48,075 bases of DNA, from the NCBI GenBank assembly GCA_964446055.1, contig CAYUNL010000001.1, positions 1 to 48,075 on the forward strand, written 5' to 3'. Each line of letters opens with the position of its first letter. The first letter of the stretch is position 1. Source of the DNA: an uncultured Alphaproteobacteria bacterium (lineage in GTDB: Bacteria; Pseudomonadota; Alphaproteobacteria; VGEJ01). Below the pieces are notes generated by a model. The model saw nothing but the letters and a program-made list of their open reading frames with translations, was not told where the DNA came from and searched no databases. A program made the translations under genes and the position numbers. This document shows positions 1-48,075 of this stretch, one piece after another.

Positions 1-1
1 G

Positions 2-712
2 GTCTTCTCGACTGCCGAGGACAACCAGGGCGCGGTGACGATCCGGGTCCACCAGGGCGAACGCGAGATGGCCTCGGACAACAAACTGCTTGGCCAGTTC
101 GACCTTGTCGGGCTGCCGCCGGCGCCGCGCGGCGTACCGCAGATCGAGGTCGCCTTCGATATCGACGCCAACGGCATCGTCAATGTCTCGGCCAAGGACA
201 AGGGCACCAACCGCGAGCAGCAGATTCGCATTCAGGCTTCGGGCGGGCTCGGGGAAGCCGACATCGAGCGCATGGTCAAGGAGGCCGAGGCGCACGCGAG
301 CGAGGACCAGGCGCGGCGGGCACTGGTGGAGGTACGAAACCAAGCCGACGTGTTGCTGCATAGCGCCGAGAAGAACCTCAAGGAGTTCGGCGAGGCCGTC
401 TCGGCGGACGAACGCCAACAGATCGAAAACGACGCCGAGGCGCTGCGCAGCGCCAAGGACGGCGACGATCTGGCCGCCATCCAGAGCAAGATCGAGGCGC
501 TGTCCACCTCGTCGATGAAGCTTGGCGAGGCCATGTACAAGGCCCAGGCCGAGGGCCAGGCCGACGACACCGCGACGAGCGAGGAAGCGGCGGACAGCGG
601 CAACGGCGGCGCCGACACCTCGGAAGCGGAGGAGCCGGCCAGCACCGACGACGACGTGGTCGACGCCGATTTCGAGGAAGTCGACGAGGACAAGAAGAAC
701 AAGTCGGCGTGA
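2..712 (+). CDS. dnaK: Chaperone DnaK (Hsp70), C-terminal part; 5' end outside window
   Basis: Frame is open from nt 2: [69 protein letters not shown], the Hsp70 substrate-binding/lid region, with an acidic DADFEEV tail. dnaJ follows directly. Confidence 0.95.
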
Positions 713-777
713 GCGGCGCAGCCAAGGCGCAGCAACGCGATCGCCGGAACCAGCCCTAGCATCGTACCGGCGCGGCG

Positions 778-1905
778 ATGAGCAAACGCGACTACTACGA
801 GGTAATCGGGGTCGATCGGAGCGCCTCGGCGGCGGACCTCAAGAAGGCATATCGCCAGCGCGCGATGCAGTTCCACCCCGACCGCAACCCCGACGACCCC
901 GACGCCGAGACGAGTTTCAAGGAACTGAACGAGGCCTATGACGTTCTTCGGGACGGCGAGCGCCGGGCCGCATACGATCAGTTCGGGCACGCCGCGTTCG
1001 AAGCGGGCGGCCACGGACATGCCGGCGGTTTCGACTTCGGGAGCACCTTCGCCGACGTCTTCGACGACTTGTTCGGCGACTTCGTGGGCGGGGGCCGGCG
1101 CTCTCGTACGGGGGGCACCCGCGGCGCCGACCTTCGTTACAATCTCGAGGTAAGTCTCGAGGACACGTTCAGCGGCACGACGACGCAAATCCGCGCGCCG
1201 ACCTCGGTGACCTGCGAATCGTGTGAGGGCAGCGGCGCCGAGGGGCGCACCCAGCCGGTGGCTTGTCCGGGTTGCGGCGGCGCCGGCAAGGTCCGCGCCC
1301 AGCAGGGCTTTTTCACCATCGAAAGAACCTGTCCGACCTGCCAGGGCATCGGCCGCATTATCAAGGACCCGTGCCACACCTGCGGCGGCGCCGGGCGCGT
1401 GCGCAAGGAAAAGACGCTCTCGGTCAACGTCCCCGCGGGGGTCGAGGACGGCACCCGTATCCGACTTGCCGGCGAGGGCGAGGCCGGCGTGCGCGGCGGC
1501 CCGCCCGGCGATCTTTATATCTTCCTCTCGGTCGCGCCCCACCGCATCTTCCAACGCGAGGGCACCCACATCTATTGCCGGGTCCCGATCCCCATGACCA
1601 CGGCGGCACTGGGTGGCTCGATCGAGGTGCCGACCATCTCCGGCGGCCGCGCCAAGGTGACCATTCCCGCCGGAACGCAGGCGGGCAAGCGGTTCCGCCT
1701 CTCGGGCAAAGGTATGCCGGTATTGCGGAGCAGCGGCCGCGGCGACATGTACATCGAGGTCGTTACCGAGACGCCGGTCAATCTGAGCAAGCGGCAAAAG
1801 GAGCTGCTCAAGGACTTCGAGGGCGAGGGCGGCGCCCGGACCAACCCCGAATCCGAGGGCTTCTTCGCCAAGGTGAAGGAGCTGTGGGAGGACCTGCGCG
1901 AATAA
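778..1905 (+). CDS. dnaJ: Co-chaperone DnaJ
   Basis: J domain with HPD ([15 protein letters not shown]), Gly/Phe-rich linker, four CxxCxGxG zinc-finger repeats ([32 protein letters not shown]). Lies downstream of dnaK. Confidence 0.96.
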
Positions 1906-1966
1906 GCGCGCCCCGCCCGGCGGCCTATGGTTAAATCCCAGGTGGTTTCGGCCCGGAGGGAGCGCC

Positions 1967-2773
1967 ATGGCGGAGATCAAGATCGGCATCGTCGGTTGCG
2001 CCGGCCGCATGGGGCAGACCCTTGCGCGGCTGGTACACCAGAGCGAGGGATTCGCGCTGGCGGGCGGCACCGAGGCGGCCGGGCACGCCGCGCTCGGCCG
2101 CGATCTTGGCGAGGTGGCGGGGCTCGGACCGTTGGGACTTGCCATCGGCGAGGACTCAAGCGCGCTGTTCGCGGCCGCCCAGGCGGTGCTCGATTTCACC
2201 GCGCCGGAAGCGAGCGTGGGCCACGCCGAGGCCGCCGCGGCGACCGGGACCGCGCTGGTCATCGGCACCACCGGGCTCGATGCCGGGCACGATGCCCGCA
2301 TTGCCGAGGCCGCGCAGCGGGCCGCCATCGTCCGCGCCCCGAACATGAGCCTTTGCGTCAACCTGATGATCGCGCTGGCCAAGGAGGCCGCGGCGAGCCT
2401 AGGGGAGGACTACGACATCGAGGTCGTGGAGATGCATCACCGGGGCAAAGTCGATGCGCCCTCGGGAACCGCGCTGGCGCTGGGGCGGGCCGTGGCGGCG
2501 GGACGCGGCATCGACCTCGAGGCGCATAGCGCACGCGCCCGCGACGGGTTCACCGGGCCACGGCGGCGCGGCGACATCGGGTTCGCCGTGCTGCGCGGCG
2601 GCGACGTCGTCGGCGAACACTCGGTGGTCTTCGCCGCCGATGGGGAGCGTCTGGAACTCACGCACCGCGCCACCAGCCGCCTCACCTTCGCCCGCGGGGC
2701 GCTGCGCGCGGCGGGCTGGGCCCACGACAAGCCGCCCGGAGTCTATGGCATGGCCGACGTGCTCGGCCTCTAG
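1967..2773 (+). CDS. dapB: 4-hydroxy-tetrahydrodipicolinate reductase
   Basis: N-terminal dinucleotide-binding IGIVGCAGRMG and DapB signature EVVEMHHRGKVDAPSGTA. Confidence 0.93.
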   Translation: MAEIKIGIVGCAGRMGQTLARLVHQSEGFALAGGTEAAGHAALGRDLGEVAGLGPLGLAIGEDSSALFAAAQAVLDFTAPEASVGHAEAAAATGTALVIGTTGLDAGHDARIAEAAQRAAIVRAPNMSLCVNLMIALAKEAAASLGEDYDIEVVEMHHRGKVDAPSGTALALGRAVAAGRGIDLEAHSARARDGFTGPRRRGDIGFAVLRGGDVVGEHSVVFAADGERLELTHRATSRLTFARGALRAAGWAHDKPPGVYGMADVLGL

Positions 2774-2775
2774 CC

Positions 2776-3678
2776 TCACGCCGAGGCCGCGAGCGGTTCG
2801 GAGTAGCGCGCCGCTTCCCAGCCCAGCATCGCCTGCTTGCGTGCCCGGCCCCAGCGATAGCCGCTGACGACGCCGCTTTGGCGGATCACGCGGTGGCAGG
2901 GGATCAGGAACGAGACCGGGTTGGCCGCCACCGCCCCGGCCACCGCCCGCGCGGCGGTGGGCTTGCCGAGATGGTGGGCCAAGGCCTGATACGAGACGAC
3001 GCGGCCGGGCGGGATGCGCAACAGCGCCTCCCACACCCGGATCTGGAAGTTGGTGCCCCGGACCGAGAGGTGGATCGGCCCCGCGCCCGCGGCCGGCGCA
3101 AACGCACGGGCGACGAACCCCGCCGCCACGTCGTGGTCTTCGACGAGGCGCGCGCGAGTCCAGGGTGCGGCGAGCTCGGCGAGCGTCGTTTCAACCTCGT
3201 CGACGGCGACGAAGGCGAGGCCGCAAACGCCACGCTCGGTAGCCATCACCAGGCACGGCCCGAAGGGGCTCGGATGCACGCCGTGGCGGACCACCAGGCC
3301 GGCCGCCCGCGCCTTGTACTCGCCGGGCGTCATCGCCTCGCAGGTCACGAACAGGTCGTGCAGTCGGCCGGGCCCGGAGAGGCCGGCATCGAAGCCGGCA
3401 TCGAGCACGCTTTGCGAATCGGCGAGCGCGCGCTTGGCGTGCTCCAAGGTGAGGTACTGAACGAAGCGCTTGGGGCTGATTCCGGCCCAGCGCCGAAACA
3501 GGCGCTGAAAGTGGTACGGGCTGAGGCCCACGTGCCGGGCCACGGCGTCGAGCCCCGGTTGATCCAGATAGCGAGCGTTGAGATAGCCGATCGCCGCATC
3601 GATGCGCGCGTAGTCGCCGGACGCCGCGGCCAACCGGGGCGGTGAGGCATCTCCTGGGATCGGTTGCAGTGCGGTCAT
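2776..3678 (-). CDS. AraC-type HTH fused to methylated-DNA-protein-cysteine methyltransferase (Ada-like, no obvious N-terminal Zn domain)
   Basis: Start chosen at MTALQPIP (ATG 3678, in frame with track ORF 2776..4113, whose upstream part is Arg/Ser/Pro-rich and overlaps the next gene). AraC HTH: VARHVGLSPYHFQRLFRRWAGISPKRFVQYLTLEHAK. The C-terminal half carries the MGMT active site IPCHRVI. Confidence 0.85.
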   Translation of the reverse strand: MTALQPIPGDASPPRLAAASGDYARIDAAIGYLNARYLDQPGLDAVARHVGLSPYHFQRLFRRWAGISPKRFVQYLTLEHAKRALADSQSVLDAGFDAGLSGPGRLHDLFVTCEAMTPGEYKARAAGLVVRHGVHPSPFGPCLVMATERGVCGLAFVAVDEVETTLAELAAPWTRARLVEDHDVAAGFVARAFAPAAGAGPIHLSVRGTNFQIRVWEALLRIPPGRVVSYQALAHHLGKPTAARAVAGAVAANPVSFLIPCHRVIRQSGVVSGYRWGRARKQAMLGWEAARYSEPLAASA

Positions 3679-3733
3679 GGCTACCTTGGTACGCCGCTGG
3701 GCAGCGCCGGACCACCCGATTCTTGCGCCACCT

Positions 3734-4255
3734 TCAGCCGTGGTAGTGGACGGCGCCGGCACGCGCCAGGGCGGCGCGCAGGGTCGCGGCGACCTCATGG
3801 CGCTCGCCCGGCGCGAGGAAGGCGCCGATGACCAGGCGCCGGCCGTGCGAGCAGAGCGCAAGCTGGCCGCTCTGGGCGCCGCCCTCGTCCAACTCGACGC
3901 GCAGCCAGTAGGGCTGGAAGGACCATGTCCGGACCGCGCCGCGAGCGCTGGTTCGCCGCACCACGAGGTCGCTGGCGCGCAGGCGGATGGTCTCGACCAC
4001 GCGGCCCGAGCGGTAGCTGAACCGGAAGGCGAGATAGAACAGGACCACGTCGAGGCCGAGGAAACCCATGACCGGCCAGGCGCCGGCGAAATAGAAGGCG
4101 AGGCCGGCCCCAAAGCTGACCCCGGCGACGAGCGTCATCAGCAGCCAAAACCCGGCCGGGCTGAGCGATCGGTGGGGCGAGAGGACGAGGTCGAGCGCTG
4201 GCGTATCATCCTCGTGGGCATCGCCATGCAGGATTCCGTCGGGCCGATCGTCCAT
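3734..4255 (-). CDS. Small integral membrane protein, DUF2244-like
   Basis: 173 aa. Two adjacent hydrophobic helices (FWLLMTLVAGVSFGAGLAFYFAGAWPVMGFLGLDVVLFYLAF) followed by a soluble tail. Family assignment is from memory of DUF2244 architecture. Confidence 0.6.
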   Translation of the reverse strand: MDDRPDGILHGDAHEDDTPALDLVLSPHRSLSPAGFWLLMTLVAGVSFGAGLAFYFAGAWPVMGFLGLDVVLFYLAFRFSYRSGRVVETIRLRASDLVVRRTSARGAVRTWSFQPYWLRVELDEGGAQSGQLALCSHGRRLVIGAFLAPGERHEVAATLRAALARAGAVHYHG

Positions 4256-4337
4256 CCGCCATGATACGACGGCCGGCGCGCCGCGGGCAAAGCGTGAGGC
4301 CCTTTTCGCGCGGCGCGCGCGCGGCTAAGTTGGGACC

Positions 4338-4976
4338 ATGAAAAGGCCGACGCTTGAAGAGTTCTTCCGGCGCCTGGCGAAGGCGCGCCCCGCACCCAAG
4401 GGCGAGCTTGGGTCGCGCAACCCGTACACGTTGTTGGTCGCGGTCGTACTCTCGGCGCAGGCGACCGATGCGGGCGTCAACAAGGCCACGCCGGCGCTCT
4501 TCGAGGCCGCCGACACGCCGGCCAAGATGGTGGCGCTCGGCGAGGCGCGGGTGCGCGTGTTCATCAAGTCCATTGGCCTTTTTAACACCAAGGCGAAGAA
4601 CGTCATCAAGCTGAGCCAGCAGTTGTTGGAGACCCATGGCGGCGAGGTTCCGCGCGACCGCGACGCGCTGGTGGCGCTGCCCGGCGTCGGGCGCAAGACC
4701 GCGAACGTGGTCTTGAATGCCGCCTTCGGCGAGCCGACGATCGCCGTCGACACTCACGTATTCCGCCTCGGCAACCGGACCGGGCTGGCCCGCGGCAAGA
4801 CGCCGCTGGCGGTGGAGGAGAAGCTTCTAAAGGCGGTGCCCGAACGCTATCAGCAGGGCGCCCACCACTGGCTGATCCTGCACGGCCGCTATGTATGCAA
4901 GGCGCGCAAGCCCGAGTGCCCGACCTGCATCGTCGCCGATCTCTGTGCCTTCAAGGCGAAGACGACGTTCCTCTGA
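4338..4976 (+). CDS. nth: Endonuclease III (DNA glycosylase/AP lyase)
   Basis: HhH-GPD motif LVALPGVGRKTANVVLN and C-terminal 4Fe-4S ligands CKARKPECPTCIVADLC. Confidence 0.93.
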   Translation: MKRPTLEEFFRRLAKARPAPKGELGSRNPYTLLVAVVLSAQATDAGVNKATPALFEAADTPAKMVALGEARVRVFIKSIGLFNTKAKNVIKLSQQLLETHGGEVPRDRDALVALPGVGRKTANVVLNAAFGEPTIAVDTHVFRLGNRTGLARGKTPLAVEEKLLKAVPERYQQGAHHWLILHGRYVCKARKPECPTCIVADLCAFKAKTTFL

Positions 4977-4977
4977 A

Positions 4978-5445
4978 CTAGCCGCCGCTGGCGCCGGGGG
5001 CTTGGAGGTGGGCGGCCAGGCAGTCGTGTCGCGAAATGCCGTTGAGGCCGCGCATCTCGAAGTGGGTGACCGAGGGCCCGCCCTCGCTTTCGTAGAGGAA
5101 GAGGTGAAGCACGCACTCGCTTCCCGCGTATTGCCAGACCTCGGCCGGGGGCTCACGCCGCACCAGTGCAGGGCGGCCCAAGAGCTTCGCCGCCTCGCCG
5201 ACGCTCAAGCCGATAAGCCGTTCGGGATCGGCGTCGACGGCGACATAGGGATCGGGTGCGGAGGCCACGAGCGTCGCGCCGGCCCCGCCCTCGGCGTCGG
5301 GCTCGGCGGGAACCAACTCGACGTCGCTCCCGGCGGCCGCCACGGAAGCACCCGGCTCGGCCGGCGAAATGGGCAGCGTCCCGGTCTCGACGCCACACCC
5401 GGCCGCCGCCGCAAGGGCGCCGAGCGCGAGGATCGAGCGCAGCAC
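4978..5445 (-). CDS. Hypothetical lipoprotein (downstream partner of bactofilin)
   Basis: GTG at 5445 is in frame with track ORF 4978..5670 and lies 8 nt after the bactofilin stop. Signal peptide VLRSILALGALAAAAG|C with a lipobox Cys. No family recognised. Confidence 0.55.
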   Translation of the reverse strand: MLRSILALGALAAAAGCGVETGTLPISPAEPGASVAAAGSDVELVPAEPDAEGGAGATLVASAPDPYVAVDADPERLIGLSVGEAAKLLGRPALVRREPPAEVWQYAGSECVLHLFLYESEGGPSVTHFEMRGLNGISRHDCLAAHLQAPGASGG

Positions 5446-5452
5446 GGCGCTA

Positions 5453-5953
5453 TCAGTCCTTGACCGCCTCCGCTTCCTTCTCCGGCCGCGGATCGGTTGG
5501 GGCCTGGCGGACGGGCGCCGGTGCATCGTCGCCGCCGAGCGCCTGGATGTCCCCGGCCACCTGGCCGCCGCGCTGGATCTCGATCTCGCGATAGCGGATG
5601 GCGCCAGTGATGCGGCCCGTGCCGAGAACGACCAAGCGATTGCGCACTGTGAGCGAGCCCTCGAAATCACCGCTGACCCGCGCGTCCTCGACCTCGGCGA
5701 TACCCTTGAACAGGCCGCCGGCGGCGATCTCGATGGTCTGGCAGGCGCTGAGACTGGCCTCGACCCGCCCCTCGACCACCAGGGTTTCGCAGGCCTCGAT
5801 CTCGCCCGAGAGGCTGATCTCGCCGCCCACGGTCAGCCGTTTCGCGTCAGCGCCCAGGCTCACCGGACCGGTGGCCCTGACCCCAGGTATCTCGGTGACG
5901 CGGCGCGAAATCTCGGGCCGGTACTGGGTGGTTGTCGCGTCGGTGTTTGCCAT
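5453..5953 (-). CDS. Bactofilin (polymer-forming cytoskeletal protein, DUF583)
   Basis: Central beta-helical repeat core typical of bactofilins (LTVGGEISLSGEIEACETLVVEGRVEASL...ARVSGDFEGSLTVRNRLVVLGTGRITGAIRYREIEIQRGGQVAGDI), flanked by short disordered, Pro/Glu-rich termini. Confidence 0.85.
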   Translation of the reverse strand: MANTDATTTQYRPEISRRVTEIPGVRATGPVSLGADAKRLTVGGEISLSGEIEACETLVVEGRVEASLSACQTIEIAAGGLFKGIAEVEDARVSGDFEGSLTVRNRLVVLGTGRITGAIRYREIEIQRGGQVAGDIQALGGDDAPAPVRQAPTDPRPEKEAEAVKD

Positions 5954-5988
5954 GTGAATCCTGTCTTAGGGACTGGGCCGAGCCGGCC

Positions 5989-6666
5989 TCATTCCTCTAG
6001 CCGCTTGTAAATGTGCACCATCGCGGCCGTGGCGATCAGCGGCGTCACTAGGTTGACGATCGGCACCGTGAACAGGAAGGTCATAACGATACCCGCCACG
6101 GACAATCGCCATCGGTACCGCTTCCTCAACTCGAGCGCCGCCTTGCCATCGAGGTGACGCAAGGCGACCAGCTCGAAATACTCGCGGCCCAGAAGATAGC
6201 CGTTTAACCCATAGAAAACAAAGACATTTAGCCCCGGCACAAAGATGTAAATCGGCAACGCGAGGAGGTTTAGCCGGATCACGTCCCACAGGTACTTCAA
6301 TCCAACCGCGAGTCCGCGCCCGATCGAAAGGTCCTTGCCCGGCGGGTCGTTCGGGTAGTGGCGGATCTCGACCGCATCGGCGATGCCCTCGAGGAACATG
6401 CCGACGAAGATCGAGACCAGCACCGTGAAGAGGATCCAGGCGCTTCCCAACAACACCCCGAAGCCCACGATCCAGGCCACGATGTCGAAGAACCAGCCGC
6501 TGAGCCAGCCCGGTACCCAATCCGGGGTGAGCCAATCGATCAACCACCACACCGCCCCGGCAAGGGCGAGGAAGACGATCGCGCCGAACCCCGTGCTCAG
6601 CCACAAGACGCGGCGGAACGCGGGGTCCCAGAGCTGGGCAATGGCCTTGGCGAACGCCGCGATCAC
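5989..6666 (-). CDS. EI24/CysZ-like multi-pass membrane protein
   Basis: GTG 6666 forms a GTGA overlap with the amidase stop (6663-6665). N-terminus VIAAFAKAIAQLWDPAFRRVLWLS plus about 4 TM helices and GLNGYLLGREYFELVA resemble the EI24/CysZ family (from memory). Confidence 0.65.
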   Translation of the reverse strand: MIAAFAKAIAQLWDPAFRRVLWLSTGFGAIVFLALAGAVWWLIDWLTPDWVPGWLSGWFFDIVAWIVGFGVLLGSAWILFTVLVSIFVGMFLEGIADAVEIRHYPNDPPGKDLSIGRGLAVGLKYLWDVIRLNLLALPIYIFVPGLNVFVFYGLNGYLLGREYFELVALRHLDGKAALELRKRYRWRLSVAGIVMTFLFTVPIVNLVTPLIATAAMVHIYKRLEE

Positions 6667-8087
6667 GACGGCGGTCCGCTGACCTCGGTCGGCACCATCG
6701 CCGCGAAGGGCTGCATGGCCTCGAACAGCGCCGCCGCCGCCAGCACCTTGGCTTCGCCGCGCGGCGGGCCGACAATCTGCAGGCCCACCGGCAGCCCCGA
6801 TTCGGTCAAGCCACAGGGGACGGAGATCGCGGGACACGTGGTCAGGGTGATGGCGAAAGAGAGCGCGAGCCAGTTGACGTAGTTTTCGAACTTGGTGCCC
6901 TCAACCTCGGTCACATACCGCAGCGCACCGTCGTATGGCGGCACCACGACGGCGGGACTGAGCAGCAGGTCGTAGTCGTCGAAGAATCCGACCGCGCGGT
7001 GGAACAGCGCCGTGCGCGCACGTTCGGCGCGGCCGATTTCATCGGCGCTCAAACTCAGGCCCTTTTCGATGTTCCAGACGATTTCGGGCTTGAGCTGTGA
7101 GCGATGTTCGTCGAGCAGCGGCGCCTTGTCGGCGGCGAAGTGGGCGGCGCGTAGGGTCTGGAAGATATCCTCGGCGTCGCTGAGGTCGGGACACGCCTCC
7201 TCGACCGCGGCACCGAGGCCAGCGAAGGATTGGGCCGCGGCGGCGCAGATGCCGGCCACCTCAGCCGCCACCGGAACGACGCCGAGGTCACGGCTGTAGG
7301 CCACGCGGCGGGGCGGCGCGGGCTGGAGCGCAGCCTCGAGAAACGGCACTTCGGGCCGGGGCAGCGACAGCGGATCGTCGGGGTGAGCGCCGCATTGGGC
7401 ATCGAGCATCAGCGCGAGATCGGCGACATTGCGCGCCATCGGGCCGGCCACGGTAAGCGCCTGGTAGACGATGCGCCGGGGCCCCGCAGCGACCCGGCCG
7501 GGCGCCGGTCTGATCCCGACGACGCCGCAATAGCTGGCCGGAATCCTGAGACTCCCGCCCATATCGGATCCGGTCGCGAGCCACACCTGGCCAACCGCCA
7601 GCGCCACCGCGGAGCCGCCCGAGGAGCCGCCCGGGGTGAGCGTGGTGTTCCACGGATTGTGGGTGTGCCCGAAGACTTCGTTGAAGGTGTGGGCGCCGGC
7701 GGCGAGCTCGGGGGTGTTCGACTTGGCGAGCACGATGGCGCCGTTTTCCTCGAGCCGCTCGACCTCGTAGCCCGAGCGCTCGGGAACGTGATCGGCGTAG
7801 ATGGGCGAGCCAAAGGTGGTGCGTACACCGGCGACCTCGGTCATGTCCTTGACCGCGATCGGCAGGCCGTGCAGGTGCCACGGCGGGGCGTCTTCGGCCG
7901 GCATTGCCATGAGCCGCTCGGCGTGTCCTCGGGCGCGCTCGGGGCACAGCGTGGGGAGCGCGTTGAGCGCGCCGTCGGTCTCGGAGATGCGGGCGAGCGC
8001 GGCCTCGATGAGCTCAAGCGGCGAAACCTCGCGCCGCGCGAGCTTCGCCACCGCCTCGCGCGCGGTCAGCCGCACCAGCTCATCCAT
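6663..8087 (-). CDS. Amidase-signature family amidase
   Basis: Gly/Ser-rich amidase signature GGSSGGSAVALAVGQVWLATGSDMGGSLRIPASYCG and upstream LHGLPIAVKD. Start MDELVRL at 8087 preferred; ATG at 8129 is possible. Confidence 0.88.
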   Translation of the reverse strand: MDELVRLTAREAVAKLARREVSPLELIEAALARISETDGALNALPTLCPERARGHAERLMAMPAEDAPPWHLHGLPIAVKDMTEVAGVRTTFGSPIYADHVPERSGYEVERLEENGAIVLAKSNTPELAAGAHTFNEVFGHTHNPWNTTLTPGGSSGGSAVALAVGQVWLATGSDMGGSLRIPASYCGVVGIRPAPGRVAAGPRRIVYQALTVAGPMARNVADLALMLDAQCGAHPDDPLSLPRPEVPFLEAALQPAPPRRVAYSRDLGVVPVAAEVAGICAAAAQSFAGLGAAVEEACPDLSDAEDIFQTLRAAHFAADKAPLLDEHRSQLKPEIVWNIEKGLSLSADEIGRAERARTALFHRAVGFFDDYDLLLSPAVVVPPYDGALRYVTEVEGTKFENYVNWLALSFAITLTTCPAISVPCGLTESGLPVGLQIVGPPRGEAKVLAAAALFEAMQPFAAMVPTEVSGPPS

Positions 8088-8193
8088 TGCCCGGCAGTGT
8101 GAAAGGGCTGAGACGTGTTGTCGAGCCATACTTGTCTCGGCGTGGGAGCGTCTGTAGGTTTGGCCCCCGGAGCGCCAGCCGCCGGGGATTTCG

Positions 8194-9195
8194 ATGTCGA
8201 ATCAGGAACTTGGGCTTGTCGGGATCGGCAACGCGATCGTCGATGTGCTGACGCATGCCGATGAGGACTTTCTCTTGCGGCACGCGCTGACAAAGGGGGC
8301 GATGACGCTGATCGACGATCAGCGGGCGGACGAGGTCTACGCCGCCATGGGCCCGGGGATCGAGGTATCGGGCGGCTCGGCCGCCAACACCATGGTCGGA
8401 TTCGCCGCGCTTCGCGGCGAGGGCGCCTTCATCGGCAAAGTTCGCGAGGACCAGCTTGGCGAGGTGTTCGCCCACGACCTACGCGCCGCCGGGGTCCGCT
8501 TCACGACGCCGCTTGCCGTCGATGGCCCGGCGACGGCACGCTGCCTGATCGTCGTCACCCCCGACGCCCAGCGCACCATGAACACCTACCTCGGCGCCTG
8601 TGTCGGCCTGGGTCCCGAAGACGTCGACGTGGACGCGGTCGCCGCGGCGAAAGTCACCTACCTCGAGGGCTACCTGTGGGACCCACCGGGCGCCAAGGCC
8701 GCGTTCCGCAGAGCCATATCGGTGGCCCACGCGGCCGGGCGCGAGATCGCGCTGACGCTGTCGGACCCATTCTGCGTGGACCGCTACCGTGAGGAGTTCC
8801 TCAAGCTCGCGGAGACCGAAGTCGACATCTTGTTCGCCAACGAGGCCGAAATCATGTCGCTTTACGAGCTACCCAGCTTCGACGACGCGCTGCAGCGCGT
8901 GCGCAGCCGACGAGGCGTTACGGTGCTAACCCGCAGCGCCGCCGGATCGGTCGTGGTGACCGCCGATTCATTGCACGTGATCGACGCTGAGCCGGTGGCC
9001 AAGGTCGTCGATACCACGGGCGCGGGCGACCTTTATGCGGCGGGATTCCTCTATGGCTACACCCGAGGCTTCGGCCCCTATGAGGCCGGCCGGCTGGGCA
9101 GCATTGCCGCAGCCGAGGTGGTCGGACATTTCGGGGCCCGACCCGAGGCATCGCTGGCCGAGCTGGCCGCGCGGGGTCTCGGCCGTGCGATCTGA
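8194..9195 (+). CDS. PfkB-family kinase, adenosine kinase-like
   Basis: N-terminal GIGNAIVDV, SGGSAANT, and PfkB signature VVDTTGAGDLYAAGFLYG. Confidence 0.85.
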   Translation: MSNQELGLVGIGNAIVDVLTHADEDFLLRHALTKGAMTLIDDQRADEVYAAMGPGIEVSGGSAANTMVGFAALRGEGAFIGKVREDQLGEVFAHDLRAAGVRFTTPLAVDGPATARCLIVVTPDAQRTMNTYLGACVGLGPEDVDVDAVAAAKVTYLEGYLWDPPGAKAAFRRAISVAHAAGREIALTLSDPFCVDRYREEFLKLAETEVDILFANEAEIMSLYELPSFDDALQRVRSRRGVTVLTRSAAGSVVVTADSLHVIDAEPVAKVVDTTGAGDLYAAGFLYGYTRGFGPYEAGRLGSIAAAEVVGHFGARPEASLAELAARGLGRAI

Positions 9196-9232
9196 AGGCT
9201 CGATGCGGGCCTCCGGGCTGGTACAATAGGCC

Positions 9233-10924
9233 GTGGGTGCGAAGATAGATTGGATCGCGAGGGCTCGGCTTACGAGCGGCGTGGTGCTGTTCGTCTTCGT
9301 CGCCAGCCATCTTCTGAACCACGCGCTCGGCATCATCTCGCTCGCCACCATGGAGGCCGGCCGCGAGGTGTTCTTGGCGGTCTGGCGCAACCCCGTCGGC
9401 TCCATCGTGCTGATCGCGTCGCTGCTGATCCATTTCGGACTCGTCCTCTACACCATGTTTCGGCGACGTACGCTGCGCATGCCGGTTCGCGAGGCGCTGC
9501 AGATCGTCGCCGGTCTGGCGATCCCGCCCCTCCTTGCGGTTCACGTCATCGGCACTTGGGGACTGAACCAAAACTTCGGCGTTACGGACCTCTACGCCTA
9601 TGTCGTGATGGCCATTTGGGTGTTCGAGCCAGTGGAGGGCCTGAAACAAACGATCGCGCTGCTGATCGCCTGGTTCCACGGCTGCGTCGGTCTGCATTAC
9701 TGGCTCAAGTTCAAGCCCTGGTACCCGAAGGTCGGCGGCACCCTGTTCGCCCTGGCGATGTTGTGGCCCGCCTTCGCGCTATTCGGCTTCGCCAGCGCCG
9801 GCCGCGAGGTGACCATCCTGATGCACGATCAGGAGTGGCTGGACGCGGTACGGGCCGCCATCGGCGGCCCCGACGAGGCCGGCGTCAGCTGGGCGCTGGC
9901 GGCGATCCGGAACAGCTACTGGGGGCTGGCGGTCATTCTTGTGGCGGTGCTGGCCCTGCGCTGGATCCGCATGACGATGCGCCGGGCGTCCGAGCTTACG
10001 CTCAGCTATCCCGACGGGTGCGCCCTGACCGTGCGGCGGGGCATCTCGATCTTGGAGGCGAGCCGCGACGCCGGTATTCCTCACGCCTCGGTATGCGGCG
10101 GGCGCGGCCGGTGCTCGACCTGCCGGGTGCGGGTCGGCAACGGCAAAGAGCACCTGCCGCCACCGGGCGAGGACGAGGCCCGGGTCTTGAAGCGGGTCGG
10201 CGCGGCGGCCAACGTCCGACTTGCCTGTCAGATACGGCCCATCAACGACCTTACGGTCACGCCGCTTTTGCCGGCCGCGGCGCAAGCCAGCGACGGCCAC
10301 GCCCGGCCCGCCTTTATCGAGGGCAGCGAACGCGAGATCGCCATCATGTTCGTCGATATACGCGCGTTCACCCAAATGGCCGAAAAGAAGCTCCCCTACG
10401 ACACCGTGTTCGTGCTGAACCAGTACTTCCGCACCATGGGCACCGCGGTCGAGGAAGCGGGCGGACGGCTCGACAAGTTCATCGGCGACGGCGTGATGGC
10501 GTTGTTCGGCATGGACGGCGATGCAGCCGAGGGATGCCGCAGTGCGTTGATCGCGGCCCGGGCGATGTCGGCCTCGCTCCAGGATCTGAACGCGAATCTC
10601 AAAGAGGACCTGGACGAGGCCATCCGCATCGGCATCGGCATCCACGCCGGTCCGGTGATCGTCGGCGAGATGGGCTATGCGGCGGTGCGCTCGGTGACCG
10701 CGGTCGGCGACGCCGTCAACACCGCGAGCCGGCTGGAGACGGCGAACAAAGACTTCAAAAGCCAGTTGGTGGTCTCGGCCGAGGTGGTCGAGCGGGCCGC
10801 GGTCGATCTTTCCCAGTTTCCGCTGCAGGAGATCTCGATTCGCGGCCGCGACGAGCAGGTTGCCGTCCACGTCCTGGACGATGCCACGAAACTGCCCGAG
10901 ATCGCCGCCGCCAAGGCGGCCTGA
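9233..10924 (+). CDS. Polytopic His-rich membrane domain + 2Fe-2S ferredoxin domain + class III adenylate/guanylate cyclase
   Basis: About 7 hydrophobic helices in the first ~250 aa, with His in several (SHLLNH, LLIHFG, LAVHVIG, WFHGCVGLHYW). Ferredoxin Cys cluster VCGGRGRCSTCRV...RLACQ. Cyclase motifs IAIMFVDIRAFT, KFIGDGVMALFG, VGDAVNTASRLE. GTG start per the ORF track. Confidence 0.85.
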   Translation: MGAKIDWIARARLTSGVVLFVFVASHLLNHALGIISLATMEAGREVFLAVWRNPVGSIVLIASLLIHFGLVLYTMFRRRTLRMPVREALQIVAGLAIPPLLAVHVIGTWGLNQNFGVTDLYAYVVMAIWVFEPVEGLKQTIALLIAWFHGCVGLHYWLKFKPWYPKVGGTLFALAMLWPAFALFGFASAGREVTILMHDQEWLDAVRAAIGGPDEAGVSWALAAIRNSYWGLAVILVAVLALRWIRMTMRRASELTLSYPDGCALTVRRGISILEASRDAGIPHASVCGGRGRCSTCRVRVGNGKEHLPPPGEDEARVLKRVGAAANVRLACQIRPINDLTVTPLLPAAAQASDGHARPAFIEGSEREIAIMFVDIRAFTQMAEKKLPYDTVFVLNQYFRTMGTAVEEAGGRLDKFIGDGVMALFGMDGDAAEGCRSALIAARAMSASLQDLNANLKEDLDEAIRIGIGIHAGPVIVGEMGYAAVRSVTAVGDAVNTASRLETANKDFKSQLVVSAEVVERAAVDLSQFPLQEISIRGRDEQVAVHVLDDATKLPEIAAAKAA

Positions 10925-10933
10925 AAGCCCGAA

Positions 10934-11296
10934 CTAGGAGCGCGCGAGCATCGGGCCGAGGTTGCGGCCGGCGAAGATGTGGACGTGGAAGTGAGGGACT
11001 TCCTGATTGGCGTCGGCGCCGTGGTTGGCGAGGATGCGGTAGCCTTGGGCAGCGAGGCCGAGGGTTCGGGCGACCGTGCCCACGGCGGCGAAGAACCCGC
11101 TCACCGTCTCGGCGGGCGCCGAAGCCGTGAAGTCGTCGAAAGAGACGTACGCGCCCTTGGGAATGACGAGGACATGGACCGGGGCCTGGGGGTTGATGTC
11201 GTGAAAGGCGAGCGCATGGGCGTCCTCGTGGACTTTGTTGCAGGGAATCTCGCCCCTTAGGATCTTGGCGAAAATGTTGTCATCGTCGTAGGGCAT
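10934..11296 (-). CDS. HIT-family (histidine triad) nucleotide hydrolase
   Basis: Start MPYDDDNIFAKILRGEIP (ATG 11296, in frame with track ORF). Histidine triad VPHFHVHIF. Confidence 0.9.
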   Translation of the reverse strand: MPYDDDNIFAKILRGEIPCNKVHEDAHALAFHDINPQAPVHVLVIPKGAYVSFDDFTASAPAETVSGFFAAVGTVARTLGLAAQGYRILANHGADANQEVPHFHVHIFAGRNLGPMLARS

Positions 11297-11319
11297 GGCC
11301 GATTCCTCGTGACAAACGC

Positions 11320-11892
11320 TCAGGCCGGCTTCGCCGCCGGCGCCCGCTTCTTCGCTCGCTTCTTGGATTTCGTCGTCGGCGCCAGCGCTTTGGCGTAATA
11401 GTGGCCGGGAATGTACTGTCGATTGACCAGCGCATACTTCGGCTTGACGCCCCAGCGCACGTAGCCCGCCGATTCGTAGAGCGCGATGGCGGCGTCCTGG
11501 CTGGCCCGGACGTCGAGGCTGATCTGTTTGAAGCCATGTGCGCGGGCCCAGGTCTCGACCTCGGCCAAGAGGCGCCGCGCGAGTCCGTGGCCGCGCGCCC
11601 ACGGGGTGACGAAGAATGTTGTCAAGACGGTGTTAAAGGCCGCCGCCTCGTTCGAGCGGCTGGGCTTCACCAGCTGCGCGGTACCGACGATGGTCTCGTC
11701 GAGGCGGGCGACGAACAGCTCGCGCTCGGGCACCAGCAACACCCCACGCCAGTAGGCCTCGAGCGCCGGCCGGCCGGGCGGCTTGAGCCAGTCGAAGCCG
11801 AGCCCGTCGATGATCGCCTCATCGGTCGCCTGGCACAGGTCATGGCAGTCGGAGCCGGCGAACTCGCGGATGCGCTCGACGCTGGTCTTCAT
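11320..11892 (-). CDS. GNAT-family N-acetyltransferase with Lys-rich C-terminal tail
   Basis: Start MKTSVERI (ATG 11892). Acetyl-CoA-binding-like region VTPWARGHGLARRLLAEVETWARAHG. Tail KSKKRAKKRAPAAKPA. Lies 23 nt upstream of the HIT gene. Confidence 0.8.
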   Translation of the reverse strand: MKTSVERIREFAGSDCHDLCQATDEAIIDGLGFDWLKPPGRPALEAYWRGVLLVPERELFVARLDETIVGTAQLVKPSRSNEAAAFNTVLTTFFVTPWARGHGLARRLLAEVETWARAHGFKQISLDVRASQDAAIALYESAGYVRWGVKPKYALVNRQYIPGHYYAKALAPTTKSKKRAKKRAPAAKPA

Positions 11893-12049
11893 GCGCGCCC
11901 GCGCTGCCGCGTCCGGGTGTCGCGGGGCCCGCGTCTCGAAGAGATCGGGATCGGCATCAGGGCCGCTATTAAACACCAAGACCCGAGCCGCACCAACCAC
12001 CCACCGCAACCCGTGCCGCGCCCCCGGTGCGCGGCCGCCGCACCTAGCT

Positions 12050-12077
12050 CTTGATCCGCGCCGGGGCGTCACCACAT
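12050..12077 (+). promoter_or_regulatory. Candidate sigma-32 (heat-shock) promoter for hslVU
   Basis: CTTGAT (12050-12055), 14-nt spacer, CACCACAT (12070-12077). Compared with the remembered CTTGAA-N13-15-CCCCATNT consensus. About 155 nt upstream of the hslV ATG. By-eye match only. Confidence 0.3.
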
Positions 12078-12231
12078 GGTACAAGCGGCGGAAACGTTGG
12101 GACTTGAGCCTCGTTTCGTTCGCGCAACGGATGCCCGGCGCTCGCCGCTGTGGTACCCTCTCTGCACCCCCGATCTTCGGCTTTTGGGACCCCCAAACAC
12201 CGCCGAGCGAAACAGAGCGGCAAGGCGATAA

Positions 12232-12774
12232 ATGGCGGACAACACCTCGATGCACGGCACGACGGTCCTTTCGGTGCGCAAAGGCGGCAAGGTCGTCGTG
12301 GCCGGCGACGGGCAGGTTTCGATCGGCCAGACGATCGTCAAGGCCAACGCGCGCAAGGTGCGCAGACTTGCCGAAGGCAAAGTGGTGGCCGGATTTGCAG
12401 GCGCCACGGCGGACGCGTTTACGCTGTTCGAGCGGCTCGAGGGAAAACTCGAGCAGCACACCGGTCAGCTGACCCGCGCCTGCGTCGAGTTGGCCAAGGA
12501 CTGGCGCACCGACCGCTACCTTCGACGCCTTGAGGCGATGATGGCGGTCGTCGATTCCGAGGTTAGTCTTCTTCTGAGCGGTCAGGGCGATGTCTTGGAG
12601 CCCGAAGACGGCTTGATCGGCATCGGTTCCGGCGGAAACTTCGCGCTTGCCGCCGCGCGGGCGCTGATGGACCGCGATGACCTGGACGCCGAGGCCGTGG
12701 CCCGCCGGGCGCTGGCCATCGCCGCGGGCATCTGCATCTACACCAACGAATCCGTTACGCTCGAAACGCTGTGA
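12232..12774 (+). CDS. hslV: ATP-dependent protease subunit HslV
   Basis: N-terminal catalytic Thr context [24 protein letters not shown] and [18 protein letters not shown] overlap with hslU. Confidence 0.95.
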
Positions 12775-14096
12775 CCACCTCGACCACGAACGCCTTCACT
12801 CCGCGCGAGATCGTCTCCGAGCTGGACCGCTACATCATCGGCCAGGACGACGCCAAGCGAGCGGTGGCGATCGCGCTCCGCAACCGCTGGCGGCGCCAGC
12901 AGCTTGGCGAGGAATTGCGCGAAGAGGTGCTGCCGAAGAACATCTTGATGATCGGACCGACGGGCGTCGGCAAGACCGAGATCTCGCGGCGTCTGGCCCG
13001 GCTCGCGCAGGCGCCGTTCCTCAAGGTCGAGGCAACCAAGTTTACCGAGGTCGGCTACGTCGGCCGCGATGTCGAGCAAATCATTCGCGATCTGGTGGAG
13101 ATCGCCATTCACATGGTGCGCGAGAAAGGCCGCGCCGAGGTCCACGCCAAGGCGGAGATCGCAGCCGAGGAAAGGGTGCTGGACGGCTTGGTGGGCGAAA
13201 ACGCTGGCACCGATACCCGCGCCAAGTTCCGACAGATGCTGCGGGCGGGCGAGCTGGACGACAAGGAGATCGAGGTCGAGGTCTCCGAATCCGGCGGCGG
13301 CGGCTTGCCGACGTTCGACATCCCCGGCGTTCCCGGCGCCCAGATGGGCATGATCAACCTCAACGAAGTGTTGGGAAAGGCCTTTGGCCAGCGCACGAAA
13401 CCCAAGCGCCTGAGCGTCGCGGAGTCCTACGAGGTGCTGGTCTCGGAGGAGAGCGACAAGCTGGTGGACGGTGACAAGATCGTCCAGGAGGCGATCGGGC
13501 TGGTCGAACAGAACGGCATCGTTTTCCTCGACGAGATCGACAAGATCACGGCGCGCTCGGAACGCTATGGCGCCGATGTCAGCCGCGAGGGCGTGCAGCG
13601 CGACCTCTTGCCGCTGATCGAAGGCACGACCGTCGCGACCAAGCACGGGGCGGTGCGCACCGACCACGTCCTATTCGTCGCCTCGGGGGCCTTCCACCTC
13701 GCCAAGCCCTCGGACCTATTGCCAGAGCTTCAGGGGCGCCTGCCGATCCGGGTCGAGCTCAAGGCGCTGAACCGTGACGATTTCAAGCGCATCCTGGTGG
13801 AACCCGAGGCCAGCCTGATCACCCAGTACGTGGCGCTGATGGAGACCGAGCAGGTTACGCTCGTGTTCACCGACGATGCGGTCGAAGAGATCGCCAAGCT
13901 GGCCGCCGAAGTCAACGCGAGCGTCGAGAACATCGGCGCCCGGCGGCTGCACACAGTGATGGAGCGGCTGCTGGACGAGATCAGCTTCACCGCCACCGAC
14001 CAGCCGGGCGTCACCGTGACGATCGACGCGGCCTACGTCGCGGCCCAGGTCGGCGATCTGGCCAAGGACACCGATTTGTCGCGGTTCATCCTCTGA
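12771..14096 (+). CDS. hslU: ATP-dependent protease ATPase subunit HslU
   Basis: [33 protein letters not shown], Walker [16 protein letters not shown], Walker [10 protein letters not shown]. Confidence 0.96.
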
Positions 14097-14165
14097 CCAC
14101 ACAATATGTTTGACCGTATTTGCGTACACTTCTATATGTAGTGGCAGGACTCTGACCCCCGGCCC

Positions 14166-14194
14166 TCGCACCTTCGGGTGCGAAGCATCATTTT
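14166..14194 (+). terminator. Hairpin with UUCG loop and nearby T-run downstream of hslU (possible terminator)
   Basis: TCGCACC (14166-14172) / TTCG loop / GGTGCGA (14177-14183), then AGCATCATTTTC with T4 at 14191-14194. The T-run is short and offset by 7 nt. Confidence 0.4.
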
Positions 14195-14243
14195 CGGCCG
14201 CTGGGTCAGGGTCCTACCAGCTCCACAGCACGGCGATTCGGCC

Positions 14244-14600
14244 CTAACACGGCGCACCAAGGGTCTTGAGGAGAGCGGCGAGCTTGGCCTCGGAAAGCTC
14301 GCCGATGCTTGCCGCAAGCCGGTTTGCAAGCTCCGTCGCGGCGGGCGCGAGGCCGGCGGTGTCGATCCTGACCTTGGGATCGGAGAGCGCGGCCAGCCGC
14401 TCCAGCTCCTCGGCCTGGTCCCAGATGATGTTGAAGTAGGCGCAGATTTGCGTCACCAGCGCCGCCGAGGGCGGCCCGCGGCGCCCATGCTCGAAGGCCG
14501 AGAGATAGGCAGGCGAGAGCTCGAGGTCGCGCGCCATTTCGGTGAGCGTGGTGCCCCGCGCGGCCCGCAACCGACGCACCTCTTGGGCGAATGGCGTCAT
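14244..14600 (-). CDS. XRE-family helix-turn-helix transcriptional regulator
   Basis: Start MTPFAQEVRRLRAARGTTLTEMARDLELSPAYLSAFEHGRR (ATG 14600). ATGA overlap with the smr stop. Confidence 0.8.
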   Translation of the reverse strand: MTPFAQEVRRLRAARGTTLTEMARDLELSPAYLSAFEHGRRGPPSAALVTQICAYFNIIWDQAEELERLAALSDPKVRIDTAGLAPAATELANRLAASIGELSEAKLAALLKTLGAPC

Positions 14601-15214
14601 CGGCGGCGGCGGCGGAGGAGCACGTAGCGGGCGCCGGCGCCCCCGTCGCGCGGCTGCGCCGGGCAATGCGCGATTACGCGGGCGCGGTTCAGTGGATCAT
14701 CGAGCCAGGTGGGCAACGAGGCGCGCAGGATTCCAGCCGAGCGGTCGGGCATGATGCCCGCGTCTCGGGTGCGGCCGGCCGCGGTCCCGGTCACGACCAG
14801 GACGCAGCGGAGCGAGCGCCCAGCGGCCTCGCTCAAGAAACCATCGAGGGCGCGCCGCGCCTCGGCCGCGGTGTGGCCGTGCAGGTCCAGCTTCGCCTCG
14901 GGCGGCATCTTTCCGCGCCTCAGTCGTTGCGCGGTACGTTTGTCCAGGCCCGCCGTCATGCTGGAGGCCTGGGCCGGGCGAGGCGGGCGCGGCGGCGGCG
15001 CGGCTCGCGGCCTGGCGGCCGGCGGCGGTTGCGGCGCGGGCTCGGCCTTGGCCACGGCCTCGGCCAGGGCCTCGGCCACGGAGGTGGCCGGGTCCTCGGC
15101 TTCGTCTTCGGGGTCGGGTTTGGCGGTCATGGGGCTAGCGCCGCGCATGGCGTATTCGAACAGGCGCCGCTCCTCGGCGCTCGGCCGACGCTCGCCGGTG
15201 CGCTTACGCGCCAT
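14597..15214 (-). CDS. smr: Smr-domain endonuclease (SmrB-like)
   Basis: Start MARKRTGERRPSAEERRLFEYAM (ATG 15214; 15253 possible). RLRRGKMPPEAKLDLHGHT and VLVVTG...LRASLPTWL resemble E. coli SmrB (KLRRGDY..LDLHGLT). Confidence 0.8.
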   Translation of the reverse strand: MARKRTGERRPSAEERRLFEYAMRGASPMTAKPDPEDEAEDPATSVAEALAEAVAKAEPAPQPPPAARPRAAPPPRPPRPAQASSMTAGLDKRTAQRLRRGKMPPEAKLDLHGHTAAEARRALDGFLSEAAGRSLRCVLVVTGTAAGRTRDAGIMPDRSAGILRASLPTWLDDPLNRARVIAHCPAQPRDGGAGARYVLLRRRRR

Positions 15215-15911
15215 CGCCGGTCCCCGGAAGCGGTTCGTCGACGATGAGGACATGGAGCCGGCGCGGGCCGTGGGCGCCGAGTTCGATCTTGAGCGCGATG
15301 TCGGCGGTGCGCGAGGGTCCGGTGATCAGGTTCACCGTCGGCGGCATGGTGAAGCGCGCCTCGCCCCCGCGGGCCTCGCGAAGCAGCGTCCAGGCCTCTT
15401 CGTAACAACCCACGACGGCGCCCGCCGGGACGACCACGATGTGGTTTTCGGGCAGAAAACTCAGCGTCGTCGGGCTATGTCGGGACGAGGCGAGCATCAG
15501 CGTACCGGTCTCGGCAATGCCCGCATCGGCGAGGGCCAGGCCGGCCGCGTCGTGCGCCTGCGCACCGTCGAGGCGTACGCCGAGGAGCGGCTCGTCGGTC
15601 CAGGGGATCGCGGCGAGGCGGGGGTCCGGTGCGACCGCGAGGCCGCTCGGCAGGTTGTGGGCGCCGAGCCAACGCGCCACCGTGGCGGGGACTTGGGCCC
15701 AACGCTCGAGCCGCGTTACCTCGCACTGTGCCGCCTCGGCCATCTCGGCAAAGAGTGCGAGGCGCGCGCCGCCCTCGGCCTTCGCCCGCGCCGGTACCAG
15801 GTTCGGGCGGTGTGCGGCGAGGCGGGCGTCGAGTTCGGCAAACGGCGGCGGGCCGGCGCGCCCGAGACGGGCGCGAACCAGGCCGAGAATGCGGGCACGC
15901 GCGCCCGTCAT
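15204..15911 (-). CDS. lutC: Lactate utilisation protein C (LUD domain)
   Basis: Start MTGARARILG (ATG 15911, ATGA overlap with the lutB stop). LUD-domain-like IAETGTLMLASS...TTLSFLPENHIVVV and ITGPSRTADI. Confidence 0.8.
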   Translation of the reverse strand: MTGARARILGLVRARLGRAGPPPFAELDARLAAHRPNLVPARAKAEGGARLALFAEMAEAAQCEVTRLERWAQVPATVARWLGAHNLPSGLAVAPDPRLAAIPWTDEPLLGVRLDGAQAHDAAGLALADAGIAETGTLMLASSRHSPTTLSFLPENHIVVVPAGAVVGCYEEAWTLLREARGGEARFTMPPTVNLITGPSRTADIALKIELGAHGPRRLHVLIVDEPLPGTGDGA

Positions 15912-17332
15912 CCGCGGCCGCCCCCGGTGGCACGCCAGATCTGCTGGAAGGTCGCACCCTCGGGCGCCGGCAGGTCGCGACCGGCGGTCCAGGCGGCCGC
16001 CCCGGGAAGGCGTTGCAGGCGCCCGCGTCGCCCCGCAAGCAGGCGGAGGAGCTTCGCCGCCAGCCCGAGGCCGAGGCGGTAGAGCGCCGGCCGCAGCGCG
16101 AGGAAGGCCCATGCCCGAACGCCCGTGCGTTCCAGGCGCGGACTTAGTGCCGCGGCGTAGGCGCGCTCGCGCCAGTAGCGCATCAATTTGGGAAGCGGAA
16201 TGCGCACCGGGCAGACTTCTTCGCAGCGACCGCAGAAACTGGAGGCGCTGGGCAGGTGATGGGCGTGCTCGATCCCCTGGAGCGCAGGCGTCAGCACCGC
16301 ACCCATCGGCCCCGAGTAGACCCAGCCGTAGGCGTGGCCGCCGACCGCGGCGTAGACCGGACAGTGGTTGAGACAGGCGCCGCAACGGATGCAGCGCAAT
16401 ATGTCCTGGAGCTCGGTGCCGAGCAGCTTGGCGCGGCCGTTGTCGAGCAAGACCACGTGGAATTCCTCCGGTCCGTCGCGCTCGCCCTCGGCGCGCGGGC
16501 CGCTGGCGAAGGTGGTATAGACCGAGAACTCCTGGCCGGTGGCCGAGCGCGCGAGCACGCGCAGCAGCGTGGTCGCATCCTCGAGCGTCGGCACGAGCTT
16601 GTCGATCGAGGCGGTGACGATGTGGGTTCGCGGCAGGGTGCGCGCAAGGTCGGCATTACCCTCGTTGGTGACGATGACCGCCGAGCCGGTCTCGGCGATC
16701 AGGAAGTTGGCCCCGGTGATGCCGACGTCGGCGTCGAAATAGCGTTGGCGTAGGAGCTCGCGACCCTCGGCCACCATCTCGGGCGCCTCGGTAAGCCGCT
16801 CGGTTTTTCCATACTTCCGGTGGTGCTCGAAGAAGAGCGCGCCGATCTGGTCCTTGGTCTTGTGCACCGCGGGCGCGATGATGTGGCTGGGCGGCTCGCC
16901 GGCGATCTGGATGATGTATTCGCCGAGGTCGGTCTCCACCGGCTCGATGCCATTCCTTTCGAGGAATTCGTTGAGGCCGATCTCCTCGCCGATCATCGAT
17001 TTGCCCTTGGTGACGGTGCCTGCGCCAGCCGCCCGGCAAAGCTCCAAGATGGTGCGCCGCGCCTCGTCCGGGGTTTCGCACCAGTGCACCTTCCCACCCT
17101 GGCGAACCAGCGTTTCCTCGAAGCGCTCGAGGTAGTAGTCGAGGTTGGCGAGCACGTGATCCTTGATGTCGCGGGCCTGATCGCGCAGCCGGTCGAACTC
17201 AGGCAACCGCTCGACCGCTTGGGCGCGGCGTCCGGCGAAGTTCTGCTCGAGTGCGGCGAGCGCCTGGCGGAGATCGCCATCGCCGAGCGCGCGGGCAGCG
17301 TTTTCTTTGAACGCGGGGCTGGTGATCTTCAT
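15908..17332 (-). CDS. lutB: Lactate utilisation protein B (4Fe-4S, LUD domain)
   Basis: Start MKITSPAFKENA (ATG 17332, ATGA overlap with the lutA stop). Two ferredoxin-type clusters CIRCGACLNHCPVY and CGRCEEVCPVRI. LUD-like GITGANFLIAETGSAVIVTNEGN. Confidence 0.88.
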   Translation of the reverse strand: MKITSPAFKENAARALGDGDLRQALAALEQNFAGRRAQAVERLPEFDRLRDQARDIKDHVLANLDYYLERFEETLVRQGGKVHWCETPDEARRTILELCRAAGAGTVTKGKSMIGEEIGLNEFLERNGIEPVETDLGEYIIQIAGEPPSHIIAPAVHKTKDQIGALFFEHHRKYGKTERLTEAPEMVAEGRELLRQRYFDADVGITGANFLIAETGSAVIVTNEGNADLARTLPRTHIVTASIDKLVPTLEDATTLLRVLARSATGQEFSVYTTFASGPRAEGERDGPEEFHVVLLDNGRAKLLGTELQDILRCIRCGACLNHCPVYAAVGGHAYGWVYSGPMGAVLTPALQGIEHAHHLPSASSFCGRCEEVCPVRIPLPKLMRYWRERAYAAALSPRLERTGVRAWAFLALRPALYRLGLGLAAKLLRLLAGRRGRLQRLPGAAAWTAGRDLPAPEGATFQQIWRATGGGRG

Positions 17333-18093
17333 CCGTACGACTCGCCGATCGGCGGCGCCGCGGTCTCGCCGGCCAGCACCTCGGCGACATGACGGACGCG
17401 GACGGCGCTGCCCTCGCGCTTGAGCTTGCCGGCGAGGTTCAGGAGGCAGCCAAGATCGCCACCCAGCAGGGTGCCCGCGCCGCTCTCCCGCACCGAACGC
17501 GCTTTGCGCGCCGCCATCTCGACCGAGACGGGCGCGTACTTGACGCAAAAAGTGCCGCCGAATCCGCAACAGGTTTCGGGCGCGTCGAGCTCGTCGAGGG
17601 CTAGGCCCTCGACCGTGGCGAGCAGCGCACGCGGCTGGTCGCGGACGTCAAGCTCGCGCAGCGAGGAGCATGAATCGTGGTAGGTCACCCGGTCGGCGTA
17701 GGCGGCGTCCACGCCCTTGCACCCGCACACGTCGGTGAGGAAAGAGACCAGCTCATGGGTGCGCGCGCTCAAGTCCTCGGCGCGGGCGGCCCACGCCGGC
17801 TCGTCGGCGAACAGCGCCGGATAATGCCGCCGCACCATGCCCGCGCAACTGCCCGACGGTGCGACCACGTAGTCGAACCCGGCGAACGCGGCGATGGTGC
17901 ATCGGGCGATGGCTTTGGCACGGGCGCGGGCGCCGGCGTTGTAGGCGGGCTGGCCGCAGCAGGTCTGAACCGGCACCGAGACCTCGCAGCCGGCCCGGCG
18001 CAGGAGCTTGACCGCGGCAAAGCCGACGCTCGGGCGGAACAAGTCCACGAGACAGGTTACGAACAGCGCGACGTTGTGCGGCGGCTTGGGCAT
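17329..18093 (-). CDS. lutA: Lactate utilisation protein A, (Fe-S)-binding CCG-domain oxidoreductase
   Basis: VALFVTCLVDLFRP, two Cys-rich CCG motifs (QTCCGQPAYN, ETCCGFGGTF). First gene of the lutABC string. Confidence 0.88.
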   Translation of the reverse strand: MPKPPHNVALFVTCLVDLFRPSVGFAAVKLLRRAGCEVSVPVQTCCGQPAYNAGARARAKAIARCTIAAFAGFDYVVAPSGSCAGMVRRHYPALFADEPAWAARAEDLSARTHELVSFLTDVCGCKGVDAAYADRVTYHDSCSSLRELDVRDQPRALLATVEGLALDELDAPETCCGFGGTFCVKYAPVSVEMAARKARSVRESGAGTLLGGDLGCLLNLAGKLKREGSAVRVRHVAEVLAGETAAPPIGESYG

Positions 18094-18171
18094 GGCGGAT
18101 GTGGTGGCGCGGCGGGATTAAAGCTCAATTGCCTGAGTGCACGCAAGGCGACGCAGACGCCGCCGCCGCGT

Positions 18172-18876
18172 CTAGCGTCCGCGGGGGCCGAAGATGGCGG
18201 TGCCGATGCGGACCTGGGTCGCGCCGAAGGCGACCGCGACCTCGAAATCCTCGGTCATGCCCATGCTCAAGGTGCCGAGGCCGTTGCGCCGGGCGATCTG
18301 GCCGAGGAGCGCGAAATGCAGCGCCGGCTCCTCGTCCTGCGGGGGGATGCACATGAGGCCTTCCACCGGCAGGCCAAGCACTTCACGGCAGTGGGCGATA
18401 AAGCCGTCGGCCTCGGCCGGCACGACGCCGTGCTTCTGCGCCTCCTCGCCAGTGTTGATCTCGATCAGGCAGCGCGGCCGTCGGTCCGCCCGCTCCATCT
18501 CGGCGGCGAGTGCGGCAGCGAGCTTTTCGCGATCGACGGTGGCGATGACATCGAACAGGGCCACCGCGGCCTGCACCTTGTTGGTCTGTAGGGGACCGAC
18601 GAGATGGAGTTCGGCGCCAGGGTACTCGGCCTTGAGCGCGGGCCACTTGCGCTCGGCCTCCTGGACCCGGTTTTCGCCAAAGACGCGGTGGCCAGCCTCG
18701 AGGGCCGCTCGAATCAGCGCCGCGGAATGGGTCTTGCTGATGGCGATCAGCGTCACCTCGGCGGGTTCACACCCGGCCGCCCGGGCCGCGGCGGCGATCC
18801 GTTGGTGGGCTGAGGCGAGGTTTGCGGCGACCGCGGGCGCCGCATTGGGCGCGGTTTGCGGCCCCAGTTGGGTCAT
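18172..18876 (-). CDS. yggS: YggS-family pyridoxal-phosphate homeostasis protein
   Basis: Start MTQLGPQT (ATG 18876). PLP-Lys context LIAISKTHS, FGENRVQE, HLVGPLQTNK, LSMGMTEDFEVA. Confidence 0.9.
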   Translation of the reverse strand: MTQLGPQTAPNAAPAVAANLASAHQRIAAAARAAGCEPAEVTLIAISKTHSAALIRAALEAGHRVFGENRVQEAERKWPALKAEYPGAELHLVGPLQTNKVQAAVALFDVIATVDREKLAAALAAEMERADRRPRCLIEINTGEEAQKHGVVPAEADGFIAHCREVLGLPVEGLMCIPPQDEEPALHFALLGQIARRNGLGTLSMGMTEDFEVAVAFGATQVRIGTAIFGPRGR

Positions 18877-18893
18877 GGCAGTGTGTGCCCGAT

Positions 18894-19526
18894 ATGCATA
18901 GGAACACCCAGGCGAGTCTAACAAGACTGGCGGCGCAGCTCAATTTGCGCCACCCCGCGCGGGTGGCGCTGCCCCCGCTGCTGCTGATGAGCGACGCCGC
19001 GCGCCTTGCCGATCCGCGGGCCGCAGCGCGGCTGCTGCCGCGCGGGAGCGCCGTGGTGCTGCGCAACTATGGGAGCCCGGGGCGCGGGGCGTTGGCGGCC
19101 GAGCTGGCGGCGCTTTGTCGCGCCCGTGGACTGATTTTGCTGATCGGCGAGGATGGCGCGTTGGCAACCGAAGTAGGCGCACACGGCCTGCACTTTCCCG
19201 AGGCGCAAGCAGCGCGCGTGCCCGACTGGCGGCGGCGGCGCGGCGATTGGATCATTACCGTGGCCGCACATTCAGCGCCGGCGCTTGCCCGCGCCGCCCG
19301 CGCCGGCGCCGGCGCCGCCGTGTTGGGCCCGGTGTTCGCGAGCGCGAGCCATCTCGGCGCACCGAGTCTGGGTGTGGATCGGTTTGCGGCACTGCTGCGG
19401 GCGAGCCCTATCCCGGTATACGCGCTAGGCGGGATCGATTCGCGCGGGGCGCGCCGCATCGCCTGCAGCGGCGCCATCGGCATCGCCGCCATTGGCGCGC
19501 TCACGCCGCAGGCGAAGCCGGGGTGA
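18894..19526 (+). CDS. Thiamine-phosphate synthase-like (ThiE/TenI family) protein
   Basis: Start MHRNTQ at 18894 (18822 possible but it overlaps yggS). PPLLLMSD, LLIGEDGALATEVGAHGLHFPE, LGPVFAS, PVYALGGI. Its 3' end overlaps the convergent cysNC-like gene by 26 nt. Confidence 0.7.
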   Translation: MHRNTQASLTRLAAQLNLRHPARVALPPLLLMSDAARLADPRAAARLLPRGSAVVLRNYGSPGRGALAAELAALCRARGLILLIGEDGALATEVGAHGLHFPEAQAARVPDWRRRRGDWIITVAAHSAPALARAARAGAGAAVLGPVFASASHLGAPSLGVDRFAALLRASPIPVYALGGIDSRGARRIACSGAIGIAAIGALTPQAKPG

Positions 19527-21219
19527 GCTTGAACTCCGCCTCGACGTAGTCGAGCAAGACATCGACCGAAGCGTTGATCTCGGCACGGTCGGTATCGATC
19601 ACCAAATCGGGCGAATCGGGCGCCTCGTAGGGCGCGGAAATGCCGGTGAATTCGGGAATCTCGCCGGCCCGCGCCTTCTTGTAGAGCCCCTTGGGATCGC
19701 GTGTCTCGCAAGTGGCCAGATCGGCCCGCACGTAGACCTCGGCAAAGGCCTCGGGGTACGCCGCCCGGGCGCGCTCGCGGTCCGAACGGTAGGGCGAGAT
19801 GAAGGCGGTGATGGCGATCAAGCCGGCTCGCGCAAAGAGCGCCCCGACCTCGCCAATCCTGCGGATGTTCTCGGCCCGGTCCTCGGGCGAGAAGCCGAGG
19901 TCCGCGCTCAAGCCATGGCGCAGGTTGTCGCCGTCGAGCACGCCGACCTGGTAGCCCTTCTCAAATAGCCGGCGCTCAGCCTCGGCGGCGATGGTGGACT
20001 TCCCGGCGCCGGAGAGGCCGGTCAACCACAGCACGCCGCCGCGGTGGCCGTTTCGCACCCCCCGTGACTCGGCGCTCACCGCGGCGCCGGCGCGCGAAAC
20101 GTTGGTCGCGCACACGGTGATTAGGCCGCGCTGATCGGCGTAGCCCTCCATGCCGATGGCGCCGGCGCCAACCAACCCCTCGTCACCATGGAGAGCGAGC
20201 CGACCGCAGGGCGGGCAGCGGTCGAAAGGATCTAGGGCGATGATTTCAGGCACGCGGAGAACGCACTCGACGATGTCGCCGGCAACCGCGCTCTGCTCGT
20301 CTTGCTCGGCGAAATCTGGCGTGGAGACGATGCGATCGATCGATTGCACCGTCACGGGATGCTCGACGCCATGGAGGTGCGCGGCGTAGCTCGACCCGGA
20401 CTTGAGCGGAGCGACACCGGTCCAAAACAGCTGGGCGCGGAACACGTCAGTCTCGACCGGCGCGGCGTCGACGTGGCTTGCGAGCTGGCCCGGCGGTACC
20501 GGATCGCCGGGGTCAAGCTCGATCTCTACGGTTTCGCCGGCTTCGGCGCGCTCCTTGGCGGCACCGCTGACGGGGTCGCTGAGCCCGCGCAGCCGCACGG
20601 TCAGGTTCGCGGGCGAGAGAAGGAGTACGTCCCCGACCGCGACGCGACCGCATTCGACGTAGCCGCGAATACGCCCGGCAGCGGCATCGGCTCCAGCGAG
20701 CGAGACACGCAGTGGCAGGTCGCCGCGCGCCGCTGGCTCTGGCGCGGCGAGTGCATCGGCCAACGTGGGACCACGGTGCGGCGCGGGTGCACCCGCCGGT
20801 TCCACAGCCGCCAAGGGAACGACGACGTGTGAGGAGACCCCGATGCGTTCGAAATAAGCGGCGCAATCCCTCGCGGTGCGCGCGAAACGCTCGCCCTCGG
20901 TGGCCTCAAGGCAGACGACCGCGACGACCCGCAGATCGAGCAGGTTGAGCACGAAGGCGGCCGAGCGTACCTCTATGGTCAGCCCACGGTCGGCATCAAT
21001 GGCCAGGAGGACGAGATCCGAGCGTGGACGATCCGCAACCAAGCGGTCGAGAGAATCGGACGAAGCGGGATCGCCGGCGAGACGGTAGGCGCGTCCGCCC
21101 AGAACGAAGATCGCGCGCCCTGGGTCCGCGGCGCCGTCCGCGCGCAAATGTTCGGCGAGCGCGACGCAGGCCCGGCTGTCCCCGGCAAACGCCACGACCG
21201 TCGGTGAGGCGCTAGTCAT
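19501..21219 (-). CDS. CysN-like (degenerate GTPase domain + EF-Tu-like domains II/III) fused to adenylylsulfate (APS) kinase
   Basis: The C-terminal ~190 aa are a canonical APS kinase: LTGLSGAGKSTIA, LDGDNLRHGL, AFISPYRSDR, KGLYKKARAGEIPEFTGISAPYEAP. The N-terminal ~380 aa align by eye to CysN/NodQ (DLVLLAIDADRGL.., GPTLADAL, domain II GRVAVGDVLLL, domain III FRAQLFWTGVAPLKSGSSY). They lack GxxxxGK[ST] and NKxD. Confidence 0.85.
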   Translation of the reverse strand: MTSASPTVVAFAGDSRACVALAEHLRADGAADPGRAIFVLGGRAYRLAGDPASSDSLDRLVADRPRSDLVLLAIDADRGLTIEVRSAAFVLNLLDLRVVAVVCLEATEGERFARTARDCAAYFERIGVSSHVVVPLAAVEPAGAPAPHRGPTLADALAAPEPAARGDLPLRVSLAGADAAAGRIRGYVECGRVAVGDVLLLSPANLTVRLRGLSDPVSGAAKERAEAGETVEIELDPGDPVPPGQLASHVDAAPVETDVFRAQLFWTGVAPLKSGSSYAAHLHGVEHPVTVQSIDRIVSTPDFAEQDEQSAVAGDIVECVLRVPEIIALDPFDRCPPCGRLALHGDEGLVGAGAIGMEGYADQRGLITVCATNVSRAGAAVSAESRGVRNGHRGGVLWLTGLSGAGKSTIAAEAERRLFEKGYQVGVLDGDNLRHGLSADLGFSPEDRAENIRRIGEVGALFARAGLIAITAFISPYRSDRERARAAYPEAFAEVYVRADLATCETRDPKGLYKKARAGEIPEFTGISAPYEAPDSPDLVIDTDRAEINASVDVLLDYVEAEFKLTPASPAA

Positions 21220-21258
21220 GGCCGGACGGGGTTGTGGGTGTCGGTGTCATCAAGTGCG

Positions 21259-22089
21259 TCAAGCCGGCAGGTACCCGAAGCGTTCCATCTGATCACGGTG
21301 CGCGCCGAGGACCGCATCGACCTGGGACGCGGACAAGATCTTGCGCCATTGCGCGGCGGTGCCGGAGCGGAAGAACGCCTCGGCGAACATGCTCTTCTCG
21401 CGGAAACCGTGGCGCTGTTCCTGCTCGCGCAAGACATCGAAAGAGGAGAACTCGATGGCACTGGAAAGCCGTTCTTGGGGCGGCTCGAGCCCGAGGAAGG
21501 CTGCCACACTTTGAAACGCGGTCATCGGCTTGGTCAGCATGTCCTCGTAGCGGATCACGTAGAGCGAGGGGGTCGGCGCGTGGGTCCAACTGTGGACGTG
21601 GAGCGACCACGACCCGAAGACCTGATCCACGTTCACGGGATCGGCGAAGGAACGCCCGTTGGGGTCGGCCATGAGCTCGACCGCCTGGTCGACGGTGACA
21701 CCGAGATGGTAGGTTAGAGAAACTGCCACATCCAGCGGATTGCGTACAACATAGATGGCCCCTGCGGTACAGTCCATGGTGATCAGGGGCACGCCGCGGT
21801 CCTCGGCCAAGAGGCTGTGGGTCTTGACGAACACCGAATCGGCGTGGGACTCGCTCATGTGCTGGTGAACCTTGGGCCGAAGCGTCGCAAGTTTCTGGGG
21901 CTCGAGCTCGGCCGCGGGACGTCCCGAAACCCGCTCGTACCAGATCTTCTGCGAATCGCCAAGCGCGAATTGATCGAGCTTGTTGATATCGGCCGGCTGA
22001 TCGGGATTGCGCAGAAGGTTGTGGAGGAAGGCGCGCATCCAGGTGTTGCCGGATTTCGGATACGAGGCGATCCAGATGATGCCGCCCAT
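21259..22089 (-). CDS. Cytosolic-type (PAPS-dependent) sulfotransferase
   Basis: 5'-phosphosulfate-binding loop IASYPKSGNTWMRAFL at the N-terminus and 3'-phosphate-binding-like FFRSGTAAQWRKIL near the C-terminus. 39 nt upstream of the APS-kinase fusion. Confidence 0.85.
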   Translation of the reverse strand: MGGIIWIASYPKSGNTWMRAFLHNLLRNPDQPADINKLDQFALGDSQKIWYERVSGRPAAELEPQKLATLRPKVHQHMSESHADSVFVKTHSLLAEDRGVPLITMDCTAGAIYVVRNPLDVAVSLTYHLGVTVDQAVELMADPNGRSFADPVNVDQVFGSWSLHVHSWTHAPTPSLYVIRYEDMLTKPMTAFQSVAAFLGLEPPQERLSSAIEFSSFDVLREQEQRHGFREKSMFAEAFFRSGTAAQWRKILSASQVDAVLGAHRDQMERFGYLPA

Positions 22090-22119
22090 ATCTCAATGCC
22101 CACCGCGCGGTCGCGTGAC

Positions 22120-22156
22120 CGAAAAGATAAAGAGGGCGGACCAAAGTCCGCCCTCC
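22120..22156 (-). terminator. Rho-independent terminator of the porin gene
   Basis: Perfect 10-bp stem GAGGGCGGAC (22132-22141) / 4-nt loop / GTCCGCCCTC (22146-22155). On the minus strand it is followed by TTTATCTTTTCGG. Starts about 25 nt after the porin stop. Confidence 0.85.
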
Positions 22157-22179
22157 TCGTTCGGCAAACTGCCGAAGGA

Positions 22180-23340
22180 TTAGAAGAAGATCGACGTGCC
22201 GATGTAGACCGCCGTGGAATCATTCTCGTTGGCAGTCGTCGCCGCGGCCGTCGTCCTGTCGGCCTCGTGCTCGACGAACTGAATGCCCATCTGGAATGAG
22301 ACCCCCGATCCAAGATCGTACTGGCCAGCGACTTCGAGGCGCTTGGCTTCGTCAGAGCCAATGGCGATACCAGTCGCGATCGGAACGTTGACCACTGCCG
22401 CAGCCAGCTCAGTCTCAGTCTCCTGATACTGAAAGCCGACGCCCCACGGACCAGTTACGTACCTGACACCGGCGTTCCAATCTGTGCGATCAGAGTTGGC
22501 CAGGTCGGTGCCGAGGTCCGAATCCTTTAAGCCTGCACCGAAGGTCAAGCTCATCCAGGAGATGCTGGTGCCGATGGTCCAGTCGGTCCGATCCTCAAGG
22601 TTGGCCGCGGCGTTGTCCGCTTCGAGATCACCTTCCGCCCAACCGGCAGAAAAGTTGAGGTCCAGTCCTTCAAAGGACTGCACGAAGTTGGCGCCGACCT
22701 CGAACACCTCCGACTGCTGTGCCGCAGTGTTGTCGAGCTGCGGCGCGAAGGTGCCGTTCGGTGCCTTCGTCGCGTCCGGAGTGTACGATGCGCCGAGCTG
22801 GATGCCGCCCCAGCGCGGCGTAAACAGCGTCATCTTTTCATTAGTACCAGAAATGGTGATCCGCTCCGACGGGCCGCCTGCCTGAAAAGTACCGCCGCCG
22901 GTGATATTCGTGAAGATCGGCGAGTTGAATCCCCAGGCGAACATTGACGGGGTCGGCGCCGCGTAGCCCATAATGTTCGGCGCGCCCTGGCGGGAGCCAA
23001 GCTCCAACCGGAAACCCCCGAACTCCATCCACGCGAAGCCGTCCCGGCCAAGCGTCGCCGCGCCGGCCTGCTCAAAGTTGATGTCACCGGAGATACCCAC
23101 TTGAAGTCCGTTGTCGAGCGTGGTGTCGCCCGAGATCGTGAACGTGCCGAAGCGCTGAAACGCATGATCGCGAGTATTCGCCCCCGGCTCGCCAACGCCG
23201 TCATCCTGGCTAATAGCCGCGAACTGTCCAACCCACCAACCGCTGAGACCGACAGAGATATCCTCCGCCTGCGCAGCCGCGGTCCCACTCAAGAGCCCGG
23301 CAGCGACGAGGGCAGTAGATCCGTAAAGTAATTTCTTCAT
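22180..23340 (-). CDS. Outer-membrane porin (beta-barrel)
   Basis: Start MKKLLYGSTALVAAGLLSGTAAAQA (ATG 23340, in frame with track ORF). Sec signal peptide, alternating amphipathic Gly/aromatic-rich strands, C-terminal ...AVYIGTSIFF ending in Phe. Confidence 0.85.
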   Translation of the reverse strand: MKKLLYGSTALVAAGLLSGTAAAQAEDISVGLSGWWVGQFAAISQDDGVGEPGANTRDHAFQRFGTFTISGDTTLDNGLQVGISGDINFEQAGAATLGRDGFAWMEFGGFRLELGSRQGAPNIMGYAAPTPSMFAWGFNSPIFTNITGGGTFQAGGPSERITISGTNEKMTLFTPRWGGIQLGASYTPDATKAPNGTFAPQLDNTAAQQSEVFEVGANFVQSFEGLDLNFSAGWAEGDLEADNAAANLEDRTDWTIGTSISWMSLTFGAGLKDSDLGTDLANSDRTDWNAGVRYVTGPWGVGFQYQETETELAAAVVNVPIATGIAIGSDEAKRLEVAGQYDLGSGVSFQMGIQFVEHEADRTTAAATTANENDSTAVYIGTSIFF

Positions 23341-23492
23341 CCCAACCTCACTTCCATTATGCAACAAAGCCCGCAAATGCCGCCAACCCGCATCCGCGAA
23401 TTGTTGCCATCGGCGTGAATTGCCGGCATTAAAGGCGGCGAGTTCGCGGACCGTCAAGGTGCTTGGCCGGCGGCTGTGTCGAAAGTCACTCA

Positions 23493-23512
23493 ATGTTGCA
23501 ACACTGCAACAT
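23493..23512. promoter_or_regulatory. 20-bp perfect palindrome in the porin / TPR-sulfotransferase divergent region (candidate operator)
   Basis: ATGTTGCA-ACAC-TGCAACAT. About 97 nt upstream of GTG 23609 and about 150 nt upstream of the porin ATG. Confidence 0.35.
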
Positions 23513-23608
23513 CTTTCGGGGCTTCCCCCCGTGCCATAGGGCCTCCGCCCAGTCGAGCCTCGAACGGCGGGCGCGGTCGCCCCTCCGTCGGCCAAACGGT
23601 GAGCGATC

Positions 23609-25558
23609 GTGACGCGCAAGCCCTTAGCGAGCCTTCATCCGAGCTCGACGCCGGGCGCGGAGGCGTCCACGGTTTCGCTAGGGCTAGAGGAGGCCGTGCG
23701 GATTCACCGCGCCGGCGACCTCGAAGGCGCGGCGGCGCTCTACCGCGAAGCCCTGGAGGCCAATCCCGGCAATGCCGATGCATTGAACCTGCTGGGACTG
23801 ACGCTCCACCAGCGCGGTGATCATGACGGCGCAGTGGCACGCCTTCGCGCGGCTATTCGCCTCGCCCCGCGTACCGCGGCCTTTCACGCCAACCTCGGCC
23901 GCGCCCTCGCCTCCGCCGGCGCGCTGGAGCAGGCGGCAGCGTCGCTTTCGACCGCCGCCAAGCTCAACCCCAGTGACGCGGCCGCGCATTTCCACCTCGG
24001 CACCGCGCTCATCGACTTGGGGCGGCCAGACGATGCGGTCGAGTACTTTCGTGCCGTCGTCCGCCTGCGGCCCGATTCCCCCGAGCACCTGGTAAATCTG
24101 GCGCACGCCTTGCGCGTCGCAGGAAGGCTGGAGGAGTCGGCCGCGGCGTACCGCCAAGCCTTGGACCGCGACCCCGACAACGCGGAGTGTCAGGGGGCGC
24201 TGGGCTCGGTGCTACAGCGCCTGGGCCAGAACGACGCGGCGCTCGCGTGCTACGCGCGCGCCCTAGACTTGAACGCCCGGCTCACAAACGCACACCTCAA
24301 CGCCGGCGATATCCAACGCGATACCGGCCACCCCGACGAGGCGCTGAGGCACTACCGCGCCGCGCGGGCCATCGAACCCGAGGACGAAACCGCTATCACC
24401 CAGGAAGCCACCCTCCACGAGCGACAGGGCGACTTCGAGCGAGCTTGCGCGCTGATACTGCCCTTGATCGACGGCGGCAGCCGCGTGCCGAGCACGGTGC
24501 TCGCGTTCGCCCGCCTCGCGGACCGGCTCGAAAGGCGCGGGGAGGCACAATCCCTGCTGGAGAAGTGCCTGCAGCGGCCCGGAGTTTCGCCGCATCGCCG
24601 CCAACTCCTCCACGCCGCCCTGGCTAACCTCTACGACAAAGCGGGCGCGGTCGACGCCGCGTTCCGCAACACTGCGGCCGCGAATGGCCTTACGGCGCGC
24701 CGCTTCGATCCCCTCCAGCACGAGGCCCTGGTGGACCGGCTGATCGACACGCTGAACGCCTCGGCGCTGCGCCGGTTGCCGCGGGCCTCGCACGGTTCGC
24801 GACTCCCCGTGTTCATCGTCGGCATGCCGCGCTCGGGCACGACCCTGGTCGAGCAGATTCTGGCCTCCCATCCGCGCGTGTTCGGCGCCGGCGAGCTCAC
24901 CGATGTCCAGAATCTCCCTGCCACCATCTGCGACCGATTGGGCGTTGCCATTCCCTATCCGGAGATGCTGGTTGATCTCGACTTCGGCACGGCCGATGCG
25001 GTCGCACAGCTCTATCTCGACAAGCTACGCGAGATGGGCGGCGGCGCAGCGCGAATCACCGACAAGATGCCCCACAACTTCTTGCACCTCGGCCTGATCG
25101 CGCTTTTGTTCCCGGAGGCGGCGATCATCCATTGCGTGCGCGACGCGGTCGACACCTGCGCCTCGTGTTTCTTCCAGAACTTCGGCGATCGCAACCCCTA
25201 CACCGCCGATCTCGCCCACCTTGGCGCCTATTACGTCCAGTACCGGCGCTTGATGCGCCACTGGCAAGAGGCTCTCGACCGCCCGATTCTCGATGTGGTC
25301 TACGAGGACCTGGTGGGGGATGTGGAAGGTACCACTCGGGCAATGCTCAATTGCTGCGGTCTGGAGTGGGAGGTGGCCTGCCTTCGCTTCCACGAGAACC
25401 GACGTTTCGTGCAGAGCGCGAGCCACGACCAGGTACGGCGGCCGCTGTATGCGACCTCGATCGGCCGTAGCCGCCGCTATCTCGCCCACCTCGCGCCGTT
25501 GCTCGCGGTCCTCTCGGAGGCGGGAGAGATACCGCGGGACCTGGCCGACGTGAAGTAA
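23609..25558 (+). CDS. TPR-repeat protein fused to a C-terminal sulfotransferase domain
   Basis: The N-terminal ~330 aa are serial TPRs (ALYREALEANPGNADALNLLGLTLHQRGD.., AHFHLGTALIDLGRPDDAVEYF.. etc.). The C-terminal ~250 aa carry the PAPS 5'-phosphate loop FIVGMPRSGTTLVEQILASH and a conserved tail ACLRFHENRRFVQSASHDQVRRPLYATSIGR. GTG start per the track is uncertain. Confidence 0.85.
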   Translation: MTRKPLASLHPSSTPGAEASTVSLGLEEAVRIHRAGDLEGAAALYREALEANPGNADALNLLGLTLHQRGDHDGAVARLRAAIRLAPRTAAFHANLGRALASAGALEQAAASLSTAAKLNPSDAAAHFHLGTALIDLGRPDDAVEYFRAVVRLRPDSPEHLVNLAHALRVAGRLEESAAAYRQALDRDPDNAECQGALGSVLQRLGQNDAALACYARALDLNARLTNAHLNAGDIQRDTGHPDEALRHYRAARAIEPEDETAITQEATLHERQGDFERACALILPLIDGGSRVPSTVLAFARLADRLERRGEAQSLLEKCLQRPGVSPHRRQLLHAALANLYDKAGAVDAAFRNTAAANGLTARRFDPLQHEALVDRLIDTLNASALRRLPRASHGSRLPVFIVGMPRSGTTLVEQILASHPRVFGAGELTDVQNLPATICDRLGVAIPYPEMLVDLDFGTADAVAQLYLDKLREMGGGAARITDKMPHNFLHLGLIALLFPEAAIIHCVRDAVDTCASCFFQNFGDRNPYTADLAHLGAYYVQYRRLMRHWQEALDRPILDVVYEDLVGDVEGTTRAMLNCCGLEWEVACLRFHENRRFVQSASHDQVRRPLYATSIGRSRRYLAHLAPLLAVLSEAGEIPRDLADVK

Positions 25559-25589
25559 CCAGCGGGCATGGTCGGCGCTCGGGCCAGGC

Positions 25590-26406
25590 GCGTCAAGAAG
25601 CGGCCCAAGGTGGCTTCGATGGTCTCTCCAGCGGCCGATCGAGGTCGCATACAGCGGCCGCCGCACTTGTGCGCCGCTCGCCGATTGCACCGTGCGCTCG
25701 GTCTCGTGGAAGCGAAGGCACGCCGCCTGCCAAGGGGGCTCTCGGCAGATTTCCAAATGTGCCGTTTCTCAGCCTCCTGGTCCGAGACCAGGGCTTCGCA
25801 AGAAACATCGGGAGACCGACCAGTAAGCACCGCGGCCCAATTGCGCATCAGGCGCTGAGGATCACCCCATTGCTTCGTGCTCTGACGGACGGACGTACTG
25901 ATTTCCAAGGCGAGGTGTACCTCCGCAATCGCCTCGCCGAGATGGCCACGGTCCAGCAGGAGCGCGCCAAGTTTTGTGGGCTTCGGCGTAGTCCGACTCG
26001 AGCGCGACCGCCCGGCGCAGTGCGGCCTCGGCCCCCCGACATCGCCCAGCTCGGCGAGGACTAGGCCGAGGTTGTTGTGGGCTTGCGCGTCATTCGGCGC
26101 GAGCTCGATGGCGCGATGGAAGGCGCTTGCGGCGTCGCGAAAGCGCCCCAGCTCGGCGCGCGCGCGGCCAAGGTTGTAGTGGACATCGGCGCGCTCGGCC
26201 GCGTGTCCGGCGGCGCGTTCGAGAAGCACGAGCGCCTCGTCGCTGGCACCGGTTTGGACAAGCGCAACTCCGCCCAGGTTCAATGCGTCCACGTTGTCAG
26301 GCTCGGCGGCGAGCACGCGGCGATAGCGGGTCAGCGCTTCCCCGTAGCGGCCGGCCTGATGGAGCGCTACGGCATCCTCGAGGTCGCGCGAAACAGGCGC
26401 CGCCAC
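25590..26406 (-). pseudogene. Decayed paralog of the TPR-sulfotransferase gene (TPR N-terminus, internal frameshifts, large internal deletion, sulfotransferase C-terminal tail only)
   Basis: GTG 26406 opens VAAPVSRDLEDAVALHQAGRYGEALTRYRRVLAAEPDNVDALNLGG.. (TPRs). The TPR reading leaves the frame at the G6 run (plus-strand C6, 26032-26037) and returns at A4 (plus-strand T4, 25972-25975). The tail WQAACLRFHETERTVQSASGAQVRRPLYATSIGR sits in another frame (track ORF 25025..25756). The PAPS-binding loop is absent. Confidence 0.6.
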
Positions 26407-26415
26407 GGTCGCTGG

Positions 26416-26904
26416 TCAGGAACTCTCGAGCGGTTGCAGCGAGGGTTGCGTCAGTTGCCGCTGCTTGCGGGCGGCGGTGGAGCGGACTGCCGCCTTCGCG
26501 CCGGCGTGATGAGGAGACAGCGCGAGAGCGCGGCGACATGCCGACTCCGCTTCGTCGAACCGGCGCAACCGGGCAAGCGCCACGCCAAGGTTGTAGTGGG
26601 TGTCGGCAGCACCGGGGTTGTGGCGCACGGCCGCGCCGAGTAGCTCGATCGCCGCATCATACGCGCCGGCCTGGATCGCAGCGATTCCGGCAAGGTTAAG
26701 AGCATCGACATCGTCGGGCCGAACGGCGAGAAACAAGTGATACAGCCGCAGCGCTTCGTGCACCCGGCCTTCATCATGGGCGGCGATCGCCAGTTGCAAA
26801 CCCCGCGGGCGCTTCTCCTCGTGCCGGCGTGCGCCGCGGCCGCCAATGCTTGACCGCGCGGCGCGCCTCACATTCCCGCGGCGGCGGCGCTCCCGGCGGT
26901 TCAT
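26416..26904 (-). CDS. Short TPR-only protein, paralogous to the N-termini of the neighbouring TPR-sulfotransferase genes
   Basis: Start MNRRERRRR (ATG 26904; 26943 possible). Three TPRs: ALRLYHLFLAVRPDDVDALNLAGIAAIQAGAYDAAIELLGAAVRHNPGAADTHYNLGVALARLRRFDEAESACRRALALSP. Stop lies 9 nt before the GTG of the decayed paralog. Confidence 0.6.
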   Translation of the reverse strand: MNRRERRRRGNVRRAARSSIGGRGARRHEEKRPRGLQLAIAAHDEGRVHEALRLYHLFLAVRPDDVDALNLAGIAAIQAGAYDAAIELLGAAVRHNPGAADTHYNLGVALARLRRFDEAESACRRALALSPHHAGAKAAVRSTAARKQRQLTQPSLQPLESS

Positions 26905-27012
26905 CGCCTCACTGGCACCGCTTGTAGGGTGGCCGTCGCGCAATTCATCATCGTCTGGCTTGCTGTTCCGAACGCTGGTTCGAACACTCGGCGCGGCGCA
27001 GCTTAGCGCCTA

Positions 27013-27030
27013 TTGAGACGAACGTCTCAA
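27013..27030. promoter_or_regulatory. 18-bp perfect palindrome in a divergent promoter region (candidate operator)
   Basis: TTGAGACG-AA-CGTCTCAA. 64 nt upstream of the DUF3576 ATG (27094) and about 110 nt upstream of the TPR gene start (26904). Confidence 0.3.
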
Positions 27031-27093
27031 GTCACGTACAATTGCCATTGCGGATCATCACAGTCGGTGACGATGTTGCCGGACGGTAAACGC

Positions 27094-27630
27094 ATGGCGC
27101 TGTTCAAGAACGATACCGCTTGCTGCATCGCGCTAGCAGCCGGCGTACTGATGCTGGCTTCGTGCGGTCTTCCGATCGAGCCGGTGACCGACGACGACGT
27201 GGCGGACCCGCTACGGCCGGCGCCGGGCAGCGGATCAATATTCGGGCCTGGTGGCCTCACGGTGTTCGGTGGCGACGATTCGGATAGTGCCGGCGCGGCC
27301 GTGGGGATCGGCGTCAACAGTTTCCTGTGGCGGGCTTCGTTGGATACGCTGGCGTTCATGCCGCTGTCCTCAGCCGATCCCTTCGGCGGCGTCATCATCA
27401 CTGATTGGTACAGCCCGCCCGAAAGCCCCGATGAGCGCTTCAAGGTAACGGTGTTCATCCTCGACCGACTCCTGCGCGCCGACGGTCTCCGGGTCGCGGT
27501 GTTCCGCCAGCGTCGAACCGGCGGGGGCGATTGGGCCCAGGAGACGGTGGCCGAGACCACAGTGAGATCGATGGAGGACGCGATTCTCACCGGTGCCCGG
27601 CAGTTGCGGATCACCGCGATCGAGCAATAG
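27094..27630 (+). CDS. DUF3576-like lipoprotein
   Basis: Start MALFKNDTACCIALAAGVLMLAS|C (lipobox; 27073 also possible). Core VNSFLWRASLDTLAFMPLSSADPFGGVIITDWY matches my memory of DUF3576, which commonly precedes leuS in Alphaproteobacteria. Confidence 0.7.
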   Translation: MALFKNDTACCIALAAGVLMLASCGLPIEPVTDDDVADPLRPAPGSGSIFGPGGLTVFGGDDSDSAGAAVGIGVNSFLWRASLDTLAFMPLSSADPFGGVIITDWYSPPESPDERFKVTVFILDRLLRADGLRVAVFRQRRTGGGDWAQETVAETTVRSMEDAILTGARQLRITAIEQ

Positions 27631-27645
27631 CGTCGCACCCCGACG

Positions 27646-30213
27646 ATGTCGCGGTACGACTTCAGAGAATCGGAGGCCAAGTGGCAGGACGTGTGGGCCT
27701 CGCGCCGGACCTTCTCGGTGCGTGAGGAGGCCGGCAAGCCCAAGTACTACGTCTTGGAGATGTTCCCCTATCCCTCGGGGCGCATCCACATGGGTCACGT
27801 ACGCAACTACGCGATCGGCGACGTCGTGGCCCGATACAAGCGCGGACGCGGCGTCAACGTGCTCCACCCGATGGGCTGGGACGCCTTTGGTCTGCCGGCC
27901 GAGAATGCGGCGATGGAGAACCGGCGGCACCCCGCGCTGTGGACCAAGGACAACATCGCCGCCATGCGCGACGAGCTCAAGGCGATGGGCCTGTCCTATG
28001 ACTGGGACCGCGAGATCGCCACCTGCGAGCCCGACTACTACCGCCACCAGCAGGCCCTGTTCCTCGATTTCATGGAGGCCGGACTGGTCTACCGAAAGGA
28101 AGCCGTCGTCAACTGGGATCCCGTCGAGCAGACGGTGCTGGCGAACGAGCAGGTCATCGACGGGCGCGGCTGGCGCTCGGGCGAGCCGGTGGAAAAGCGC
28201 GCCGTTTCGCAGTGGTTCTTCAAGATTACCGAGTACGCCCAGGAGCTGTTGGAAGAGCTGGACAGACTGCCGCGCTGGCCCGAACGCGTGCTCAAGATGC
28301 AGGAGAACTGGATCGGCCGCTCCGAGGGCTTGCTCATGCGGTTCGCGCTGCGCGGCCGTGACGATTCGCTCGAAGTATTCACCACCCGGCATGACACCAT
28401 CTTCGGAGCCACGTTCTGCGCGATCTCGGCCGACCATCCCCTGGCCCGCGAACTCGGCCAGGGCGAGCCCAAGATCGCTGACTTCATCGCTGAGTGCGAC
28501 CGCTTGGGAACCAGCGAAGAAGCCATCGAAACCGCCGAGAAAAGGGGCGTGGATACCGGGCTGCGCGCCCTTCACCCCTTCCGCGAGGGCGTCGAGCTGC
28601 CGGTGTATGTCGCCAACTTCGTGCTGTTGGAGTACGGGACCGGCGCGGTGTTCGGGTGCCCGGCCCACGATCAGCGCGATTTGGAGTTCGCTACCCGCTA
28701 TGGACTGGGGGTGATCCCGGTGGTCGCGCCACGCGACGTACCGGCCTCGGAGTTCGCCATCGACGACGAGGCCTACCTCGGCGAGGGCGTCTTGATACAT
28801 TCGGAGTTTCTCGACGGGTTGAGTGTCGAGAAGGCCAAGCGTGCGGTTGCCGAGCGCATGCAGGCCAAGGGCGACGGCGAGCCGACGGTCAAGTTCCGGC
28901 TTCGCGACTGGGGCGTCTCGCGGCAGCGCTACTGGGGCTGCCCGATCCCGGTCATCCACTGCGAGGCGTGCGGAACCGTCGCGGTGCCGCGCGAGGCGCT
29001 TCCGGTGCGGCTCCCCGAAGACGTGAGCTTCGAGCGCCCGGGCAATCCCTTGGATCACCATCCGAGCTGGAAGAACGTGACCTGCCCGAACTGCGACGCT
29101 CCGGCGCTTCGCGAGACCGACACTTGCGATACCTTCGTCGATTCGTCGTGGTATTTCGCGCGCTTTTGCTCGCCCCGGGCCGAGGTGCCGCTCGACCGTG
29201 CCGCCGTCGATTATTGGCTGCCCGTGGACCAGTACATCGGCGGCATCGAGCACGCCATCCTCCACCTTCTGTATTCGCGATTCTTCACCCGTGCGCTACA
29301 AAAGTGCGGCCACGTGGGCATCGAGGAACCTTTCGCCGGCCTGTTGACCCAGGGAATGGTGTGCCACGAGACCTATCGCAGCAGCGAGGGCGGCGAATGG
29401 CTGTATCCAAACCAAGTCGCGCGACGGGATGGGCACCTGGTCCACGCCGAGAGCGGCGAACCGGTGACGGTCGGGCGCTCGGAATCGATGAGCAAGTCGA
29501 GGCGAAACACGGTCGATCCGGCGGCGATCATCGATGCCTTTGGCGCCGATGCGGCGCGTCTGTTCATGCTCTCGGACAGTCCGCCCGAGCGCGATCTCGA
29601 GTGGTCCGACACCGGCGTCGCCGGCGTGGGGCGGTTCATCAACCGGGTTTGGCGACTGGCCACCGAGCCGGCGCCCGCCCTGCCATCGCCGGACGCGCCC
29701 AAACCCGGAGGCTTCGAGGGACCGGCCGAAGCACTGAGGCGCGCCACCCACCAGACCATCGCCGCCGTCACCCAGGACTTCGAGGGATTTCATTTCAACC
29801 GGGCGGTCGCCAGAGTCCGCGAACTTGCCAACGCGCTCGGCGATACTCCGGCGGCAGCGGCCGATGACCTTGCGTGGGCCTACCGCGAGGGCCTAGAGGT
29901 GCTGGTGGTGTTGCTGGGGCCGATGATGCCGCACCTGGCGGAAGAGATGTGGCAGCGCCTTGGCCACGAAGCGCTGGTCGCCGACACGCCCTGGCCGGAG
30001 GCGGAGCGCGCCCTGTTGCAGGAGCAAACGGTCACCATCGCGGTTCAGATCAACGGCAAGCTCAAGGCCACGACCGAGGTGCCACGCGATCTCGGTGAAA
30101 GCGAGACCGCCGACGTAGCGCTTGCGGTGGTGGCGGTGCAAAAGGCGATCGCGGGAAAGAAGGTGCGGCGAACGATCGTGGTCCCGAACCGGGTGGTAAA
30201 TGTGGTGGTCTAG
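27646..30213 (+). CDS. leuS: Leucine-tRNA ligase
   Basis: 855 aa. HIGH-type motif [20 protein letters not shown]-type SMSKSRRN, and the class Ia CP1 editing region. Confidence 0.97.
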
Positions 30214-30712
30214 CGGCGCGGCCGCGGCGCTTGCGCTGGTGCTGGCGGGGTGCGGGTTCCAGCCGCTCTACGGCGAGCGTGCGCACGGCGACGAAACCCA
30301 GGCGGCGCTCGCCGAGGTTCGTATCGCACCCATTCCCGACCGTCTCGGGCAAGTCGTCCGTAACCATCTTCTCGATATCCTGACCCCGCGTGGGACGCCG
30401 AGCGAGGCCCGCTATCGGCTTACCGTAGTGCTGCGAAAGGCCAAAGAGGGCTTGGCTTTCGAGCAAGACGAATCGGTGACGCGCTTCGACGTGACGATCG
30501 CGGCAGACTATGAGCTCGCCGAGATCGCCAGCGGGCAAACCCTCGCCAAAGGCACCGCGCGCTCGATCGCGTCCTACAACGTGGTGCGCTCGGACTTTGC
30601 CAATACCGCCGCCGAGCGCGATGCCGAACTGCGCCTCGCCCGCGAGCTGAGCAACGAGATCGCGCTCAGGCTGGCGGTCGCGCTCGGCCGCGGCTTTGCG
30701 CACGACTCCTGA
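30200..30712 (+). CDS. lptE: LPS-assembly lipoprotein LptE
   Basis: Signal peptide with lipobox LVLAG|CGFQPLYG. About 170 aa. Canonical position between leuS and holA. Confidence 0.8.
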
Positions 30713-30716
30713 GCCG

Positions 30717-31748
30717 GTGAAGATCGCGCCGCGCGACATCGATGGGTACCTCGCCCGGCCCGACCCGCAAGCCCGGGTCATCCTGGTTTACGGCCCCGAC
30801 AGCGGCCTGGTGAGCGAGCGCGGCGAGGCGCTTATGCGCGCCTTGGCCAACGACCCCGACGATCCTTTCGAGGTGAGCGAGGTCCGCGGCGCGGAGCTCC
30901 AGGGCTGGACCGAATACGGACGTTTGGCGGAGGCGGCAGCCTCGCTTTCGTTGCTCGGCGGCGGTCGCGTCATTCGGGTGCGCGGGGCCACCGATTCGCA
31001 CGCGGCGGCTCTTGAGAGGTTCCTGGATCGCGCGCCCGGCGAGGGACGAATGGTTTACGAGGCCGGTGATCTGAGGCCGAACTCGGCGCTCCGGCGGATC
31101 TGCGAGAAATCGGCGCTTGCCGCCGCGATCCCGTGCTACCTCGACAGCGGTGAGGGCTTGGTGAGGCTAATCCATAGCGCTCTTGGCGACGAGGGTTTGG
31201 CGGTTGACGCCGACGCCTTGGACTATCTCGCGGCCCGGCTCGGCGGCGACCGCCTTCAGACGCGGCGCGAACTGGAGAAGCTAGCCCTGTTCGTGGGCCC
31301 CGGCGAGACCCGCGTCAGCCTGGCTGCGGCCGAGACCGTGGTCGGCGACGTCGCGGCCATAACGCTCGAGGATCTCGCGTTCGCCGTAGCCGGGGGCGAT
31401 CAGGCGGCGCTGGTTCGCGCGCTCGGGCGCAGCCTACGCGAGGGCGGCAATGCCGTCGCGGCATTGCGCGCGGTTGTCCGCCACTTCGACCGATTGCACA
31501 GGGTGGCCAGTGACCGCGACCGCGGCGTCCGCGTCGACCAGGCCATGAAGTCGCTGCGGCCGCAGGTCTTCTACAAGCGCACCGCTGCCTTTCGGTCACA
31601 ACTCTCGGTCTGGCCGACCGAGCGCCTGGCGGCGGCGCTGCGCCTTTTGCTGGATGCCGAGATCGAGTGCAAGACCACGGGCCTGGCGCCTGACGCCACC
31701 TGCGAGCACGCGCTGATGCGGGTCGCCGGAGCCGCCCGCGCGGACTAG
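30717..31748 (+). CDS. holA: DNA polymerase III subunit delta
   Basis: GTG 30717 lies just after the lptE stop (track ATG 30696 is possible). VILVYGPDSGLVSERGEAL, and a C-terminal helical domain with LDAEIECKTTG. Conserved leuS-lptE-holA order. Confidence 0.85.
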   Translation: MKIAPRDIDGYLARPDPQARVILVYGPDSGLVSERGEALMRALANDPDDPFEVSEVRGAELQGWTEYGRLAEAAASLSLLGGGRVIRVRGATDSHAAALERFLDRAPGEGRMVYEAGDLRPNSALRRICEKSALAAAIPCYLDSGEGLVRLIHSALGDEGLAVDADALDYLAARLGGDRLQTRRELEKLALFVGPGETRVSLAAAETVVGDVAAITLEDLAFAVAGGDQAALVRALGRSLREGGNAVAALRAVVRHFDRLHRVASDRDRGVRVDQAMKSLRPQVFYKRTAAFRSQLSVWPTERLAAALRLLLDAEIECKTTGLAPDATCEHALMRVAGAARAD

Positions 31749-31776
31749 TTTGTTCTTCGTTTGTTCTACCGCCGAG

Positions 31777-32670
31777 TTAGGTCGTCGGCACGTGCTGGCA
31801 GAGGCGACGGCAAACCTCGTCGAGCTGCTCGTGTGTTTGATAGGCGATTCGAACGACGCCGCCTTTGGGTTGGCCGCGCACGATCCGATCTTGGATCACG
31901 ACCTTGAGCCCCAGCGCAGCGGAAATGTCTGCCTCCAGCGCAGTGGTGTTCACGTCCTTGAACGATGACGCCGCCGCGCCCTTTTTCGCCGCCCGTTTGG
32001 AAACTAAGCGTTCGGTCTGGCGCACGTTGAGGCCCTTGGCAACGACCTGACGCGCCAGGGCCTCCACCCCCTCGGCGGTCAGGAGCGCGCGCGCGTGCCC
32101 GGCGCTGAGCGCGCCTTCCTCTACCATCGCCTTGACCGAGCCGGGCAATGCCAACAGACGAATCGAATTGGCGATATGGCTCCGGCTCTTGCCCACGACC
32201 CGGGCAAGCTGCTCTTGGGCGTGGCCGAACTCATCCATCAATCGCCGATACGCCTCGGCCTCCTCGATCGGCGTCAGATCCTCACGCTGAATGTTCTCGA
32301 CCAGCGCCACCTCGACCAGCGCCGCGTCCTTGACGTTGCGGATCATCACCGGGACCTGGTGCAGCTTGGCCTCCTGCGCCGCCCTCCACCGGCGCTCGCC
32401 GGCTACGATCTCGTAGCGATTGTCCTGGTCGGGAAGGGGGCGGACCAGAATGGGCTGGAGGATGCCATGCTCGCGCACCGATTCGACCAGCGAGGCGAGC
32501 GCCTCGTCGGCGAAGCGACGGCGCGGCTGATCGGGGTTGGGTTGGATGAACTCGATCGGCACCTCCTTCGAGCTTCGCAGCCGCTCGAGCGCGGCGGAGT
32601 CTGCATCCTCGTCGCCGAGGCGGGCCGAGAGGCCACGGCCGCGACCGCGGGTCTGCGCGTCGGCGCGCAT
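31777..32670 (-). CDS. parB: Chromosome partitioning protein ParB
   Basis: N-terminal RGRGRGLSARLG (GRGLxALL box), IQPNPDQPRRRF, ILQPILVRP, GERRWRAA, and HTH QEQLARVVGKSRSHIANSIRLL. Confidence 0.95.
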   Translation of the reverse strand: MRADAQTRGRGRGLSARLGDEDADSAALERLRSSKEVPIEFIQPNPDQPRRRFADEALASLVESVREHGILQPILVRPLPDQDNRYEIVAGERRWRAAQEAKLHQVPVMIRNVKDAALVEVALVENIQREDLTPIEEAEAYRRLMDEFGHAQEQLARVVGKSRSHIANSIRLLALPGSVKAMVEEGALSAGHARALLTAEGVEALARQVVAKGLNVRQTERLVSKRAAKKGAAASSFKDVNTTALEADISAALGLKVVIQDRIVRGQPKGGVVRIAYQTHEQLDEVCRRLCQHVPTT

Positions 32671-33449
32671 GCCGCCTCGGGTCGTGCCTCGCGGTCAAGT
32701 ATCTCGCGGGCGAGCCGAATGTAGGCGTCGGCGCCGGCGCACCGGTGGTCGTAGAGCAACACCGGCTTGCCAAAGGATGGCGCCTCGGAGACGCGCACGT
32801 TGCGGGGGATGATCGTGTCGTAGACCTTGTCGCCCATGACCCCGCGCACGTCGCGGGCCACCTGGTCGGATAGATTGTTGCGCCGGTCGAACATCGTGAG
32901 GACAACGCCGAGGATCTGCAGACGCGGGTTGAAGGAGCGTCGGATGCGCGCGACGGTTCGCAGGAGTTGGCTCAATCCCTCGAGCGCGAAGAACTCGCAC
33001 TGCAGGGGAACCAGTATTGAATCCGCGGCCGCGAGCGCATTGAGATTCATCAGGCCCAACCCCGGCGGGCAGTCGATGATAATGTAATCGTACTCGGCTC
33101 CTGCCGCCTCGACGGCGTCGCGCAGGCGGTAGCCGCGACGCTCGGCATCGATAAGCTCGAGCTCGGCACCGGCCAGATCTACGGTCGAGGGCACGATGTC
33201 GAGGCCCGGGACTGCGGTGTGAACGATGGCCTGGCGGAGCGGGGCGAAGCCGCAGATCACGTCGTAGGTGCTGGTCTGCCGGCTGCTCTGATCGAGGCCC
33301 AGGCCGGTGCTCGCGTTGCCTTGGGGGTCGGCGTCGATGACCAAGACGCGGCGGCGGACCGCGGCAAACGCCGTGGCGAGATTTACCGCGGTCGTGGTCT
33401 TTCCAACCCCGCCCTTCTGGTTTGCGACGGCGATGACCCGTGCGCTCAA
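32403..33449 (-). CDS. parA: Chromosome partitioning ATPase ParA, as an open frame with about 89 extra codons overlapping parB
   Basis: Deviant Walker A VANQKGGVGKTTT and IIIDCPPGLG. The conserved region ends around ADAYIRLAREILDRE (about nt 32690). No stop occurs until 32403, 268 nt into parB. Confidence 0.85.
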   Translation of the reverse strand: MSARVIAVANQKGGVGKTTTAVNLATAFAAVRRRVLVIDADPQGNASTGLGLDQSSRQTSTYDVICGFAPLRQAIVHTAVPGLDIVPSTVDLAGAELELIDAERRGYRLRDAVEAAGAEYDYIIIDCPPGLGLMNLNALAAADSILVPLQCEFFALEGLSQLLRTVARIRRSFNPRLQILGVVLTMFDRRNNLSDQVARDVRGVMGDKVYDTIIPRNVRVSEAPSFGKPVLLYDHRCAGADAYIRLAREILDREARPEAACAPTRRPAVAAVASRPASATRMQTPPRSSGCEARRRCRSSSSNPTPISRAVASPTRRSPRWSNRCASMASSSPFWSAPFPTRTIATRS

Positions 33450-33477
33450 CCCTGGGAGCGAAGAGGTCGGCTCAAGG

Positions 33478-34101
33478 CTAGATTCGGAGATCTGAAAGTC
33501 CCCTCACGACGAGGACGGTGCCGCGCAAAGAGGTTACACTCTGCACCCGTTCGATGGCAATTCTCCGATATTTAGGCGCCGCGGTCAATTCGTTCTCAAC
33601 ATCTTGACCTTTCGGGAAAAGGCCGACGGTGTGAGCGGCGAAGAACGGCCGTGCATAATCGACCAGGGCCGGGAACGGCGCCAGGGCTCGCGCCGTGACG
33701 ACATCGACCGGCCAGGGATCGAGCCCCTCGATACGAGCGTGATGAATGTGGACGGCGGTCCGCGTCGCCCGCGCCACCGCGTGCAGGAAGCGGCACTTGC
33801 GGGCGTTGCTTTCGACCAGGTGCACCTCGCCGGCGCCCATGATCGCCAGCACCATGCCGGGGAAACCGGCGCCCGAGCCAAGGTCCAGCCATACCCGCGC
33901 GGGCCTGGGCGCGAGGCCCAGGAGTTGCGCGGAATCGAGCATGTGGCGGCGCCACAGGTCGACCAGGCCGGCGCGGCTTGTCAGCGCCGAACTCCGTCGC
34001 CCGCGCCGCACGAGCCCGGCATAGGTTTCGAGCCGGACCAATGTTTCACGTGAAACACCGCTCGCCGCGCGGAACGCGGCCGGGGTCATCGGTCCTGGCA
34101 A
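33478..34101 (-). CDS. rsmG: 16S rRNA (guanine527-N7)-methyltransferase
   Basis: SAM-binding DLGSGAGFPGMVLAI. About 207 aa. Canonical mnmG-rsmG-parA-parB order. Confidence 0.92.
   Translation of the reverse strand: MPGPMTPAAFRAASGVSRETLVRLETYAGLVRRGRRSSALTSRAGLVDLWRRHMLDSAQLLGLAPRPARVWLDLGSGAGFPGMVLAIMGAGEVHLVESNARKCRFLHAVARATRTAVHIHHARIEGLDPWPVDVVTARALAPFPALVDYARPFFAAHTVGLFPKGQDVENELTAAPKYRRIAIERVQSVTSLRGTVLVVRGLSDLRI
34042..34057. promoter_or_regulatory. parS: parS centromere site (perfect 16-bp palindrome)
   Basis: TGTTTCACGTGAAACA, identical to the canonical ParB-binding parS consensus. Located inside the 5' end of rsmG, about 600 bp upstream of parA. Confidence 0.88.
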
Positions 34102-34107
34102 TCTCGC

Positions 34108-35985
34108 TCAGGCGCGACTTCGCGTTGAGGTCTCGTTGCGCCGGCGAACGTGAGCCAGCAACGCCGTCAACGCGCCGGCGGTCACCCCCTCCAAGCGGGC
34201 GGCTTGCCCCAAGGTGCCGGGCCGCGCTGCGGTGAGCCGGGCCCGGACCTCATTCGAAAGGCCGCCAACGTCATCGTAGTCGAGCCCGTCGGGCAGGAGC
34301 AGCGCCTCGTCCCGGCGAAACGCCGCAATATCCGAGGCCTGCCGTTCCAGGTACCCGGCGTAGCGGGCGTCGATCTCAAGTTGTTCGGCGACGTCGGGTT
34401 CGATCGTCGCGAGCTCGGGCCAAATGCCCCCAAGGCGTGGGACGGAAACGCCCGGATAAGCCAGCAGCTCGACCGCCGTCCTGCGGACGCCGTCGCGGGT
34501 GACCGCGATCCGCTGGCGACGGGCTTCGGCCGGAGTCAGGTTGAGGGTCGCCGCGATTTCGCGGGCGCTGCGGAGCCGTTCCATCTTGGCCGCGAAGCGG
34601 TCCGCTCGCACGGTGCTCACGCAGCCGATGGACTGGGCCACCGGAGTGAGCCGCTGGTCGGCGTTATCGGCGCGCAGCGTAAGCCGGTACTCGGCGCGGG
34701 AGGTGAACATCCGGTAGGGCTCCTGGGCCCCCCGAGTCACGAGGTCGTCGATGAGGACGCCGATGTAGGCTTGCGCACGGTCGAGCACGGCGGGGCGGCC
34801 GCCGGCCACGGCGATCGCCGCGTTGAGGCCGGCCATGAGACCTTGGGCCGCCGCTTCCTCGTACCCGGTGGTTCCGTTGATCTGTCCGGCGAGGTAGAGG
34901 TGGGCCAAGGGCCGTGTCTCTAGCGTAGGCGAGAGTTGACGCGGGTCCACGTAGTCGTACTCGATGGCGTAGCCGGGGCGTCGCATCACCGCGCGCTCGA
35001 GGCCGGGAATACTCGCCAGCATCGCCGCTTGGATCTCGCGCGGCAGGGAGGTCGAGATCCCGTTGGGGTACACCGTATCGTCGTCGAGCCCTTCGGGTTC
35101 GAGGAATATCTGGTGTCGCTGCCGCGCCGCAAAGCGCACGACCTTGTCCTCGATCGATGGACAATAGCGTGGGCCGATGCCGTCGATCGCTCCCGAGTAC
35201 ATCGGCGCGCGGTGCAGATTGTCGCGTATCAGTTCGTGGGTCGCCGGCGTCGTGGCGGTCAGATGGCAAACGATCTGCTGTGTGGCGATGCCATCGTTCA
35301 TGAAGGAGAACGGGACAGGCGGGTCGTCGCCGGTCTGAACATCGAGCCCATCCCAGGCGATGGTGCTGCCGTCGAGCCGCGGGGGCGTCCCTGTCTTTAG
35401 GCGGCCGAGCCTGAATCCGTGCCGTTCCAGCGTCGCCGAGAGTCCGTGGGAAGGGGCGTCCCCGACGCGTCCCGCCGGAATCTTTTCCTCGCCCATGTGG
35501 ATCAGGCCGCGCAAGAAAGTGCCGGTGGTCAATACCACGGCGCCGCAGCGCAACGAGGCGCCGTCCGCGGCCCTCACGCCGTCGACCACGCTGTCGCGCA
35601 CCATCAGATCCTCGACCGCGTCGGCGCGAAGTTCGAGGCCCGGCTGGGCGGCAAGCGCCTCGTTCATGGCCTTCTTGTAGAGGCGGCGGTCGGCCTGGGC
35701 TCGGGGGCCACGCACCGCCGGCCCCTTGCGCCGGTTGAGGACGCGGAACTGGATGCCCGCCGCGTCCGCAACCCGGCCCATGACGCCGTCCATGGCGTCG
35801 ATCTCCCGCACGAGGTGGCCTTTGCCGATGCCACCGATCGCGGGGTTGCACGACATCTCGCCGATGGTGTCGAGCTTGTGGGTGAGAAGCAGGGTGTGCG
35901 CGCCCAAGCGGGCCGCGGCCGCGGCCGCCTCGCAGCCAGCGTGCCCGCCGCCGACCACGATCACGTCATACTTCGCGCGGCTCAT
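34108..35985 (-). CDS. mnmG: tRNA uridine 5-carboxymethylaminomethyl modification enzyme MnmG (GidA)
   Basis: FAD motif [39 protein letters not shown]. 625 aa. Confidence 0.97.
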
Positions 35986-36037
35986 GGGTGCACTCTAGAT
36001 TTCGGGTTGCTTGGAGTCAAAACCACCGCGAGCACGG

Positions 36038-37381
36038 CTATTTGCCTATGCAGAAATCCCTAAACACAACATCTAGTATGTCCTCAACATCAACGCGTCC
36101 GGTGATCCGTCCCAGGGCGCGGGCCGCCAGGCGCAAGTCCTCGGCCGCGAGCTCCGGCGCCGCGCCCATTTGGTAGCGGGCAAGGGAATCGAGGCACGAT
36201 TGGAGCGCATCGCGGTGGCGGGCGTGGGTGATGGCCGGCGCCGCGCCGGTGCCCACCCGCTGCGCGGCCGCGAGCTGCAATTGTGACACCAAGGAGTCGA
36301 GCCCGGCCCCGGTTCGCGCCGAGACCGGAATCGCTGTGCACCCGTTCACGGTCACCGCGCCGCTTGGCATATGGAGGTCGGTCTTGTTGAGGATGACCAG
36401 GGTATTGTCGTCCACCAGGCGCCGCGTTTCCCGCTCATCGCCACCGGCCGCAGAGGTGGCATCGAAGACCGCGATCTTGAGGTCGGCGCGCGCGGCGCGG
36501 TCGAGCGCTCGCCGCACGCCCTCGGACTCGATCTCGTCTGCGACCGCGCGCAGCCCGGCGGTATCGGCGAGGATCGTCGGGAACCCGGCAATGTCAAGGT
36601 GAACCTCGATTACGTCGCGCGTGGTGCCGGCCCGCGCCGAAACGATGGCGGCGTCGCGTTGCGCGAGGCGGTTGAGAAGGCTCGACTTGCCGACGTTCGG
36701 CGCGCCGACGATTACGACGTAAAAGCCCTCACGAAGGCGCTCGCCGCGGCGGTCGTCGTCGAGGTACCGGGCGATCGATTCATGCAGCGCCGAGATCTTG
36801 TGGCGTACCGATTCGGCTACCCCCTCGGGCAGGTCCTCGTCGGGGAAGTCAATGTCCGCCTCGGCGTGGGCGAGGGCGGCCACCAGCTCGGCCCGCCAGG
36901 CCTCGCACACCTCGCCCAGCTCGCCGTCGAGCTGGCGCAGGGCCTGGCGCCGCTGCGCCTCGGTCTCGGCATCCACGAGATCGGCCAAGCCCTCGGCCTG
37001 GGTCAGGTCGAGCTTGCCGTTGTCGAAGGCCCGGCGGGTGAAATCACCGGGCTCGGCGGGGCTCACATCGGGGCGCGCCGCCAAGACCTCAATCAAGGCG
37101 GCGAGCACCGCCGTGCCGCCATGGACATGGAACTCCGCAACATCCTCGCCGGTGAAGCTCGCCGGCGCCGGGAACCAGAGCACCAGGCCATCGTCGATCG
37201 GCCCACCGTCGGGATCAAAGACACGCGCCCGCGTTGCGACCCGCGGCGGGGGGATCGACGACCCGGTCAAGCCGCGAAGCGCGGGACCTGCCGCAGGCCC
37301 CGAGACGCGCACAACAGCGATCCCCGCGCGGCCGCCGCCGCTCGATAATGCGAAGATCGTTTCGGTTCCGTTACGGATCAA
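36038..37381 (-). CDS. mnmE: tRNA modification GTPase MnmE (TrmE)
   Basis: TIFALSSGGGRAGIAVVRVSG, G1 GAPNVGKSSLLN, DTAGLR, NKTD, C-terminal FCIGK. Confidence 0.96.
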   Translation of the reverse strand: MIRNGTETIFALSSGGGRAGIAVVRVSGPAAGPALRGLTGSSIPPPRVATRARVFDPDGGPIDDGLVLWFPAPASFTGEDVAEFHVHGGTAVLAALIEVLAARPDVSPAEPGDFTRRAFDNGKLDLTQAEGLADLVDAETEAQRRQALRQLDGELGEVCEAWRAELVAALAHAEADIDFPDEDLPEGVAESVRHKISALHESIARYLDDDRRGERLREGFYVVIVGAPNVGKSSLLNRLAQRDAAIVSARAGTTRDVIEVHLDIAGFPTILADTAGLRAVADEIESEGVRRALDRAARADLKIAVFDATSAAGGDERETRRLVDDNTLVILNKTDLHMPSGAVTVNGCTAIPVSARTGAGLDSLVSQLQLAAAQRVGTGAAPAITHARHRDALQSCLDSLARYQMGAAPELAAEDLRLAARALGRITGRVDVEDILDVVFRDFCIGK

Positions 37382-37515
37382 GGTGCGGGCACGGCTATCG
37401 TTTCGCCCCCGTTACGACCCCTCGGCGGCGCTTGCCGCTGTCGCCGGTCGGTGGCGCAGGGTAGGATAGGGCCTGCGCGACCGCAACCGAGACCATCAGT
37501 TCCCCCCCCACCCCC

Positions 37516-39545
<2,030 letters not shown>

Positions 39546-39549
<4 letters not shown>

Positions 39550-39998
39550 AGTTGTCCCAACTCTCGCTCGATTCGCCGCTCGGCCCGATCACCGTGGCCG
39601 AAGCCGACGGCGCCATCGTCGCGCTGAACTGGGGCGGCGCCGAGAACGAGACGGTGACGCCGCTTCTCGACGAGGCGCGGCGCCAGCTGCAAAACTATTT
39701 CGCCAGCGGAACGAAAGCCTTCGACCTGCCATTGCGCCCGGCCGGCACCGCTTTCCAGCGTCGGGTGTGGCGCGCGATACGCGCGATCGGGCCGGGGCGC
39801 ATGCGCAGCTATGGGGCGCTGGCGCGGAGCGTTGGCAGCGGGCCGCGCGCGGTGGCCGGCGCCTGCGCCCGCAACCCGATCGGCATCATCGTCCCGTGCC
39901 ACCGCGTGGTCGCTGCGGGCGGCCTCGGCGGCTTCTCGGCGCCCGGCGGCGTGGCGACCAAACGCGCGCTCTTGCGGCTCGAAGGACTGGCGGTCTAG
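39546..39998 (+). CDS. ogt: Methylated-DNA-protein-cysteine methyltransferase
   Basis: GTG 39546 forms a GTGA overlap with the yyaL stop, in frame with track ORF 39369..39998. [14 protein letters not shown], and active site IIVPCHRVV. Confidence 0.88.
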
Positions 39999-40291
39999 TC
40001 CGGCTTGGCCGCTGGGCCCGAGTCCAGCGGTGAGGCAGTTCGCCGGTGCTCGTAGTAGTGCCGCAGGACGCGGTTGATCAATGTCTGGTATCGCGGTTTG
40101 GAGCGAAACCACGCCAGCATGTCGGCGTCGAGCCGGATCGAGATGCGATCCTTCGTGGGGGTCACTACGTCGGCATCGGCCCAGAACTCGGAGTCGGTCG
40201 CCGGGATGTCGATGAAGTCGATCTCCTGGTCCGACATTCGGCGCAGTTTCTCAACCTCAGCCGCGGTAGTTTTCGTATGCTTGTCGTTCAT
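39995..40291 (-). CDS. brnA: BrnA-family antitoxin
   Basis: Start MNDKHTK (40291) overlaps the brnT end by 35 nt; MSDQEIDF (40237) is an alternative. DFIDIPATDSEFWADADVV, ISIRLDADMLAWFRS..YQTLINRVLRHY match the BrnA pattern. Confidence 0.8.
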   Translation of the reverse strand: MNDKHTKTTAAEVEKLRRMSDQEIDFIDIPATDSEFWADADVVTPTKDRISIRLDADMLAWFRSKPRYQTLINRVLRHYYEHRRTASPLDSGPAAKPD

Positions 40292-40529
40292 TGCGATTGG
40301 CCTTTCGGGCGGATATGACGCGGATCGACTCGCCTCGCATTGTGTAGGCGATGGCAATCACCACGTTGTCGATCTCCCCGAGTGCGAGCCAGCGTTCCTC
40401 GCCGTAGTCGAACCGCGTATCGTTTCTTCGCAACAACGGCCCGCCGAACGCGCCAACCGCCGTTTCGAAGCTAATCCGGTGTTTGGCTAAGTTGGCCGCA
40501 CTCTTCGCCTCATCCCATTCGAACTCCAT
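40257..40529 (-). CDS. brnT: BrnT-family ribonuclease toxin (DUF497)
   Basis: Start MEFEWDEAKSAANLAKHRISFETA (ATG 40529, in frame with track ORF 40257..41330). IRVISARKANRNERQAY. Toxin-first gene order is typical of BrnTA. Confidence 0.85.
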   Translation of the reverse strand: MEFEWDEAKSAANLAKHRISFETAVGAFGGPLLRRNDTRFDYGEERWLALGEIDNVVIAIAYTMRGESIRVISARKANRNERQAYENYRG

Positions 40530-40539
40530 ACACTTTGAA

Positions 40540-40557
40540 TATAGACGTTTGTCTATA
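40540..40557. promoter_or_regulatory. Palindrome immediately upstream of brnT (candidate BrnTA operator)
   Basis: TATAGAC-GTTT-GTCTATA, 11-28 nt upstream of the brnT ATG, in an AT-rich stretch. Confidence 0.45.
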
Positions 40558-40646
40558 CGGTACAAGCGCGTCGGATAAGCTGCGCCCGAGCCCGTGACAA
40601 GGCGCCCCGGAGGCAAGTATGTTCCGGGCAAATGGGGAGGTGCACG

Positions 40647-41345
40647 ATGGCGGGGACGGAGGTCACGATCGCTGGGCCGGACGGAGGGTTCGGCGGCTAT
40701 TTGGCGAGACCCGAGGGCGGTGTTGGGCCTGGCGTGGTCGTCATTCAGGAGGTCTTCGGGGTCAACCCGGTGATGCGCGGGATCACCGACAGTTTGGCCG
40801 CGGAAGGATTCGCCGCTTTGTGCCCCGACCTCTTCTGGCGACAGGAGCCGGGGCTCCAGCTTAGCGACCAAAACGAAACCGAGCTGGCGCGCGCCTTCGA
40901 GCTCTTTCAAGGGTTTGATTTCCCCGCCGGCGTGCGCGACGTCGCCGCGACGCTCGATCACCTGCGCAGCGAGGACGCCTGTACCGGGACGGTCGGCGTG
41001 GTCGGCTTTTGCCTCGGCGGGCTCTTGGCCTATCTCGCCGGCACCCGAACCGCGACCGATTGCGCGGTCGGCTACTACGGCGTTGGCATCGAACAGAAAC
41101 TCGACGAGGCGACCAACCTGACCAAGCCGCTGATGCTGCACATCGCCACCGCCGACGAGTTCGTGCCCGAGGAGGCGCAGACGGCGGTACGCGGCGACCT
41201 CGGCACCAACCCGCTGGTCACGATCCACGAATACGAGGGCTTGGGCCACGCCTTCGCTCGCCGCGGGGGCGATCACTACGACGCCTCCGCGGCCGCGCTC
41301 GCCAACGGGCGCACCTACGACTTCCTCCACGCCAACCTAGGGTAG
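40647..41345 (+). CDS. Dienelactone hydrolase family protein
   Basis: ATG 40647 is preceded by GGGGAGG. GYLARPEGGVGPGVVVIQEVFGVN, nucleophile elbow VGFCLGG, C-terminal GLGHAF. Confidence 0.88.
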   Translation: MAGTEVTIAGPDGGFGGYLARPEGGVGPGVVVIQEVFGVNPVMRGITDSLAAEGFAALCPDLFWRQEPGLQLSDQNETELARAFELFQGFDFPAGVRDVAATLDHLRSEDACTGTVGVVGFCLGGLLAYLAGTRTATDCAVGYYGVGIEQKLDEATNLTKPLMLHIATADEFVPEEAQTAVRGDLGTNPLVTIHEYEGLGHAFARRGGDHYDASAAALANGRTYDFLHANLG

Positions 41346-41350
41346 AGGCA

Positions 41351-42328
41351 ATGGCAAGGGCGATTCGCATCCACCAAACCGGCGGCCCCGAAGTGCTGGT
41401 GTGGGAGGACGTCGAGGTCGGCGATCCCGGGCCCGGCGAGGCGCGGGTGCGGCATACGGCGGTGGGGCTCAATTTCATCGATTGCTACTTTCGCTCGGGC
41501 ACCTACCCGCCGCCGGCGTTGCCGTTGGTACTGGGATTCGAGGGTGCCGGCGTGGTCGAAGCGGTGGGCGAGGGCGTGGACGTGGTCAAGGCCGGCGACC
41601 GGGTGGCCTATGCGACGGCGCCGATCGGCGCCTACGCCGAGGTGCGGCTTGTGCCCGCCGACAGCCTCGTCGCGCTGCCCGCGGATCTTGGCGATGCCGA
41701 CGCCGCGGCGGTGCTGCTGAAAGGCTTGACCGCGCACTACCTGTTGCGCCGCACCTTCGAGGTGCAGCCCGGGCAGACCATCGTGGTACACGCCGCGGCC
41801 GGCGGGGTCGGGCTGATCGCCTGCCAGTGGGCCAAGCACCTGGGCGCCACCGTCATCGGCACCGTGGGCACGGCCGCCAAGGCCGAGCTTGCGCGCGCGC
41901 ACGGGTGCGACCATGCGATCGTGACGGCAGCGGAATCCTTCGTCGAGCGCGTCGACGAGATCACCGCCGGCGCCGGCGTGCCGGTGGTCTACGATTCGGT
42001 GGGACGGGACACCTTCATGGGCTCGCTCGACTGCCTAGCACCGCTCGGCACCATGGTGTTGTTCGGCCAGTCCTCGGGCGTGGTCGAACCGCTCGATCCC
42101 GGCTTGCTGGCGGCCAAGGGCTCGCTCTACCTCACCCGCCCGACCCTGTTCACCTACACCGCGACGCGCGAGGCGCTGGCCGCGGCGGCGAACGAGCTGT
42201 TCGCCGTGGTCGGCTCGGGAGCGGTCAAGATCGAGGTCAAACAGACCTACGCACTGTCCGAGGCGGCCGCGGCGCACGCCGATCTGGAGGCGCGGCGGAC
42301 CACGGGATCGACCGTCCTGTTGCCGTAG
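41351..42328 (+). CDS. qor: NADPH:quinone oxidoreductase (zeta-crystallin/MDR family)
   Basis: Start MARAIRIHQTGGPEVLVWEDV (ATG 41351). GLNFIDCYFRSGTYP, nucleotide-binding VHAAAGGVGL. Confidence 0.9.
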   Translation: MARAIRIHQTGGPEVLVWEDVEVGDPGPGEARVRHTAVGLNFIDCYFRSGTYPPPALPLVLGFEGAGVVEAVGEGVDVVKAGDRVAYATAPIGAYAEVRLVPADSLVALPADLGDADAAAVLLKGLTAHYLLRRTFEVQPGQTIVVHAAAGGVGLIACQWAKHLGATVIGTVGTAAKAELARAHGCDHAIVTAAESFVERVDEITAGAGVPVVYDSVGRDTFMGSLDCLAPLGTMVLFGQSSGVVEPLDPGLLAAKGSLYLTRPTLFTYTATREALAAAANELFAVVGSGAVKIEVKQTYALSEAAAAHADLEARRTTGSTVLLP

Positions 42329-42352
42329 TCTGGACCCGAGCGCCGCGAGCGC

Positions 42353-43609
42353 TCAGGTATTCATTGACTCGAAGAACTCGGCGTTGACCTTGGTGTGCTT
42401 GAGCTTGTCGAGCAGGAAATCCATCGCATCGACCGTGCCCATGGGCGCCAGGATGCGCCGCAGCACCCACATCTTGGCGAGCGTGCCCTTGTCGACCAAC
42501 AGCTCCTCCTTGCGAGTGCCCGACTTGGTGACGTCGATGGCCGGCCAGGTGCGTTTGTCGGAGAGCTTGCGATCGAGGATGATCTCGGAATTACCGGTCC
42601 CCTTGAACTCCTCGAAGATGACCTCGTCCATTCGGCTTCCGGTGTCGATCAACGCCGTGGCGATGATGGTGAGCGAGCCCCCTTCCTCGATGTTTCGCGC
42701 GGCTCCGAAGAAGCGCTTGGGACGCTGCAGCGCGTTCGAATCGACGCCGCCGGTCAGCACCTTGCCCGAGGACGGCACGACGGTGTTGTACGCCCGTGCC
42801 AGGCGGGTGATCGAGTCGAGCAAGATCACCACGTCGCGCCCCGATTCGACCAGCCGCTTGGCCTTTTCGATCACCATCTCCGCGACCTGGACGTGGCGGA
42901 CGGCGGGCTCGTCGAAGGTCGAGGAAATGACCTCGCCCTTGACCGACCGTTGCATGTCGGTGACCTCTTCGGGCCGCTCATCGATCAGGAGCACGATCAG
43001 GTAAACGTTGGGATGATTGGCGGCGATCGAGTGGGCAACGCTTTGCAGGATCATCGTCTTGCCGGTCCGCGGGGCGGCCACGATCAGGGCGCGCTGGCCT
43101 TTGCCCAAGGGCGCGATGAGATCGATGACGCGGGCACTGGTCTCGCCCTTCTCGGCGCTCTCATCTTCGAGCATCAACATGTCTTCGGGGTAAAGCGGCG
43201 TTAGGTTGTCGAAGTTGATCTTGTGCCGCGTCTTCTCGGGTTCGTCGAAATTGATGGTGCCGACACGGAGAAGCGCGAAGTAACGCTCGCCCTCCTTGGG
43301 CGCACGGATCTGCCCATCGATGCTGTCACCGGTGCGCATGCCGAAACGGCGGATCTGGCTCGGCGAGACATAGATGTCGTCGGGGCCGGGCAGATAGTTC
43401 GACTCGGGCGCGCGCAAGAAGCCGAAACCGTCCTGAAGGATCTCCAGGACACCGCCGCCCGATATCTCGACGTCCTGCTCGGCAAGCTGCTTGAGGATCG
43501 CGAACATCATGTCCCGCTTGTGCAGGGTGGCGGCGTTCTCGACGTTCAGCTCCTCGGCGTAATTGAGAAGCTCCGCGGGTGACTTGTGCTTCAGTTCAAG
43601 AAGGTTCAT
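42353..43609 (-). CDS. rho: Transcription termination factor Rho
   Basis: Start [15 protein letters not shown] (ATG 43609). RNA-binding [14 protein letters not shown], Walker [35 protein letters not shown]. 263-nt upstream leader. Confidence 0.97.
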
Positions 43610-43872
43610 GGGACCATGCTTGGCTAGCCGCAGGCGCGGATATGGTAGGGGGAGGGGCGGCGGTCGGACACATCCGACGAGCCACATCGGCCGCGAGCGG
43701 CGAGGGGTGAAGATGTCGAGAAGTTACGCGGATGCCCTATGACCCGCTGTGGAATGCATCAAGGATTGACCAAAGACGGCGACAAGTCAAACAGAGATTT
43801 TATGTACTTTCTCTAAACGGCAGACGGGCTTTTACGAGATTCTGCGAACCGGCGAGGGCGACTAGCCCCGGA

Positions 43873-44319
43873 CTAGAACGGCTTGACGACCACCATGATG
43901 ACGATGCCGATCAGCAGCACCGTCGGCACTTCGTTCGCCAGGCGGTAAAAGCGGGCGCTACGGCGATTTCGATCGGCCGCAAAGTCGCGGCGCCAGCGGG
44001 CATAGAACGCGTGCGCGATCTGCATGGCGATCAAGAGCCCGAGCTTGACCCATACCCAACCGGCGTCCCAGTCGATGGTTCCGGTGCCCAGCGCCATGGC
44101 CAAGCCCAGCACCCAAGCCACGATCATCGCCGGGTTAAGAATGACGCGAAGTAGCCGGCGCTCCATGACCTTAAAGGTCTCGGACTGGATGCCGCCCGGT
44201 TCGGCCGCGCAGTGGTAGGCATACAGGCGCGGCAAGTAAAGCATGCCCGCCATCCAGGCCACGACCGCAACGATGTGGAACGCTTTTAGCCACTCGTACC
44301 AACCGGAGAGTGCGTCCAT
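43873..44319 (-). CDS. hemJ: Protoporphyrinogen IX oxidase HemJ
   Basis: Start MDALSGWYEWLKAFHIVAVVAWMAGMLYLPRLYAYH (ATG 44319). 4 TM helices, about 148 aa. Directly downstream of hemH. Confidence 0.85.
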   Translation of the reverse strand: MDALSGWYEWLKAFHIVAVVAWMAGMLYLPRLYAYHCAAEPGGIQSETFKVMERRLLRVILNPAMIVAWVLGLAMALGTGTIDWDAGWVWVKLGLLIAMQIAHAFYARWRRDFAADRNRRSARFYRLANEVPTVLLIGIVIMVVVKPF

Positions 44320-44324
44320 TCCGA

Positions 44325-45368
44325 TTACCCTTCTTCCCCGGGCGGCAGTCCGCCATGGGGACAGCGTCCGCAGCTGCGCGGACAAAGGCGGCCACCAACC
44401 TCCGAGACCGTTCCCTCGGTCCCCGCGCCCTCGCGCGCCAGCGTCGCCAGCGCCGCGACAAACGCGGCTTCGGTGCCGAGCGCCGGCACACGGTGGTAGC
44501 CCGGAACGCCGGCGCTCTCGGCTACTCCTCGGTACAGCACGTCGAGCTCATAGAGCGTCTCGGAGTGCTCCGAGACGAAGGCGATCGGGACCACGACGAC
44601 CGGGACACCCTCGCCGCCAGCGCGCCGAATCTCGTCCTCGGTCGCCGGCCCAATCCAGCGCAGCGGGCCGACCTGGCTTTGATAGCAGACCACCCAGTCC
44701 TCGAGACGAGCCGCCTCGGCAACCGCCGTGGCCATCCGCTCGACCTGCCAACGATAAGGATCACCGCCAGCGACGATACGTTCGGGCAGGCCGTGGGCCG
44801 AGAACAACACGCGGGCCGTCCCAGTCGCCTCGAGCTGGCCTCGCACCAACCGCGCATGCGCCTCGATGAGTCCGGCGGCGGTCGGGTAGCAGCAGATGCT
44901 TGCTGTCGGGGCGGTGATGCCCTCGGCCCGCGCGGCCCGCCGCCAGGCGATCAGCGAGGAACCGGTGGTGGTGGTCGAGAACTGCGGGTAGAGAGGCAGG
45001 AGGACGATACGGTCGGGCCGCCACGCCGCGACCTCGCGCGCCGTCTGGGTGCTCAGCGGGTGCCAGTAGCGCATGGCGATGAAGACCCGGAACACCTCAT
45101 CGCCGTCGAGCGCGCCGTCGAGCGCACGCGCCTGCGCCTCGGTGTTGGCCAGGAGCGGCGAGCTGCCCCCCAGCGTTTCGTAGATCTTGGTGGCCGCGGC
45201 TGCCCGACGTCCGGCGATGAAGTGGGCGAGCGGCCAGCGCGCGATCCACGGTCGGCCGATGATCGCGGCATCGTTGAAGAGATTGAACAGGAACGGCCGC
45301 ACCGCCTCCGGGCGGTCGGGCGCGCCAAGGTTGAGAAGGACAATCGCGATCCGCGCCGCCTGGGCCAT
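44325..45368 (-). CDS. hemH: Ferrochelatase
   Basis: IAIVLLNLGAPD, FSAHGLPE, PIAFVSEHSETLYELD. Cys-rich C-terminal extension. Confidence 0.95.
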   Translation of the reverse strand: MAQAARIAIVLLNLGAPDRPEAVRPFLFNLFNDAAIIGRPWIARWPLAHFIAGRRAAAATKIYETLGGSSPLLANTEAQARALDGALDGDEVFRVFIAMRYWHPLSTQTAREVAAWRPDRIVLLPLYPQFSTTTTGSSLIAWRRAARAEGITAPTASICCYPTAAGLIEAHARLVRGQLEATGTARVLFSAHGLPERIVAGGDPYRWQVERMATAVAEAARLEDWVVCYQSQVGPLRWIGPATEDEIRRAGGEGVPVVVVPIAFVSEHSETLYELDVLYRGVAESAGVPGYHRVPALGTEAAFVAALATLAREGAGTEGTVSEVGGRLCPRSCGRCPHGGLPPGEEG

Positions 45369-45373
45369 CGCGA

Positions 45374-46426
45374 TCAGGTTTCCGCGGCGCCGCGCCGGAC
45401 GCGGGAGACCAGGTCCGCCACATGCTGGGGCGGGGTCTGGGGCAAGATGCCGTGTCCGAGGTTGAAGACGAAAGGGCGAGCCCCCAGTGCCTCGAGAACG
45501 GCATCGACCTCGGCATCGAGCGGAGCGCCGCCGGCGACCAGGGCGTGGGGGTCAAGATTGCCCTGTACCGCGCAGCCCGGGCCGATCGCGGCCGCGGCCC
45601 ACGTCGCCGACATCGCGGTGTCGATGCCGACGCAGCTAACCCCGGTTTCGGCGGCGTAGTCGGCAAGCAGCGGTCCAGCCCCGCGTGGAAAACCGATCAC
45701 CGGCACCTCGGGGTGCGCCTCATGGACCCGCCGCACGATCTCGGCAGTTGGCGCGATGCAGCAGCGCCGGAAGCCGTTCTCGGACAGCACCCCGGCCCAG
45801 GAATCGAATAACTGCAACACCTCGGCGCCGGCATCCACCTGTCCGATCAGGTACTCTGCGGTTGCCGAAACCAGCAGGTCCATTAGCTGAGCGAATCCCT
45901 TGGGTTCGCTGTACGCCCATGCCCTTGCCGCACCGAACTCGCGGCTTCCACGTCCTTCGATCATGTAGGCGGCAACCGTCCACGGGGCACCCGCGAAGCC
46001 AATCAACGTTGCCCCTTCGCATACTTGGGGCAGCGCCGCGGCGACACGCTGAACCGTCTCGTAGACGGGTGCCAGATGATCTCCGATCCGGTCGCCATCA
46101 AGGCGCTCGATATCATCAACCGAGGCCAGGGCTTCCAGCACCGGTCCCTGGCCCTCTTCGAAGGCGACCCTCTGCCCGAGGGCGTCAGCAATCAGTAGAA
46201 TGTCCGCGAACACGATCGCCGCGTCAAGTTCGAAGCGCCGCAGCGGCTGCAAGGTTACCTCTGCCGCGAGGGCTGACGAATAGCAAAGGTCGAGGAAGCC
46301 GCTTGCTTGCGCACGGACCTGCCGATACTCCGGAAGGTAGCGCCCGGCTTGGCGCATGAGCCACAGCGGCGGTGGACTCAGCCGCTGGCCGCGCAAGACT
46401 GTCAACAGCGGTTTGTCCATTCTCAT
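45374..46426 (-). CDS. hemE: Uroporphyrinogen decarboxylase
   Basis: PPLWLMRQAGRYLPEYR signature. 350 aa (start 46426 or 46420). Confidence 0.96.
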   Translation of the reverse strand: MRMDKPLLTVLRGQRLSPPPLWLMRQAGRYLPEYRQVRAQASGFLDLCYSSALAAEVTLQPLRRFELDAAIVFADILLIADALGQRVAFEEGQGPVLEALASVDDIERLDGDRIGDHLAPVYETVQRVAAALPQVCEGATLIGFAGAPWTVAAYMIEGRGSREFGAARAWAYSEPKGFAQLMDLLVSATAEYLIGQVDAGAEVLQLFDSWAGVLSENGFRRCCIAPTAEIVRRVHEAHPEVPVIGFPRGAGPLLADYAAETGVSCVGIDTAMSATWAAAAIGPGCAVQGNLDPHALVAGGAPLDAEVDAVLEALGARPFVFNLGHGILPQTPPQHVADLVSRVRRGAAET

Positions 46427-46524
46427 ATTCTTCTAAGAGGAATAATACTAAGATTCTGTAGTAGTAGTAGTTGATGCCTGTGAAAGACGGGGGTTCTCGG
46501 CGCAGGAAAAAGGTGGGATTATTT

Positions 46525-46533
46525 GGTGGATGA
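46525..46533 (-). promoter_or_regulatory. DnaA-box-like 9-mer
   Basis: Reverse complement TCATCCACC, 7/9 to TTATCCACA. Confidence 0.4.
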
Positions 46534-46796
46534 GATGTAGGTCCGCTCGACGTGTGAGTAAGAGTGTGGAGCGCCGCGAACGGTCTAGGCCACACCGCGC
46601 TTGCGGTCAACTTTGCCTAGGGTGTGAGACACGGTAGCGAGAGCATAGTGCGAGTGGTTTGCTCGGTTGTCCCCAGCTTTGATTGGCTGTGGGGTAGCTT
46701 GGCGCGCGCCGATGAAACGCGGGATGAAGGAAGCCTATTCGGGGATGAAAGAACGCGGTCGTGGCGAATGCCAGAATTGTCCCCGCGGATCGCGAA

Positions 46797-46805
46797 CTAT
46801 CCACC
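46797..46805 (+). promoter_or_regulatory. DnaA-box-like 9-mer
   Basis: CTATCCACC, 7/9 to TTATCCACA (core TATCCAC intact). Confidence 0.45.
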
Positions 46806-46830
46806 GTTCAGGCGAAACCGAAGCAACCCG

Positions 46831-47643
46831 ATGAGCTCATTCCATCTCCATCTCGTTTCCGACGCGACCGGTGAGACCGTAAACACCCTCGCCAAGGCGG
46901 CCCTGGTTCTCTTCGACGTGGTCGCGGTAAACCAGCATGCGTGGACCCTGGTGCGCAACGAGGCCCAGCTTCAGGGTGCCATCCGCGGCATCGCCGAGGA
47001 GCCCGGGCTGGTGGTGTTCACATTCGTGAACCGGTCGCTGCGCGATACGCTTGAGGCGGCATGCCGCGACCTCCAAGTTCCCTGCGTCGCGGTGCTCGAC
47101 CCGGCCGTTTCGGCAATGGCAAGCTACTTCGGTGCGGTGAGCAGCGATGAGCCCGGCCGCCAGCACGCTATGAATGCCGCGTACTTCGGCCGCATCGACG
47201 CGATGGATTTTTGCCTGGCCCATGACGATGGTCAACGAACGGCCGACCTTGAAAACGCTGACGTGGTGGTGGTCGGGGCCTCCCGAACCCCGAAGACCCC
47301 GACATGTCTCTACCTCGCCAACCGCGGCATCAAAGCTGCGAACGTGCCCGTTGTTCCCGGGATCGCACCTCCCGCGGCGCTCGTGACACTCGATGGACCG
47401 ATGATTGTGGGGCTAACCACTACCGCCGACCGCTTGTTGCAAGTGCGGCGCGCGCGGCTTTTGGCGCTCAGGCAGGAGGCCGGGACCGAGTACGTCGACG
47501 CGCTGGCGGTACGCGAAGAGCCGGCCGCGGCACGTAAGCTGTTCGAGCGCTGTGGTTGGCCGGTGATCGACGTCAGCCGCAAGGCGATCGAGGAGACCGC
47601 GGCCGCGATCCTGAGCTTGTACGCCGAGCGGGACGCCGCGTGA
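46831..47643 (+). CDS. Pyruvate, phosphate dikinase / PEP synthase regulatory kinase-phosphorylase (DUF299, the RP001-type origin-flanking gene)
   Basis: Start MSSFHLHLVSDATGETV (ATG 46831, in frame with track ORF). P-loop VVVGASRTPKTPTCLYLA. Confidence 0.9.
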   Translation: MSSFHLHLVSDATGETVNTLAKAALVLFDVVAVNQHAWTLVRNEAQLQGAIRGIAEEPGLVVFTFVNRSLRDTLEAACRDLQVPCVAVLDPAVSAMASYFGAVSSDEPGRQHAMNAAYFGRIDAMDFCLAHDDGQRTADLENADVVVVGASRTPKTPTCLYLANRGIKAANVPVVPGIAPPAALVTLDGPMIVGLTTTADRLLQVRRARLLALRQEAGTEYVDALAVREEPAAARKLFERCGWPVIDVSRKAIEETAAAILSLYAERDAA

Positions 47644-48075
47644 GCGGGGCGGATCCGCAGGGCGCTGGCGCCGGGCTGGTGCTCGCCTCGGCAAGCGCGG
47701 CAAGGAGCCGTGTGCTTGACGGCGCTGGCGTAACGTTCGCCGTCGAACCGGCGGCAGTCGATGAACCGGCGCTGGTTGCCAGCATCACCGCGGATGGCCG
47801 CGGCGCGGCGGAGGTCGCGGAAGCGCTGGCCGAGTTGAAGGCCTCGCAAGTTTCCACTCGCCGCGAGGGCGCGTTCGTTATTGGCGCCGATCAAGTACTC
47901 GTCTGCGAGGGCCGGCTGTTCGCCAAGCCCGGGACGCCCGACCGTGCACGCGCCGATCTTCTTGCGCTACGCGGGAGAAGTCATGAGCTGCTGAGCGCCG
48001 TGTGCGTGGTCCGTGACGGCAAACCTTTGTGGCGATACCTAGCGCGGGCGCGCATGACTATGCGGCCGGTTTCCG
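47640..48075 (+). CDS. maf: Maf-family nucleoside-triphosphate pyrophosphatase; 3' end outside window
   Basis: GTG 47640 forms a GTGA overlap with the preceding stop. My translation: VSGADPQGAGAGLVLASASAARSRVLDGAGVTFAVEPAAVDE...VIGADQVLVCEGRLFAKPGTPDRARADLLALRGRSHELLSAV (LASxSxxR and GADQV motifs). Not in the ORF track because no stop occurs in the window. Confidence 0.85.
   Translation, partial: MSGADPQGAGAGLVLASASAARSRVLDGAGVTFAVEPAAVDEPALVASITADGRGAAEVAEALAELKASQVSTRREGAFVIGADQVLVCEGRLFAKPGTPDRARADLLALRGRSHELLSAVCVVRDGKPLWRYLARARMTMRPVS

Follow-up and report, generated by a model that had tools for sequence, protein, structure and literature searches.

A sulfate-transfer cluster retained at one chromosomal position in many Alphaproteobacteria and partly decayed in an uncultured lineage

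Analysis of a 48,075-nucleotide stretch of DNA from an uncultured alphaproteobacterium (the window) reveals a sulfate-transfer cluster that is ancient, is retained by many Alphaproteobacteria at the same chromosomal position, and is partly decayed here. We think it rather probable that an old alphaproteobacterial sulfation locus, which occupies a fixed slot running from yggS/thiE to (porin)-DUF3576-leuS, is represented in this genome by a local version that has been eroded and rearranged. Conserved linkage and purifying selection speak for a dedicated role in making PAPS for sulfation. The sequence-only reading of this DNA had named five elements within the slot; Pfam confirms every gene, and two need correction. 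The features are as follows.

18172–19526, both strands: left border, yggS (−) and a thiE-like TMP-TENI gene (+) (Pfam)
19501–21219, − strand: CysN-relic/CysC fusion, 572 aa; an intact APS kinase follows what is left of sulfate adenylyltransferase subunit 1, now a pseudo-GTPase (Pfam, NCBIfam, alignment)
19594–20040, − strand: APS kinase domain, aa 394–542, GLSGAGKST and LDGDN motifs intact (Pfam, motif alignment)
20140–20769, − strand: CysN/EF1A-like beta-barrel domains II and III, aa 151–360 (Pfam PF22594, Foldseek)
20770–21219, − strand: relic G domain, aa 1–150, alpha/beta fold kept, G1 (P-loop), G3 (DxPGH) and G4 (NKxD) lost (alignment, AF2)
21259–22089, − strand: ST1, cytosolic-type PAPS sulfotransferase, 276 aa, no signal peptide (Sulfotransfer_1, 101 bits, 9.6e-29)
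22129–22158, − strand: intrinsic-terminator-like hairpin in the porin/ST1 gap, just past the porin stop (13-bp stem, 8 G-C pairs, T-rich tail)
22180–23340, − strand: Porin_4 outer-membrane porin, 386 aa, signal peptide (112 bits, 6.5e-32)
23435–23527, − strand: displaced 3′ tail of psi-b, equivalent to codons ~697–733 of the intact ortholog and interrupted by a stop (tblastn, L088_b aa 697–733, 57% identity)
23609–25558, + strand: TPR-ST3 (a′), intact, TPR repeats and a TPST-like sulfotransferase, 649 aa (Sulfotransfer_3, 162.8 bits, 1.8e-47; TPR repeats)
25367–25732, no strand: inverted repeat, 137-nt arms 25367–25503 and 25596–25732, 73% complementary (repeat search)
25583–26943, − strand: psi-b, pseudogene of a second TPR-sulfotransferase paralog, TPR repeats and a C-terminal stub with the catalytic core deleted (match to L088_b)
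27013–27630, + strand: right border, DUF3576 lipoprotein gene, then leuS-lptE-holA (Pfam)

A fixed slot between yggS/thiE and DUF3576-leuS

The flanking genes are those recognized previously, namely yggS, the thiE-like gene, DUF3576, leuS, lptE, holA and parB (all by Pfam), followed by parA, and the 3′ end of the thiE-like gene overlaps that of the kinase fusion by 26 bp, a convergent overlap repeated in five relatives (L085–L089). Using the DUF3576 gene as an anchor, we collected 80 genome loci. In 62 DUF3576-anchored loci, yggS lies upstream in 52, and the slot holds a porin in at least 46, ST1 in 18, JmjC in 8, a TPR-sulfotransferase (TPR-ST) in 6, and cysNC/cysD in 3. In L085–L089, whose LeuS proteins are 80–91% identical, the order is DUF3576 / TPR-ST a, TPR-ST b, porin, ST1, CysN*C / thiE, yggS, lutABC; the five slot genes are all codirectional and cysD is absent. 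A second clade (L173 and L174) has the same layout, with a kinase fusion about 47% identical. The full set of TPR-sulfotransferase(s), porin, ST1 and dead-GTPase CysN-CysC is present at this position in nine loci, seven of the window clade and two of the second; for several of the closest relatives the sequence comes from long-read assemblies of low coverage, in which errors are possible. Parts of the set fill the slot across much of the Alphaproteobacteria, including distant orders, and intact cysD and cysNC genes occupy it in the distant loci L052 and L082 and in the metagenome contigs L101 and L143.

A conserved pseudo-GTPase fused to an intact APS kinase

What had been described as an APS-kinase fusion does contain an intact APS kinase, but its partner is a CysN remnant without any of the three GTP-binding motifs, and no cysD lies beside it. 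The kinase domain matches Pfam APS_kinase at 5.9e-65 (aa 394–542), NCBIfam apsK at 251.5 bits (cut-off 138.7) and the human PAPSS1 kinase domain at 191 bits, and its two motifs are invariant in the homolog alignment. The CysN part is different. First, the Pfam search finds the eEF1A-C-like domain GTP-eEF1A_C (aa 260–355) and no GTP_EFTU match, and the NCBIfam CysN/CysC model scores 297.9 bits against a cut-off of 715, with the alignment starting only at model position 127. Second, in the alignment a deletion of ~60 residues takes out GHVDHGKST and switch I, GDPAS stands where DAPGH is expected, and NKMD is absent. Third, the fold persists: strands and helices are retained in the AF2 model of the relic G domain (pLDDT 64–91), and Foldseek matches domains II and III to EF1A and to CysN (1zun_B; target-normalised TM 0.65, E 1.5e-23). 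Finally, dN/dS is 0.19–0.43 for the relic G domain, 0.23–0.30 for the beta-barrels and 0.12–0.18 for the APS kinase; all dN/dS figures given here are rough because dS is near saturation (0.7–1.2) in this high-GC genome. The CysN part is a conserved pseudo-GTPase: purifying selection has preserved its EF1A/CysN fold, which presumably gives the kinase a scaffold or docking module.

This architecture is not confined to the window. The fusion is 46–49% identical to canonical alphaproteobacterial CysNC, all three GTPase motifs are missing in 14 of its 120 top homologs, and the P-loop is missing in ~12 of 41 full-length cluster representatives. The dead-GTPase form spans two clades and, at 50% identity, no fewer than about 10 clusters; it is full length in all of them. 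Among the loci compared, the GTPase motifs are intact where cysD adjoins and lost where it is absent; cysD was probably lost from the locus first, and the nucleotide-binding motifs of CysN afterwards.

Two sulfotransferases and a pseudogene

HMM searches assign ST1 to Sulfotransfer_1 and the TPR enzyme to Sulfotransfer_3. Like the APS kinase, ST1 looks catalytically competent, as judged from motifs that are invariant across 26 sequences (SYPKSGNTW, KTH, RNPLD..S and FFRxGxxGxW) and from an AF2 model (pLDDT 94) whose top Foldseek matches are Teg12, SULT2A1, SULT1A1 and StaL. Many Alphaproteobacteria have this single-domain gene, which is strongly conserved and core-like (55–60% identity across orders, dN/dS 0.13–0.15), and homologs with at least 49% identity are nearly all in the slot, frequently as 2–4 tandem copies. 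TPR-ST3 looks competent too: it carries the PAPS-binding motif GMPRSGTT and its catalytic domain has TPST2 as best PDB match (5.9e-7). Its TPR repeats match those of O-GlcNAc transferase (OGT). It shares 44–45% identity with the ‘a’ paralog and 35% with ‘b’ (dN/dS 0.29), lies in the opposite orientation to its counterparts in relatives, and sits inside the remains of psi-b. ST1 most likely acts on a peptide or on a small molecule of hydroxylated or phenolic type, and the TPST-like domain behind an OGT-like TPR superhelix makes proteins or peptides the most likely acceptors of TPR-ST3; both classes are suggested by family resemblance (17–24% identity for ST1, E ~1e-6 for the TPST match). A literature search found no experimental work on the ST1 or TPR-sulfotransferase families of this locus.

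The two TPR reading frames on the DUF3576 side of TPR-ST3, 25477–26406 (−) and 26416–26943 (−), had been taken for two decayed paralogs. The decay is real, but they are a single pseudogene, psi-b: both have TPR matches only (Pfam) and share one frame, split by a TGA at 26418–26416. Compared with L088_b, psi-b matches aa 22–334 at 55% and next aa 607–697. The frame is further broken by a pair of frameshifts, near 26045 and 25970, and by another near 25750; ~270 codons comprising the catalytic core are deleted, and the final 37 codons have moved to 23527–23435, beyond TPR-ST3. These are not assembly errors, since positions 19665–27481 were recovered in three independent metagenome assemblies at 99.7–99.95% identity with the lesions unchanged; L175 and L176 show exactly the same ones, and the displaced-tail junction recurs in independent assemblies L001 and L175. 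Recent turnover, as had been suggested, holds for this one paralog, whose pieces still have dN/dS of 0.21–0.28 against the intact ortholog. In this lineage, one of two ancestral TPR-sulfotransferases, b, is now a pseudogene, and the a-type survivor, inverted, lies within its wreck. The inverted repeat at 25367–25732 arises because a′ and psi-b converge with homologous 3′ ends.

A probable partial route from APS to sulfated products

The dedicated PAPS pathway of the sequence-only reading stands in that an intact APS kinase is coupled with two intact PAPS-type sulfotransferases; the supply of PAPS is only half present. APS would be synthesized elsewhere in the genome, the CysC domain, to go by its sequence, would phosphorylate it to PAPS, and two cytoplasmic PAPS-dependent enzymes, ST1 and TPR-ST3, would consume the product. 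With an inactive GTPase in the CysN part and no cysD, the source of APS must lie outside the 48-kb window. Acceptor-synthesis genes, cysD and a transporter are indeed not found anywhere in the window, nor are cysH, ATP sulfurylase, PAP phosphatase or an exporter; short of the latter three and of an acceptor, the visible pathway is incomplete.

Alternative explanations

The interval had also been read as an insertion, and a foreign sulfation cassette recently acquired between housekeeping genes would fit the slot being empty or almost so in a few Alphaproteobacteria (yggS and DUF3576 are 265–949 bp apart in L083, L039, L008 and L044, so that in 4 of 52 loci the flanks do sit within 1 kb, as had been suggested), the fall of GC to 0.61 over ST1 and the porin, and the insertion sequence (IS) elements and rearrangements around the locus in the nearest relatives (L170–L172). 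However, the same set is at this position in all nine related loci of two deep clades, with components in the slot of distant orders, and the profile is native: GC3 is 0.74–0.82, codon-usage z-scores of −2.4 to +0.3 are in the range of thiE, DUF3576 and parA, and the GC dip reflects amino-acid composition (GC1 0.58–0.63) rather than the third codon position. No tRNA or flanking direct repeat was found, nor any integrase or mobility gene between yggS and DUF3576. Shared position, native composition and the lack of mobility hallmarks largely refute a recent insertion, which we regard as extremely improbable. It is very unlikely that the kinase instead feeds a PAPS reductase for cysteine synthesis beside unrelated sulfotransferases. 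The slot cysD-cysNC genes of L052, L082, L101 and L143 resemble ordinary sulfate-activation genes, and in L082 no ST1 adjoins them, but in the other three ST1 is directly adjacent, and the dead-GTPase fusion, which is linked to ST1 in two clades only ~47% identical, has lost exactly the sulfate-activation part. In many Alphaproteobacteria, as has been reported for Rhizobium meliloti, it is APS and not PAPS that is reduced, which would leave PAPS for sulfation alone.

The losses in the window (cysD gone, the GTPase dead, one TPR-sulfotransferase pseudogenised), the inverted and fast-evolving a′, 44–45% identical to its orthologs, and IS-driven disruption in the nearest relatives (in L171 the kinase fusion may be split, and L172 has a chimera, yggS::TPR-ST) could mean that the whole locus is a dying relic and its remaining ORFs irrelevant. 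We give this little credence: ST1, the kinase domain and a′ are intact and constrained, the dead-GTPase architecture is old and full length everywhere, and the apparent breaks in L171 derive from a 4.9x long-read assembly. A different question is whether the porin, which begins with an ATG at 23340 and a signal-peptide-like N-terminus (MKKLLYGSTALVAAGLLSGTAAAQA), is a working part, either sulfated before export or serving as an outer-membrane channel for sulfate, acceptor or product. Sulfation genes have built up on both of its sides, so it could be functionally involved: in two deep clades it lies mid-array in the same direction (TPR-ST, porin, ST1, CysN*C), and ST1 is directly downstream of it in most ST1 loci. 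PMC4892823 offers a precedent, in that tyrosines of the outer-membrane protein Omp1X are sulfated by RaxST. Nevertheless, the porin, which had been counted with the sulfation set, occupies the slot in many genomes without any sulfotransferase; given its presence in at least 46 of 62 loci, most of them lacking a sulfotransferase, the 16 of 18 ST1 loci that have it, against ~13 expected by chance, show no specific association, and ST1 persists without it in L057 and L074. It evolves like a surface protein (54–71% identity, versus 73–88% for ST1), and in the window the separate termination proposed earlier is matched by the strong hairpin at 22158–22129, a consensus match in a region where such sites are no more numerous than in shuffles. 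A working role is thus unlikely, and the porin, likely with a terminator of its own, has probably been in the slot since ancestral times without being part of the pathway.

Comparison with known systems

A close parallel in organization is NodP/NodQ and NodH of Sinorhizobium meliloti, a dedicated PAPS branch supplying a sulfotransferase, in which alphaproteobacterial CysD/CysN-CysC paralogs likewise stand beside a PAPS-dependent sulfotransferase, apart from assimilation; L052, L101 and L143 hold exactly cysD, cysNC and a sulfotransferase in the slot. The window differs in having no cysD (the NodP equivalent) and a GTPase-dead CysN (NodQ), in sulfotransferases of other families than NodH (SULT-like Sulfotransfer_1; TPR plus Sulfotransfer_3), and in its chromosomal location near the parAB end, without nodulation or glycan genes. 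TPR-ST3 bears a long N-terminal TPR array, which RaxST is not known to have. It otherwise appears analogous to the tyrosine-sulfating RaxST/RaxX/RaxPQ system of Xanthomonas oryzae (PMC4646787, PMC6637879, PMC4892823) in being a cytoplasmic TPST-like enzyme that would rely on CysDNC-type PAPS supply. Unlike the Rax system, the window has neither a peptidase-containing ABC exporter nor a gene for a precursor peptide, and such a gene would not fit into intergenic spaces that do not exceed 270 bp.

TPST1/2 give the best solved-structure match to the TPR-ST3 catalytic domain, but similarity is low, the TPST catalytic Glu/Arg pair has no confident placement in the pairwise alignment, and TPSTs are Golgi-membrane enzymes without TPRs. 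The order of a TPR array followed by a transferase is that of OGT/SPINDLY-type enzymes, and the TPR superhelix of OGT binds protein substrates. The glycopeptide sulfotransferases Teg12, Teg14 and StaL and the cytosolic SULTs are the best matches of ST1 in both sequence and structure; the N-terminal motifs are nearly identical (MGGIIWIASYPKSGNTW versus MNGIRWIASYPKAGNTW) and the catalytic His and both PAPS-binding motifs are shared, although overall identity is low and ST1 lies outside any natural-product gene cluster.

The fusion keeps the order of CysD:CysNC (Pseudomonas syringae 1ZUN; Mycobacterium tuberculosis CysNC, PMC4373884), with a G domain, beta-barrels II and III and a C-terminal APS kinase. 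It departs from these in lacking G1, G3 and G4, through the deletion and substitutions described above, and a CysD partner gene. Among its matches is PDB 3CR8, the APS kinase of Thiobacillus denitrificans, which is built of two domains, the ATP-sulfurylase-like one reportedly without catalytic activity. That enzyme provides an earlier example of an APS kinase in permanent fusion with an inactive sulfate-activation domain that plays a structural role, the dead domain there being of the Sat type (homo-oligomeric ATP sulfurylase) and that in the window the GTPase subunit CysN.

Gene content and surroundings

The interval between yggS and leuS is bordered, as the sequence-only reading had proposed, by yggS and a thiE-like gene (and also lutA) on the left and by DUF3576, leuS, lptE, holA and parB on the right. 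The wider order in the window is dnaK/J ... hslVU-lutABC-yggS-thiE, then the locus, then DUF3576-leuS-lptE-holA-parBA-gidA-mnmE ... rho. The five gene elements recognised in that reading are each confirmed by Pfam.

Features of the locus (all assigned with Pfam)
19501-21219, minus strand, APS-kinase fusion
21259-22089, minus strand, Sulfotransfer_1 protein (ST1)
22180-23340, minus strand, Porin_4 protein
23609-25558, plus strand, TPR + Sulfotransfer_3 protein (TPR-ST3, or a′)
25477-26406, minus strand, TPR-only ORF (piece of the pseudogene psi-b)
26416-26943, minus strand, TPR-only ORF (piece of psi-b)

The intergenic gaps within the locus are 39, 90, 268 and 69 bp, the 268 bp gap containing the tail of psi-b, and the G+C content of the window is about 68%. 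Genes for cysD, cysH, a sulfate transporter and glycan or lipid synthesis are absent from the 48 kb window, in agreement with the earlier remark that no cysD, transporter or acceptor-synthesis genes are visible, and no riboswitches, RNA genes (tRNAs included) or Rfam matches were found. Window positions 19665-24838, 22053-26477 and 23457-27481 are reproduced at 99.7–99.95% identity in three independent metagenome assemblies of other samples, so the structure of the locus is real and not an assembly artefact.

Some further reading frames and neighbors may be mentioned here. The ORFs at 25568-25858, 26077-26643 and 26127-26699 (plus strand) were rejected as genes; they match no Pfam family and lie opposite psi-b, and are regarded as high-GC shadow frames. 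A 457-aa ORF at 14709-16082 (plus strand), also without a Pfam family and antisense to the lutC/lutB and Smr region, is probably another. A protein with 2Fe-2S ferredoxin and adenylate/guanylate cyclase domains is encoded at 9230-10924 (plus strand) and occupies the same relative position in the close relatives L085-L089. The convergent thiE-like gene and kinase fusion overlap at their 3′ ends by 26 bp (19501-19526), and this overlap is kept in the same relatives.

An old and plastic slot rather than a recent island

The locus had been read as an inserted island, but the same gene set is found at the same position in relatives, the very outcome that the sequence-only reading had named as refuting it. 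In the closest of these (LeuS 80–91% identical) the order is DUF3576, then a, b, porin, ST1 and CysN*C (the kinase fusion), then thiE, yggS and lutABC, where a and b are tandem TPR-sulfotransferase genes and all five locus genes are co-directional. The layout recurs in a second clade, with about 47% identity in the fusion protein, and in all the set is present at this site in L085-L089, L170, L172, L173 and L174. Comparison of the yggS–leuS interval among related loci thus runs contrary to insertion. Composition gives no foreign signature either: GC3 is 0.74–0.82 in the locus and 0.76–0.87 in the flanks, and codon-usage z-scores of the locus genes (−2.4 to +0.3) overlap those of neighbors such as thiE, DUF3576 and parA. 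Hallmarks of mobility were also sought; there is no tRNA in the window, there are no flanking direct repeats, and no mobility gene lies between yggS and DUF3576.

A broader survey was anchored on DUF3576 with one genome per species, counting the 62 loci with at least 5 kb of upstream sequence; the nearest DUF3576 proteins among 185,579 species-representative genomes are 62–69% identical. The yggS gene lies upstream of DUF3576 in 52 of the 62 loci, at an interval of 265 bp to 9 kb, and the slot ranges from empty to fully equipped. At least 46 of the loci have a porin in it, 18 have ST1, 8 have a JmjC_2 oxygenase gene and 6 a TPR-sulfotransferase, while cysNC and cysD each occur in 3 of 62. Two distant loci carry canonical cysD and full cysNC in the slot, one (L052) with two ST1-type genes and the other (L082) without ST1. 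In a metagenome search anchored on ST1, homologs of at least 49% identity are almost always in the slot, often in 2–4 tandem copies, and some of these loci add cysD-cysN(C), several TPR-sulfotransferases or JmjC. The one part of the island idea that stands is the plasticity of the slot, which has both gained and lost content over deep time.

Several insertions were seen in individual loci. In L086 (7180-8977) a group II intron-type reverse transcriptase (RVT_1 + GIIM) and a 130-aa ORF lie between porin and ST1, and the near-identical L085 is without this insertion. The distant relative L005 has an IS4/5-type and a Mutator-type transposase gene at 7293-9590 between porin and DUF3576, showing that the slot tolerates insertions. 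The JmjC_2/cupin oxygenase gene recurs in the slot (L062 at 7295-8479, L103, L142 and L168, and 8 of the 62 genome loci), sometimes between ST1 and porin; since this family includes ribosomal-protein hydroxylases, its presence hints at protein modification.

An intact APS kinase on a dead CysN

The description of the gene at 19501-21219 as an APS-kinase fusion is right for its C-terminal part, which is an intact APS kinase (TIGR00455, 251.5 bits against a cut-off of 138.7; PF01583, 218 bits; human PAPSS1 kinase domain, 191 bits). Its GLSGAGKST (P-loop), LDGDN and FISP motifs are present, and are invariant in the alignment. It needs amending for the N-terminal 360 residues, which are descended from the GTPase subunit (CysN) of sulfate adenylyltransferase and lack the GTP-binding motifs. 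Pfam reports no GTP_EFTU match in the fusion, and the whole protein scores 297.9 bits against the NCBIfam CysN/CysC model (NF004035 / PRK05506), below the cut-off of 715, with the alignment beginning at model position 127. Aligned with canonical CysNC, the fusion and its close homologs are about 60 residues short, the P-loop GHVDHGKST and switch I being among those missing, have GDPAS in place of DAPGH, and have no NKMD; G1 (GxxxxGKS/T), G3 (DxPGH) and G4 (NKxD) are all absent from the window protein and from ten homologs (P0002-P0011).

This form is a family and not an accident, because the loss recurs: 14 of the best 120 homologs retain none of the three GTP motifs (102 keep all three), and when 1.84 billion cluster representatives are searched, the P-loop is missing in about 12 of 41 full-length CysN-like + kinase representatives. 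A separate cluster search returned a protein identical to the window fusion. The motifs are intact wherever cysD adjoins and lost wherever it is absent, and no PAPS_reduct/CysD gene is found in the 48 kb window or adjoining any dead-GTPase homolog examined. The AlphaFold (AF2) model (pLDDT 81) retains the EF-Tu/EF1A-like three-domain EF1A/CysN fold ahead of the kinase, and Foldseek matches it to EF1A and to CysN 1zun_B at a target-normalised TM of 0.65. Within-clade dN/dS is 0.19–0.43 for the relic G domain, 0.23–0.30 for domains II+III and 0.12–0.18 for the kinase; dS is near saturation and these figures are rough, but even with that reservation they argue against neutral decay.

One pipeline (JGI) has named a fragment of the fusion protein "bifunctional enzyme CysN/CysC". 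For a dead-GTPase protein this name is misleading, and it would wrongly assign such genomes a second ATP sulfurylase. Among the cluster representatives, P0368 (618 aa) has a CysD-like N-terminus (MTPLDRLESQSIYILREAF...), CysN-like barrels and an APS kinase P-loop, and may be a fusion of CysD, CysN relic and CysC. Among the nearest relatives, the kinase fusion of L171 (10871-12582) is split into ORFs of 210 and 351 aa, and lutA of L170 (13734-14134) is apparently truncated (85 aa); the cause is genuine decay or else erroneous indels in long-read assemblies of low coverage.

Two sulfotransferases of different families

The HMM assignment suggested earlier was carried out and gives one member of each family, ST1 matching Sulfotransfer_1 (PF00685) at 101 bits (cut-off 22) and TPR-ST3 matching Sulfotransfer_3 (PF13469) at 162.8 bits (cut-off 27). 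Across 26 aligned ST1 sequences, SYPKSGNTW, KTH91, R116...S124 and FFRSGTAAQW vary little or not at all, and comprise the 5′-phosphosulfate-binding loop, catalytic His, 3′-phosphate-binding Arg/Ser and RxGxxGxW motif. No ST1 model was found in NCBIfam. The predicted structure (pLDDT 94) has the SULT/Teg12 fold, and ST1 resembles Teg12, StaL and cytosolic SULTs rather than glycan sulfotransferases. With dN/dS of 0.13–0.15 and 55–60% identity across alphaproteobacterial orders, ST1 is among the most constrained genes of the locus. Culturable carriers of the locus include Parvibaculum and Oceanibacterium hippocampi, and an ST1 homolog was seen in the latter. In four marine or other metagenome contigs (L090, L096, L103 and L127) it is amplified to 3–4 tandem paralogs between porin and thiE, 39–54% identical to the window ST1.

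TPR-ST3 carries the PAPS-binding loop GxPRSGTT as GMPRSGTT. The best PDB matches of its catalytic domain are TPST2 and TPST1, and the TPR array is similar to that of O-GlcNAc transferase (OGT). At the site of Glu99/Arg101 of human TPST2, which we take to be the tyrosine-specific catalytic/substrate-binding residues of TPSTs, a pairwise alignment places GAGELTD opposite CGEETRI, with a register ambiguous by one residue and no Arg aligned. The kinase fusion, ST1 and TPR-ST3 have no signal peptide and are therefore placed in the cytoplasm.

One decayed paralog and one inverted paralog

Two decayed TPR paralogs had been reported. The decay is real, but both TPR-only ORFs are pieces of one pseudogene, psi-b (body 25583-26943, minus strand), and lie in one reading frame, which a TGA at 26418-26416 interrupts. 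In close relatives two TPR-sulfotransferases, a (626–642 aa) and b (699–734 aa), stand intact in tandem, and psi-b is the ortholog of b: codons 22–334 match at 55% identity and the match then jumps to codons 607–697, showing that the catalytic core has been lost. Frameshifts occur as a pair near 26045 (within six consecutive G) and 25970 and singly near 25750, and the last 37 codons of b are found at 23527-23435, on the far side of the intact a′ and beside the porin. The TGA was considered as a sequencing error or a recoding site and rejected as either, being accompanied by a deletion of 270 codons and by frameshifts at two more sites, and all of the lesions are also in independent assemblies. 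Since the pieces still show dN/dS of 0.21–0.28 against intact b, the decay is recent, as had been supposed.

By identity the intact gene, a′, belongs with a (44–45%) rather than b (35%), and purifying selection acts on it (dN/dS 0.29). Its orientation is opposite to that of a in the relatives, and it has diverged more than a orthologs have among themselves (56%). A single inversion does not account for the layout, with psi-b in its original orientation and a′ inverted between psi-b body and tail. A foreign replacement of the native gene by a′ was also considered and appears less likely; the closest homolog of a′ (62%) is the corresponding gene of the related locus L172, and a fast-evolving native a-type gene is thus the simpler explanation. 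L172 shares the order b-tail, a′, psi-b, and has a further inversion that fuses yggS codons 1–108 to a′ codons 83–646, while an IS66 element cuts psi-b. The resulting chimera (L172 9953-11968, the 655-aa P0244) may be an artefact of a 5x long-read assembly; its neighbors (12343-16203) are three phage-integrase genes, a transposase of IS66 and a gene for DruA (Druantia-type defence). Insertion sequence (IS) elements abound in L170-L172, which, as low-coverage long-read assemblies, are to be read with caution.

The porin

The Porin_4 protein (112 bits, Pfam cut-off 27) starts at the ATG at 23340 and, by reading of the sequence, has a signal-peptide-like N-terminus, MKKLLYGSTALVAAGLLSGTAAAQA-ED. 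That it is separately terminated agrees with a 13 bp G+C-rich hairpin with a T tail that follows it (22158-22129). Most loci have the porin without any sulfotransferase, and a test of porin–ST1 association across loci gave no enrichment. These features together with its own terminator-like hairpin make the porin, most simply, an ancestral resident of the slot. A functional link to sulfation is unlikely, and is entertained because the porin is central and co-directional in the array.

Proposed working and comparison with known systems

As judged from sequence, the locus does encode an APS kinase and two PAPS-type sulfotransferases, all three of them intact. APS would come from an ATP sulfurylase elsewhere in the genome, and PAPS from the locus kinase would be spent on sulfation, not assimilation. 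ST1 would act on a small hydroxylated molecule or peptide and TPR-ST3 on proteins or peptides, with the dead CysN part serving as a putative scaffold. A more ambitious reading, which taken as a whole we consider improbable, is that a cytoplasmic system for sulfating proteins or peptides, so far unrecognised, occupies a fixed slot in many Alphaproteobacteria. It would unite a core SULT-like enzyme with TPST-like enzymes guided by their TPRs and, in some lineages, with a JmjC-type protein hydroxylase, would act on envelope proteins (the adjacent porin, for example) ahead of their export, and would have a private PAPS branch whose kinase sits on a conserved pseudo-GTPase (dead CysN) scaffold. The gene content of the locus is ordinary in kind, and the substrate, the part that would excite, is beyond the reach of sequence alone.

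Linkage of PAPS-synthesis genes to sulfotransferases is known from NodPQ-NodH, RaxPQ-RaxST and mycobacterial CysDNC with Stf sulfotransferases. The window locus follows the same logic as NodPQ-NodH and RaxPQ-RaxST but differs in that its PAPS module is cut down to a kinase on a pseudo-GTPase, its sulfotransferases are from uncharacterised families, and it is a vertically inherited chromosomal slot. RaxX-RaxST also has an adjoining precursor peptide gene and a peptidase-containing ABC exporter, neither of which was found in the window with Pfam. To our knowledge RaxST is the only established bacterial tyrosine sulfotransferase. Nothing specific was found in the searchable literature on TPR-sulfotransferases, dead CysN or alphaproteobacterial sulfotransferases. 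Relative to that literature, what is new is a highly conserved SULT-like family with thousands of unnamed members at one slot, often in 2–4 copies; a very large family of TPR + TPST-like proteins, substrate-less so far; and a long-lived pseudo-GTPase CysN fused to an APS kinase that is, on our reading, probably active. The window itself offers a dated example of erosion, in which cysD loss was followed by motif decay, paralog pseudogenisation and inversion.

Follow-up and report, generated by a model that had tools for sequence, protein, structure and literature searches.

The window analysed here, a stretch of 48,075 nucleotides of alphaproteobacterial DNA, carries on its minus strand a gene (19501..21219) for a protein of 572 aa, which its open reading frame and the Pfam and NCBIfam profiles define as a fusion of a CysN part with a dead GTPase domain to an APS kinase. 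On the same strand, 39 nt upstream, lies the gene of a SULT-like sulfotransferase of 276 aa, ST1 (21259..22089; Pfam Sulfotransfer_1, E 1e-28), to which Teg12/Teg14/StaL and SULT1A1 are the nearest solved structures. No terminator-like site was found between ST1 and the fusion gene and, as far as the DNA can tell, the two are probably co-transcribed. Between ST1 and a porin gene, a terminator-like hairpin with a T run after its 13-bp stem was located on the minus strand (22129..22158; consensus match only). The porin gene (22180..23340, minus strand, likely start MKKLLYG at 23340) belongs to a conserved module, and its orthologues are of the Porin_4 family. It is followed on the plus strand by the gene of a TPST-like, TPR-repeat sulfotransferase of 649 aa (23609..25558; Pfam TPR repeats and Sulfotransfer_3, E 2e-47), which has protein-tyrosine sulfotransferases as its nearest solved structures and would be a second PAPS consumer.

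Along the fusion protein, a pseudo-G domain (residues 1-165; 20725..21219; delimited by alignments, an AF2 model and Foldseek) precedes the CysN beta-barrel domains II (residues 166-255) and III (residues 256-356), which together occupy 20152..20724 and were assigned by Pfam, hhalign and pLDDT values of 80-93. A conserved segment made up of the linker and the kinase N-terminus (MEGYADQRGLITV.ATNVS..., residues 357-392; 20044..20151) was recognised by its invariant columns, and leads into the APS kinase domain (residues 393-560; 19540..20043; PF01583, TIGR00455), all on the minus strand. The invariant linker columns M357, G359, Y360, D362, Q363, R364 and N373 are common to genuine and dead forms. 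The protein has domains II and III with an APS kinase C-terminal to them, and is of common descent with CysNC. A first-pass annotation, made from the letters of the DNA, had recognised CysN domains II/III and had paired the segment DLVLLAIDADRGL with DAALLLIDAAEGV of genuine CysNC; this pairing was recovered with MAFFT as well as with hhalign (probability 100% over residues 34-571), and Pfam GTP-eEF1A_C (domain III) matched residues 260-355.

The kinase half scored in full with every profile used. Pfam APS_kinase (PF01583) matched residues 394-542 with an E value of 6e-65 and 218 bits, TIGR00455 gave 251.5 bits against a cut-off of 138.7, and the human PAPSS1 kinase domain was matched over its full length (E 3e-55). 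The Walker A motif GLSGAGKST (19993-20019), LDGDNLR (19918-19938), FISPY (19789-19803) and the lid KGLYKKAR (19669-19692), all on the minus strand, were all found and do not vary within the family, in agreement with the earlier description of an intact kinase half that holds the only P-loop of the protein. Both the profile and the motifs of an APS kinase (CysC) are thus found, and this half is apparently an intact enzyme making PAPS (APS + ATP -> PAPS + ADP).

Alignment of the N-terminal part revealed the loss of each GTPase motif. G1 (GHVDHGKS) is deleted, leaving AGDSRAC at residues 12-18 (21166-21186), and about 40 residues comprising switch I/G2 are missing; G3 is changed from DAPGH to GDPAS (residues 49-53, in the remnant AGDPAS at 21061-21078), G4 from NKMD to CLEA (residues 103-106; 20902-20913) and G5 from SA to LA (remnant PLAA, placed by alignment at 20806-20817), with all remnants on the minus strand. 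None of the GTP-binding motifs of CysN/CysC (G1, G2/switch I, G3, G4) is left, while G1-G4 are invariant in 16/16 genuine CysNC aligned. DRGLTIE (residues 77-83) was considered as a displaced G2 (RGITI) and rejected, as MAFFT, HMMER and hhalign all assigned it to the post-G3 segment, opposite DAAEGVREQ; misplaced intact motifs, the obvious objection to the first-pass annotation, were not encountered in the alignment of G1-G5 against CysN. Its statement that the first ~170 aa contain no P-loop, NKxD or Lys was confirmed and can be extended, since the first Lys is residue 222: residues 1-221 contain none and the other 351 contain eight, and at the rate of the latter the chance of a Lys-free stretch of this length is ~0.006.

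The start codon of the fusion gene has the same position in the orthologues, according to the alignment. Upstream of the reading frame there are only 9 further open codons and a spacer of 39 nt to the preceding gene, and therefore there is no space for a hidden N-terminal P-loop; a P-loop concealed upstream or in another frame was ruled out on these grounds. Read from the sequence, the P-loop is physically absent and not mutated. Because of this absence, and because G3 and G4 are lost as well, we infer that the fusion protein would neither bind nor hydrolyse GTP.

Residues 1-165 are nonetheless predicted to keep the fold of a G domain, as would be expected of a pseudoGTPase. In the AF2 model (pLDDT 77.7), residues 7-135 form an alternating beta/alpha domain (block pLDDT 53-91), in which the beta1-alpha1 loop at the expected P-loop site is reduced to 1-2 residues. 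Foldseek aligned the model with CysN 1zun_B at a TM of 0.67 over 391 columns, and matches to EF1A/CysN reached a TM of up to 0.71. At the level of profiles, Pfam GTP_EFTU had no match in the 572-aa protein. The CysN profile TIGR02034 (NCBIfam) gave 68.7 bits against a cut-off of 336.1, covering only profile positions 102-392, and the CysN/CysC profile NF004035 (NCBIfam) 297.9 bits against 715, covering only positions 127-629; the protein hence falls below the cut-offs of both full-length profiles.

To place the fusion among its relatives, candidates from a class sample of 401 genomes were assigned by reading the fetched sequences, as neither bit score nor match range cleanly split dead from genuine forms. 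Four candidates were rejected as dead forms: L086 and L087 are genuine CysNC cut by contig ends, and in P0119 and P0037 the gene call is truncated or has a frameshift. At least 32 sequences carry the same switch-I deletion, and three more forms are without the whole G domain. In a tree built on domains II/III and the kinase only, the 32 dead-G and three G-less sequences formed one clade (UFBoot 100/SH-aLRT 95), nested among genuine alphaproteobacterial CysNC. The first-pass annotation had raised the question of whether degenerate forms make up a clade and co-occur with sulfotransferases, and both were found.

Within the clade, the G domain is preserved to different degrees. One basal member (P0031/L085) keeps the P-loop (GPRGAGKT), TKSD and SAR, and, going by these motifs, family members of this kind might still bind nucleotide; two others (L020/L021) keep NKxD. 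According to the tree, the G domain was wholly lost at least twice, which speaks against more than a weak need for it, and domains II/III are kept in every variant, the G-less ones included. The forms can be arranged as a decay series that starts with the intact protein, passes through loss of switch I with retention of the P-loop, then retention of NKxD alone, then absence of all motifs, and ends with deletion of the G domain. The clade offers a clean natural series of pseudoenzyme-domain formation after partner loss, all at one conserved locus.

The order of the genes for the TPR sulfotransferase, the porin, ST1, the dead CysNC, tenI and yggS is kept across several families. In a relative, the same tenI-yggS site is occupied by a genuine cysD-cysNC pair (L019), and therefore the decay would have taken place in situ. 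In genuine loci (L017-L019), cysD lies directly upstream of cysNC; this slot is taken by ST1, immediately upstream, in 14/17 of the dead or G-less loci examined. In members of the f11 family, no sulfotransferase adjoins the dead form.

The absence of cysD from the window, which had been noted before, was found to hold for the whole genome (G000, 91% complete), i.e., no partner CysD was found for the fusion protein, adjacent or elsewhere in the genome. Throughout the order to which the window belongs, CysD was not found and Sat was found in 6/6 genomes (91-100% complete), and the same combination was seen in four further genomes (G004, G005, G020, G204). A universal rule by which the dead form excludes CysD was rejected, as both occur together in two f11 genomes, where a genuine CysD is encoded elsewhere, and in the G-less genomes G007-G009, which likewise have CysD elsewhere in the genome. 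CysD loss and ST1 linkage are frequent, not universal.

CysH of the window's genome has the cysteines of APS reductases (CC...CSTC...ECGIH), and CysQ scored above its profile cut-off. Since the order has Sat without CysD, and CysH is of the APS-reductase type, the fusion protein most probably has no function beyond that of an APS kinase which supplies the sulfotransferases encoded nearby. Two genera of the family have no other APS kinase than the fusion; the window's genus has, in addition, a divergent stand-alone CysC-like gene, and therefore the fusion is not provably the sole PAPS source there.

Estimates of dN/dS, which are rough because of high divergence and strong GC codon bias, were 0.22-0.61 (about 0.2-0.6) for the dead G domain, 0.23-0.35 for domains II/III and 0.09-0.18 (about 0.1-0.2) for the kinase. 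The dead G domain is under relaxed purifying selection. Together with the motif loss and the conservation of the kinase, purifying selection on the dead domain across many genomes upholds the first-pass view of a pseudo-GTPase that an active APS kinase has kept; the role of a scaffold or regulator which that view included is one we infer.

Taken as a whole, we consider it likely that the gene is a former cysNC which lost CysD and now encodes a kinase-only fusion with a GTPase-dead structural appendage. Its ancestor would be the cysNC gene of a sulfate-activation operon of the NodPQ type (cysD-cysNC) at tenI-yggS. In an alphaproteobacterial lineage, the CysN G domain would have suffered the switch I deletion, CysD would have disappeared from the locus and, in the majority of dead-form genomes, from the genome as well, and a SULT-like sulfotransferase gene would have come to stand upstream in the former place of cysD; P-loop, DxxG and NKxD would afterwards have been lost stepwise. 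In the present state, Sat would make APS, part of which the fusion kinase would turn into PAPS, to be consumed by the co-transcribed ST1 and the nearby TPR sulfotransferase, with CysQ recycling the by-product PAP. Cysteine synthesis would have no need of PAPS, because CysH is of the APS-reductase type. The N-terminal remnant, now under relaxed constraint, would persist as an appendage with a structural function for the kinase, in folding, oligomer geometry or partner docking, and we propose that domains II/III are of greater importance than the dead G domain.

The recurrent rise of G-less derivatives would also be in line with an N-terminal region that is roleless and heading for deletion, its constraint reflecting no more than the penalty that a misfolded part would impose on a fused polypeptide. 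In this vein, dN/dS is highest in the dead G domain, the first 170 residues contain no invariant column across 18 aligned dead forms, and a second fusion copy in a genome of the same genus is frameshifted. This explanation is possible but doubtful, as the three-domain remnant persists in full length, in frame and with few indels in several families besides one in which it spans at least five genera, and its dN/dS is well under 1.

The position of ST1 in the cysD slot allows for a more active role of the remnant, in which the dead CysN part, chiefly domains II/III, would bind ST1 or Sat as a new partner and channel APS/PAPS. Domains II/III, present in all variants and more constrained than the G domain, would suit such docking, and the surface by which CysN contacts CysD is the counterpart of the aa-tRNA surface of EF-Tu, the beta-barrel domain included (PMC5770160). 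If this were true, a GTP-driven sulfate-activating machine would have become a GTP-independent, PAPS-delivering 'sulfation complex' by partner swap. We regard it as unlikely, given that no fusion, co-variation or structural sign of contact with ST1 or Sat was found, that the f11 members are without an adjoining sulfotransferase, and that the dead-domain residues conserved family-wide are fold-core positions common with genuine CysN and do not form a new surface patch.

In fungal ATP sulfurylase, a C-terminal, APS-kinase-like dead domain has a demonstrated allosteric role. By analogy, and in view of the motifs kept in the basal member and in L020/L021, the dead domain might sense a nucleotide or other ligand in a non-canonical way and regulate the kinase allosterically; this is very improbable for the window's protein, which physically lacks the phosphate-binding loop and has other residues in place of all those for base specificity and Mg binding. 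A broken pseudogene, an assembly artefact or a mis-called reading frame, conceivable in a fragmented MAG of 452 contigs, is scarcely credible in the face of purifying selection in all parts and of the same unbroken architecture in independent assemblies, several-megabase contigs among them.

The favoured reading of a kinase with a GTPase-dead appendage can be set against known systems. With CysN/CysC (NodQ of Sinorhizobium meliloti, Rv1286 of M. tuberculosis, P. syringae CysDN 1ZUN), the fusion shares the four-domain order and the linker, and alphaproteobacterial CysNC is its phylogenetic source, found in a relative at the same locus; unlike these, it is without G1-G4, switch I and a CysD partner, scores far below the family cut-offs and has a sulfotransferase gene at the cysD place. 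Stand-alone CysC and the human PAPSS1 kinase domain have the same catalytic motifs and presumably the same activity, but not the 390-residue, non-catalytic, CysN-derived N-terminal extension. The fungal ATP sulfurylase (Penicillium chrysogenum, PDB 1I2D/1M8P) likewise joins a sulfate-activation enzyme to a catalytically inactive version of its partner in the pathway; it is a mirror case with unrelated folds, a dead kinase on a live sulfurylase there and a dead GTPase on a predicted live kinase here. Motif-less G folds inside larger proteins are also known from the non-binding pseudoGTPases p190RhoGAP pG1/pG2 (PMC5593906) and AAGAB (PMC12490416); these are Ras-like and belong to eukaryotic signalling, whereas the fusion derives from a translation-factor-type GTPase, is a bacterial metabolic enzyme and would be non-binding.

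No description of a GTPase-dead CysN was found in the literature searched, the coverage of which was incomplete, so that absence is not proof; surveys of translational GTPases (PMC1780047, PMC4342817) do not mention it. The remnant defines a whole alphaproteobacterial subfamily, and in most of its decayed loci sulfotransferase genes replaced cysD. The locus would mark a conserved, uncharacterised sulfation module of uncultured Alphaproteobacteria, in which a porin and a PAPS supply stand alongside sulfotransferases of two kinds. Annotation pipelines name such proteins 'adenylyl-sulfate kinase' or 'bifunctional CysN/CysC', and the latter label wrongly implies GTP-dependent sulfate activation in genomes without CysD.

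The fusion ORF (19501-21219, minus strand) encodes 572 amino acids, and no N-terminal piece is missing, since only nine further open codons precede its start and a 39-nt gap separates it from the stop codon of the preceding gene. In Pfam, residues 394-542 match APS_kinase (E 6e-65) and residues 260-355 match EF1A/CysN domain III; a GTP_EFTU domain was not found in the protein. With the NCBIfam models, the fusion scored 251.5 bits for APS kinase (TIGR00455, cut-off 138.7), 68.7 bits for CysN (TIGR02034, cut-off 336.1; profile positions 102-392 only) and 297.9 bits for bifunctional CysN/CysC (NF004035, cut-off 715). The kinase half matched the human PAPSS1 kinase domain (E 3e-55) and, as the first-pass annotation had stated, retained GLSGAGKST, LDGDNLR, FISPY and KGLYKKAR.

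The fusion was aligned to genuine CysNC, the forms keeping the GTP-binding motifs, by MAFFT and by profile-profile hhalign (probability 100%, residues 34-571 opposite 74-625). The alignments set the DLVLLAIDADRGL segment against DAALLLIDAAEGV of CysN, the correspondence proposed in the first-pass annotation, and bore out its report that the N-terminal part lacks a P-loop and NKxD. At the G1 site, GHVDHGKS was deleted, so that strand 1 and helix 1 are joined by AGDSRAC (residues 12-18) alone; about 40 residues comprising switch I and G2 were missing; G3, G4 and G5 read GDPAS (49-53), CLEA (103-106) and LA, versus DAPGH, NKMD and SA in genuine CysNC. The motif positions were invariant across 16 genuine CysNC, and 18 dead forms had no invariant column within the first 170 residues. 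The described absence of lysine extended over residues 1-221, versus eight lysines in the other 351 (chance ~0.006). An AlphaFold2 model (21 input sequences, pLDDT 77.7) gave residues 7-135 an alternating beta/alpha fold, and Foldseek matched its first three domains to EF1A and CysN 1zun_B (TM 0.67, 391 columns); thus, the G-domain fold appears to be kept in the model despite loss of the nucleotide site.

A word-indexed search returned 10 orthologues (59-70% identity), all without PF00009, followed by genuine CysNC at 35-38% identity, and residues 1-375, searched exhaustively against 1.84 billion representatives, yielded about 12 further 50%-identity clusters sharing the switch-I deletion. Among 401 evenly sampled alphaproteobacterial genomes, 157 had a CysN-like match, only about 10 of these being dead or G-less forms. 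Most genomes used throughout the analysis were MAGs. The extent of motif decay varied: no G motif was retained in the window's genus, NKxD alone in L020, L021 and P0026, and DHAGH in the form from genome G013, while some relatives (405-416 aa) lacked the G domain wholly. P0031 (locus L085, G166:C89) kept GPRGAGKT, TKSD and SAR, with switch I and DxxG gone; it may represent a nucleotide-binding intermediate stage, its host genome being 62% complete. Neither full-text searches, whose coverage of the literature was incomplete, nor surveys of trGTPases yielded a description of a GTPase-dead CysN.

In a maximum-likelihood tree built from domains II/III and the kinase only, so that the G-domain trait columns were left out, 32 dead-G and three G-less sequences formed one clade (UFBoot 100/SH-aLRT 95), confirming that degenerate-G homologues group together. 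This clade was nested inside genuine alphaproteobacterial CysNC, in a quick tree also, which implies a single origin of the dead form followed by erosion and at least two complete G-domain losses. Sister to the dead-G clade was L092 (G161:C7, gene 5260-7320 in locus coordinates), which shares the tenI-yggS locus; there and in P0024, CysD (PAPS_reduct) is fused straight to domains II/III and APS kinase without a G domain, the CysD match being weak and partial in L092 (31 bits) and full in P0024 (101.6 bits).

Pairwise Nei-Gojobori dN/dS among five orthologues, rough owing to dS of 0.3-1.1 and a GC-rich genome, spanned 0.22-0.61 in the dead G domain and 0.23-0.35 in domains II/III; the linker gave 0.06-0.26 and the kinase 0.09-0.18. 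Every part of the fusion is under purifying selection, the dead G domain being the most relaxed.

Close relatives share one gene order: leuS, DUF3576, two TPR-sulfotransferase genes, porin, Sulfotransfer_1, fusion, tenI, yggS and lutABC. The SULT-like sulfotransferase gene ST1 (21259-22089, minus strand) encodes a protein for which the closest solved structures are Teg12/StaL and SULT1A1. The window's proteins were compared with 22 loci by tblastn, with a Pfam check. Of the 17 loci with a dead or G-less fusion, 14, from several families, had ST1 immediately ahead of it, so the suspected co-occurrence with sulfotransferases held; these loci usually had the porin and a TPR-sulfotransferase upstream and tenI-yggS downstream. 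At the genuine loci L017-L019, cysD lay directly upstream of cysNC, and in L019 the pair occupied the same tenI-yggS site as the dead fusion. Decay therefore took place in situ, and the sulfotransferase gene is now in the slot of cysD. A terminator-like hairpin (22129-22158, minus strand; 13-bp GC-rich stem and T run, a consensus match only) lies between the porin gene (22180-23340, minus strand) and ST1, and the same scan of the window found none between ST1 and the fusion, which suggests a two-gene operon, with the porin probably transcribed apart.

The absence of a cysD partner, noted in the first-pass annotation for the window, extended beyond it: neither CysD nor genuine CysN was found in the window's genome (a 3.16-Mb MAG of 452 contigs, 91% complete), which carries a Sat-type ATP sulfurylase, CysQ (above cut-off) and a single CysH. 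The cysteines of the latter (CC...CSTC...ECGIH) follow the established APS-reductase pattern. That family has been reviewed (PMC1175818). All six genomes of the GTDB order (five genera, 91-100% complete) had the dead fusion and Sat and none had CysD, the sole matches being CysH-like at 21-30 bits; CysD was likewise absent and Sat present in G004, G005, G020 and G204. As exceptions, G208 and G338 (family f11) had a dead form without a sulfotransferase nearby and a standard CysD elsewhere, and the G-less genomes G007-G009 also encoded CysD elsewhere. The fusion was the only APS kinase in two genera; both genomes of the window's genus had an extra divergent stand-alone CysC-like gene (~121 bits; G000:C368:93-536, locus L002, and G011:C3:1398249-1398692, the latter with one in-frame TAG).

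APS kinase activity is most likely the only function of the fusion. Sat would produce APS, which CysH would reduce directly for assimilation, and the fusion would divert APS to PAPS, feeding ST1 and the TPST-like TPR-sulfotransferase, with CysQ removing the by-product PAP. The N-terminal remnant is probably not a GTPase. Its positions conserved family-wide are fold-core ones common to genuine CysN, domains II/III are present in every variant and the G domain was dropped repeatedly; hence, we read the remnant as a structural appendage losing importance. The remnant may instead have gained a role in docking to ST1 or Sat, the replacement of cysD by a sulfotransferase gene being a hint in this direction. 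Leftover CysD binding is unlikely, because the deleted switch regions adjoin the CysD-contact surface of CysN (PMC5770160).

Where relatives have two intact TPR-sulfotransferase genes, the window has one (23609-25558, plus strand), on the opposite strand to that in relatives, and paralogue remnants at 25560-26943, all on the minus strand. Two of the remnants are N-terminal TPR pieces (26416-26943; 25477-26406), and a third, inside the ORF 25025-25756, is the C-terminal end of a sulfotransferase. This arrangement suggests inversion with decay. In the same genus, a second dead-fusion copy (L016, G011:C3:3263561-3264975), split and frameshifted, lies some 60 kb away from its intact counterpart, and the ends of P0010 and P0012 run into out-of-frame sequence. 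In one relative (L013), porin and ST1 are separated by the insertion of a reverse transcriptase gene of the group II intron type (RVT_1 + GIIM; 5820-6977).
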